DNA of 46,710 bases from an uncultured Syntrophaceae bacterium (GTDB taxonomy: Bacteria > Desulfobacterota > Syntrophia > Syntrophales > UBA2192), in contig CAYSDD010000002.1 of the NCBI GenBank assembly GCA_964429555.1, forward strand, positions 1 to 46,710. The letters are read 5' to 3'. Position 1 is the first letter of the stretch. Every line of letters starts with the position of its first letter. Of this stretch, positions 1 to 46,710 are shown piece by piece. The notes below the pieces were generated by a model. That model worked only from the letters and a program-made list of their open reading frames with translations, was not told the origin of the DNA and searched no databases. The position numbers were made by a program, and so were the translations under genes.

Positions 1-66
1 TTTTTGACACGGGGCGGCGATTGTGATAACCAGACTCATCCCGATCCGGAAAGGAAACAGATTCGC

Positions 67-885
67 ATGCCGGGCGGTCCCTTCCCCCAGGCCGAGGGGC
101 GCTTCGGAGAGCTGCTGGCCCTCATCGAGACGCTTCGCAACCCCGACGGCGGCTGCCCCTGGGACATCCGCCAGACGAAGCGCGACGTGGGCCGCTATCT
201 CCTGGAAGAAACCTGCGAGGTCCTCGATGCCGTCGACCGGGACTCGCCCGCGGCGATGAGGGAGGAGCTGGGCGATCTGCTCTTCATGATCCTCTTTCTC
301 GCAAGGATCGCCGAAGAGGAAAAGCTCTTTGGAATCGAGGAGGTCCTGGACGGCATCTCGGCCAAGATGATCCGCCGCCACCCCCACGTCTTCGGCGATG
401 CGCAGGTCGAGGACGCCGACGAGGTCAAGCGCAACTGGGACCGGATCAAGCGGGAGGTGGAGAAGCGGGGCGAAGGGGATGCCTCGATCCTGGCGAGGGT
501 GCCCCGTGCGATGCCGGCGCTGCCGAGGGCCCAGAAGCTCACCGCCGAGGCTGCAAAGGTCGGCTTCGACTGGGAGTCGGCGCAGGACGTCGTGGCGAAG
601 ATCGAAGAGGAGCTGGGGGAATGCCGCGAGGCCCTCTCGGGGGCGGACCCGGACCGCATCCGTGACGAGGTCGGGGACCTCCTCTTCTCGATCGTCAACC
701 TGAGCCGCCACCTGAAGGTCAATGCCGAGGAGGCCCTGCGCGCCGCGAACCGGAAATTCGAGGAACGCTTCCTTTATATAGAGCAGAAGCTCAGGGAACG
801 CGGGAAGGACCCCGCCTCGTCCACCCTGGAGGAGATGGACGCCCTGTGGAACGAAGCAAAAAAGAAGGGGGACGTTGGTAACTAA
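67..885 (+). CDS. mazG: Nucleoside triphosphate pyrophosphohydrolase MazG
   Basis: ORF 4..885. Two MazG-type halves (CPWDIRQTKRDVGRYLLEETCEVLDA...EELGDLLF; EELGECREAL...DEVGDLLFSIVNL). ATG at 67 follows GGAAAGGAAA. The last codons (GDVGN*) lie inside the left arm of the 27-bp inverted repeat. Confidence 0.9.
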   Translation: MPGGPFPQAEGRFGELLALIETLRNPDGGCPWDIRQTKRDVGRYLLEETCEVLDAVDRDSPAAMREELGDLLFMILFLARIAEEEKLFGIEEVLDGISAKMIRRHPHVFGDAQVEDADEVKRNWDRIKREVEKRGEGDASILARVPRAMPALPRAQKLTAEAAKVGFDWESAQDVVAKIEEELGECREALSGADPDRIRDEVGDLLFSIVNLSRHLKVNAEEALRAANRKFEERFLYIEQKLRERGKDPASSTLEEMDALWNEAKKKGDVGN

Positions 886-991
886 TTAGACAAACTTGAT
901 AGTCGTCATCGTCCAAACGAGAATCGTGAATGGAAGAGACGATCATCCGTATACCCAGAATGGAGTTTGTCTAATTAGTTACCAACGTCCC
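868..991. repeat. Perfect 27-bp inverted repeat (GGGACGTTGGTAACTAATTAGACAAAC, 868-894 / 965-991) flanking a 70-bp AT-rich core; MITE-like or long hairpin element
   Basis: Read directly: 965-991 is the exact reverse complement of 868-894. Local GC is far below the window average. It overlaps the mazG stop codon. Confidence 0.85.
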
Positions 992-1005
992 TGGTCTGAA
1001 GAATT

Positions 1006-1206
1006 ATGGAAAACGTCAATCTGAAATTCTTCCTCTGTGTGGTCGGCATGGTCCTCGTGCTGGAGGGACTGCCCTATTTCGCGTTCCCGGAAAAACTCAA
1101 GTCCCTGTACCTGAAGATGCAGGAGGCCTCGGACACGACCCTGCGGATGATGGGGTTTCTTGCGATGGTCATCGGCGTGCTGCTCGTCTACTTCGGCACG
1201 AGCTAG
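1006..1206 (+). CDS. DUF2065 (YjeT-like) small membrane protein
   Basis: 66 aa with two hydrophobic segments. VLVLEGLPYFAFPEKLK...LRMMGFLAMVIGVLLVYFG resembles E. coli YjeT as recalled. Confidence 0.7.
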   Translation: MENVNLKFFLCVVGMVLVLEGLPYFAFPEKLKSLYLKMQEASDTTLRMMGFLAMVIGVLLVYFGTS

Positions 1207-1277
1207 TCCGTGTTTCGAGGAACATCAATTATTTTCTTGATTTAACTCTGATTTGCCGGTATTCACGCACGTCAGTT

Positions 1278-1395
1278 CTGGAATATTGGAGCATTGGGAT
1301 AGGGGTATGATGGGTTGGCGGGTCTTCGACCCGGCATGCAGGAGAACGCTTCCGATGACCCGTCATTCCATCGTTCCGTGATTCCATGATTCCAG
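1278..1395 (+). repeat. Imperfect long hairpin element with 8-nt periodic arms
   Basis: 5' arm GGAATATT GGAGCATT GGGATAGG GGTATGAT (1280-1311). Reverse complement of the 3' arm (1356-1395) reads GGAATCAT GGAATCAC GGAACGAT GGAATGAC. Several arm mismatches are G:U-compatible on the + strand. Confidence 0.7.
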
Positions 1396-1404
1396 CTTTT
1401 TATT

Positions 1405-2439
1405 ATGAGACTGCAAGACTTCGACTACCCGCTCCCCGAGGAGCTCATCGCCCAATGGCCCGCACCGGATCGCGAGCGTTCCCGGATGATGGTGGTCGAC
1501 AGGGCAACGGGCAGCCTGCAGGACCGGGTTTTCCTCGAGTTCCCGGAGATGCTCAGGAAGGGTGACGTGCTCGTCATCAACGACTCGAAGGTGATCCCGG
1601 CGAGGCTCTTCGCCCGCAAGACGACGGGCGCCGCGGTCGAGATCCTGCTGCTGCGCAGCCGCGAAGGGGCGTCCTCGACCCGGTGGGAGGCGCTGCTGCG
1701 GCCCGCCAAGCGGATCCGGGCGGGCACGACGATGGAGCTCGACGGGGGGGCAAGCGTCCGGGTTCTCGAGCGGATCGACGACCGGAAATGGGTGGTCGAG
1801 TTCCGGACCGATGAGCCCTTCGAGCGCTTCCTGCAGCGCCGGGGCCATGCGCCCCTGCCCCCCTACATCCGGCGCCCGAGGGCCGGCGCCGCGTCGGCTG
1901 CCGATCTCGAGCGCTACCAGACCGTCTACGCCAGGCACCCGGGGTCCGTCGCGGCGCCGACGGCGGGCCTCCATTTCACGGAGGCCATCCTCGGCGAGAT
2001 CCGCGGCCGGGGCATCCCCGTGGCAACGGTGACCCTCCACGTGGGCTACGGGACCTTCACGCCGGTCGAAGCCGAGCAGATCGAGGATCATACCATGGAC
2101 GAGGAATACTTCGAGATCGGCGACGAGACGGCCGATGCGGTCAACGCCGCGAAGCGCGTCGTCGCCGTGGGGACGACCTCCACGAGGGTCCTCGAATCGG
2201 CCGCCGACGCGCAGGGCCGCATCCATGCGACCTCGGGCTCCACGGGGCTCTACATCTACCCGGGCTACCGGTTCCGGCGCGTGGGGGCCCTGCTGACGAA
2301 CTTCCACCTGCCCAAATCGTCCCTGTTCCTGCTCGCCTGCGCCTTCGGCGGCCGGGAGCTGATGCTTGCGGCCTATCGGAGGGCCGTCGCGGAGCGCTAC
2401 CGGTTCTACAGCTACGGGGATTGTATGTTGATCGTCTAG
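1405..2439 (+). CDS. queA: S-adenosylmethionine:tRNA ribosyltransferase-isomerase
   Basis: 344 aa. MRLQDFDYPLPEELIAQWPA...LHFT...GTTSTRVLES...LLTNFHLPKSSL is typical QueA. Confidence 0.95.
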   Translation: MRLQDFDYPLPEELIAQWPAPDRERSRMMVVDRATGSLQDRVFLEFPEMLRKGDVLVINDSKVIPARLFARKTTGAAVEILLLRSREGASSTRWEALLRPAKRIRAGTTMELDGGASVRVLERIDDRKWVVEFRTDEPFERFLQRRGHAPLPPYIRRPRAGAASAADLERYQTVYARHPGSVAAPTAGLHFTEAILGEIRGRGIPVATVTLHVGYGTFTPVEAEQIEDHTMDEEYFEIGDETADAVNAAKRVVAVGTTSTRVLESAADAQGRIHATSGSTGLYIYPGYRFRRVGALLTNFHLPKSSLFLLACAFGGRELMLAAYRRAVAERYRFYSYGDCMLIV

Positions 2440-2459
2440 CGCAGAGCGCTAGACGATCA
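2429..2459 (+). repeat. Perfect palindrome (14-bp arms, 3-nt loop) spanning the queA stop codon
   Basis: TGATCGTCTAGCGC-AGA-GCGCTAGACGATCA read directly. No U-tract follows, so it is not a classical intrinsic terminator. Confidence 0.8.
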
Positions 2460-2460
2460 G

Positions 2461-4096
<1,636 letters not shown>

Positions 4097-4114
4097 GGGC
4101 GAAGGGGGATCCGC

Positions 4115-5719
4115 ATGTTCCAGAGCATCAAGCTGAGAGTCCTGATCGCGGCGGTGGTGGTCATCGCCTCGGCGTATTTCCTCCTGCCCTCCGTCGTCCC
4201 GGAGCTGCCGGCATCGGTGAAGAACCTCTTCCTGAAGAACCGGATTCACCTCGGCCTCGACCTGCAGGGCGGCATGCACCTCGTCCTCGAGGTCGACACG
4301 GCGAAGGCCCTCGAGGGGACCGTCGAACGGCTCGCCAACAGCCTCAAGGACGGCCTCATGGAGAAGCGGGTGCGTTTCCGCGGCGTGGAGCGCAGGGCGG
4401 ACAACACCATCGCCATCGAGCTGCCGAACCGGGAGGCCCGGGCGGATCTCGAGAAGGTCCTCGCCGAGCAGTTCCCCGACCTGGAGATCCAGTCCGCCGA
4501 CCTCGCTGACGGGCGCGAGAAGGTCGTGCTGCGGCTCAGGGAGAAGCGCGTCGCCGACATGAAGAAGACGATCGTCGACCAGAGCCTCGAGACGATCCGC
4601 AACCGCGTGGACCAGTTCGGCGTGACCGAGCCCGAGATCATCCCCCAGGGCGACGACCGGATCCTGATCCAGCTGCCCGGCGTGAAGGACCCCAAGCGGG
4701 CCATCGACCTCATCGGCAAGACGGCGCTGCTGGAGTTCAAGCTCGTCGACGAGGAGCACAGCCTCGAGGAGGCCCTGCGGGGCAACGTGCCGGCCGGCTC
4801 GATCCTCATGAAGGGCGCCCGCGAGGGCGGCGAGCGCACCGGCACCCGGCGCGACACGTGGTACCTCCTGAAGGAGCGGACCCTGCTGACCGGCCAGTCG
4901 CTCGAAAACGCCCAGGTGAAGATCAGCGACCGCTTCGGGGAGCCCTACGTGGCCATCAAGTTCAACTCCCAGGGGGCCCGGGATTTCGACCGGATCACCG
5001 GGGAGAACGTCAACCGCCGGCTGGCCATCATCCTCGACGGCGCCGTCTACTCGGCGCCCGTCATCAAGGAGAGGATCTCCGGCGGCGATGCCCAGATCAC
5101 GGGGGCCTTCACCACGGAAGAGGCCCGCGACCTGGCCATCGTGCTCCGGGCCGGCTCGCTGCCGGCGCCGGTGAAGATCCTCGAGCAGCGCACCGTGGGG
5201 CCCTCCCTCGGGCAGGACTCCATCGACAAGGGGATCCGGTCGGTGATCATCGGCATGATCCTCGTCGGGGTCTTCATGGTGTTCTACTACCGGCTCTCGG
5301 GTTTCGTGGCGATCCTGGCGCTCGTGCTCAACATCGTCATCCTGCTGGGGGCCGTGGCGCTCTTCGACGCCACGCTGACCCTGCCGGGCATCGCCGGCAT
5401 CGTGCTGACGATCGGGATGGCCGTCGACGCCAACGTGCTGATCTTCGAGCGGGCCCGGGAAGAGCTGCGCCTCGGCAAGACGCCCCGGGCCGCCATCGAG
5501 GCGGGTTACGCGCGGGCGTTCCTGACGATCCTCGACACCAACGTGACGACGCTGCTCGCGGCCGTGTTCCTCTTCCAGTTCGGCACGGGGCCCGTCAAGG
5601 GGTTCGCCGTCACCCTGAGCATCGGCATCGTGGCCAGCATGTTCACGGCCATTTTCGTGACGCGGATCATCTTCGACTACGTGACCTGGAACCGGAAGAT
5701 CAAAGCGCTGAGCATATGA
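4115..5719 (+). CDS. secD: Protein translocase subunit SecD
   Basis: 534 aa. LGLDLQGGMHLVLEVD, RNRVDQFGVTEP, and a C-terminal 6-TM region with LPGIAGIVLTIGMAVDANVLIFER. Confidence 0.95.
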   Translation: MFQSIKLRVLIAAVVVIASAYFLLPSVVPELPASVKNLFLKNRIHLGLDLQGGMHLVLEVDTAKALEGTVERLANSLKDGLMEKRVRFRGVERRADNTIAIELPNREARADLEKVLAEQFPDLEIQSADLADGREKVVLRLREKRVADMKKTIVDQSLETIRNRVDQFGVTEPEIIPQGDDRILIQLPGVKDPKRAIDLIGKTALLEFKLVDEEHSLEEALRGNVPAGSILMKGAREGGERTGTRRDTWYLLKERTLLTGQSLENAQVKISDRFGEPYVAIKFNSQGARDFDRITGENVNRRLAIILDGAVYSAPVIKERISGGDAQITGAFTTEEARDLAIVLRAGSLPAPVKILEQRTVGPSLGQDSIDKGIRSVIIGMILVGVFMVFYYRLSGFVAILALVLNIVILLGAVALFDATLTLPGIAGIVLTIGMAVDANVLIFERAREELRLGKTPRAAIEAGYARAFLTILDTNVTTLLAAVFLFQFGTGPVKGFAVTLSIGIVASMFTAIFVTRIIFDYVTWNRKIKALSI

Positions 5720-5735
5720 AAAAGCGGAGCAAAGC

Positions 5736-6653
5736 ATGGAACTCATCAAGCCCGACATCAATTTCGACTTCGTGGGAAAGATGCGGATCGCCGTCCTGAT
5801 TTCCGCGGCGGCCATCCTGATCAGCATCGTCTCGCTCATCGCGCACGGCGGCCCCAACTGGGGAATCGACTTCGCCGGCGGAACGGTCATCCAGGCCAAG
5901 TTCCAGCAGGACGTCCCGATCGACCGGATCCGCGGCTCCCTCGACGCCGTCAACCTCGGCGAGGTCACCATCCAGCAGTTCGGCGCCCGGGACGAGCACG
6001 AGTACCTCATCCGGACGGCCGAGTCGACGGAAGACCTCAAGGGGCTCTCGGGCCGGATCGAGGACAGCCTCGCGGCGGCCTTCGGCAAGGACGGCTTCGA
6101 GGTCCGCCGCGTGGAGGTGGTCGGCCCGAAGGTCGGCAAGGACCTCACGCAGAAAGGGATCCTGGCCGTCGTCTTCTCCTGGATCGCCATGCTCATCTAC
6201 ATCGCCTGGCGCTTCGAGTTCCGCTTCGCCGTGGGGGGCATCCTCGCCCTGGTGCACGACACGATCATCACCGTCGGCGTCCTGTCCCTGCTGCGGATGG
6301 AGTTCAGCCTGGTCATCGTCGCGGCGCTGCTCACCATCATCGGCTACTCCATCAACGACACGATCGTCATCTACGACCGCATCCGGGAGAACATGCGCAA
6401 GAACGTCCGGCAGGAACTCGCGCAGGTCGTCAACGCCAGCATCAACCAGACCCTGAGCCGAACGATCCTGACCGTCCTCACCGTCGTGCTCGTGCTCGCC
6501 TCGATCCTGTTGTTCGGCGGGGCGGTGATCTTCGACTTCGCCTTCGCCATCCTCGTCGGCGTGCTCGTGGGCACCTACTCCTCCGTTTTCATCGCCAGCC
6601 CCATCGTGCTGGCCTGGGAGCGGGTGAGCCCCTCGAAACGAAAGAGGAAGTGA
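5736..6653 (+). CDS. secF: Protein translocase subunit SecF
   Basis: 305 aa. GIDFAGGT, IGYSINDTIVIYDRIREN, directly downstream of secD. Confidence 0.95.
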   Translation: MELIKPDINFDFVGKMRIAVLISAAAILISIVSLIAHGGPNWGIDFAGGTVIQAKFQQDVPIDRIRGSLDAVNLGEVTIQQFGARDEHEYLIRTAESTEDLKGLSGRIEDSLAAAFGKDGFEVRRVEVVGPKVGKDLTQKGILAVVFSWIAMLIYIAWRFEFRFAVGGILALVHDTIITVGVLSLLRMEFSLVIVAALLTIIGYSINDTIVIYDRIRENMRKNVRQELAQVVNASINQTLSRTILTVLTVVLVLASILLFGGAVIFDFAFAILVGVLVGTYSSVFIASPIVLAWERVSPSKRKRK

Positions 6654-6657
6654 GACC

Positions 6658-7170
6658 TTGACCCCCCTGGAGGCCGCGGGCCTGACGATCTTCATCCTGG
6701 TGCTGCTCATCGGGTTCTTCACGACCCTGCTGGGGCTGCCGGGGACGATCGTCATCCTCCTCGACGCCCTCGTGTACGCCCTGGTCACGGGCTTCGAAAG
6801 GATCGGCTTCGGGATCCTGCTGGCGCTCGTCGCGATCTCGGCCCTCGCCGAATCCCTCGAGTTCCTCTTCGGCGTCACCTGGGCGAGGCGCTACGGGACC
6901 TCGAAGCGGGGGATCGCGGCGTCGGTGTTCGGCGGGATCGTCGGTGCCGTTCTCCTGACCCCGGTCCTGCTGGGGCTCGGGGCCCTCATCGGGTCCTTCC
7001 TCGGGGCGCTCGCGGGGGCCTTCGCCGTCGAGCTCCTCTCCCAGCAGGAGCTCAAGCCGGCGGCCAGGGCCGGCTTCGGGGCCCTGATGGGGCGCCTGGC
7101 GGGGCTCTTCGCCAAGGGGGCCTGCGGGCTCGCCATGGTGATCATCACGCTGATGGCCATCTACTCGTGA
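6658..7170 (+). CDS. DUF456-family membrane protein
   Basis: 170 aa, four or five hydrophobic segments. LLGLPGTIVILLDALVYAL resembles the DUF456 N-terminus. TTG start as given by the track. Confidence 0.6.
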   Translation: MTPLEAAGLTIFILVLLIGFFTTLLGLPGTIVILLDALVYALVTGFERIGFGILLALVAISALAESLEFLFGVTWARRYGTSKRGIAASVFGGIVGAVLLTPVLLGLGALIGSFLGALAGAFAVELLSQQELKPAARAGFGALMGRLAGLFAKGACGLAMVIITLMAIYS

Positions 7171-7186
7171 GAAAGACGAACGCATC

Positions 7187-7804
7187 ATGACCTCCAACCC
7201 GAAAGCAACAAAGATCCGGGAGTACGCGGAGGCGATCATCATCGCCATCCTGATCGCCGCCTTCATCCGCACCTTCGTCGTCCAGGCCTTCAAGATCCCC
7301 TCGGGCTCCATGAAGCCGACCCTCGAGATCGGCGATCACATCCTGGTCAACAAGTTCAGCTACGGGGTCAAGCTCCCCTACCTGCGCAACACGATCATCC
7401 CCGTCGGCCAGCCCCAGCGGGGCGACATCGCCGTCTTCATCTACCCCGAGGACAAGTCGAAGGACTTCATCAAGCGGGTCATCGCGGTGGGGGGCGACAC
7501 GGTGGAGATCCGGGACAAGAAGCTCTTCGTCAACGGCAAGGCCGTCGACGACCCCCACGGGGTCCACGTGGAGGACGTCATCTACCCGAGGGCGATCCAG
7601 CGCCGGGACAACTTCGGGCCCGTCAAGGTCCCCGAGGGGACGCTGTTCGTCATGGGCGACAACCGCGACCAGAGCTACGACAGCCGGTTCTGGGGATTCG
7701 TCAAGCTCGAGGACGTCATCGGCAAGGCCTTCATCATCTACTTCTCCTGGGACAGCGAGAACGGCGGCGTGCGCTGGGGCCGCATCGGGAAGCTGCTGAA
7801 CTGA
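7187..7804 (+). CDS. lepB: Signal peptidase I
   Basis: 205 aa. GSMKPTLEIGDHILVNKFSYG (catalytic Ser box), KRVIAVGGD (Lys box), GDNRDQSYDSRFWG. Confidence 0.95.
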   Translation: MTSNPKATKIREYAEAIIIAILIAAFIRTFVVQAFKIPSGSMKPTLEIGDHILVNKFSYGVKLPYLRNTIIPVGQPQRGDIAVFIYPEDKSKDFIKRVIAVGGDTVEIRDKKLFVNGKAVDDPHGVHVEDVIYPRAIQRRDNFGPVKVPEGTLFVMGDNRDQSYDSRFWGFVKLEDVIGKAFIIYFSWDSENGGVRWGRIGKLLN

Positions 7805-7854
7805 TCCGCCAATTCCGTTGAAAAAGACGCCTCTTTGCGATAGAGTCCCTTTCC

Positions 7855-9501
7855 ATGAAAGGACCTTCCTCCGGGGCGATCGCGGTGATCCTGGGCCTGC
7901 TGCTCATGATCCTCGCCTGTGCCGATGCCGACAGGGACGAGGGGCCCGTCGCCGCGCGCGGGGACGAAAGCACGCCCGCAACCGGCGACATCCTCGTGGA
8001 GGGCTCCATCGGGGACGCGAGCAACCTCATCCCCCTGCTGGCCACGGACAGCGCGTCGCACGGCATCTCGGGTCTCATCTTCAACGGCCTCGTGAAGTAC
8101 GACCGGGACCTCAACATCGTCGGCGACCTGGCCGAATCCTGGGACATCTCGAAAGACGGCCTCGTCATCACCTTCCGGCTGCGAAAGGGGGTCCGATGGC
8201 ACGACGGGCACCCCTTCACCGCCGAAGACGTCCTGTTCACCTACCGGCTCACGATCGACCCGAAGACGCCGACGGCCTACGCCGGGGATTTCCTGAAGGT
8301 GAAGAAGGCCGAGGTCCTCGACCCCTACACCTTCCGCGTGACCTACGACAAGCCCTTCGCCCCCGCGCTCATGAGCTGGAGCGCCTCCGTGATGCCCCGG
8401 CACCTCCTGGAGGGCACCGACGTGACCCGGAGCCCTCTGGCGCGCCACCCCGTCGGCACGGGCCCGTACCGATTCAGGGAGTGGAAGACGGGGCAAAAGA
8501 TCGTCCTCGCCGCCAACCCGGATTACTTCGAGGGCCGGCCCTACCTCGACGGCCGCGTCATGCGGGTCATCCCCGACATGGCCACCCTGTTCCTCGAACT
8601 CCGGGCGCGGGGCATCGACCACATGGGGCTCACACCCCTGCAGTACACGCGCCAGACGGAAAACCGGTACTTCCGGACGCACTTCCGAAAGTACCGCTAC
8701 CTCGCCTTCGCCTACACGTACATGGGGTTCAACCTCGAGAACCCGATGTTCGCCGACCGGCGGGTCCGGCAGGCCCTGGCACACGCCGTCGACAAGGGGG
8801 AGCTCATCGACGGCATCCTCCTGGGCCTCGGCAGGGAGGCCACGGGCCCCTTCAAGCCGGGCACCTGGCAGTACAACCCGAACGTGAGGCGCTACCCCTA
8901 CGACCCGCAGAGGGCCCTCGAGCTCCTCGCGGAGGCGGGGTGGCGGGACACCGACGGCGACGGCATCCTCGACAAGGACGGCAGGCGGTTCGAATTCGAG
9001 CTCCTCACCAACCAGGGCAACGAGGTCCGCGCCAAGACGGCCGAGATCGTGCAGCGCCGGCTCTCCGAGGTGGGCATCTCCGTGAAGATCCGCATCATCG
9101 AGTGGGCCGCCTTCATCAAGGAGTTCATCAACAAGCGCCGCTTCGACGCCGTCATCCTCGGCTGGACGATCCCCATGGACCCCGACCTCTACGACGTCTG
9201 GCACTCGAGCAAGACGGGCCCCAGCGAGCTGAACTTCGTCTCCTACCGCAACCCCGAGGTGGACGCCCTGCTGGAGAAGGGCCGCGGCACCTTCGACCGC
9301 GCCGAGCGCAAGCGCTGCTACGACCGGATCCAGGAGATCCTCGCGGAGGACCAGCCCTACCTCTTCCTCTACGTGCCCGAGGCGCTGCCCATCTTCCATG
9401 CGAGGATCCGCGGGATCGACCCGGGGCCCATCGGCATCGGCCACAACACGATCCGGTGGTACGTGCCGAAGGAGGAGCAGAAGTACGTGATGACGCAGTG
9501 A
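7855..9501 (+). CDS. ABC transporter substrate-binding lipoprotein, peptide/nickel (family 5) type
   Basis: 548 aa with signal peptide and lipobox (LMILAC). Family-5 SBP features (WHDGHPFTAEDVLFTY, NPDYFEGRPYLD). Confidence 0.85.
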   Translation: MKGPSSGAIAVILGLLLMILACADADRDEGPVAARGDESTPATGDILVEGSIGDASNLIPLLATDSASHGISGLIFNGLVKYDRDLNIVGDLAESWDISKDGLVITFRLRKGVRWHDGHPFTAEDVLFTYRLTIDPKTPTAYAGDFLKVKKAEVLDPYTFRVTYDKPFAPALMSWSASVMPRHLLEGTDVTRSPLARHPVGTGPYRFREWKTGQKIVLAANPDYFEGRPYLDGRVMRVIPDMATLFLELRARGIDHMGLTPLQYTRQTENRYFRTHFRKYRYLAFAYTYMGFNLENPMFADRRVRQALAHAVDKGELIDGILLGLGREATGPFKPGTWQYNPNVRRYPYDPQRALELLAEAGWRDTDGDGILDKDGRRFEFELLTNQGNEVRAKTAEIVQRRLSEVGISVKIRIIEWAAFIKEFINKRRFDAVILGWTIPMDPDLYDVWHSSKTGPSELNFVSYRNPEVDALLEKGRGTFDRAERKRCYDRIQEILAEDQPYLFLYVPEALPIFHARIRGIDPGPIGIGHNTIRWYVPKEEQKYVMTQ

Positions 9502-9503
9502 TG

Positions 9504-9610
9504 GAAGAAGAAGGTGAGACGCTGAGAGGGTAAGAAGGTCGGAGAAGCAGAGGGCGCGACACCTGCCACCGGTTTATCCAACCTTCTCACCGTCTCAACC
9601 TCTTCCCTTC
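9504..9610 (+). repeat. Dispersed hairpin repeat, copy 1 (8-nt periodic arms)
   Basis: 5' arm GAAGGTGA GACGCTGA GAGGGTAA GAAGGTCG GAGAAGCA. 3' arm CCAACCTT CTCACCGT CTCAACCT CTTCCCTT. 39 of 42 nt of the 5' arm are identical to 45749-45790. Confidence 0.85.
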
Positions 9611-9683
9611 GTGAAGACAGGGGAAGAGAAAAAGACAGAGGGGCTCGACAACCGGGCAAGAGCCCTTCGACGCAGAGGGACTG

Positions 9684-10013
9684 ATGCTCTACATGATTCT
9701 CCTGATCCTGTTCCTGCTGTGCCTCGGGGTGGTGGCCTCGAGCTTTCTCGCCGGCTTTTCCGCCGCGGAAAAGCGCCCCGCCTTCTACCGGGACGAGCGG
9801 TTCCGGAAGCGCATGGAGTGGTTTCTCGCCCCCGTGATCGCCCTGCTGATCGGGCTTATCAACATCAGCCTCGACTACACGATGATCCTGGCGGGCCCCG
9901 CGGTTCTCGTCTCGGGGATCTTCCTGCGCCCGGTCTCGGAGGCCCTGATCGTGGAGCCGATCTTCCGTCTCTATTCGAAGGGAAAGGGGAATGGAAAAAC
10001 ACAAAACGGGTAA
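9684..10013 (+). CDS. Hypothetical small membrane protein
   Basis: 109 aa with three hydrophobic segments and non-GC-artefact composition. No family recognised. Overlaps the next gene by 23 nt. Confidence 0.45.
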   Translation: MLYMILLILFLLCLGVVASSFLAGFSAAEKRPAFYRDERFRKRMEWFLAPVIALLIGLINISLDYTMILAGPAVLVSGIFLRPVSEALIVEPIFRLYSKGKGNGKTQNG

Positions 10014-11097
10014 AACCCTCCACAGGCCGAGGAGAAGGACCGCGCAGCAGGCGGCGCCCGCGGCGAAGCCGGAGCCGGTTTCGGGACGCTGGCCGGAGCC
10101 GCGGGAACTCCCCGTTCTCCTCCTCTACAACATCGACCCCGCGTGGGAACCGGCGGAGCAGGAGGAAGCCGTCACGGCGACGCAGGAACTCATCGACGCC
10201 CTGCGGCAGGTCGGCCACCCCGTCACCCCCGTCCGGGTCGACGATCCGGATCTGCGGAGACTGCTCGCCCCCTACGATCCCGGCCGCTTCGTCGTCCTGA
10301 ACTGGTGCGAGGCCATCCCCGGCATCGCCCACAGCGACGCGCTGGCCGCCGAGGTCCTCGAGGAGATGGGCTTTGCCTACTCGGGCTCGCCGCCCGCGGT
10401 CCTGAGGCTCAGCGGGGACAAGGAAAAGGTCAAGGACGTTCTGCGGCGGGCCGGCGTGCCGACGCCGGAGGGCCGTGTCTGCGCGGCCGCCGCGGACGCC
10501 CCGTGGGAGACCTTCCCCGCCATCGTGAAGCCCGTCCGGGAACACTGCAGCATCGGGATCACCCCCGAGTCCGTCGTCCTGGACCGGGAGGCCCTGCACG
10601 AGCGCATCCGCTTCGTGACGGAGACCTACCGGCAGCCCGCGCTGGTGGAAGAGTTCATCGACGGCCGCGAGTTCCGGGTGACCCTGTGGGGAAACGAGGA
10701 CGTGGAGGTGCTGCCGCCCGTCGAGATGGAGTTCTCCGCCTTCGGCGACCTGCGCGAGCGGCTCTGCTCGTGGGACGCCAAGTTCACGCCGGGCTCGCGT
10801 CCCTACACCGAGATCCGCACCGTCGCCCCCGCACCGCTCTCCGGGGAAGAGCGGCGCCTGCTGGAGGACGTCGCCCGGGCCGCTTACCGGGCCATGGGGA
10901 TCCGGGACTACGCCCGGTTCGACTACCGCCTGCGCGACGGGGTCTTCTACCTCCTGGACCCGAACCCCAACCCCGACATCAGCGCCGACGCCAGCCTGGC
11001 CCTCACGGCGGAACTCGCGGGCCACTCCTACGGCCGGATGGGCAGCCGGATCGTGCAGATCGCCGCGCAGCGGCACCCGAAGTTTCGCAGCCGATAA
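9991..11097 (+). CDS. ATP-grasp protein, D-alanine--D-alanine ligase-like
   Basis: 368 aa. DKEKVKDVLRRAGVPTPEG, FPAIVKPVREHCSIGI, ALVEEFIDGREFRVTLWG, VLPPVEMEF. Basic, low-complexity N-terminus. Confidence 0.8.
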   Translation: MEKHKTGKTLHRPRRRTAQQAAPAAKPEPVSGRWPEPRELPVLLLYNIDPAWEPAEQEEAVTATQELIDALRQVGHPVTPVRVDDPDLRRLLAPYDPGRFVVLNWCEAIPGIAHSDALAAEVLEEMGFAYSGSPPAVLRLSGDKEKVKDVLRRAGVPTPEGRVCAAAADAPWETFPAIVKPVREHCSIGITPESVVLDREALHERIRFVTETYRQPALVEEFIDGREFRVTLWGNEDVEVLPPVEMEFSAFGDLRERLCSWDAKFTPGSRPYTEIRTVAPAPLSGEERRLLEDVARAAYRAMGIRDYARFDYRLRDGVFYLLDPNPNPDISADASLALTAELAGHSYGRMGSRIVQIAAQRHPKFRSR

Positions 11098-11133
11098 AAA
11101 AGGGCAGAACCGCGGCACGGCCGCAATCTGCCC
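11096..11133 (-). terminator. Intrinsic terminator downstream of the minus-strand PP-loop gene (also closes the convergent ATP-grasp gene)
   Basis: Minus strand reads GGGCAGA-(inner GCGGC/GCCGC stem)-TCTGCCC followed by TTTTTT (complement of 11096-11101). Confidence 0.6.
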
Positions 11134-11170
11134 CTGCTTCCCGCTCACCCGGCCCGAAAGGCCGGGCCCC

Positions 11171-12136
11171 TCAGATCGCCTCGATCGTGGAGGGCGGCTT
11201 CGTGGCCAGGTTGTAGGTCACGCTCACCACGCCCGGCACGCCGTCGAGGATCCTGCCCGCGATCCGCTCGAGCTTCGGCCAGGGAAGCCGGGTCGGGGTG
11301 GCCTTCCGGGCATCGACGCTGTCCCAGCAGCGCACCTCGATCTGCAGGCCGAAGTCGCGCTTTCCCGCCCGCATGCCCGTGACGCGGTCCTCGTGGAGGA
11401 TCGCCATGTACTGGAAGGCCTTCGTCTTCTGGAGCTCCTCCTCGACGATGACCGTCGCCTTGCGCACCAGCGCGATCTTCATGGGCGTCACCTCGCCGAT
11501 GACCCGCGCCGCCAGGGCCGGGCCCGGGAAGGGGATCCGGTCGAAGAGCGACTTGGGCAGCCCCAGGGCGATGCCCACCTTGCGAACGCCGTCCTTGCGC
11601 AGCTCGATGAGGGGCTCGAGGATCCTGTAGCCGAAGGCCCTCTTCGGGTCGATGCCGATCTGCTCGAAGACGTTGTGCTGGCGCTTGATGCCGGCGGCCG
11701 TCTCCTCGATGTCGGTGAGGATCGTCCCCTGCAGCAGCACCGTGGCCTTGCTCTTCAGCACGAGCTCGCGGAACACCTTCTTGTAGAACGTCTGGGTGAT
11801 CGCTTCCCGCTTGCGCTCGGGGTCCGTGATCCCCCTCATGGCGTCGAAGAAGGCCCGGCGCGCATCGACGATCGTGACGGGGATGCCGAGTTCGGCGAAC
11901 AGGGCCTTGACCCGTTTCGGCTCGCCCTCGCGCATGATGCCGTTGTCGATGAAGTAGGTCTTGAGCTTCCGGCCCAGCGCCCTGTGCGCCAGGGCCGTCA
12001 CGACCGACGAGTCCACGCCGCCCGACAGGGCGCTGATGGCAATCCCGTCGCCGACGGCCTCGCGGATCTCCCGCACCTTTTCGTCGATGAATTTCTTCGG
12101 TTTCAGATCCTTCGCCTTGATCTCCCGGTACTTCAT
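11171..12136 (-). CDS. GMP-synthase-like ATP pyrophosphatase (PP-loop plus dimerisation domain) without a glutamine amidotransferase domain
   Basis: Internal ATG (MKYREIK) preceded by GGAGGAGGGGG. SGGVDSSV PP-loop, ITDPERKRE, C-terminal VTYNLATKPPSTIEAI comparable to the GuaA C-terminus. The HHNVGGLP segment is divergent (QHNVFEQIGIDP). Confidence 0.75.
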   Translation of the reverse strand: MKYREIKAKDLKPKKFIDEKVREIREAVGDGIAISALSGGVDSSVVTALAHRALGRKLKTYFIDNGIMREGEPKRVKALFAELGIPVTIVDARRAFFDAMRGITDPERKREAITQTFYKKVFRELVLKSKATVLLQGTILTDIEETAAGIKRQHNVFEQIGIDPKRAFGYRILEPLIELRKDGVRKVGIALGLPKSLFDRIPFPGPALAARVIGEVTPMKIALVRKATVIVEEELQKTKAFQYMAILHEDRVTGMRAGKRDFGLQIEVRCWDSVDARKATPTRLPWPKLERIAGRILDGVPGVVSVTYNLATKPPSTIEAI

Positions 12137-12247
12137 GACCCCCCTCCTCCGAATGGATGTCCCCGCCGCCGGTCCATGGCCCGTCTCGAGGTGACGAGTT
12201 TGTAACACACCCTTGCCGGATCTTCCAGCCTTTTGATGTCTCCGGCC

Positions 12248-13729
12248 TCACCGACCCTGCCCCTCCGGGCTGCGCTCGATCGCCTCCCCGTAGAGGTCCT
12301 CGTATCGCCTCGCCGCCGCTTCCCAGGTGAAGCGTTTGGCCATGGCCCTCCGGATCAGCCCGGCCACAGCCTCCGGGCGGCTGCCCCAAATCCGCAGGGC
12401 CCGGCGGATCGTGTCGAGAAGGGCATCCGCCGTTGCATCGTCAAACGTGAACCCCGTGCCGGACAGCGTGCCGTCATCATAGTTCTCCACCGTGTCCCGG
12501 AGCCCCCCGGTGGCCCGCACGATGGGAAGGGTCCCGTACCGCATGGCGTACATCTGCGTCAGGCCGCAGGGCTCGAAGCGTGACGGCATGAGGAAGAAAT
12601 CGGCCCCGGCGATGATCCTGTGGGCCAGCGCCTCGTCGTAGCCGATCCGGCAGGCGAAACGGTCCGGCCGTTCGCGGGCGAGACCTTCGAAGAAGGTATG
12701 CGCCCAGGGCTCGCCCGATCCCACCAGGGCGACCTGGACGCCGAGACCCAGGATCCGCGGCAGGGCGTCGGCCACCAGGTCGATCCCCTTCTGCCGGACG
12801 AGACGGGAGACAACGCCTGCGAGGGGCACCGCGGGGTCTTCCGGAAGACCCAGGATCCCCTGCAGGTCTTTCTTGCAAAGGGCCTTGCCCCGCAGATCCG
12901 CCGCGGAATAGGCCGCCGCGATGAACCGGTCCGTCTCGGGGTCCCACTCCCCGTAGTCCGCGCCGTTGAGGATCCCGAGCAGGTCCGAGGCGCGGTCCCG
13001 GATGACCCCCTCGATCCCGTAGGCGAATTCGGGCTGCAGGATCTCGCGGGCGTAGGTCGGGCTCACGGTGTTGATCCGCGTGGCATGGTAGATCCCTCCC
13101 TTGAGCAGGTTGACCCGGTCGAAGAATTCCAGCCCGCGAAGTTGAAAGTGTTCCCAGCCGACGCCGAGGATCTCCATGAGCCCCTTGTCGAAGACCCCCT
13201 GCTGGAGCAGGTTGTGCAGGGTCAAGACACTCGCCGCCGCCGACAGCGTCCCGTCGTCGCGGTACAGGGTGTTGAGCAAGACGGGGACCGCGGCGGTGTG
13301 CCAGTCGTGGACGTGCACGATGTCGGGCCTCCAGCCGTCGCGCCGGACGATCTCCAGGGCCGCCCGGGACAGCAAGACGAAGCGCTCGCCGTTGTCCGGG
13401 TATCCCTCGCCGTCTTCCTGGTAGATCCCTCTCCTTCCGTAAAACGGGTCGTAATCGACGAACGAAACGGGGACCCCCGTGCCCGGGAGGCGCCCCTCGA
13501 AAACGGTGCACGCCAGGTGCCCCAGGCGGCCCATGGGCACAGGCAGAGGCGGGCCGGCCGGCCGGAGCCTCCAGGCCCCCCGGTCGATTCTCCCGTACAG
13601 GGGGATGACCGCCCGGATCCCGTGGCCGCGCAGGGAAAGCGCCTTCGTGAGCGACCCGACGGCATCGGCCAGGCCGCCTTCCTTGGCGAAGGGGGCCAGT
13701 TCGGCGGCGACCATGAGGATCTTCAGCAT
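12248..13729 (-). CDS. glgA: Glycogen synthase (ADP-glucose type)
   Basis: 493 aa. MLKILMVAAELAPFAKEGGLADAVGSLTKAL, HDWHTA, C-terminal PSRFEPCGLTQMYAMRYGT. Confidence 0.95.
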   Translation of the reverse strand: MLKILMVAAELAPFAKEGGLADAVGSLTKALSLRGHGIRAVIPLYGRIDRGAWRLRPAGPPLPVPMGRLGHLACTVFEGRLPGTGVPVSFVDYDPFYGRRGIYQEDGEGYPDNGERFVLLSRAALEIVRRDGWRPDIVHVHDWHTAAVPVLLNTLYRDDGTLSAAASVLTLHNLLQQGVFDKGLMEILGVGWEHFQLRGLEFFDRVNLLKGGIYHATRINTVSPTYAREILQPEFAYGIEGVIRDRASDLLGILNGADYGEWDPETDRFIAAAYSAADLRGKALCKKDLQGILGLPEDPAVPLAGVVSRLVRQKGIDLVADALPRILGLGVQVALVGSGEPWAHTFFEGLARERPDRFACRIGYDEALAHRIIAGADFFLMPSRFEPCGLTQMYAMRYGTLPIVRATGGLRDTVENYDDGTLSGTGFTFDDATADALLDTIRRALRIWGSRPEAVAGLIRRAMAKRFTWEAAARRYEDLYGEAIERSPEGQGR

Positions 13730-13750
13730 CGGGACCGGCCTTTCCCGCCC

Positions 13751-15100
13751 TCACGCAGAGAGGACGGCCTGCGCGATGGAAAAATAGATGAGCAGACCCA
13801 GAATGTCCATGACGGAGGCGATCAGCGGGTTGCTCGCCACGGCGGGGTCGACGCGGAAACGCTGCAGGACCACGGGCAGGACGACGCCCAGCAGGCTCGA
13901 CACGATGACGATCGAGATCATGGCCAGCGAGACGATCATGGCGATCCGGGCATCGCCCTTGAAGAACCCGAGGACCCAGCTCGCCAGGCCCATCGTCACG
14001 CCGAGGAGCAGACCGATCCCGATTTCCCGCAGGAGGGCCCCGAGCCACTGGCCCTCCCGGATATCGCCCGTGGCGAGAGCCCGGATCATGAGGGTGGCCG
14101 ACTGGTTGCCCGTGTTGCCCCCCGTGCCGATGAGCAGCGGGATGAAGAACGCCAGCGCGATGGCCGAGTTCAGCGTGTCGGCCTGCGCCGAGAGGATCCC
14201 CGTCGTGACCACGCTGATCCCCAGCAGGGAGGCGAGCCAGGCGACCCGCTTGCCGTAGAGCGACAGGACGGAGGACTCGCGGTAGCTTGTCTTCAGTGGG
14301 GCGACGGCCGCCGATTTCTGGAAGTCCTCCGTCACCTCCTCCTCGGCCACGTCGATGAGGTCGTCGACCGTCACGATGCCGAGCAGGATCCCGCTGGCGT
14401 CCACGACGGGCAGGGCCGTGATGTCGTAGCGCGAGATGAGCTGCACCGCCTTCTCGCGGTCCTCGAAGGCGGTGATGCGGATGACCGACTCCTCCATGAT
14501 CCCGCCGATCCGCTCGGACGGCGACGCGAGGATGAGGCGGCGGAGCCCCAGGACGCCGACGAGCTTCCAGCGGGCATCGGTGACGTAGATGACGTTGATC
14601 GTCTCGCTGTCCTTGCCCTTGAGCCGCACGTGGGCCAGGGCCTCCTCGACCGTCCACTCGGGCCGCACGGCCACGTAGTCGGGCGTCATGAGGCGGCCGA
14701 CGCTCTCCTCGGGGTAACCGAGAAGCTGCAGCGTCTCCCTGCGGTCCTCGGGGGTGAGCAGGTTGAGCAGCTTCTGGATCGCCTGGCCGGGCAGCGCCTG
14801 CAGGAACTCCGCCCGGTCGTCGGGGCTGAGCCCCGCCAGGACCATCCGCGCCTCCTCCGCCGTAAAGGCCTGGAGGAGGTTCTTCTGCGCCCTGTCCTCG
14901 AGGTAGGAGAAGACCTTGGCGAGCATCTCCCGCGGCAGCAGGCGCAGCACGACGATGCGGTCCCTCTCGCTCAGCCGCTCGATGGTGTCGGAGATGTCCG
15001 GTTCGGGAAGCTCGACGAGCAGTTCGCGCAGCTCGGTCCATTGCCGATTCGCGATCAGCTCCTCGATCTCCGGTTTCAGCAGTTCAAAGGTCTTCGCCAT
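13751..15100 (-). CDS. mgtE: Magnesium transporter MgtE
   Basis: 449 aa. MgtE N-domain, tandem CBS domains, C-terminal TM domain with GTGGNTGNQSATL. Confidence 0.95.
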   Translation of the reverse strand: MAKTFELLKPEIEELIANRQWTELRELLVELPEPDISDTIERLSERDRIVVLRLLPREMLAKVFSYLEDRAQKNLLQAFTAEEARMVLAGLSPDDRAEFLQALPGQAIQKLLNLLTPEDRRETLQLLGYPEESVGRLMTPDYVAVRPEWTVEEALAHVRLKGKDSETINVIYVTDARWKLVGVLGLRRLILASPSERIGGIMEESVIRITAFEDREKAVQLISRYDITALPVVDASGILLGIVTVDDLIDVAEEEVTEDFQKSAAVAPLKTSYRESSVLSLYGKRVAWLASLLGISVVTTGILSAQADTLNSAIALAFFIPLLIGTGGNTGNQSATLMIRALATGDIREGQWLGALLREIGIGLLLGVTMGLASWVLGFFKGDARIAMIVSLAMISIVIVSSLLGVVLPVVLQRFRVDPAVASNPLIASVMDILGLLIYFSIAQAVLSA

Positions 15101-15112
15101 GCGCCTGCCGCC

Positions 15113-16858
15113 CTATTCCTCGAGCACGTAGGTCCCCGGCGCGTCGCCGAGCGGCGGGTACCCCGCGTCCCTTGCGCCGGTCGGCGGGGGCGGCACGGGC
15201 TCCCCGGAGAGCGCCGCCAGCCAGGAGAACCAGGACGGCCACCAGGAGCCTTTCTGCGGCGGGTTCTGCTCCACCCAGCGGTCGGGGTCGACGTGGCGGT
15301 CCGATTCCCGCTTCGTGGCGATGCGGAAAAAGGCCCGGTCGTTTCCGGGCGGGTTGACGACGCCCACGTTGTGGCCGCCGCTCGTCAGCACGAAGGTGAT
15401 GTCCGTGTCCGCCAGGAGGTGGATCTTGTAAACCGAGCGCCAGGGGGAGACGTGGTCCGTCTCGGTCCCGACGACGAAGAGGGGCACGCGGATGTCCCCC
15501 AGGGCGACCGGCTGCCCGCCCGCCTCGAAGCGCCCCTGGGCCAGGTCGTTCTGCAGGTAGAGGCGCCTGAGGTACTCGGTGTGCATGCGGTAGGGCATGC
15601 GGGTCGCGTCGGCGTTCCAGGCCATCAGGTCGTTCATGGGGCGGCGCTCGCCCATGAGGTAGTCATGGACGTAGCGGGACCAGATCAGGTCGTTGGTCCG
15701 CAGCATCTGGAAGGCGCCCGCCATCTGGCGGGAATCCAGGTATCCCTGGTCCCACATCATGTTCTCGAGGAAGGTGACCTGGCTCTCGTCGATGAAGAGC
15801 GTGAGCTCGCCGGGCTCCGAGAAATCCGTCTGGGACGTCAGGAGGGTGACGCTCCGGAGCCTCTCGTCGCCGTCTCGCGCCATGGCGGCCGCCGCGATCG
15901 TCAGAAGCGTGCCCCCGAGGCAGTACCCCGCGGCGTGGATCTTCTGCCCGGGGACGATGGCCGAGACGGCGTGCAGGGCGTCCATGACGCCGAGGGTCCT
16001 GTAGTCTTCCAGCCCCAGGTCCCGGTCCTCGGGGCCGGGGTTCTTCCAGGAGATCACGAACACGGTGTGACCCTTTTCGACGAGGTGGCGCACGAGGGAG
16101 TTGTGCGGAGAGAGATCCAGGATGTAGTACTTCATGATCCAGGCCGGCACGATGAGGACCGGCTCCGGCCGGACCGTCTCCGTGGCGGGAGCATACTGGA
16201 TCAGCTCGATGAGCCGGTTGCGGTAGACGACCTTGCCGGGCGTCACGGCCAGGTTGCGCCCCACCTCGAAGGCCTCGGCCCCCGCGGGCTTTTTCCCGAG
16301 GACGGCGCGCCCCCAGTCGTCGAAGAGGTGCTGGGCCCCGCGGACGAGGTTCCTGCCGCCCTGCTCGATCGTGGCGCCCAGGATCTCGGGGTTCGACCAG
16401 AGGTAGTTCGACGGCGAGAAGATGTCGAGCCACTGCCGCGCCGCGAAGGAGACGAAATCGTCGTGGCGGCGCGAGACGCCCTGGACGCCGCTCGTCGCGT
16501 TGTGCCACCACTGCTGGGCCAGCAGGAAGGACTGCCAGTAGAGCCTGTAGGGCCAGCGCTGCCAGGCCTCGCCGGTGAAACGCCGGTCCTGCGGCAGGGG
16601 CTCGATGCAGGGGGCGCTGTCGCCCTCGCAGGCGCATCGCTGCAGGTACAGGGAGAGCCGGAGAGCCTTGCGGACGGCCTTCTCGGCGATCTGCGCCTGC
16701 TTGGCCGGCGAATAGGCCAGGTGCATCAGCCAGTCCAGGTATGCCAGCATCATGGAAGCCGGGGACAGCCCGCCCGTGAAGCGCCCCAGCCAGGCGTGGA
16801 CGAGACGGTCGAGGTTGCTGCCGACAAACGGCGTCGGGGGGGTCTGTTTCGAGTTCAT
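15113..16858 (-). CDS. phaC: Class I poly(3-hydroxyalkanoate) synthase
   Basis: Internal ATG (MNSKQTPP) preceded by GGAAGGAGGAACAGG. Lipase box GYCLGG. 581 aa. The 139-aa upstream extension in the track is Arg/Ser/Pro junk. Confidence 0.9.
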   Translation of the reverse strand: MNSKQTPPTPFVGSNLDRLVHAWLGRFTGGLSPASMMLAYLDWLMHLAYSPAKQAQIAEKAVRKALRLSLYLQRCACEGDSAPCIEPLPQDRRFTGEAWQRWPYRLYWQSFLLAQQWWHNATSGVQGVSRRHDDFVSFAARQWLDIFSPSNYLWSNPEILGATIEQGGRNLVRGAQHLFDDWGRAVLGKKPAGAEAFEVGRNLAVTPGKVVYRNRLIELIQYAPATETVRPEPVLIVPAWIMKYYILDLSPHNSLVRHLVEKGHTVFVISWKNPGPEDRDLGLEDYRTLGVMDALHAVSAIVPGQKIHAAGYCLGGTLLTIAAAAMARDGDERLRSVTLLTSQTDFSEPGELTLFIDESQVTFLENMMWDQGYLDSRQMAGAFQMLRTNDLIWSRYVHDYLMGERRPMNDLMAWNADATRMPYRMHTEYLRRLYLQNDLAQGRFEAGGQPVALGDIRVPLFVVGTETDHVSPWRSVYKIHLLADTDITFVLTSGGHNVGVVNPPGNDRAFFRIATKRESDRHVDPDRWVEQNPPQKGSWWPSWFSWLAALSGEPVPPPPTGARDAGYPPLGDAPGTYVLEE

Positions 16859-16913
16859 CCTGTTCCTCCTTCCCGGGTGTCTTTTCGAGGGCCGGGCCTG
16901 CGCTCGGCCGGGT

Positions 16914-17600
16914 TCAGTCCCCGCGGGGCCGGCGGCCGCGGTGGTCCTCGTCCTGGATGGCCTGGAACTCACGGTCTGCGATCTCCAGGAGGCCCGCCAG
17001 GGCCGCCAGGCGGCGCCGCGTGGAGGCCGGCATGGCCCGCACGGACTTGTACTGGATGTCGTGCTCGATCTCGGCCCAGGCGTGCTGCAGGATCGTCCGG
17101 ACCTGGATCTCGGCGACGAGCCCCCGGAAGCCCTCCCGGTCGGGCCGGTCGGTCTCCTCCGGCGGCAGCTCCACCAGGTAGTGCACGCTCTGATACCCGA
17201 ACCGCCCGGAGGCCTGGAGCGTCTCCGACTTGTTGTCCCTCTCGAGCACGAAGAACCGCTCCCGGATGACGGCATCGATCTCGGACACGGTCCGGGGAAA
17301 GAACGTGATGACCCGCACGCCGGCCAGGTCCGTCACCCACCGCAGGGGGTCCTCGACGGCCATCGAGGTCCTCTTCGCGGCCAGAATCCGAAGGATCTTC
17401 CTCTCCACGTTCTCCGGCGTCTTGGCCCGCGCCTCGATGGAGTGAATCCGGATGGAACGCTGCGCAATGCGCTCCAGGAGATCCTGGCGGATGATTCGGC
17501 AGAACGCCTCGTAGGCGGGCCGCAGCGACGCATAGCGCTGCAGGGCCCCGGAGAGGCGGGTTTCGGCCATCCCCGCGTGCATGCTCTTCAGGCTCCTCAT
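16914..17600 (-). CDS. Small RelA/SpoT-domain protein (small alarmone synthetase-like nucleotide pyrophosphokinase)
   Basis: DLAGVRVITFF, GYQSVHYLV and EIQVRTILQHAWAEIEHD synthetase motifs. ATG 17600 overlaps the ATPase stop as ATGA. No hydrolase (HD) domain. Confidence 0.8.
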   Translation of the reverse strand: MRSLKSMHAGMAETRLSGALQRYASLRPAYEAFCRIIRQDLLERIAQRSIRIHSIEARAKTPENVERKILRILAAKRTSMAVEDPLRWVTDLAGVRVITFFPRTVSEIDAVIRERFFVLERDNKSETLQASGRFGYQSVHYLVELPPEETDRPDREGFRGLVAEIQVRTILQHAWAEIEHDIQYKSVRAMPASTRRRLAALAGLLEIADREFQAIQDEDHRGRRPRGD

Positions 17601-20362
17601 GACCGACTCCTTTCCCCCCCCGCCAGGGACGCCGCGGCGGGCGTGGCGCGCTCTCTCAGCCATTTCTCCCCGCCGACGGCCAGGGAGACGGCGAGGGAGA
17701 CGGCGACGACGGCGGCCCAGTCGGCAAGCGCCAGGGGAGCGCTGTGGAACAGGGTGTTCATCCACGGGTGGTAGGTGTAGAAGAGCTGCAGCGCAACCGT
17801 GGCGGCCGATCCGCCGAGCACCCAGGGATTCGAGAAGAACCCCAGGCTCCGCATCGAGTGCCGCAGGGAACGGCAATTGAAGAGGTAGAAGAGCTCGATC
17901 ATGACGATCACGTTGACGGCTACGGTCCGCGCCTCGGCCAGCCCGGCACCGGATTGTTTCTTCAGCAGGAACAGCGCAAAGACGCCGAGCAGCATCAGGA
18001 CGCTCACCAGGATGATCCGCTGGATCAGGACCCCCGTCAGGATCGGGCTGTCCGGGACCCGGGGCGGCCGGAACATGACGTCAGACTCCTTGGTTTCGAA
18101 GGCCAGCATCAGCCCCAGCAGCACGGCGGTGGTCATGTTGATCCAGAGGATCTGCACGGGCAGCACCGGCAGGGCGACACCCGTGCCCGCCAGGACGGAG
18201 GTGATGATCACGAGGGCCTCGCCCCCGTTGGTGGGCAGCGTCCAGACGAAGAACTTCGTCAGGTTGTCGAAGATGCGGCGCCCCTCCTCGACGGCCGCCT
18301 CGATGGTGGCGAAGTTGTCGTCGGTGAGAACCATGTCCGCGGCCTCCTTGGCGACCTCCGTCCCCGTGATGCCCATGGCGATCCCGATGTCGGCCTGTTT
18401 CAGGGCCGGCGCGTCGTTGACGCCGTCGCCCGTCATGGCGACGACGTGGCCCCTGGCCTGCAGGGCCTCGACGAGCCGCAGCTTCTGCTCCGGGGCGACG
18501 CGGGCAAAGACCCTGGCCCGCCCCGCCACGTCGATGAGCTCCGCGTCGGAGAGTGCCTGCAGCTCCCGCCCGGTCACGGCGACGTCCCGGCCGTTTCCGG
18601 CGGCGGGGTCCGTCAGGCCGAGTTGGGCCGCGATGGCCGCCGCCGTGACGGCGTGGTCCCCCGTGATCATCTTGACCTCGACGCCCGCCGTCCTGCAGGT
18701 CTCGATCGCCTTCATCGCCTCCTGCCGGGGCGGGTCGATCATGCCCTGCAGCCCCAGAAAGGTCAGGCCCGCAATGCCGTCGGCCGATTCGAAGGCCCTC
18801 TGCGCCGCCGGCAGTTCTTTCCGGGCGAAGGCGAGCACCCGGAGGCCCTCTGACGCCATGGCCTCGGCGGCCTGCAGGACCGAATCCCGGTCGAGAGCGT
18901 CCGCGGAGCCGTCGCGGGCAAGGGCCTGCGTGCTCTGCTCGAGCACCTTCTCGACGGCGCCCTTGACGTAGGCGACGGGCGCCCGGCCTTCGCCCGGGTC
19001 GTGCAGCGTGGCCATGTAGGCCCTCTCCGACTCGAAGGGGATGACGTCGATCCGAGTCCATGCGCCGCCCGTGCCGGGCTGCAGGCCCGCCTTGGCGGCG
19101 GAGACGAGGAGGGCCCCTTCCGTCGGGTCGCCCTCGATCCCCCAGCGCCCCTCCTGTTGAACCAGCCGGGAATCGTTGCACAGCAGCCCCGCCCGGAGGC
19201 ACTCCGCGAGGGCCGGGGACGAGTCCGGGTCGGCCGGGGCGCCGCCCGCAAGGATCTCCCCCTCGGGCGCGTAGCCGCTCCCGGTGATCTCGTAGAGTTC
19301 CCCGCCGGCGCTGATTTTCTGCACCGTCATCTGGTTCTCCGTCAGGGTGCCCGTCTTGTCGGAGCAGATCACCGTTGTGCTCCCCAGCGTCTCGACGGCG
19401 GGGAGCTTTCGGATGATGGCGTGGACGTCGGCCATCCGCTTCACCCCGATCGCCAGGGTGATCGTCACGGCGGCGGGAAGACCCTCGGGAATGGCGCTCA
19501 CCGCCAGGGCGACGGCCGCCATGAACATCTCGAGGGCGGTGTGCCCGACGAACCATCCCGCGAAGAACATGGCGGCAGAAACCGCCAGGATGACGACGAG
19601 GAGCACCCGGCTGAAGTGGGCGATCTTCCTCGTCAGGGGCGTCGAGATCTCGACGGCCGCGGCGATGAGGCCCGAGATGCGGCCGGTCTCCGTCCGGTCG
19701 CCCGTGGCGACGACGATGCCGCGGCCCTGGCCGAAGGTCACCAGCGTCCCGGCGTAGGCCATGTTTCCGCGGTCTGCAAGGACCGTATCCGTGGGCATCA
19801 CGTCGACGTGCTTGGCGACCGGGACGGACTCGCCCGTCAGGGCCGACTCGTCGACCTGGAGCTCCCGCGAGACGAAGAGGCGCAGATCGGCAGGGACCTT
19901 GTCGCCCGACTGCAGCAGGACGATGTCGCCCGGGACGAGATCGGCGGACGGCACCGTGTGCGGGGAGCCGTCCCGCAGGACGACGGCCTGGGTCGTCATC
20001 ATCGTCATGAGGGACTCGATCGCGCTCTCCGCCCGCGATTCCTGGATGAACCCGACGACGGCGTTGACGAGGACCACGCCGAAGATGACCGAGGAGTCGA
20101 CCCACTCGCCGAGGGCCGCCGTCACGGCCCCCGCGCCGATCAGGATGTAGATGAGCGGCTGGTGGAACTGCAGCAGGAACCGCATCAGCGGACCGGTCTT
20201 CTTTCTCGGCGTCACGCGGTTGGGGCCGAAGCGGGCAAGCCGGTCGGCGGCATCGGCGGACGTCAGGCCCCGCTCGAGATCCGTGACGAACTCGGCCGCC
20301 GTTTCCTCGACGGGACACCCGTGGCAGGGCTGTTCCGGCAGCTGCGTCAACATGGCGGACAT
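17597..20362 (-). CDS. Cation-transporting P-type ATPase (P2/Ca2+-Mg2+-like class)
   Basis: 921 aa. DKTGTLTENQMTV, TGDHAVTA, MTGDGVNDAPALKQADIGIAMG, cation-ATPase N-domain (GLTSADAADRLARFGPNRV). Confidence 0.9.
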   Translation of the reverse strand: MSAMLTQLPEQPCHGCPVEETAAEFVTDLERGLTSADAADRLARFGPNRVTPRKKTGPLMRFLLQFHQPLIYILIGAGAVTAALGEWVDSSVIFGVVLVNAVVGFIQESRAESAIESLMTMMTTQAVVLRDGSPHTVPSADLVPGDIVLLQSGDKVPADLRLFVSRELQVDESALTGESVPVAKHVDVMPTDTVLADRGNMAYAGTLVTFGQGRGIVVATGDRTETGRISGLIAAAVEISTPLTRKIAHFSRVLLVVILAVSAAMFFAGWFVGHTALEMFMAAVALAVSAIPEGLPAAVTITLAIGVKRMADVHAIIRKLPAVETLGSTTVICSDKTGTLTENQMTVQKISAGGELYEITGSGYAPEGEILAGGAPADPDSSPALAECLRAGLLCNDSRLVQQEGRWGIEGDPTEGALLVSAAKAGLQPGTGGAWTRIDVIPFESERAYMATLHDPGEGRAPVAYVKGAVEKVLEQSTQALARDGSADALDRDSVLQAAEAMASEGLRVLAFARKELPAAQRAFESADGIAGLTFLGLQGMIDPPRQEAMKAIETCRTAGVEVKMITGDHAVTAAAIAAQLGLTDPAAGNGRDVAVTGRELQALSDAELIDVAGRARVFARVAPEQKLRLVEALQARGHVVAMTGDGVNDAPALKQADIGIAMGITGTEVAKEAADMVLTDDNFATIEAAVEEGRRIFDNLTKFFVWTLPTNGGEALVIITSVLAGTGVALPVLPVQILWINMTTAVLLGLMLAFETKESDVMFRPPRVPDSPILTGVLIQRIILVSVLMLLGVFALFLLKKQSGAGLAEARTVAVNVIVMIELFYLFNCRSLRHSMRSLGFFSNPWVLGGSAATVALQLFYTYHPWMNTLFHSAPLALADWAAVVAVSLAVSLAVGGEKWLRERATPAAASLAGGERSRS

Positions 20363-20596
20363 CTTCTCCTCGGGGGCAGACGGCTTGCGGATACGGGGTT
20401 GCCGGTCTCGAACGACGGGCCTGGACGCGTCGGGGATTCCCCGGTAGCGGATGCCGGGGTCACGGGGGGCGGCAGAGAGCCCGGGCCCGGATACATGTCA
20501 GGCCGCAATCCGACGTCCGTCTGATGGCGGCCCGACCATCGGCAGATCACCTCCGGAATCGCGCTTCCGGACCCGTTTCCGTTCACTCGTTTCGAC

Positions 20597-20626
20597 TACA
20601 ATAAAAAAGAGAGAGGCCGCCTGTCA
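20597..20626 (-). promoter_or_regulatory. Sigma70-like promoter for the ATPase operon
   Basis: Minus strand TTGACA (20626-20621), 18-nt spacer, TATTGT (20602-20597). Leaves a ~230-nt leader before ATG 20362. Confidence 0.5.
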
Positions 20627-20698
20627 ATGCTTTTCGGATTTCCATCGGGATTCCGGCAACGTGCCCCGCCGGGCCGGGCCCCGGAACCGCGGGGGCCC

Positions 20699-21907
20699 TC
20701 AGGCATTGTCCAGTTCGACGGCCTCGCTGAGCCTGTCCTCGAAGTCCGGGATCGCCGCGTTGACGCGGACCCACGCGGCGAGCATCGGGACGCCCACCGG
20801 GTCCTCGACGAAATCGCCGATGGCCTTGCGGAGCGAGCCGACGAAGGCTTCGACGGCCTCGATCTCGGCGTGGCGGTCATAGGTCAGCCCGTTGATGAGC
20901 GACAGGGCGTGATATTTCTCGATGGTGACCCTTGCCTCCTGGATGTAGGACGTCAGCATCGTCCGGAAAAACGCCCCGCTCATGACGATCCCGTCCTGGG
21001 TGAGGACCCGGAAGAGGGCCCTCGCGATATCGCCCGCCATGCGCAGCAGGCCCTCGTGGGGCTTCTGCTTTCGGAGCACCTGGTGCTTGTGCTCGTACGT
21101 CTCCGCCAGGTCCGCCTGGCAGATCCGGTTGATGGACGCCCTCTGGTAGACCTCGCTCAGCAGCGACACCTCGAGGCCCCAGGTCGGCGAGATCCGGATC
21201 CCGCGCGCGAGGCTCGAGATCAGGGCGAACTCCCCCGACAGGGCGTAACGGAAGTTGTCCAGGAAGGACAGGAAGGGATTGAACCCCAGGATGCGTCGCA
21301 GCGTCCGGATCAGGGGGGTGTAGAAGAGCCGGGTGACGCGGCCGTAGAGCTGGTCCGTCACGCGCGCGTAGTAGCCCTTGCTGAATTCGAAATCCAGGGC
21401 CGGGTGCGCCACGGGGTAGAGGAGCCGCGCCAGCATTTCCCGGCGGTAGTTGACGATGTCGCAGTCGTGCAGGGCGATGGCGTAGACGTCCCGCTCCGCG
21501 AGGATGGAGCCGAGGGTCATCCACACGGAGCGTCCCTTGCCGGGGTGATCCATGGAGAAGTCGTTCCGCACCAGCTCCCGGTAGAGTTTCTTCATCCGCG
21601 GGCCGTCGTGCCAGACGACGCGCACCGGGCACTTCAGCGCGGACATGAACCCCCTGGCCTTTTCGAACTCGTTCCGTCCGGCCCGGTCCAGGGAAAGAAC
21701 CACCCTGTGGAGATACTCCACGCCTTTCAATTCCTCGATGATCCGGGGCATGGAGGGGGTCTCGAATTCCGAGTAGAGCGCCGGAAGCAGCAGGACGAGT
21801 TTGCGGCGCCGCGCAATCGCCTTGAGCTCCGCCTCGAGCTCCCCGACGGGGCGCTCCCGCAGCTTCTGCAGGGTCGTGATCATGCCGTGCTGCCAGAAAT
21901 CAGTCAT
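20699..21907 (-). CDS. Glycosyltransferase of the glucosyl/mannosyl-3-phosphoglycerate synthase type
   Basis: 402 aa. ALHDCDIVNY (DxD), KGYYARVTDQLYGRVTRLF, LSGEFA. Co-operonic with an MpgP/YedP-type phosphatase. Confidence 0.7.
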   Translation of the reverse strand: MTDFWQHGMITTLQKLRERPVGELEAELKAIARRRKLVLLLPALYSEFETPSMPRIIEELKGVEYLHRVVLSLDRAGRNEFEKARGFMSALKCPVRVVWHDGPRMKKLYRELVRNDFSMDHPGKGRSVWMTLGSILAERDVYAIALHDCDIVNYRREMLARLLYPVAHPALDFEFSKGYYARVTDQLYGRVTRLFYTPLIRTLRRILGFNPFLSFLDNFRYALSGEFALISSLARGIRISPTWGLEVSLLSEVYQRASINRICQADLAETYEHKHQVLRKQKPHEGLLRMAGDIARALFRVLTQDGIVMSGAFFRTMLTSYIQEARVTIEKYHALSLINGLTYDRHAEIEAVEAFVGSLRKAIGDFVEDPVGVPMLAAWVRVNAAIPDFEDRLSEAVELDNA

Positions 21908-23165
21908 CGTGCACCTCCTCGTCCCAGATCTTGATCAGGTAGTCTTTCATCTTCTCGAAGGCCATGGCGTGCGCCTCGAAGAGGCACTCGGCCTCGTCGG
22001 GGTTCCTGTCCCGTACCTCGTTGATGAGGCTCGCCACCCGGGCATTGTAGAGCGGAACCATCGTGTCGAGGACCTTGAAGCGCTGCCGTGCGGTCGCATG
22101 AAAATAGCGGGCGTAGCGGTAAACGATGCGGACCCACGTCTCGAGGGGCAGGTGGAAGTCCTGCGTGCGCTCCACGGCGGCAAGGCCCCGGATCACCTCG
22201 AGATCCTTGGGCTCGACGATCCGCTGCCAGACGCCCGAGAAATTCGCCCAGCCCGTCCGGAAATAGTCGACGAGCCCTTCCTGGTCGATCTCAAAGGGGG
22301 CCGGCTCCTGTTCAACCTCTTCACCCAGGATCGGAACCTCCCGCGACTCCCGGACCTTCTTCCAGGACTCGGCGTTGGTTTCCATGAGCTGGAAGATCGT
22401 GCCCACGACCTGGCGGAACATGGGCCCCAGGTCGGCACCGGGGTCCTTCTCCCCGTGCACCTTGAGCCCCAGCCGGGCCTGGCAGAGCTTGAAGCCTTCC
22501 ACGATGGCCGTCGTGGTCATCCAGACGTCGATGCCGAAACGGGCCACGTCCGTCTCCCAGGCATCCTGGTCGAAGTAATGCTTGGCGAGCCGCCGGGAGA
22601 TCCCGAAGTCTCCTCCGATGGGCTGGCGCACGCGCTGCCCGTAGAGCGCCCGCGTCAGGTTGTAGGCGATCGTGTTGGTGATGGTGCCGTCGAGCTTGTA
22701 GCGACGGTAGTAGGGGGCGACGAAGTCGTATCCGTTGAACACGGGATCGAGCACATTGCGGACCCACTCGGGCTTGATCGAGACGAGGTCGGAGTCGAAA
22801 ACGGCCACCGCCCGGGCCCGGAGGAAATTCGCCACCTCGAAGGCGGCCCGGAGGCCCGACCCCTTTCCCGGCACGCCCCGGTAGATCGTGACGATCTTCT
22901 TGATCTGGTAGGAATGGATCTGCACGAGGTTGGCGATCTCGCGCGTGTCGTCCGTCGATCCCCCGTCGGCGACCAACAGGACGCTCTTGGCCTCGGGGTA
23001 GAAGCGCTCGAGCCCCTCGGCGACGGTCTGGATCACGTGGACGATGGACGAGCCGCTGTAGTAGGAGGGGATGCCGACGACGATGTCGGCATAACGGAGC
23101 TTCTCGATGGTCTTCCGCGCATGATCCCTGAGGGTCGTTGAAAACCGGGGCAACGCTGTCGTCAT
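21900..23165 (-). CDS. GT2-family glycosyltransferase (glucosylglycerate-synthase-like, tentative)
   Basis: ATG 23165 (MTTALPRF) overlaps the upstream stop as ATGA. IVVGIPSYY..., ADGGSTDDT, AVFDSDL (DxD). Confidence 0.7.
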   Translation of the reverse strand: MTTALPRFSTTLRDHARKTIEKLRYADIVVGIPSYYSGSSIVHVIQTVAEGLERFYPEAKSVLLVADGGSTDDTREIANLVQIHSYQIKKIVTIYRGVPGKGSGLRAAFEVANFLRARAVAVFDSDLVSIKPEWVRNVLDPVFNGYDFVAPYYRRYKLDGTITNTIAYNLTRALYGQRVRQPIGGDFGISRRLAKHYFDQDAWETDVARFGIDVWMTTTAIVEGFKLCQARLGLKVHGEKDPGADLGPMFRQVVGTIFQLMETNAESWKKVRESREVPILGEEVEQEPAPFEIDQEGLVDYFRTGWANFSGVWQRIVEPKDLEVIRGLAAVERTQDFHLPLETWVRIVYRYARYFHATARQRFKVLDTMVPLYNARVASLINEVRDRNPDEAECLFEAHAMAFEKMKDYLIKIWDEEVHDD

Positions 23166-24013
23166 GAATCGCTCCTGTCCCTGACGGCTTTTTCTCCCTC
23201 GTCCCCGAACCGCGCGAGAAGACCCCGGACGGCCTCGTTCCACCCTCGGCTTCCCGGGTGGGGCGCCCGGACGAGATTCGGCAGCTTGACATCCTCGTAC
23301 CGCCCGTCGGGATGGGGAATCAGCACGGGGATATCCACGGCGGCAAGCATGGGGACATCGTTGGGCCGGTCGCCGATGCCGACGGTCAGCAGTGCCCGAG
23401 CCGTGTTTTCCCGGAAGATCGCCGTGAGCCGCCTCACGGCCTCCCCCTTGTCCTGCCCGATCCCGATCAGGTGATGAAAGCGCCCGCCCCGGGTGATCGT
23501 CAGACCCGCCGCGGCGGCTTCCTCTCGCAGGGCCTCCAGCTTCGTGTCGTCGTCCAGCAGGAACGGCTCCGAGAACTCCCGCTGCTTCGCAAGGCGTGCC
23601 TGCTCGGGGGCGAGGCCCGTGAGATTCACGAGTTCCTCGACGCTCAGGTCCGCCGCGCCGCGGATGGCGAAGCGGGGTTTCCGATCCTCGACGAAGCGGC
23701 GGATCTCGGCGTAGGGTCTGCCCATCAGGATGAGACGATGCGCACCCCGCTCGACCGCGCCGGGAATTCGAAAGTCCCGATAAGCCGCGGGGAAGAAAAT
23801 CCCGCCGCCGTTCTCGACGATGAAGGGCTCCCGGATGCCCATGTCATCCTGCAGTCTGATGACCTCCGCCCGGGTCTTGCTCGTGACGAAGACCAGGGGC
23901 ACGGACAGCTCCCGGATCCGCTTCAGGGCCGGACGGGCGCCCTCGCAGGAGTACCCGTCGTGATCCAGCAGGCTCCCGTCGAGGTCCGTGAGGATCAGGA
24001 GCAACCGATTCAT
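23162..24013 (-). CDS. HAD-IIB phosphatase, mannosyl/glucosyl-3-phosphoglycerate phosphatase (MpgP/YedP) family
   Basis: 283 aa. LILTDLDGSLL, VFVTSKTRAE, GDRPNDVPML. Confidence 0.8.
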   Translation of the reverse strand: MNRLLLILTDLDGSLLDHDGYSCEGARPALKRIRELSVPLVFVTSKTRAEVIRLQDDMGIREPFIVENGGGIFFPAAYRDFRIPGAVERGAHRLILMGRPYAEIRRFVEDRKPRFAIRGAADLSVEELVNLTGLAPEQARLAKQREFSEPFLLDDDTKLEALREEAAAAGLTITRGGRFHHLIGIGQDKGEAVRRLTAIFRENTARALLTVGIGDRPNDVPMLAAVDIPVLIPHPDGRYEDVKLPNLVRAPHPGSRGWNEAVRGLLARFGDEGEKAVRDRSDS

Positions 24014-24014
24014 C

Positions 24015-25247
24015 TCACACCATGACGGTATGTTCCGTTTTTCCGCCGACCAGGGCGTACATCAGGGTGAGATATTCCCTGAGGTGCCGGGTCAGGAGGT
24101 AGTGCTCGCGGACCAGCTCGCGCCCGGTCTCCCCCATCCTGCGGCCCTGTTCCCGGTGGTGCAGGAGATACCGGATGCGGTTGGCCGCCCCCTCGGGGGT
24201 CATGACGAGAAACCCCGTGTGGTAGTCGACGACCTGCAGGCGGATGCCCCCGGCATCGCCCCCGATGACGGGTTTTCCCTTCCAGAGCCCCTCGGTGACG
24301 GTCAGGCCGAAGCCCTCGCGGGTCGATTTCTGGATCACGATGTCGGCGATCCGCTGCAGGGCGTTGACCGTGCGGTGCGCAGCCGGGGGCAGCAGCTCCA
24401 CGTGGATGTCGGGGTCTCCATCGGCGGCCTCCAGCACGGCGTCGAGCACCTCCTTGCCCTCCGGGTCGTCCGTGGCCCCGCCTCCCGCAAGGACCAGCTG
24501 GACGGGGGTCATCTTCTTGACCATCCGGTAGGCCTGGATCACGCCCACGGGGTCCTTGAAGCGGTCGAACCGCGAGATCTGGACGAGCACGGGGACGTCG
24601 GGGTCGAGCTCGAACCGCCGGCGCACGGTGTCGAGCTCGCGCGCGCCGAGATCGATGTTCTTCTCACTCAGAGGGTCGATGCTCGGCGCGATGAGGTACT
24701 GCGGGTGCGACAGCAGCTGCGCAAACTGGCACATGGAGAAAATGCTCGCGTCGTATCGTTCCACGAAGGGTTTGAGACCTTTCCAGACCTCCCGGAAGGG
24801 GTGGCTGACATCGATGTGGCATCGCCAGATCCAGCGACCCCTGCGACGGCCGCACAGCTCCAGCAGGGGGGCCGGCTGAGGGTCGTGGACAACGACGATG
24901 TCCGCCCCCTCCAGGGCGTCCCGGAGCCGGTTGAAATTGTCGCGGTTCACGTCCCGGTAGAGCTCCCAGTCCCGTTTCTTGATCAGGACGGGATGGCCCT
25001 GCAGCCCGTTGTGAAAGGCCTTGGTCACGGCGAAAAACTCGCTGGTGCCCGTGATGACCTCCCAGCGGGCGTCCAGTCCGAGATCGTTCATCAGCGGCAC
25101 CATCCAGGCGAGGATCTCCGCCACCCCGCCGCCCTCGGCGGTGGAGTTGACGTGCACGACGTTCAACCCCTTGAGCCGCTCGCCCAGCCTCCGCAGCTGC
25201 CCGATCACGGGAACGCCGACGATCGGTTCGTAACGATCGATGTTCAT
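24015..25247 (-). CDS. treT: Trehalose glycosyltransferring synthase TreT (GT4)
   Basis: Internal ATG (MNIDRYEP). VHVNSTAEGGGVAEIL, WRCHIDVS, PSIDPLSEKN, QISRFDRFKDP, DDPEG, REGFGLTVTEGLWKGKPVIG match archaeal TreT as recalled. Confidence 0.85.
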   Translation of the reverse strand: MNIDRYEPIVGVPVIGQLRRLGERLKGLNVVHVNSTAEGGGVAEILAWMVPLMNDLGLDARWEVITGTSEFFAVTKAFHNGLQGHPVLIKKRDWELYRDVNRDNFNRLRDALEGADIVVVHDPQPAPLLELCGRRRGRWIWRCHIDVSHPFREVWKGLKPFVERYDASIFSMCQFAQLLSHPQYLIAPSIDPLSEKNIDLGARELDTVRRRFELDPDVPVLVQISRFDRFKDPVGVIQAYRMVKKMTPVQLVLAGGGATDDPEGKEVLDAVLEAADGDPDIHVELLPPAAHRTVNALQRIADIVIQKSTREGFGLTVTEGLWKGKPVIGGDAGGIRLQVVDYHTGFLVMTPEGAANRIRYLLHHREQGRRMGETGRELVREHYLLTRHLREYLTLMYALVGGKTEHTVMV

Positions 25248-25252
25248 GCCCC

Positions 25253-25921
25253 TCACTCCCTTGCCCGGACTCTTTCGTCCCGGAGCGGTGCAAGCACCCT
25301 CACGAGTTCCTCCCGAAGCTCCCGGAGCGTGTAGAAGTAGAAGTCGATCCGCCGCAGGGCCGCCACGCACGGGGCCATCCGCTCCCCGAACCCGCCGATC
25401 CAGTTCGAAAAATCATCCACCCCGGCGGGCGGTCGGCGCTGGGCCTCGACAAAGTGAAAGTAGATGCTGCCGTTGGACATGCGCCCGATGGCGTCCGGGA
25501 GATCGCGCAGGGCGTCAACCCGTTCCCCCGAATCGAAGACGAGGGTCGTCGCCTCCATGAAGTAGAACTCGTGGCCGGGCCTCGCCCAGGGGATCATGGT
25601 GACCTCGCTCAGGCGCTCGTCGATGACCTCGAGGACGACCTCCCGCAGCGCTTCCATCGAAAGACAGGCGTAGGGGTCGACGGCCCCGAGCCGCTCGGCC
25701 AGGACCTTGTCCGAAAGCCGGCGGCTCGCCCAGACGGCGAAGTCGTTGCGGTGATCCGGGTACTCGAACGTGGGCGACAGGGGCGTCTCGCAGAAGTGGT
25801 GGTACAGCACGTCGGTGCTGCAGACGGCGATGCGGTCCCGCAGTTCCCGCAGGTTGAACGCCGGCGGCAGCCCGCTCATGCGGATCAGCAGCGAGCAGTC
25901 CATGATCTCGAAGGGATTCAT
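25253..25921 (-). CDS. Conserved hypothetical protein (possibly DUF5752-like)
   Basis: 222 aa. Good SD (AGGAGG, 8 nt, ATG). Non-artefactual composition. Embedded between otsB and treT. No catalytic motif recognised. Confidence 0.6.
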   Translation of the reverse strand: MNPFEIMDCSLLIRMSGLPPAFNLRELRDRIAVCSTDVLYHHFCETPLSPTFEYPDHRNDFAVWASRRLSDKVLAERLGAVDPYACLSMEALREVVLEVIDERLSEVTMIPWARPGHEFYFMEATTLVFDSGERVDALRDLPDAIGRMSNGSIYFHFVEAQRRPPAGVDDFSNWIGGFGERMAPCVAALRRIDFYFYTLRELREELVRVLAPLRDERVRARE

Positions 25922-25933
25922 CGCGTTGACCTC

Positions 25934-26692
25934 CTATTCTTTCACGTCCATGCGGGCCAGGCGGCGGACCTCCCGCACCAGGCTTTCCGGGCCGTCGACC
26001 AGCCGGGTGCCGGGGATCATCGGCTCCGTTCCCACGAAGAGCGCGACCCCTCCCTGCCGGATCACCCACTCCATGGCGACGGCATCGTTTTCGTCGTCGC
26101 CGGCGTAGACCAGCGAGCCCGGCACGGGCACATGGCGCAGCATCTCGCAGAGGACGACGGACCCGAAGAGCTTGTCGATCTCGGGGAGGAGCTGGATTTC
26201 GAAGACCTCCGGGCCCCGCAGCAGACGGATCCCGGTGGTGCGGGCCAGCGCCTCGAGAAACGAGAGCACCCTCGGGCGCTCCTCGGGGGCGATCCGCCGG
26301 ACGTGCACGGCAACCGACCAGTGCTTGTCTTCCACATCGGCGCCCGGAATCTCCCGGAGCCTGTCGAGCTCCGGCATGACGGCGCCGCGGGCATGCCGGA
26401 GGCGCAGTGTCTTGCCGTCCGCCGTTCTCCGTTCCCCGCCGGGCAGGAGCCATTCGGCCCCGCTGCCGCCCCCGAGGTAGAGCCCGCGGATGTCGACCCT
26501 CGCCGCCAGGTCGTCCAGCAGCCGGCTCGAGAGCACGGCCACAGCCTGCCGCGGCCATTCGACGAGCTCCGACAGCACCGTTCTTGCCTCGGGATGAAGC
26601 GCCGCGGTTCTTCGATCGGGCACCAGCGGGGACAGAGTGCCGTCGAAATCGAAGATCCAGACCCTGTCCGGGGCCGCTTCCCTCGAGGGCAC
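25934..26692 (-). CDS. otsB: Trehalose-6-phosphate phosphatase
   Basis: 252 aa. FDFDGTLSP, GDDENDAVAM. GTG start overlaps the otsA TAG by 1 nt. Confidence 0.85.
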   Translation of the reverse strand: MPSREAAPDRVWIFDFDGTLSPLVPDRRTAALHPEARTVLSELVEWPRQAVAVLSSRLLDDLAARVDIRGLYLGGGSGAEWLLPGGERRTADGKTLRLRHARGAVMPELDRLREIPGADVEDKHWSVAVHVRRIAPEERPRVLSFLEALARTTGIRLLRGPEVFEIQLLPEIDKLFGSVVLCEMLRHVPVPGSLVYAGDDENDAVAMEWVIRQGGVALFVGTEPMIPGTRLVDGPESLVREVRRLARMDVKE

Positions 26693-28179
26693 TAGGCCAC
26701 CTCCTTGACGGGCCGGATGCCTTCGAGCTCCTCGAAGATTTTCGCCCCCCAGTCGAAGACCGTGTTCTTCTGCACCTGCGACCGCATCCTCCTCATCCGC
26801 TTCCGGCGCTCCTTCTCCGGCATGGCACAGGCCTCGACCATGACGTCGGCCAGCTCGTCGATGTCGTAGGGGTTCACGAGGAGGGCGTCGGGGAGTTCCC
26901 GGGCCGCCCCCGTGTACTGGGAGAGCAGCAGGACCCCGTCGCCGTCGGTCCGGGCGGCGATGAACTCCTTGGCCACGAGGTTCATCCCGTCGTGCAGGGA
27001 GGTGACCATGAGGACATCGGCCATCCGGTACGAGGCGAGGACGGCATGATAATCGTGGTGGGCGCGGAGGAACCGGATGGGCACCCAGTCCTCGGTCTGA
27101 TGGCGCCAGTTGATCTCATCGACCAGGTCGTCGAGTTCCTCGTTGATGTCCCGGTACTCCTCGATGTGGGTCCGGCTGGGTGCGGCAAGCTGGAGCAGGG
27201 TCACCCTGCCGCGAAGTTCCGGGTTCTGGCTGAGCATGAGATCGAAACCCCTCAGCCGTTCCGGGATTCCCTTGGTGTAGTCGATCCGATCGGCCCCGAC
27301 AAGCACCTTCGTCTCCAGAACCCCCTCTCCGAGTTCCTTGATGAAGCTCTGCCGTCGTTCCTCGACCGTCTGCGAACCGGCGTCCTTGCCGATCTGATGG
27401 AAGTCGACGCTGATGGGGAACGCCCGGACCGCGGTGGGCCGGCCGCCCCGGAAAATCCGGAAGCGTTCGTAATCCACCCTCGCCTCGATCCCCCTGTCCA
27501 CCGTGTCCATGAAGTTGTTGCAGTGATACTGGATGTGAAACCCGATCATGTCGTTCCCCAGAAGCCCGTCAAGGAGTTCCTCCCCCCAGGGAAAGATCCT
27601 GAAGGCCTCGCGGTTGGGCCAGGGGATATGCCAGAAGTGGACGATCAGCAGATCGGGCCGGGCCTCTCTGAGCATCCGGGGAAGCAGCGCGAGGTGGTAG
27701 TCCTGGACGAAGACGATGGCGGGCCCCCCTTCCGCTTCGTCGAGTACCGTGTCGCAGAAGCGCCGGTTGACGTCCCGGTAGATTTCCCAGTCCTTCCGGG
27801 AGAAGCGGGGCCGGGTGTACACGATGTGGCACAGCGGCCAGAGGGCCTGGTTGGAAATCCCGTAGTAATAGCCGTTTTCCTCTTTCCGGGTCAGCCACAC
27901 CCGCCGAAGCGTGTAGCGCGGGTTTTCGGGGGGTATCGCGACGCGCCCCTTCGCATCGGTGACGAGGCGGTCGGCGGTGCCGGAGCCGTGAGCGACCCAG
28001 GTGCCGCCCGTTGCGCGGACGATCGGCTCCAGGGCGGCCACCATCCCGCTGGCCGGACGGACCACCCGGATACCGCCCACGTCGCGCTCATGGGTCACGG
28101 GTTCACGGTTCGACGCGATGATGACCTTTGCATTTCTCGTGATGCGGGAAACGAGTCCCCCGAGGTATCGGGCATCCAT
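26692..28179 (-). CDS. otsA: Alpha,alpha-trehalose-phosphate synthase (GT20)
   Basis: 495 aa. IIASNREPV, GMVAALEP, FWHIPWP, LLQLAAPSRTHIEEY, NLVAKEF. Confidence 0.95.
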   Translation of the reverse strand: MDARYLGGLVSRITRNAKVIIASNREPVTHERDVGGIRVVRPASGMVAALEPIVRATGGTWVAHGSGTADRLVTDAKGRVAIPPENPRYTLRRVWLTRKEENGYYYGISNQALWPLCHIVYTRPRFSRKDWEIYRDVNRRFCDTVLDEAEGGPAIVFVQDYHLALLPRMLREARPDLLIVHFWHIPWPNREAFRIFPWGEELLDGLLGNDMIGFHIQYHCNNFMDTVDRGIEARVDYERFRIFRGGRPTAVRAFPISVDFHQIGKDAGSQTVEERRQSFIKELGEGVLETKVLVGADRIDYTKGIPERLRGFDLMLSQNPELRGRVTLLQLAAPSRTHIEEYRDINEELDDLVDEINWRHQTEDWVPIRFLRAHHDYHAVLASYRMADVLMVTSLHDGMNLVAKEFIAARTDGDGVLLLSQYTGAARELPDALLVNPYDIDELADVMVEACAMPEKERRKRMRRMRSQVQKNTVFDWGAKIFEELEGIRPVKEVA

Positions 28180-28318
28180 GACGTCCTCCCTGGATCTTCG
28201 CTTCGCTGTTTGACGACACCGGGACTGTACTCGAAAGGAGCGGTCTCGCTCCGGGCGCCGCAGAGGAGGATGAAGAGCGGTGGGTCAGTCGGAACAACCC
28301 CGACCGGGCTGCCGTCGC

Positions 28319-28355
28319 AAAAAGGCCGTCATCCGATCCCTATCGGATGGCGACC
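28319..28355 (-). terminator. Intrinsic-terminator-like hairpin inside the otsA leader (or 3' end of the yedF transcript)
   Basis: Minus strand GGUCGC-CAUCCGAU-AGGG-AUCGGAUG-ACGGCC followed directly by UUUUU (28323-28319). About 13 bp with one mismatch. Confidence 0.6.
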
Positions 28356-28419
28356 CGACCCCGGCGATTCCGCCTGAATTGCCGTTGCGGACCCGTTATC
28401 GGTTTCTCGACCGGTTTTC

Positions 28420-28448
28420 AGTGTAAAGGATCGGGAGGGCTGTGTCAA
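28420..28448 (-). promoter_or_regulatory. Near-consensus sigma70 promoter upstream of otsA
   Basis: Minus strand TTGACA (28448-28443), 17-nt spacer, TACACT (28425-28420). About 230-nt leader. Confidence 0.65.
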
Positions 28449-28712
28449 CCCTTTCGGGGCTTCCCGGACAGGCCGCGCCCTGCGTCCGTCAGTCCGTCCC
28501 CCTCGGCGTGTCGAGCAGCAGGGCGCGCGGGTCCCGCTTATCTGCAAACGGGCGGGCAGTGCCCCGGCTGCATCTCCTGCGGCCCTGCACCGGTTTGGGC
28601 GGGACACCGGTCGAGGCCGGATGAATGGCCCGGCCGTTGCCTTCCCGCGGGGGTGGCCGCCGCGCTGCGCCTGCGATGCTCGGGCCTGCCGCCGGATCCG
28701 GGCCGAGTGCCC

Positions 28713-29300
28713 TCAGAGGTTGATCACCCGGCCCGACGTCATGAGGGCCGTGACGATCTCGTGCATGTTGGAGACCTTGCCGACCCGGAGCTTCTCCTTG
28801 ATGCCGAAGAAGGCCAGGCAGGTGCCGCAGGAGAGGATCTCGACTCCCTCCCTGTCCAGGAGCGCCAGGCTCTCGAGGACGTCGGAACCCTCGGTGGTGA
28901 GAAAGACCCCTCCGTTGATGAAGATCACCTTGTCCGGTCTCGGCTGGGAATCCCAGAGCGTGTTGAGAAAGGCCTTCATGAGGATCGCGCCCAATTCGTC
29001 GGAGCCCTTGCCGAAGACGTCGGTCGTGATGCAGACCACGGTCGGTCCCTCCGCGGCTCCGGCCTGCGCCGCGAGGCTGCAGCCCGCCTGCTTCGTGATG
29101 GTGAGGGCATAGGCGCCCTCCTTCTCCGCCACCGTGACCTCGCAGCCCCGGCTGGCCGCAAACCGCTTCACGTTCTCCCGGCTCTCGGGGCTGTCGACGA
29201 GGACCGTCACGGTCCCTTCGGGAATGGCCTCCAGGGCTTTCTTGGTGTTGATCACGGGCTGCGGGCAGGCAAGCCCCCGGCAATCGATTTCCCTCGTCAT
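28713..29300 (-). CDS. yedF: Sulfurtransferase-like selenium metabolism protein YedF (TusA-like N-domain plus DsrE-like C-domain)
   Basis: MTREIDCRGLACPQPV... preceded by AAAGGAGGA with a 9-nt spacer. C-terminal LSCGTCL...VSNM typical of YedF. Confidence 0.85.
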   Translation of the reverse strand: MTREIDCRGLACPQPVINTKKALEAIPEGTVTVLVDSPESRENVKRFAASRGCEVTVAEKEGAYALTITKQAGCSLAAQAGAAEGPTVVCITTDVFGKGSDELGAILMKAFLNTLWDSQPRPDKVIFINGGVFLTTEGSDVLESLALLDREGVEILSCGTCLAFFGIKEKLRVGKVSNMHEIVTALMTSGRVINL

Positions 29301-29436
29301 GGCGATGATCCTCCTTTCCCCGTCATGGACGGTCGCATTTTCCATAATCCCCTTTCATAAATCAAATGGATTCGTGGCATGTCAGCCTGCTGCGGCCCTC
29401 CCGCGGCAGGCGGGCCCACTTATAACGATTATCTAT

Positions 29437-29465
29437 TTGACAGATAGCCATTGTTTATGTATGGA
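29437..29465 (+). promoter_or_regulatory. Candidate promoter for the activase operon, overlapping an ATC-N9-GAT dyad
   Basis: TTGACA (29437-29442), 17-nt spacer, TATGGA (29460-29465). The dyad ATCTATTTGACAGAT (29431-29445) fits the LysR T-N11-A pattern. Confidence 0.45.
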
Positions 29466-29528
29466 ACCGGATCGAGTTCGGGCGGCGCGGGCCCGGGAAT
29501 GCTCCCGCCTCGGGAGGGTGAACAGGCG

Positions 29529-30275
29529 ATGAAGGGGATCGGGCTGGACATCGGTTCACGGACCATCAAGCTCGTCGTCTGCGAAAACGGCAGCATGACG
29601 ATGAAGCGCAAAGAGGTGAACACCTACGACCCCCTCACCCTGTGCCGGGAGATGCTGAATGGCTTTGAGGCAGAGCGTATCATCGCGACGGGCTACGGGC
29701 GCCATCTGCTCAAAGGATATCTCCAGTGCGAAACGATCAGTGAGATCAAGGCCTTCGCACTGGGAGCCCTTGCCCTCTGCGGCTCCTGCCGGACGGTCCT
29801 GGACATCGGCGGCCAGGACACGAAGGCCATCTCCCTGGACGAAAACGGGAGAATCCTCAAATTCCAGATGAACGACAAGTGCGCCGCCGGGACCGGGCGC
29901 TTCCTCGAGGTCATGGCCACGGCGCTCGGGCTTTCCCTGGAGGATTTCATGGCGGCGGCGGCCGCCGCCGAAGAACCCGAGTCGGTCAGCAGCATGTGCG
30001 CGGTCTTCGCCGAGTCGGAGGTGATCTCCATGATCGCCCGCGGTGCGCCGCGGCCGGGGATCGCACGGGGAATCCACCAATCCGTCGCCCGGCGGGCCGT
30101 GTCCCTGCTCGAGAAGGTATCGATTCGCGAGGACATCCTGTTTGCCGGCGGCGTCGCGCTGAACCCCTGCATGCGCGCGCAGATCGAGGAGCATCTCGGC
30201 CGGCGCGTCATGGTGCCCGGTGACCCGCAGATCGTGGGCGCTCTGGGGTGCGCGCTGATGGCCTCGGAGGCATGA
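29529..30275 (+). CDS. BadF/BadG/BcrA/BcrD-type ATPase: (R)-2-hydroxyacyl-CoA dehydratase-type activase
   Basis: MKGIGLDIGSRTIKLVV, LDIGGQDTKAI, NDKCAAGTGRFLE, MCAVFAESEVIS, FAGGVALNP. Confidence 0.9.
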   Translation: MKGIGLDIGSRTIKLVVCENGSMTMKRKEVNTYDPLTLCREMLNGFEAERIIATGYGRHLLKGYLQCETISEIKAFALGALALCGSCRTVLDIGGQDTKAISLDENGRILKFQMNDKCAAGTGRFLEVMATALGLSLEDFMAAAAAAEEPESVSSMCAVFAESEVISMIARGAPRPGIARGIHQSVARRAVSLLEKVSIREDILFAGGVALNPCMRAQIEEHLGRRVMVPGDPQIVGALGCALMASEA

Positions 30276-30281
30276 AGCAGC

Positions 30282-31490
30282 ATGGCTAATCAGCACTCGG
30301 CACACGAGAAACAGCGGATCCCGTCGGGCCCCGCGAGTTCGCAGGCGGAACCCCTCCTGTGTGACGGCTTCCACGCCGACCCCGCCGGACGCATCCTCAG
30401 CTGCATCCTGTCGAAGCGGGAACAGGGTTCACCCGTCATCGGCCTGTACTGCGGGTACGCCCCTCTGGAGCTGGTCCGGGCCATGGGCGCCGTGCCCGCC
30501 TTCCTCTGCGCCGCCTCGGGCCGGACGATCCCCGCCGCCGAGGCGGTCCTTCCCGCCAATCTCTGCCCGCTGATCAAGTCGAGTTTCGGGTTCATCCGGA
30601 CGAAATCGTGCCCCCTCTACGAGCTTGCCGACGCCGTCATCGGCGAGACGACCTGCGACGGGAAGAAAAAGATGTTCGAGCTGATCGCCCCGCTCAAGCC
30701 GACCCACGTCATGGATCTTCCCTACAGGCCCGATGAGGAAGGGACCCTCGCACGCTGGACGCAGATGGTCCGCAAGCTCAAGAGATTCCTCGAGGAAACC
30801 TTCGCTCGTGCGATCCCGGAGGAACGGATCGAGGCCGAGATCCGGGAAACGAACGCGAAATGCCGGCTCATCGACCGCGTCTTCGATTACGCCGCCCTGG
30901 CGCGGCCGGCCATCCACTGGAGCGAACTGCTCGATGTGATCGGGTTCGAGCCCCTCACCGGCTGCGAGGAATTCCGCCGGTTCGTGGAGCCCGCGCTGGA
31001 ACGGCTCGAGGCCCGCGCCGTTCGCGGCATCGGTTTCGGGCGGCCCGGCGCGCCGCGCGTTCTGGTCAGCGGCTGCCCGATCGGGGGGGAAGCGAAAAAG
31101 GTCCTGCGCCTCATCGAAGAGGCGGGGGGCGTCGTCGTCGCCATGGAGGGATGCAGCGGCATGAAGGGATATTCCATCCGAATCGACGAGGGGACCGGCG
31201 ACCCGCTCGGGGCCGTGGCCGCGGCAACCCTGAAGATCCCCTGCTCCTGCATGACGCCCAACCGGGGGCGGTTCGACGCCCTCGACGAGATGATCGCCCG
31301 GTACCGGCCGGATGCCGTCATCGACGTCATTCTTCAGGCCTGCCACACCTACAACATCGAGTCCCACCGGATCGGGCGGCACATCCGCGACCGGCACGGG
31401 CTGCCCTTTCTGAAAGTCGAGACGGACTATTCCGAATCCGACATCGAGCCGCTGCGCACCCGCATCGAGGCCCTGCTCGAGAGCTGCTGA
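30282..31490 (+). CDS. 2-hydroxyacyl-CoA dehydratase / BcrB-superfamily protein, single-subunit (double-cubane-cluster reductase-like)
   Basis: 402 aa. GLYCGYAPLELVRAMGAVP, CPLIKSSFG, ETTCDGKKKMFE, SGCPIGG, ACHTYN. Only one large subunit is paired with the activase. Confidence 0.8.
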   Translation: MANQHSAHEKQRIPSGPASSQAEPLLCDGFHADPAGRILSCILSKREQGSPVIGLYCGYAPLELVRAMGAVPAFLCAASGRTIPAAEAVLPANLCPLIKSSFGFIRTKSCPLYELADAVIGETTCDGKKKMFELIAPLKPTHVMDLPYRPDEEGTLARWTQMVRKLKRFLEETFARAIPEERIEAEIRETNAKCRLIDRVFDYAALARPAIHWSELLDVIGFEPLTGCEEFRRFVEPALERLEARAVRGIGFGRPGAPRVLVSGCPIGGEAKKVLRLIEEAGGVVVAMEGCSGMKGYSIRIDEGTGDPLGAVAAATLKIPCSCMTPNRGRFDALDEMIARYRPDAVIDVILQACHTYNIESHRIGRHIRDRHGLPFLKVETDYSESDIEPLRTRIEALLESC

Positions 31491-31511
31491 GCGCCCTGTG
31501 CTTCCGAAGGC

Positions 31512-31811
31512 TCAGTCGAGGGCCGTCACTTCGCCCGGAGGGAATCCCCCCTTCTCGAGCCTCTCCCGGATCGTTTCGATGCTCGTCCTTTTGTCGTCGA
31601 AGGTGACCGTCGCCTCTCGGGTGAAGGCGTTGACGTCATGCTTCACCACGCCCGGGGTCGTCCGGAGGATGAAGTTGACCTGCGGCACCGTGGAGGGGCA
31701 GTCGCAGGCCTCGATCTTGAGCCGGATGGTCTTTTCGGCCGCAGAGGCGTCCGGCGCCGCGGCGAGGGCCGTGAGTGCGAGCAGGACGGTGAGAACGTGC
31801 AGCGTCTTCAT
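31512..31811 (-). CDS. Secreted HMA (heavy-metal-associated)-like domain protein with CxC in place of CxxC
   Basis: 99 aa. Signal peptide MKTLHVLTVLLALTALAAAPDASA. IRLKIEACDCPSTVPQV...GVVKHDV...ATVTFD. ATGA overlap with the upstream gene. Confidence 0.65.
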   Translation of the reverse strand: MKTLHVLTVLLALTALAAAPDASAAEKTIRLKIEACDCPSTVPQVNFILRTTPGVVKHDVNAFTREATVTFDDKRTSIETIRERLEKGGFPPGEVTALD

Positions 31812-32173
31812 CGCGGACCTCCCGTTGATTCCGATTGCTCCGCAGAACAGTCGCGGATGAAACGAGCCAGTTCCTCTTCGTTCAACCCCGCCCCGCGCCT
31901 GCCGTCCAGGCGCCGGGCGACGGCACCCTTGCGAAAGAACAGCACGGTCGGAAAGATCTCGATCGCCCAGGGGTCCGACAGCGTGTCCCCGTCGTCCTGC
32001 ACGAGAGCGAACCGCCCCGGGTCCCGTGCGTGATTCTCGAACACGGGCAGGAACCTGCGGCTGTAGGGGCACCAGGAGGCGTAGAACAGGGCGAACAGCT
32101 CGTCTCGGGAGCGCAGGAGCGCCTCGAGATCCGGCGCGCTCGTAACCCGGGGGATTTGGGATGTTTCTTCCAT
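31808..32173 (-). CDS. Thioredoxin-fold protein with monothiol WCPYS motif
   Basis: SD AAAGGAG 8 nt before ATG 32173. LFALFYASWCPYSRRFLPVF...IFPTVLFF. Confidence 0.7.
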   Translation of the reverse strand: MEETSQIPRVTSAPDLEALLRSRDELFALFYASWCPYSRRFLPVFENHARDPGRFALVQDDGDTLSDPWAIEIFPTVLFFRKGAVARRLDGRRGAGLNEEELARFIRDCSAEQSESTGGPR

Positions 32174-32236
32174 CACGCGTTCTCCTTTCCTGGGCTGTCG
32201 AGCCCGTTCGTCCGGGGCCCGCGACGGGGGTCGGCA

Positions 32237-33457
32237 TCACCCCTGAGCGATTCCCAGCACGTCCCGGCAGAGGATCTGCAGGTCACGAAGCTCGGCCCGC
32301 TGCCGGGGCTCGAGTCGCTTGGGTACCCCGGCGGCCCCGAGGGACCGGTTGATTCGCCGGGCCGCGGCGAAGAGGTGCGCGAGGGCCTCCGGGATGTTGA
32401 AATCCCGATGCATCGCCTCGCGGAACCGCACCCCGAGTTCGGTCGTGGCCCCCGCAACCCGGGCTTCTCCTTCCCCGTCCGCCCCGCAGCGCCCGGCAAG
32501 GCCGGAGAGCCGATCGAGGGCCGCGGCCGCCTCCCCGAGCCGCCGCTCCGTCAAGTCCACGGGTCGACGGTAATGCGTCGAGAGGAGGAACAGCCGGATC
32601 GCCCCCGGCCGATGATGCCGGAGCAGGTCGCGGATCCGTCCGCCCCGGTCCTCGGATTTTGAAAGCTTCCTCCCCTTGAGCGTCACCAGTTCGTGATGGA
32701 GCCAGTACCGGGCGAGGTCCGTCCCGTCGAGGCTGCGCGAAAGGGCCCTCTCGTTTTCATGATGGGGAAAGATCAGGTCCCGGCCTCCGCCGTGGATATC
32801 GAACAGGCTGCCCAGGTGCCCGCGGCTCATGGCAACGCATTCGATGTGCCACCCCGGCCGGCCTCTCCCCCAGGGGCTCTCCCAGGCGACCGCATCCCCT
32901 TCGGCCCTCTTCCAGAGGGCGAAGTCCCGCCCGTCCTCCTTGGGGCCGCCCGGTCCCGACCGCAGCCCCGCATCGACGCCCGCGGCGTCCGCGAGGCGAC
33001 CGTAGTCGCCCCGCAGGCGGACCCGGAAGTAGACGCCGTCCTCGCGCACGTAGGCCTGCCCGTCGTCGATGAGCCTCGCGATCGCCTCGAGGATCGGCCC
33101 GATCCGTTCCGTCACGCGCGGCTCGAAATCGGGTGCGAGGACCCCGAGGGCGGCCATGTCCTCCCGGTACGAGCGGATGTAGCGGTCGGCGAGATCCCCG
33201 GCTGCGATCCGCTCGGTTCCCGCCCGTGCGAGGATCTTGTCGTCGAGATCCGTGAAGTTCCGCACGTACCGGACGGCATACCCCTCGAACCGCAGGAAGC
33301 GGACGACCACATCGAAAAAGACCGCCGACCGGGCGTGGCCGACGTGGGCGTGGTCATAGACCGTGGGCCCGCAGACGTAGATTCCGATATGCCCCGGCCG
33401 GATCGGGACAAACGGCTCGAGCGACCCCGTCAGGGTGTTCCAGAGACGCAGCGGCAC
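32237..33457 (-). CDS. cysS: Cysteine--tRNA ligase family protein lacking the C-terminal anticodon-binding module (406 aa)
   Basis: [17 protein letters not shown] (HIGH), [23 protein letters not shown] (Zn ligands), KLSKS. Ends about 50 aa after [12 protein letters not shown], where E. coli CysRS continues for roughly 60 more residues. GTG start 4 nt after the selB stop, with GAGGGAG as SD. Confidence 0.85.
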
Positions 33458-33461
33458 CGCC

Positions 33462-35390
33462 CTACTCCCTCAGCACGCGCTCGTTGCCGCGGCGCTCGGT
33501 GAACCCGATCGCGTCGAGATGCTCGAGAAGGGGCAGGCCGATCGTGCGGCCGCACCCGAGGACCGGGTTGCAGTCCGCGGGCGTGAAGCGACCCTGTTTT
33601 GCAATCCAGGCGCGGATGCGGTCCTTGGCCGTTTCCAGGCCCCGCCGCGAAATGTAGCGCTCGCCGCCCAGCATCACGACGTGTCTCTTCGAGACCAGGT
33701 GTCCGAGGAGGCGCCTGACCTTCGGCTTCTCGTCCGGGAGACCCAGGGCCGCGCTGATCACGGCGACCGTGACGGTGACGGTGCCCGCGCGCTCGACCGC
33801 CTCGAGCACGCGCGCGAGCAGGGGATCCCGAAGGGATCCCAATCTCCGGTGCATCTCCGAAAGAGCATACCCTCCGTTGACGGACGCCAGGACCCCCTCG
33901 CGGACCAGCTCCCCGAGCAGGAAATCCAGGGCCCCGGGCTCCAGGTTCCAGGGGATCGATGCGGCGATGTGCGACTTGCTGATCTGATCGCGCAGGGTGT
34001 CCTCGGCAAGCGTCCGTTCGACGGCCTCCGCGATCTTGCGCTTGGCCTCCTGCGCGGTTTCCGCCGAAAGGAAGGAGCCGGCGTCGAGGGGAACGAGGAA
34101 CCCCGCCTCGCTCTGCCTTTTCAGCACGTTCTCGAAGACGGCGCGATCCAGTCCCGTGGATCGGCTCAGCCCCTCCGCGGTCAGTACGGCGGCGGGCTGC
34201 GCGGCGGCGGCGGCCTTCACGATCCGCCCCGGATCGCCCGTTTGCAGCCCGGTCAAGTAGGCAAGGGTCCTCTCCGCACGCGCCCGCCGGAACTTGACCC
34301 TCGTTGTCTCGAGGATCGTGCCGCCGCCGAGCACGGAAGGGCTGTTCATGGGCGTCATGATGCATCGATCCCGGGGAGCCGCACCGAGCGGTGCCGTGAG
34401 CCGGAATTGCACCAATCCCCTCTGCCCGGGGACGAGTTCCTCCCGGCCCATGATCACCGCCAGAGCCGACCCGACTGCACTGCCGACGTGCACCTTGACC
34501 CTCTGGCCGCTGCGGAGGGGCTGCCCGGAAAGGCGGCACAGCTCCAGCTCGACATTCAGGTAGGCGGCCGCCTCGAGGCACCCCGGCTCCGAGAGGACCA
34601 TTCCCCGGGCGATTTCCCCCGCCCCGACCCCCTGCAGGTTGATCCCGACCCGAAGGCCGGCGGAGGCGGACTCCACGGCGTTGTGATGGGACTCCAGAGA
34701 CCGCACGCGGACCGTCTTCCCGCCCGGGACGATCTCGAGCCGGTCTCCCGCCCGCACGGTGCCCGACAGGATCGTCCCGCTCACCACGGTGCCCAGGCCC
34801 TGGAAGATTCGAACCTGGTCGACGAACATCCGGAAGGGTTTCGAGGAGGCCTTGCTCCGGATCCCCGCCGCGGCCATCCCGTCCAGGACCGCCAGGACTT
34901 CATCCCGGCCCCGCCCGTCGATGCCGGAAAACGGGATGACCGGCCCGTTTTCGAGGAACGACCCCGCCGCGAGTTCCTCGATGTCCAGGGCGGCCATTTC
35001 CAGGGTCTCCCGGTCGACCAGGTCGGCCTTTGTCAGCACGGCGAAGCCGGCCGTGACGCCGAAGAAGCGCAGGATCTCCAGGTGCTCCCGCGTCTGGGGC
35101 ATGACCCCGTCGTCGGCCGCCACCGCCAGGATCGCCGCATCGACGGCGCTCAGCCCCCGGATGGTGTTCTTCATGAAATCCCGGTGGCCGGGCACGTCGA
35201 CCAGGCTGACCCGCAGGCCCGACGGCAGCACGAGCGGGGCGATGCCGAACTCGATGGAGAGGCCCCGGGCCTTTTCGACCTGCATCCGGTCCGTGTCGAC
35301 GCCCGTCAGGGCGGCGACCAGCGTCGTCTTGCCGTGGTCGACATGCCCGGCGATGCCGACCGTGTAATGTCTCTGCATGATTGCGCCCAT
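33462..35390 (-). CDS. selB: Selenocysteine-specific elongation factor SelB family
   Basis: 642 aa. GHVDHGKTTL, DVPGHRDF, TKADL. C-terminal winged-helix region ...LLEHLDAIGFTERRGNERVL matches the E. coli SelB C-terminus. The domain II pocket motif reads FVDQVRIF instead of AIDRAF. Confidence 0.85.
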   Translation of the reverse strand: MGAIMQRHYTVGIAGHVDHGKTTLVAALTGVDTDRMQVEKARGLSIEFGIAPLVLPSGLRVSLVDVPGHRDFMKNTIRGLSAVDAAILAVAADDGVMPQTREHLEILRFFGVTAGFAVLTKADLVDRETLEMAALDIEELAAGSFLENGPVIPFSGIDGRGRDEVLAVLDGMAAAGIRSKASSKPFRMFVDQVRIFQGLGTVVSGTILSGTVRAGDRLEIVPGGKTVRVRSLESHHNAVESASAGLRVGINLQGVGAGEIARGMVLSEPGCLEAAAYLNVELELCRLSGQPLRSGQRVKVHVGSAVGSALAVIMGREELVPGQRGLVQFRLTAPLGAAPRDRCIMTPMNSPSVLGGGTILETTRVKFRRARAERTLAYLTGLQTGDPGRIVKAAAAAQPAAVLTAEGLSRSTGLDRAVFENVLKRQSEAGFLVPLDAGSFLSAETAQEAKRKIAEAVERTLAEDTLRDQISKSHIAASIPWNLEPGALDFLLGELVREGVLASVNGGYALSEMHRRLGSLRDPLLARVLEAVERAGTVTVTVAVISAALGLPDEKPKVRRLLGHLVSKRHVVMLGGERYISRRGLETAKDRIRAWIAKQGRFTPADCNPVLGCGRTIGLPLLEHLDAIGFTERRGNERVLRE

Positions 35391-35452
35391 CGACGGTCAG
35401 ATTCCTGCGGCTCTCTCCGGCACGCGGCGCCGGCCGGCCGCTTTGCATGCGA

Positions 35453-35544
35453 TGGAAGGGGCAAGGGGAATCGAACCTCCTCCTCGTTGCTGAGACGAGG
35501 CCAACGGATTTGAAGTCCGCGGGGTGCCCAGCACCATTGCCCCT
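35453..35544 (-). tRNA. selC: tRNASec-like (selC-type) tRNA, anticodon UCA, 8-bp acceptor, 4-bp bulged T stem, long variable arm, discriminator U73, encoded CCA
   Basis: Hand fold of the minus strand: AGGGGCAA UG GGUG-CUGGG-CACC CC GCGGA-CUUCAAA-UCCGU UGG CCUCGU-CUCAGCA-ACGAGG A GG(A)GG-UUCGAUU-CCCC UUGCCCCU U CCA. Anticodon at 35511-35513. Confidence 0.8.
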
Positions 35545-35848
35545 GTCCTGTGCCGTCTTCTCCCCGTCCGTGCCGCGCGTCGATCGGACGCCCCGGGGCG
35601 GCACAGGCGGGGAAGCCGCTGCGTTGCACATCGTTCTTTGCCGGATTCGTCGGGGGGAAGATCCCGTTCGCCTGCCCTTGCCGCAGGCAAACAGGACGAG
35701 GGTCTCATCTTGCAGGCGGGCAAAAGGCGGGCGGCATCAACGCGGGAACCGCACGAGTCCCCGATTGCGTCGATCAGCTCCGTAACAGTCGAATCGGCAT
35801 GTTCGTGACCATCCGGTCTTTCCGTGTCAAGGGTCTTGCGCTCATCCG

Positions 35849-35878
35849 CTATTAACGGGAAACCCTTCGGGCTGTCAA
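35849..35878 (-). promoter_or_regulatory. Candidate sigma70 promoter upstream of the tRNA(UCA)-selB operon
   Basis: Minus strand TTGACA (35878-35873), 18-nt spacer, TAATAG (35854-35849). About 300 nt upstream of the tRNA 5' end. Confidence 0.4.
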
Positions 35879-35999
35879 GTTAAAAATAACTTTTCTACAT
35901 CTCATCTATGCACAGATTGAATGTTGACGGCGGGGTCCCGGTCCGGGGGCCCGCCGCGAAGGGGCGGCGGTCGCACCCCGGCGTTTTCGCGCAGCCGGC

Positions 36000-37394
36000 T
36001 TATTCCGTCCCCCGCAGCGTGTCGAGCAGGAAGGCGCGCAGCCGGCCGTAATCGGCGGGAAGATCCACGGGCTCGCCGGTTCGCTTCTCGAGGTCCCTCA
36101 TGCTCTGCGGTACCTCGGGGGTGATCCCCAGCAGCTCGATGATCTCGTCGGGGAACTTGGCGGGGTGCGCCGTCTCGAGGCACACGCAGGGCTCTGCGAT
36201 GGGCCCGCAGCAGGCCTCCAGGTAGTGCTCGAGGCCCCGCCAGCCCACGGCCCCGTGGGGTTCCAGCAGCACCCGGTGCCGCTCCCAGACGCGCCGGATC
36301 GTTTCCTTCGTTTCCTCGTCGGAGACGCTCACGGAGAAGATGCGCCGGCGCATCTCCGCCAGGTCGGGGTAGGCGTGCACGATGCCCGTTCGGTCCACCG
36401 TGCCCCCGTAGAGCTCGAAGAACCGGGCCAGGTTGCTCGGGTGGCCCACGTTCATGGCGTTGGAGAGGCAGGCCCGCGACGGTGAGACCTTCCGGTAGAC
36501 CCCCGTCCTGAGGTAGCTGGGAAATTCGTCGTTTTCGTTGGTGGGCATGACGAGCATCCGGACGGGAAGCCCCATGCGCCGGGCGTACTCGCAGCCCAGG
36601 GCGTTGCCGAAATTCCCCGAGGGGACGGAGAAGACGATCTCCTCGCCCGGGGCGGCCAGCTGGGCGTAGGCATAGACGTAGTAGATGCTCTGCGGCAGGA
36701 TCCGGCCGAAGTTGATGGAGTTGGCCGAAGTGAGGTTGAGCCCCGCGAGCCCCGGGTCGGCGAAGGCCTGCTTGACGAGGTTCTGGCAGTCGTCGAACTT
36801 GCCGTCCACGGACAGGGCGAGGACGTTGCCGCCGATCGTGTCGAGCTGCTTCTTCTGCATGCCGCTCACTTCGTTTCGCGGGTAGAGGATATAGACGCCG
36901 ATCCCCTCGACGCCCTTGAAGGCCTCGCCCACGGCGCTGCCCGTGTCGCCCGAGGTGGCCACGAGCACATTGAGGCGCCTGCCCGGATCGCGCAGGCGGC
37001 TCATGAGCCTCGCCATCATCCGGGCGGCGAAGTCCTTGAAGGAGGCCGTCGGCCCCCGGTCCAGGCGCATGATGTAAACGCGGTCGTGGACCCGCTCCAG
37101 GGGAACATCGAAGTTGTATGCATCGTCCACGACCTGCCGGATCGCCTCCCGGGGCAGCTCGTCCTTCAGGAACGCCTCGGCCACGAGGAGGGCCGTCTCC
37201 GGGTAGGGCCGCCCCTTGCAGGCCAGCACCTCGCTCACGGCAAGCGTCGGGATCGGCTCGGGCATGAAGAGCCCCTCGTCGGGCGCCTGGCCCCGGATCA
37301 GGGCCTCGCGGAAGGAGACCTGCCCCGTGAACGGCGTGAGGCCGCCCACCCCCTCGAGGCGGCGGTTCGTGCTGTAGTAGAGGATTTTCGTCAT
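36000..37394 (-). CDS. thrC: Threonine synthase (E. coli/yeast-type long form)
   Basis: 464 aa. VSFREALIRGQAPDEGLFMP, PTASFKDFAARMM (PLP Lys), TSGDTGSA, TSANSINFGRILPQ. Confidence 0.85.
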   Translation of the reverse strand: MTKILYYSTNRRLEGVGGLTPFTGQVSFREALIRGQAPDEGLFMPEPIPTLAVSEVLACKGRPYPETALLVAEAFLKDELPREAIRQVVDDAYNFDVPLERVHDRVYIMRLDRGPTASFKDFAARMMARLMSRLRDPGRRLNVLVATSGDTGSAVGEAFKGVEGIGVYILYPRNEVSGMQKKQLDTIGGNVLALSVDGKFDDCQNLVKQAFADPGLAGLNLTSANSINFGRILPQSIYYVYAYAQLAAPGEEIVFSVPSGNFGNALGCEYARRMGLPVRMLVMPTNENDEFPSYLRTGVYRKVSPSRACLSNAMNVGHPSNLARFFELYGGTVDRTGIVHAYPDLAEMRRRIFSVSVSDEETKETIRRVWERHRVLLEPHGAVGWRGLEHYLEACCGPIAEPCVCLETAHPAKFPDEIIELLGITPEVPQSMRDLEKRTGEPVDLPADYGRLRAFLLDTLRGTE

Positions 37395-37398
37395 GCGT

Positions 37399-38334
37399 TT
37401 ACCTCTTTGCGAGCGGTTCCGGGCGGTAGGCCCGGATGAAATCGAGAAAGATCCGGTGGTGCGCCATCAGGTCGAAGTGCCTGCGGTGAATGACGTAAAA
37501 GAAGCGCTCGACGGGGCAGCCCTCGATGGGCAGCGCGGCAAGGATCCCCGAGGCGATCTCCCTCCGGACGGCGTAGATGGAAATCACGGAAAGGCCGACG
37601 CCGGCGATGACGGCCTCCTTGACCGCCTCGGAGCTCCCCATCTCGGCAACGACCCGAAACCGGGACAGGTCCGTTTTGCCGGCCTCGGCAAGGCACCGCT
37701 CGAAGGCGTCGCGGGTGCCCGAGCCCCGCTCGCGGATCACGAAGGGCTCCTTCTCGAGCTCGCGGACACGGACGGTTTTCCTCTTCGCCCAGGGGTGCGC
37801 CGCGGGAACGGCCAGCACCATCCGGTCCCGCCAGAGCGGTTCGGCCGCCAGCTTCGCGCCGGCGGGCTCCTTGCCGATGAAGCCGATCTCGGCGCCGTTC
37901 TCCAGGACCGTCTCGATGACCTCGCTGCTGTCGGCCGCCCGCACGGCGGTCCGGATCGCGGGGAATTTCTCCCGAAACGCAGCGATCGCCGGGGGCAGGA
38001 TGTAGGTGGCCGGGATCGTGCTGGCGGCGATCCGGATGTCCCCCTCCTCGGCGGCGCGCGCCCGCATCACCCGCTCCATGGCCTCCTCGCGCAGCTTCAG
38101 GATCCGCCGGGCGTAGTCGTACACCACGCGCCCCTCGGGCGTCAGCGTGAAGGCGCGGCTCGCGCGGTTGACCACCTTCGCCCCCAGGGCGTCCTCGAGG
38201 TTGCGGATGTGCTTCGTGAGCGACGGCTGGGAGAGGTACATCCTCCTGGCCGCCCGGCTGAAGCTGCGTTCCTCGACGAGGTGCACCAGGGCCTCGAGCT
38301 GCAGCATGTTGACGTTTTTCATCTCGGCCTGCAT
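37399..38334 (-). CDS. LysR-family transcriptional regulator (selenium-cluster associated)
   Basis: 311 aa. HTH LQLEALVHLVEERSFSRAARRMYLSQPSLTKHIRNLE. Divergent from yedE. Its stop is 4 nt before the thrC ATG. Confidence 0.85.
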   Translation of the reverse strand: MQAEMKNVNMLQLEALVHLVEERSFSRAARRMYLSQPSLTKHIRNLEDALGAKVVNRASRAFTLTPEGRVVYDYARRILKLREEAMERVMRARAAEEGDIRIAASTIPATYILPPAIAAFREKFPAIRTAVRAADSSEVIETVLENGAEIGFIGKEPAGAKLAAEPLWRDRMVLAVPAAHPWAKRKTVRVRELEKEPFVIRERGSGTRDAFERCLAEAGKTDLSRFRVVAEMGSSEAVKEAVIAGVGLSVISIYAVRREIASGILAALPIEGCPVERFFYVIHRRHFDLMAHHRIFLDFIRAYRPEPLAKR

Positions 38335-38467
38335 GGCCTGTCCCTACCATGACCCTTTTCGATAATCAAGAAGCATTTATGAATTATTGGAATTGGCGTT
38401 ATTCAGAAAAGAAGGGTAATAAAAAAGCGCTTTCCTCATCCCAGACCCTGTGAAGGAGGACCCCGGT

Positions 38468-39541
38468 ATGGGCAACCCGTTTGCATCCCGCGCGGGAATC
38501 ATCGTCGTCGGCGTTGCCATCGGCATCATGGCAACGCTCCTGCAGTACTTTGGCAACCCCCCGAACATGGGCATCTGCGTGGCCTGCATGGAGCGCGACA
38601 TTGCGGGCGCCCTGGGCCTGCACCGGGCCGCCGTCGTGCAGTATCTTCGCCCCGAGATCATCGGCTTCGTGATCGGGGCCTTCCTCGCCGCCCTGCTCGC
38701 GAAGGAGTACCGGCCCCGCGGGGGGTCGGCGCCGCTCGTGCGCTTCTTTCTCGGCGTCTTCGCCATGATCGGCGCACTGGTGTTCCTGGGCTGCCCCTGG
38801 CGGGCGCTGCTGCGGCTTGCGGGGGGCGACTGGAACGCCCTCACGGGCCTCGCGGGCCTGGCGACGGGCATCGGCGTGGGCGTCGCCTTCCTCAAATCGG
38901 GCTACAGCCTGGGCCGCGCCCAGCCGCAGAAGGCGGCGTCGGGTATCCTCTTCCCCGTCTTCATGGCCGGGCTCTTCCTGCTGCTCGTCTTCCGGGTGAC
39001 CTTCGCCGAGGGCGGCCCCCTCTTTTTCAGCCAGAAGGGTCCGGGGTCGCAGTTCGCCCCCGTCTGGATGAGCCTGGGCGCCGGGGTGCTCGTCGGGGCC
39101 ATCGCCCAGCGCAGCCGGTTCTGCACCATGGGGGCCCTGCGGGACGTCATCCTGCTGAAGGATTTCCACCTCATGAGCGGCGTGGCGGGTCTGCTCGTCG
39201 CCGCCTTTGCCATGAATCTCATCCTGGGGCAGTTCAAGCCCGGTTTTGCAGGCCAGCCGATCGCCCACACGGACCATCTCTGGAATTTCCTGGGGATGGC
39301 GCTCGCGGGCCTGGCCTTCGCGCTGGCCGGCGGCTGCCCGGGCCGCCAGCTGTTCCTCTCCGGCGAGGGGGACCTCGACGCGGGCATCTTCGCCCTGGGC
39401 ATGATCGTCGGGGCCGGCGTGTCGCACAACTTCGCCATGGCCAGCTCGCCCGCCGGCGCCGCCGCCTTCGGGCCGGCCGGCGTCATCGTGGGCTTCGTCT
39501 TCTGCCTGGCCGTGGGGTTCACGATGCGGGAGAAGGCCTGA
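38468..39541 (+). CDS. yedE: YedE-family putative selenium/sulfur-compound transporter
   Basis: GAAGGAGG 8 nt before ATG 38468. GNPPNMGICVACMERDIAGALGLH, FCTMGALRD, about 9 TM segments. Confidence 0.85.
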   Translation: MGNPFASRAGIIVVGVAIGIMATLLQYFGNPPNMGICVACMERDIAGALGLHRAAVVQYLRPEIIGFVIGAFLAALLAKEYRPRGGSAPLVRFFLGVFAMIGALVFLGCPWRALLRLAGGDWNALTGLAGLATGIGVGVAFLKSGYSLGRAQPQKAASGILFPVFMAGLFLLLVFRVTFAEGGPLFFSQKGPGSQFAPVWMSLGAGVLVGAIAQRSRFCTMGALRDVILLKDFHLMSGVAGLLVAAFAMNLILGQFKPGFAGQPIAHTDHLWNFLGMALAGLAFALAGGCPGRQLFLSGEGDLDAGIFALGMIVGAGVSHNFAMASSPAGAAAFGPAGVIVGFVFCLAVGFTMREKA

Positions 39542-39590
39542 TGCAAGGACCCGGAGCCAAGAACGACCATTTCGCTGAAAGGAGACCGTC

Positions 39591-39803
39591 ATGAGCGCAA
39601 CGCGAATCGATGCCCGGGGCCTTTCCTGCCCCCAGCCCGTCGTCCTGACCAGCAGGGCCATCGAGGGCGGGGCGGAGAGCCTGGAAGTCCTCGTCGACAA
39701 CGAGGTGTCGAAGGAAAACGTGCTTCGCCTGGCGAAGCGGCACAAGATGCAGGCCTCGGTCCGTCCGGAAGGGCCCGATATTGTCATCGAAATCAAAAAG
39801 TAG
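39591..39803 (+). CDS. TusA/SirA-family sulfurtransferase-like protein
   Basis: 70 aa. IDARGLSCPQPVV motif. SD AAAGGAG. Confidence 0.85.
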   Translation: MSATRIDARGLSCPQPVVLTSRAIEGGAESLEVLVDNEVSKENVLRLAKRHKMQASVRPEGPDIVIEIKK

Positions 39804-39864
39804 TATAAGGAAACACCAACCGGGGCCTTCCCTGCGGGAAAGGCTCCGATTTGTTTAGGAAGGA

Positions 39865-40410
39865 ATGCGGAGATTCATGTTTTTCAAATCCGGCAAAAAG
39901 AACGGTTTCGAGGGCGGCGGGCTCGTCCTGTTCGAAAGCGTGGAAGAGGCCATGAGCGGCGAGCGGGCCCTGAAGGCGGGAGAATTCGAGACCCGTCTCG
40001 TGGCGCCCCCGCCCGAGCTCAGGCGGGGCTGCGATCTCGCCCTGGAGATCAACCTCGTGGAAAAGCCCGCCGTCGAGCGGGCGCTGCAGGAGCGCGAGGT
40101 CCCCTTCCTCGACATCCTGCCCATCCGGGGCGACGCGGAGCTTCTCCAGGTCGTCAAGGTCACCGACTTCGGCGAGGCCCTCATGGTCAAGGCGGGCAAC
40201 ATGAAGCTCACCTTCGACAAGGCCTCGGGCGTCGTCCTGAACATCTCGGGCGGCGGCTGCCCCGACATCCCCTACCTGCACGCCGAGATGCTGGCCAAGC
40301 CGCTGGAGCAGGCGCCGCGGCCCAAGGCCATCGGCCGCACGCTCTGCGCCCTCATGCTGGACCGCGCCTGGGAGCAGTCGCTCGAAATCCGGAAGAACGG
40401 CAACGGGTGA
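39865..40410 (+). CDS. DUF3343 (putative Se/S carrier)-like domain fused to an uncharacterised Cys-containing C-terminal domain
   Basis: N-terminal LVLFESVEEAMSGERALKAGEFETRLVAPPPELRRGCDLAL. C-terminal half has ISGGGCPDIPY and TLCALMLD. Alternative start ATG 39877. Confidence 0.65.
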   Translation: MRRFMFFKSGKKNGFEGGGLVLFESVEEAMSGERALKAGEFETRLVAPPPELRRGCDLALEINLVEKPAVERALQEREVPFLDILPIRGDAELLQVVKVTDFGEALMVKAGNMKLTFDKASGVVLNISGGGCPDIPYLHAEMLAKPLEQAPRPKAIGRTLCALMLDRAWEQSLEIRKNGNG

Positions 40411-40414
40411 GGCC

Positions 40415-41320
40415 ATGCTGCTCGTCTGCGGAACCGCCCCGCTCAAAGAGCTCCCGCTGACCGAGGGGGAGGCGGGGCTCGACGGGGACATCCTGCGCGT
40501 CGGCGGTGCCGGGATCCCCTGCACGCAGGGCACGGCGGCCCTGGTGAGCGCCGCCTGCAAGACGCTGGACTACCTGGGCCAGCCCGCGCCCCGGGTGCTG
40601 CTCGTGGGCGACGACGGCACCGGCAAGGGCAGCCGGCAGCTCTACGAGCGCCTGATCGAGGATCTGCCCCGCCTGGCCCCCCGGGTCGTCGTGCTGCACT
40701 ACATGCTGCCCGTCATGGGGCTCATGCGCAGGGTGAGCGAGTCGGCCTCCAAGGCGCCTCGGCGCCCCTTCATGATCGCCGATGCCGCGGCCATGTACGC
40801 CGCCAAGGCGGCGGGGATCGCCCGCGAGTTCGACCTCTTCACGCCGGACCTCTCGGAGCTGGCCTTCCTGGCGGACCCGCAGGCCACCCACCCGGCCTAC
40901 GTGAGCCGGCACCTCTTCGAGTCGGACAGCACGCGCATCCCCGAGATGGTCGCGGCGGCCTACGCCAACGGGAGCGCCGCCCGGACGCTCGTCGTGAAGG
41001 GCGCCACGGACCACATCGCGCAGGAGGGCAGGATCCTCGACACCCTGTCGGAGCCGGACATCCCGGCCCTCGAGGCCATCGGCGGTACGGGGGACACGAT
41101 CAGCGGCATGGTGGGGGCCCTCGTGCACGCCGGGTACGACGAGGTCACGGCGGCCCGCGTCGCCGTTCGGGCCAACCGCACGGCCGGGCTCTACGCCGGG
41201 GCCACGCCGGCCACGCGGATCCGGCAGGTCATCGAGGCCCTGCCCCGGGTCTTCGCCGATCACCTCGACGGGTGGGTGCGGCAGGCGCAAATCGAAAGAG
41301 CGGAAAGGAGCGCACCGTGA
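40415..41320 (+). CDS. Ribokinase-fold protein, YjeF C-terminal / NAD(P)HX-dehydratase (NnrD)-like
   Basis: 301 aa. LFTPDLSELAFL, LVVKGATDHIA, EAIGGTGDTISGMVGAL resemble NnrD motifs. Its stop overlaps the selD GTG (GTGA). Confidence 0.6.
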   Translation: MLLVCGTAPLKELPLTEGEAGLDGDILRVGGAGIPCTQGTAALVSAACKTLDYLGQPAPRVLLVGDDGTGKGSRQLYERLIEDLPRLAPRVVVLHYMLPVMGLMRRVSESASKAPRRPFMIADAAAMYAAKAAGIAREFDLFTPDLSELAFLADPQATHPAYVSRHLFESDSTRIPEMVAAAYANGSAARTLVVKGATDHIAQEGRILDTLSEPDIPALEAIGGTGDTISGMVGALVHAGYDEVTAARVAVRANRTAGLYAGATPATRIRQVIEALPRVFADHLDGWVRQAQIERAERSAP

Positions 41321-42369
41321 CGACGGAAAAGAAGATCCGCCTGACGGAGATGGTCCACGGGGCCGGCTGAGCGTGCAAGATCGGTCCGGAGGACCTGAGC
41401 CGAGCCCTGGAGGGGCTTCCCATCATCGCGGACCCCAACCTGATCGTCGGCCTCGAGGGCAACGAGGACGCGGGCGTCTACCGTCTGCGCGACGACCTGG
41501 CCATCATCCAGACGGTCGACTTCTTCACGCCCATCGTCGACGACCCCTACACCTTCGGGCAGATCGCCGCGACGAATTCCCTCTCCGACGTCTACGCCAT
41601 GGGCGGCCGGCCGATCACGGCCCTGAACATCATCTGCTTTCCGCCGAAGAAGCTCGACATGTCGGTCCTGCAGGCGATCCTGCGCGGCGGGCTGGACAAG
41701 ATGACGGAGGCGGGCGTCGTGCTCGTCGGGGGCCACAGCGTGGAGGACGACGAGCCGAAATACGGCCTCTCCGTGACGGGCGTCATTCACCCCGACCGGG
41801 TCCTGCGCAACCGCGGGGGCCGGCCCGGAGACAAACTGATCCTGACCAAGGCGCTCGGCACGGGCATCGTCAGCACGGCGATCAAGGGGGAGGAGGCCGA
41901 CCCGGCCCTCGTCGAGAAGGCCGTCCGGGCCATGACGACCCTGAACCGGCAGGCCGCCGAGCTGATGACGCAGATGCCCGTCATCCACGCCTGCACGGAC
42001 GTGACGGGGTTCGGCATGCTGGGGCACGCCTGCGAGATGATCGAGGGAAGCGACGTGGGGTTGACGATCGACGCCGCGGCCGTCCCCTGCTTCGAGGGGG
42101 TGCGGGAACTCGTGGAAAGCGGCTACGTGCCGGGGGGGCTCTACCGCAACAAGAACTTCCGGATGCCGATGATCGACGTCGAGCCGTCGTGCCCGGAGTG
42201 GCTGCTGGAGATCCTCTTCGACCCCCAGACCGCGGGCGGCCTGCTCATCGCCCTGCCGGCGGGGGACGCGGAAACGCTTGTCCGGCGCATGCGCGAGGCC
42301 GGGATCGGGGATGCGGCCGTGGTGGGCGAAGTGGTCGCCGCGCCGAAGGGGAAGATCATCGTCCGGTGA
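41317..42369 (+). CDS. selD: Selenide, water dikinase (selenophosphate synthetase) with in-frame UGA = selenocysteine at 41368-41370
   Basis: GTG 41317 after GGAAAGGAG. Translation VTTEKKIRLTEMVHGAG-U-ACKIGPEDL... aligns with E. coli ...[21 protein letters not shown] (UGA at the Cys17 position). Same frame as track ORF 41599..42369. 350 codons. Confidence 0.9.
41381..41398 (+). promoter_or_regulatory. Candidate SECIS hairpin 10 nt downstream of the selD UGA
   Basis: UC-GGUCC-GGA-GGACC-(U)-GA: 7 bp with a bulged U and a small apical loop. Hand fold only. Confidence 0.35.
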
Positions 42370-42381
42370 TGCCCTGAACGG

Positions 42382-42864
42382 TCAATCCCCCTGCCTGAGC
42401 TTCTGGGCCTCCTGCAGCAGCTCGTACTGGCGCTGGCGGTTCTCCCTCGTCGCGGGCATGGGCTCGCGGGCCTGCGCCTCCAGCCGCTCCGCTTCCCGGA
42501 GCCGTCTCTGTCTCTCCTGTTCCCGTTGCGCGTCGCGTGTCTCGACGGTTTTGACCACCTCGTCGAGCTGCCGGTCCCTCTGCCGGATGGCCTCCTCGGC
42601 CGTCACGGCACCGGGAGGGGGCTGCGGCCCCGCCTGTTCCGCGGCGGCTGCCGCAGGCGCGGCGGCCGGTTTCCCCGAGACGACGGGCTCGGCCCTCACC
42701 CCTTTCGGGGGCCTGTCCGTGAGCACGACGGTCCCGTCCCTGTCGGTGTACTTGTAGATGGTCTGCGCATCGGCCGGCGCTTGCACGAGGCTGCTCAACA
42801 GGGAGATGCAAAGCAGCCCCTGGAGCAGCCGACAAACTCTCAACGCGGACCTCTCACCCGTCAC
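42382..42864 (-). CDS. DUF4124-domain secreted protein with charged coiled-coil tail
   Basis: QTIYKYTDRDGTVVLTDRPP motif after a signal peptide. The start could be TTG 42843 (MRVCRLLQGLLC...). Confidence 0.7.
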   Translation of the reverse strand: MTGERSALRVCRLLQGLLCISLLSSLVQAPADAQTIYKYTDRDGTVVLTDRPPKGVRAEPVVSGKPAAAPAAAAAEQAGPQPPPGAVTAEEAIRQRDRQLDEVVKTVETRDAQREQERQRRLREAERLEAQAREPMPATRENRQRQYELLQEAQKLRQGD

Positions 42865-42930
42865 CTGTGCCCTCTCTTGCCCTTTCTCCCTCCTGCCTCG
42901 TGCCTTTCGCCTTTCGCCTTTTGCCTTCCC
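42865..42930 (-). repeat. Purine-rich (transcribed strand) heptad-periodic tract between the two DUF4124 genes
   Basis: Minus strand GAAGGCA AAAGGCG AAAGGCG AAAGGCA CGAGGCA GGAGGGA GAAAGGG ... Confidence 0.7.
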
Positions 42931-43473
42931 CTATTGCATCTGCCTGAGCCTCTCGGCCTCCTCCATCAGCTTGCGCTGCCGGTTGATGTTCTCCTGGGTC
43001 GGGACGATCGGCTTTTGGGCCTCCCGTTCGAGCCGGTCGGCCTCCTCGAGGCGGCGCTGCCTTTCCTGCTGCCTCTCCTGCAGCTTTCGCTGCACCTCCT
43101 CCCTCTGCTTTTGGATCTCCTCGTCGGCGGCCTTTCGCATCTCCGCATCGCGTGCCCCTTCGGGCGGGGCGGCCTGGTCACGGACCCCGGGCCTCGGCAT
43201 GGGGGCGGCCTGGTCCCGGCTTCCCGGCACCGGCATCGGTGCTGCGCCCTGCGCCTCGGGGACGGGCCTCGTGGTCCTCTCGGAAGGGGCGAGGTCCGAT
43301 TCGTCGAGGATCTCACCCCGCACCCCCGGGGGCGGGTTGTCGGTGATGACGATCCTGCCGTCCTTGTCGGTATAGCGATAGAGCTGCGCCGGGGTGTCAC
43401 AAGGCGTCAACAGGATCACGGCCCATGCCGATACGAGGAGGGCAGCCAACAGTCTCGCGGGGTGCTTGCTCAT
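42931..43473 (-). CDS. DUF4124-domain secreted protein (tandem paralogue)
   Basis: 180 aa. Signal peptide, LYRYTDKDGRIVITDNPPPG, E/R/Q-rich C-terminus similar to 42382..42864. Confidence 0.7.
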   Translation of the reverse strand: MSKHPARLLAALLVSAWAVILLTPCDTPAQLYRYTDKDGRIVITDNPPPGVRGEILDESDLAPSERTTRPVPEAQGAAPMPVPGSRDQAAPMPRPGVRDQAAPPEGARDAEMRKAADEEIQKQREEVQRKLQERQQERQRRLEEADRLEREAQKPIVPTQENINRQRKLMEEAERLRQMQ

Positions 43474-43582
43474 GGTTTTCTCTCCCTGTGGGTCAAGAGT
43501 AAGGCCTCAATGGGGATTATCGAACGAATCCGTTATTTTCTTTAATGGTTTCGCTTCAATGTACCCCCAAGACGCAAAAGAA

Positions 43583-44734
43583 TCAATATGTCGATTCGCA
43601 CCCGTCGAGGGCCCGGCGGATCGTCGCACCGCCGAGCACGACCCCGCCGCCGTACAGGACAACCGATTGACCCGGCGTCACGGCCTCCTGCGGCTCGTCG
43701 AAGACGACCGTGAGGGAGCCGGGGCCCGTTTCGACCCGGCAGGACGCAGGCCGGTGCGCATAGCGGATCTTCGCATGCGCCGCAGCCGGCAGGGCATCGA
43801 CCAGGAGGTTCGGCTCGCCGGCCTCGAGACCCCTTGAAAGAAGGTCCTCCTTCGGGCCCACCACGACGAGATTTTCCGCCGGGTCGATGGAAAGAACATA
43901 CAGGAGATCCCCCCGCCCGGCCGAGAGGCGGGCCCGCTGGCCGATCGTGTAGCGGCCGATCCCCCGGTGCGTGCCGACGACCCGGCCCCGGCGGTCCACC
44001 ATCCTGCCGGGGCCCATGCCGGGCAGGCGGGCTTCGAGGAACGGCCCGATCGCGCCCCGGGGGATGAAACAGATGTCCTGGCTGTCGCCGCGCTGCGAGA
44101 CGGGCAGCCCGGCACGCCTGGCCAGTTCACGGACTTCCTGCTTCGTGTGTTCCCCGAGCGGGAAATGGATGTGCCCGAGGGCTTCCCGCCGCACCCGGCA
44201 GAGAAAGTAGGTCTGGTCCTTCCTGCGGTCCTTCGGCACGGCGAGGGCCGGCTTGCCTCCCCGCATCACGATCCGGGCGTAGTGCCCCGTGGCCAGTCCC
44301 CCGTATCCCAGCTGCCGGGCCTTTTCGAGAAGCATCCCGAACTTGATGTCCCGGTTGCACAGCACGCAGGGGTTCGGGGTCCTGCCCTGGCGGTACGCCT
44401 CCAGGAAGGGCTCGATCACGACCCGCTCCAAATCGTCCGTGAAATCGACCGCGTGGTGGGGGATCCCGAGAAGTCGGCACACCCCCGCCGCCTCTTCCAC
44501 ATCCCCCCAGCCGTAGCCGGCGGTGCCATCGGCTTTCCTGAAGAGGGTGAGCCCCGCGATGTCGAGGCCCCGTTCAGCAAGAAGCAGCGCCGCCACGGAA
44601 CTGTCAACCCCGCCGCTCATCGCGACGAGGATTTTCCCGGCCGCGTCCCGCCCGCGGCGGGAGATCTCCTCGCCGAGGCAGGGGGTCTTCCTGTCCTGAT
44701 ACGCGCCAACGTCCGTCATGACCCGCACACTCAC
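43583..44734 (-). CDS. mnmA: tRNA-specific 2-thiouridylase
   Basis: ILVAMSGGVDSSVAA PP-loop, NPCVLCN, ATGHYAR. The start is uncertain (44734 or 44719). Confidence 0.9.
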   Translation of the reverse strand: MSVRVMTDVGAYQDRKTPCLGEEISRRGRDAAGKILVAMSGGVDSSVAALLLAERGLDIAGLTLFRKADGTAGYGWGDVEEAAGVCRLLGIPHHAVDFTDDLERVVIEPFLEAYRQGRTPNPCVLCNRDIKFGMLLEKARQLGYGGLATGHYARIVMRGGKPALAVPKDRRKDQTYFLCRVRREALGHIHFPLGEHTKQEVRELARRAGLPVSQRGDSQDICFIPRGAIGPFLEARLPGMGPGRMVDRRGRVVGTHRGIGRYTIGQRARLSAGRGDLLYVLSIDPAENLVVVGPKEDLLSRGLEAGEPNLLVDALPAAAHAKIRYAHRPASCRVETGPGSLTVVFDEPQEAVTPGQSVVLYGGGVVLGGATIRRALDGCESTY

Positions 44735-44804
44735 CGGGCCCGTTTACGAGCCCGGGCCGTCCGTCTTCCTCTCTGCAATGCCTGCAGTCCCGACTTTCCC
44801 GGGG

Positions 44805-44833
44805 AGTCTACCGGCGGGCCGATTCCCCGTCAA
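44805..44833 (-). promoter_or_regulatory. Candidate sigma70 promoter for mnmA
   Basis: Minus strand TTGACG (44833-44828), 17-nt spacer, TAGACT (44810-44805). Confidence 0.5.
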
Positions 44834-44850
44834 GGGCGATAAAAAGGGCC

Positions 44851-44878
44851 TTGACCCCATCACCAGGACATGTAAGAT
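44851..44878 (+). promoter_or_regulatory. Candidate sigma70 promoter for the alpha/beta hydrolase gene
   Basis: TTGACC (44851-44856), 16-nt spacer, TAAGAT (44873-44878). Back-to-back with the mnmA promoter. Confidence 0.5.
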
Positions 44879-44955
44879 GGAGGCGCTTGCGCCCCGTCGC
44901 CGGGCGCGCAGCGTGCCGTTTGCGGTTGCGGATCCTGTCACAGGAACCTCGAATC

Positions 44956-45774
44956 ATGGGCGTCTCCAGGAAGTCGTTCCCGATCGACGCCGCCGGGCAT
45001 CGGCTCCACGCCGAACGGATCGAGCCCCGGCCCGCCAGTCCGGATGCGGACGGGACGACCCTCGTCTTCCTGCACGAGGGGCTCGGCAGCATCGGCCAGT
45101 GGCGGGACTTCCCGTCACGCCTGAGCGAGCGAACGGGCCTGCCGGCCCTGGTTTACGACCGCTGGGGGTACGGGAAATCGGAGCCCTTCGCCCTGCCCCG
45201 CAAAACGGGATATCTCCACGACGAGGCGCTGGTCGGACTGCCGGCCGTCCTCGAGGCGTGCGGGATCGGCAGGACGATCCTCGTCGGCCACAGCGACGGC
45301 GGGTCGATCGCGCTGATCCATGCGTCGAGGCATCCCGGGGGGGTGCGCGCCGTGATCACCGAGGCGGCCCACGTGTTCGTCGAGGAGGTCACCCTGGCGG
45401 GGATCCGAGAGGCCGTCGAGGCCTACGCGAAAACGGATCTCGGCAGGCGGCTCGCACGCTACCACGGGGACAAGACGGACCTCGTCTTTCGCGGCTGGGC
45501 CGACACGTGGCTCTCGCCGGCCTTCCGGGACTGGAACATCGAGGACTGCCTGCCCGGCGTGCGCTGCCCTGTCCTGATCATCCAGGGCATCGATGACCCT
45601 TACGGCACACCGGCCCAGGTCCGCGCCATCGAGCGGCAGATCTCCGGGCGGGCGGAGCCGCTGATCGTCCGCTGCGGCCACACCCCCCACGCCGAGGCGC
45701 GGGAGGAAGTCCTCGAGGCCATGGCGGGGTTTATCCGGAAGTGTTTGCAAGAAGGTGAGAAGGTGAGAGGGTAA
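44956..45774 (+). CDS. Alpha/beta-fold hydrolase
   Basis: Internal ATG (MGVSRKSF). LVFLHEGLGS, nucleophile elbow VGHSDGGS. The last ~9 codons (QEGEKVRG*) lie within repeat copy 2. Confidence 0.8.
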   Translation: MGVSRKSFPIDAAGHRLHAERIEPRPASPDADGTTLVFLHEGLGSIGQWRDFPSRLSERTGLPALVYDRWGYGKSEPFALPRKTGYLHDEALVGLPAVLEACGIGRTILVGHSDGGSIALIHASRHPGGVRAVITEAAHVFVEEVTLAGIREAVEAYAKTDLGRRLARYHGDKTDLVFRGWADTWLSPAFRDWNIEDCLPGVRCPVLIIQGIDDPYGTPAQVRAIERQISGRAEPLIVRCGHTPHAEAREEVLEAMAGFIRKCLQEGEKVRG

Positions 45775-45852
45775 GAAGGTCGGAGAAGCGACAGGCATGC
45801 GATGGCCCTCCGCCGGATCCAAACCTCTCAACCTCTTACCCTCTTAACTTCT
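45749..45852 (+). repeat. Dispersed hairpin repeat, copy 2 (8-nt periodic arms)
   Basis: GAAGGTGA GAAGGTGA GAGGGTAA GAAGGTCG GAGAAGCG ... CCAAACCT CTCAACCT CTTACCCT CTTAACTT. The arms pair over ~29 nt with G:U-compatible mismatches. Confidence 0.85.
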
Positions 45853-45875
45853 GTTCGTGCAGGGGAGAGGGGAGA

Positions 45876-46710
45876 ATGGTCAAGGACAAGCAAAAGGACG
45901 AGCCCGCCCAGGACCTTGCGGCCCTGAAGAAGCGCCTCGCCGAGCTGGAACAGACGCTCAAGAACGAGCGGGAAACCTTCGGGACCATCATCCAGAAGTC
46001 GCCTTACGGGGTTCTGCTGCTCGACGAGAAGGGGAAGTTCATCTACACCAACCCCGAGTTCGTCCGGGTCACGGGCTACGCCCTCGAGGACGTCCCCACC
46101 GGGAAGGAATGGTTCCGCAGGGCATTCCCCGACGCCGAATACCGCAAGAAGGTCATCGAGACCTGGAAAGCCGACATGGCCGCCAACGTCCGGGGCAGCG
46201 CGCGGGTCTTCCACGTCACCTGCCGGGACGGCGTCACGAAGGTGCTCGAGTTCCGGGCGGCGCGCATCGACGAGCGGCGCGCCATGGTCATGCTCACCGA
46301 CATCACGGACCGCAAGCGCATCGAGTACGCCCTCATCGAGAGCGAGGAGCGCTTCCGCATCCTCTCGGACAACTCCCCCGTGGGCATCGCCCTGTCGAGA
46401 CCCGACGGGGTGTTCGAGTACCTCAACCCCCGCTTCACGGAGATCTTCGGCTACACCATCGAGGACCTCCCCGACAACGAGACGTTCCTGAAGCGGGTCT
46501 TCCCGAACCCCTCCTACCGCGACCTGGTGCGGTACTTCTACCGCGAGGACATGGAGAATTTCATCAAGCACCGCAAGGTGGGGGAGCGCGTCGTGACGAT
46601 CCGCGTCCGGGGGGGCTCCGACCGCATCATGCACACCCGGATGGTGATCCTCGGAAACGGCAAGCAGCTGATGACCTACGAGGACATCACGGACCTCAAG
46701 AAGATGGAGG
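45876..46710 (+). CDS. PAS-domain sensor protein, N-terminal part (runs off the window)
   Basis: ATG 45876 after GGGGAGAGGGGAG, open to the window end. Two PAS S-box-like repeats (SPYGVLLLDEKGKFIYTNPEFVRVTGY; SPVGIALSRPDGVFEYLNPRFTEIFGY). Absent from the ORF track because no stop is reached. Confidence 0.8.
   Translation, partial: MVKDKQKDEPAQDLAALKKRLAELEQTLKNERETFGTIIQKSPYGVLLLDEKGKFIYTNPEFVRVTGYALEDVPTGKEWFRRAFPDAEYRKKVIETWKADMAANVRGSARVFHVTCRDGVTKVLEFRAARIDERRAMVMLTDITDRKRIEYALIESEERFRILSDNSPVGIALSRPDGVFEYLNPRFTEIFGYTIEDLPDNETFLKRVFPNPSYRDLVRYFYREDMENFIKHRKVGERVVTIRVRGGSDRIMHTRMVILGNGKQLMTYEDITDLKKME

Follow-up and report, generated by a model that had tools for sequence, protein, structure and literature searches.

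The gene at 41317-42369 on the forward strand is very probably an intact selenoprotein-type selD, in which the UGA at codon 18 is decoded as selenocysteine (Sec) via a SECIS-like hairpin. The window, below, is the whole 46.7-kb stretch of DNA analysed. The features recognized in and directly before the gene were:

41302..41310, forward strand: Shine-Dalgarno-like GGAAAGGAG, 6 nt 5' of the GTG start, by direct reading
41317..42369, forward strand: selD (selenide, water dikinase), 350 codons plus stop (TIGR00476, PRK00943, E. coli SelD 3u0o)
41368..41370, forward strand: in-frame TGA (codon 18), the predicted Sec codon; its counterpart in E. coli SelD is the catalytic Cys17
41381..41398, forward strand: SECIS-like hairpin (RNAfold, synonymous-site constraint, covariation)

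Translated from GTG 41317, the frame reads VTTEKKIRLTEMVHGAG*ACKIGPEDLS... and meets its next stop only at TGA 42367-42369. This start codon and the stop of the ORF at 40415-41320 overlap (GTGA). The ORF listing held only 41599-42369 in this frame and missed the 5' part of the gene. The translation bore out what the initial annotation had claimed here, namely the GTG start with its Shine-Dalgarno sequence, the frame running into ORF 41599..42369, and a true selD missed by the ORF track. With Cys placed at the UGA, the 350-aa product scored 402.9 bits against the TIGR00476 selD model (cut-off 125) and 362.5 bits against PRK00943 (cut-off 299), residues 3-349 covering profile positions 2-344 of 347. 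In the alignment with E. coli SelD (3u0o), residues 3-349 matched residues 2-344 (9e-78), with codon 18 at Cys17, C20 at Cys19 and K21 at Lys20. The UGA is therefore collinear with Cys17, as had been proposed. Since the alignment begins at residue 3, the 17 codons 5' of the UGA are homologous to SelD; a lack of homology there had been named as something that would count against the gene.

For comparison we used the 80 closest selD loci, from Syntrophales, Desulfomonilales and Clostridia. All 80 had TGA at the aligned codon, as did the sister contig L081, and the peptide encoded 5' of it was conserved among relatives (RLTE.VHGAG). The initial annotation had also considered a sequencing error at 41368-41370, which is excluded because the same codon recurs in 80/80 of the closest loci. 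A wider form of this doubt takes the TGA as an error or an inactivating mutation, leaving either a pseudogene or a product starting at ATG 41599, and it would agree with an ORF list giving 41599-42369 alone. It is refuted by the TGA in 80 independent assemblies and in L081, by the conserved coding sequence 5' of it, and by the synonymous-site constraint on the RNA 3' of it (below). A product from 41599 would also be without the N-terminal loop bearing the Cys17 and Lys20 equivalents. We give this explanation a negligible probability.

The hairpin starts 10 nt 3' of the UGA. Its conserved core (41383-41395) is GGUC-CGGAG-GACC, its outer pairs are U41381-A41398 and C41382-G41397, and U41396 is bulged. 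RNAfold of 41368-41405 recovered U14-A31, C15-G30, a bulged U29, a GGUCC/GGACC stem and a GGA loop, in agreement with the bulged-U hairpin that had been described at this distance from the UGA. In this GC-rich sequence the folding energy was no better than that of shuffles (z = +1.08, -0.10 and -1.13), and for this reason support for the hairpin was taken from comparative data. Rfam, scanned at both gathering and permissive cut-offs, gave no match to a SECIS family, only a chance D12-methyl. No Rfam model exists for a SECIS hairpin of the present kind.

The synonymous-site test covered 38 Syntrophales-clade sequences and about 100 conserved four-fold codons. Only two of these sites had zero entropy, Gly23 (GGU, 38/38) and Pro24 (CCG, 38/38), and both are inside the hairpin; Gly codons ending in U were otherwise a minority. 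In the stem, pairs 16-28 and 17-27 were nearly always standard, and pair 18-26 changed in a compensatory manner (U-A 50, G-C 11, A-U 2). Pairing reached 83.1%, against 26-52% in slid registers, and was matched in 0/500 shuffles. C19 and C20 were invariant, and G22 was found in 80/81 sequences. In the terms of bSECISearch, a bacterial SECIS is a hairpin closely following the UGA, whose apical loop bears a conserved G some 16-37 nt away from that codon. The hairpin at 41381-41398 has this form, its loop G's (G21/G22) being 20-21 nt from the U of the UGA, and as judged from sequence it behaves as a bacterial SECIS. The comparisons show that the sequence is homologous to SelD before and after the UGA, that the codon itself is conserved, and that the hairpin RNA is under constraint and covaries.

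We infer Sec as the residue inserted at UGA18. Translation would start at GTG 41317 without the UGA being read as a stop. The hairpin would recruit a SelB-type elongation factor with an aminoacylated tRNA(UCA), Sec would be inserted where E. coli SelD has its catalytic Cys17, and the product would make selenophosphate from selenide and ATP.

The surrounding genes point toward a selenium locus:

28713..29345, reverse strand: full-length yedF (TIGR03527, 235 bits, cut-off 110)
37399..38334, reverse strand: selenium-metabolism-associated LysR regulator, divergent from yedE (NF040786, 289.6 bits, cut-off 250)
38450..39541, forward strand: yedE, putative selenium transporter (TIGR04112, 497.6 bits, cut-off 200)
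39591..39803, forward strand: TusA/SirA-like small sulfur/selenium-transfer protein, 70 aa (PF01206, 57.7 bits; N-terminal 62 positions of the YedF model)
39865..40410, forward strand: Se/S-carrier-like protein of the DUF3343 family (PF11823, 56.4 bits)
40415..41320, forward strand: Carb_kinase / YjeF-C-terminal-like protein (PF01256, 35.8 bits)

The yedE, tusA-like, DUF3343, carb_kinase-like and selD genes apparently form one operon, with yedE first and selD last, and translation of selD is probably coupled to the gene upstream. There were also mnmA and other tRNA-modification genes nearby in the window. Neither selA, nor a canonical selB, nor a G73-type tRNASec was found within the 46.7 kb. 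From the published survey (PMC5389517) and from the relatives, the canonical selA/selB/selC set is likely located elsewhere in the genome. Close relatives with selD loci lacking the gene cassette described next keep the UGA and the SECIS under purifying constraint, which argues for a canonical decoder in the clade.

Between yedF and thrC, about 5.8-6 kb from selD, the window carries a second set of decoding genes:

35453..35544, reverse strand: selC*-type tRNACys(UCA), with features matching PMC5389517
33462..35390, reverse strand: full-length SelB paralogue, SelB* (TIGR00475, 289 bits; PF09107)
32237..33457, reverse strand: CysRS*, 406 aa (TIGR00435, 396.6 bits, positions 1-377 of 466 only)
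31512..31808, reverse strand: small secreted HMA/MerP-like protein, immediately following cysS*; C-D-C motif
29451..31490, forward strand: activase (best supported from 29526) and double-cubane-cluster anaerobic reductase (NF040772, 426.1 bits, cut-off 350; TIGR00241, 220.8 bits)

The tRNA(UCA) has an 8-bp acceptor stem, A1:U72, U73, an encoded CCA, a long variable arm and a 4-bp T-stem with an unpaired A. SelB* aligned to positions 3-607 of 614 of E. coli SelB, keeping the C-terminal winged-helix SECIS-binding domain. It is only ~30% identical to clostridial SelBs of selD-linked operons and, as the only selB in the window, is a putative second copy. CysRS* ends after the DALR_2 helical bundle (its last Pfam domain, residues 344-403) and has no anticodon-binding domain. 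The earlier suggestion that the neighboring tRNA(UCA) is of the Cys type therefore holds, based on U73, A1:U72, the SelB paralogue and the shortened CysRS. A1:U72, UCA and CysRS* occurred together in the window and in the loci L081, L082 and L084; the distant Desulfomonilaceae locus L063 had G1:C72 and GCA and no CysRS*. The aminoacyl pocket of SelB* was also considered as a diagnostic (E. coli D180/R181/R236, here D/Q/R) and was rejected, because the first two of these residues are D/S in the A. aeolicus SelB structure. The activase and reductase genes form the second half of the insertion that separates yedF from thrC, and the HMA protein was found again after cysS* on the P0007 contig.

The same insertion was found in L081, and yedF abuts thrC in the relatives L006 and L017. 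GC3 was 0.855-0.885 in the cassette genes and mostly 0.92-0.95 in the thrC-to-selD neighbors; it does not show a horizontal origin, because other genes in the window span 0.71-0.97. Both cassette edges have the motif ATCTAT-N(2-6)-CAGAT (29431-29445 and 35904-35917). As a LysR box or flanking repeat it was discarded, the pattern having been derived from its own two sites; in the other 163 loci it gave five matches, none of them in a cassette-bearing locus.

Such a cassette allows two other readings of the UGA. The first is that the canonical Sec system was lost and the cassette is the sole decoder, making SelD a Cys enzyme that serves selenouridine or Se-cofactor synthesis. Within the window, no tRNA(UCA) and no SelB-like factor occurs outside the Cys-type cassette, and the position of mnmA and other tRNA-modification genes would fit. 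However, the genome extends beyond the 46.7 kb of the window, a complete selABCD set was present in all the selC*-bearing genomes surveyed (PMC5389517), and the relatives with cassette-free selD loci keep UGA and SECIS under clear purifying constraint. We consider a Cys-only SelD very improbable.

The second reading, put forward in the initial annotation, keeps Sec and adds a conditional route. When selenium, and with it Sec-tRNASec, is scarce, SelB* would bring the selC* tRNACys(UCA), loaded with Cys by CysRS*, to the selD SECIS, and Cys would be inserted at UGA18. The Cys form of SelD would restart selenophosphate synthesis, so that decoding would be dual (Sec or Cys). Several observations agree with it. 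The cassette fits the published definition (A1:U72, U73, UCA, 8-bp acceptor stem, SelB paralogue, CysRS without anticodon-binding domain; PMC5389517), and the SECIS-binding winged-helix domain is kept in SelB*. Mukai et al. 2017 reported that in E. coli, with the UGA-containing selD of D. tiedjei as the reporter, a selC* tRNACys(UCA) and an engineered mimic of CysRS* brought about suppression of the UGA with Cys and gave active SelD (PMC5389517). Further, the cassette sits in the selenium locus both here and in L081, and the distant L063 (Desulfomonilaceae) has a GCA-type selC* and SelB* 4-6 kb from selD.

Against this, conserved synteny of selD and the tRNA(UCA) cassette was expected and was absent from 38 Syntrophales-clade selD loci, including L001, whose SelD is 97% identical. 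Five of the eight SelB*-type cassettes examined, those of L084, L161, the P0007 contig, L162 and L163, had no selD within reach. Both L001, without a cassette at the locus, and the cassette-bearing L081 have an identical selD SECIS core, and the candidate motif shared by the cassette edges is not conserved elsewhere. The partition of tRNASec and tRNAReC was still called unclear in 2026 (PMC13582414). By gene order, the link between cassette and selD is recurrent, not obligatory. Moreover, selenoprotein genes are numerous in Syntrophales (S. aciditrophicus has 19, PMC1794560), so that a Cys back-up, if any, would be of a general kind and not one for SelD in particular. The idea of a Cys bootstrap is plausible, yet doubtful as an account of this gene. 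It is not specific for selD and is only partly new, because 38 related selD loci are without the cassette, most of the cassettes examined (five of eight) lie away from selD, and Cys suppression of a selD UGA was already published. Sec insertion remains our preferred reading for UGA18; delivery of Cys by selC*/SelB*/CysRS* could be a subsidiary route, taken under certain conditions.

A more general proposal concerns the whole six-gene block (selC*-selB*-cysS*-HMA plus the double-cubane reductase and activase). It may be an insertable module that, here and in L081, has come to lie within the selenium locus beside the gene of the LysR regulator and acts as a switch for selenium status. The selD UGA and other SECIS-linked UGAs would be read as Cys once Sec-tRNASec is exhausted, which would prime the synthesis of selenophosphate with no SelD made beforehand. 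We offer this as an unlikely possibility.

With respect to known systems, Sec-containing SelD is a textbook selenoprotein, among the two commonest in bacteria (PMC1794560, PMC4561486). It always bears Sec at the Cys17-equivalent position (PMC4561486), and it was recorded for Syntrophus aciditrophicus in 2006 (PMC1794560). Such genes are routinely cut short in gene calling (PMC1794560, PMC4561486, PMC5389517). The selD of the window should accordingly be called as a 350-codon selenoprotein and not as a 256-aa fragment, a correction of a type that extends to the 80 related loci. Nothing essential separates it from the Sec-SelD of other anaerobes (Syntrophus aciditrophicus, Desulfomonile tiedjei), which have the same single Sec/Cys position in an N-terminal glycine-rich loop and the same SECIS hairpin just 3' of the UGA, within the coding sequence. 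In the Syntrophales clade the loop reads U-A-C-K, with the Cys19 equivalent retained (cf. E. coli C-G-C-K), whereas Clostridia and Desulfomonile have U-A-A-K. E. coli SelD (PDB 3u0o) is collinear over residues 2-344 and shares the HGAG-x-x-CK loop, but has Cys (UGY) at position 17, with no SECIS and no recoding required.

The cassette resembles the selC*/tRNAReC system (PMC5389517; also the tRNAReC work of Vargas-Rodriguez et al. 2018, as described in PMC13582414 and PMC11415595) in its tRNASec-like 8/4 fold, the unpaired A in the T-stem, U73, A1:U72 and UCA, in the selB* directly downstream of the tRNA, and in a cysS* without anticodon-binding domain. The published cysS* type comes from a subgroup of Desulfobacterales (PMC5389517); the present one differs in its Syntrophales-like genome, its insertion between yedF and thrC, and the small HMA-like protein after cysS*. 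In D. biacutus CysRS*, an altered CP1 motif, PTVS, reads the first base pair (PMC5389517). This motif was not evident here, where the equivalent stretch, read by eye without alignment to published sequences, is D-A-G-L-R-S. The locus is a Sec-type selD with a cassette of a published kind, and less new than the initial annotation implied. Because a Sec-type SelD needs its own product for its synthesis, a genome with a Cys-for-Sec cassette in its selenium locus offers a natural setting well suited to asking about the role of tRNAReC, SelB* and CysRS*, which has been called uncharted (PMC5389517) and unclear (PMC13582414).

A related logic is found in Methanococcus, where Sec and Cys isoenzymes are switched in response to selenium under HrsM, a LysR_Se orthologue (summarised in PMC5322559). 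As in the bootstrap hypothesis, a back-up for selenium scarcity is linked there to a regulator of the LysR_Se family. Methanococcus uses separate Cys-encoding genes, whereas the route hypothesised here would re-read one codon in one gene.

Read from the GTG at 41317, the selD frame translated as VTTEKKIRLTEMVHGAG*ACKIGPEDLS... and stayed open until the stop at 42367-42369, with the in-frame TGA at 41368-41370. The mechanical ORF list gave only 41599-42369 in this frame, and the initial annotation was right that it misses the true gene, which runs without interruption through the UGA into that ORF. The Shine-Dalgarno sequence it had seen (GGAAAGGAG, 41302-41310) lies 6 nt upstream of the GTG. 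The GTG shares bases with the stop of the upstream ORF 40415-41320 (GTGA), which suggests translational coupling. Scored with Cys at the UGA, the product of 350 residues reached 402.9 bits with TIGR00476 (cut-off 125) and 362.5 bits with PRK00943 (cut-off 299), residues 3-349 being covered. With E. coli SelD (3u0o) the match took in residues 2-344. Codon 18 corresponded to Cys17, where the UGA had been placed, and the following A-C-K to G18-C19-K20; the 17 codons upstream of the UGA, whose homology had been in question, are thus SelD sequence.

selD is probably the last gene of an apparent operon, with a regulator gene divergent from it:
37399-38334, selenium-associated LysR regulator, divergent from the yedE-to-selD genes
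38450-39541, yedE, apparent first gene of the operon
39591-39803, TusA-like gene
39865-40410, DUF3343/Se-S-carrier gene
40415-41320, Carb_kinase-like gene
Just 3' of selD there were two tandem paralogous ORFs on the minus strand (42382-42864 and 42931-43473; 160 and 180 aa), sharing a signal-like N-terminal segment and a Y.YTD.DG..V.TD.PP motif. An NCBIfam search with the first gave no match. No canonical selA, selB or selC was found in the window, the rest of which was housekeeping. An nhaA-I RNA (Rfam, 44.1 bits, gathering score 37) was found at 20522-20574 (minus), with the gene for a P-type cation ATPase (17597-20362, minus) following just 3' of it.

A scan with one genome per species returned 80 related selD loci. 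The nearest was from a Syntrophobacterales MAG (97% identity), followed by 37 Syntrophales/Syntrophaceae MAGs (L002-L037 and L049, 65-87%), and more distantly by Clostridia and Desulfomonilales (51-57%). The aligned codon was TGA in 80/80 loci, as well as in the selD of the metagenome contig L081, and the peptide upstream (RLTE.VHGAG) was kept among the related loci. This rules out a sequencing error at 41368-41370, a risk named in the initial annotation. The Syntrophales-clade SelDs had G-U-A-C-K, keeping the Cys19 equivalent like E. coli C-G-C-K, and the clostridial and Desulfomonile-type Sec-SelDs mostly had G-U-A-A-K, without the second Cys. The Desulfomonilaceae MAG JBKQRG01 carried two selD genes on separate contigs (L062 and L063), and in each the Sec codon was TGA. 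Beside the L063 gene lay yedE, a double-cubane reductase with its activase, and selC* (GCA type) with SelB*.

The folding energy of the hairpin after the UGA was not separated from that of shuffled sequence, and an Rfam scan gave no model matching it; comparative tests were therefore used. Among ~100 conserved four-fold-degenerate codons gene-wide in 38 Syntrophales-clade selD sequences, third-position entropy was zero only at Gly23 (GGU, 38/38) and Pro24 (CCG, 38/38). Ser141 and then Leu27, third lowest, came after them, the typical value being 1.0-1.8 bits. U-ending Gly codons were a minority elsewhere in these genes. The Gly23 and Pro24 codons make up the 5' arm and loop. In 81 sequences, pairs 16-28 and 17-27 (hairpin numbering) were nearly always G-C or G-U, C19 and C20 were invariant, and G22 was found in 80. 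Pair 18-26 was U-A in 50, G-C in 11 and A-U in 2 of 73 distinct sequences. In the covariance check that had been called for, 83.1% of cells in these 73 were paired overall, versus 26-52% with the 3' arm slid, and the 14 double-sided changes were reached in 0/500 shuffles. The bulged U reported initially was recovered as U29 where C15 paired with G30 (21/22 sequences with C15); A15 paired with U29 in 46/46. The loop G's lie 20-21 nt past the U of the UGA, within the range expected from bacterial SECIS spacing rules. On this comparative evidence the hairpin is a predicted SECIS, and the selD UGA very probably encodes Sec.

The window also carried a complete selC*-SelB*-CysRS* cassette (31512-35544, minus strand):
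35453-35544, selC* tRNACys(UCA), the sole tRNA of the window
33462-35390, SelB*, full-length SelB-like gene, after the tRNA
32237-33457, CysRS*, 406 aa, after SelB*
The tRNA had an 8-bp acceptor stem with A1:U72 as first pair, a U73 discriminator with encoded CCA, a UCA anticodon, a long variable arm, and a 4-bp T-stem in which one A is unpaired. The alignment of SelB* with E. coli SelB (614 residues) extended from residue 3 to 607 and took in the winged-helix end that binds the SECIS. CysRS* matched the cysS model (466 positions) over 1-377 only, ending past the DALR_2 bundle. Judged by these features, the cassette, initially described as a putative Cys-inserting tRNA(UCA) system, corresponds to what Mukai et al. 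2017 (PMC5389517) described as the selC* tRNACys/SelB*/CysRS* system, for which the name tRNAReC came later. Directly past cysS* and co-oriented was a gene for an HMA/MerP-like small secreted protein with a C-D-C motif (31512-31808, minus), which matched NF041115, 'UxxU metal-binding (seleno)protein', weakly (27.6 bits, cut-off 95). An HMA protein again followed CysRS* on the P0007 contig.

In related selD loci, thrC (36000-37394) abutted sequence at window ~28200, 12200 or 29300 (L001, L004, L006). A full-length yedF (28713-29345) was directly next to thrC in L006 and L017, so the ~6.6 kb between them here are an insertion. It carries an activase, a double-cubane reductase (NF040772, 426 bits), the HMA-like protein, cysS*, selB* and selC*, and spans 29346-35999 by comparison with these four loci. 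The block showed neither an integrase nor clear flanking repeats. The near-identical motifs ATCTATTTGACAGAT (29431-29445, plus) and ATCTATGCACAGAT (35904-35917, plus) were found only at its two edges and resemble ATC-N9-GAT LysR boxes. Their pattern, set up post hoc from the two sites themselves, had 5 matches in the other 163 loci, none in a cassette-bearing locus, and its significance is doubtful. The double-cubane-cluster anaerobic reductase recurred by selD, LysR_Se or selC* in unrelated lineages:
window, 29451-31490 (plus)
L063, 7933-9918
L067, L071, 11634-13571
L084, 6656-7741
Its activase was alongside at every one of these loci except L084, which gave no activase match. A statistical association of this family with SelD was reported earlier (bioRxiv 10.1101/2022.07.06.499078); its physical link to the tRNAReC cassette may be new.

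A metagenome scan with CysRS* found the cassette in 3/80 returned loci (L081, L082 and L084), L083 being a 100%-identical fragment. Cassettes lay near selD in 3/8 cases, from two independent lineages, and they are clearly tied to selenium metabolism; a specific tie to selD is not clear. Insertion of Cys at the selD UGA by the cassette, priming selenophosphate synthesis, would be compatible with the published experiment in E. coli, where selC* tRNACys(UCA) read the UGA at codon 15 of a D. tiedjei selD reporter as Cys, giving functional SelD (PMC5389517). Recurrence also favours it: L081 repeats the arrangement of the window (selD, 91%; yedE; LysR; thrC; selC*; SelB*, 81%; CysRS*, 75%) with an identical SECIS core, and in L063 a Sec-type selD has a GCA-type selC* and a SelB paralogue 4-6 kb away. 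However, the cassette was absent from the flanks of 38/38 Syntrophales-clade selD loci (tRNA(UCA) in 0/38), and 5/8 cassettes had no selD within reach (L084, L161, P0007 contig, L162 and L163). Such priming is a reasonable proposal but rather unlikely; it would not be specific to SelD and is only partly novel.

The selD described here is an ordinary selenoprotein-type gene of a long-known kind. Sec is encoded in about 19% of the SelD genes of prokaryotes, without exception at one position, and such genes are mostly misannotated (PMC4561486); the yedE-LysR-selD neighbourhood is already known from Lin et al. 2015 (PMC5322559). The natural function of the selC* system was called "still uncharted" (PMC5389517), and a 2026 paper termed the partition between tRNASec and tRNAReC "unclear" (PMC13582414). 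The cassette agrees with the rule of Mukai et al. that cysS* always occurs with A1:U72 and UCA (PMC5389517). The cysS* variant was first reported in a subgroup of Desulfobacterales, whereas here it is found in a Syntrophales-like genome.
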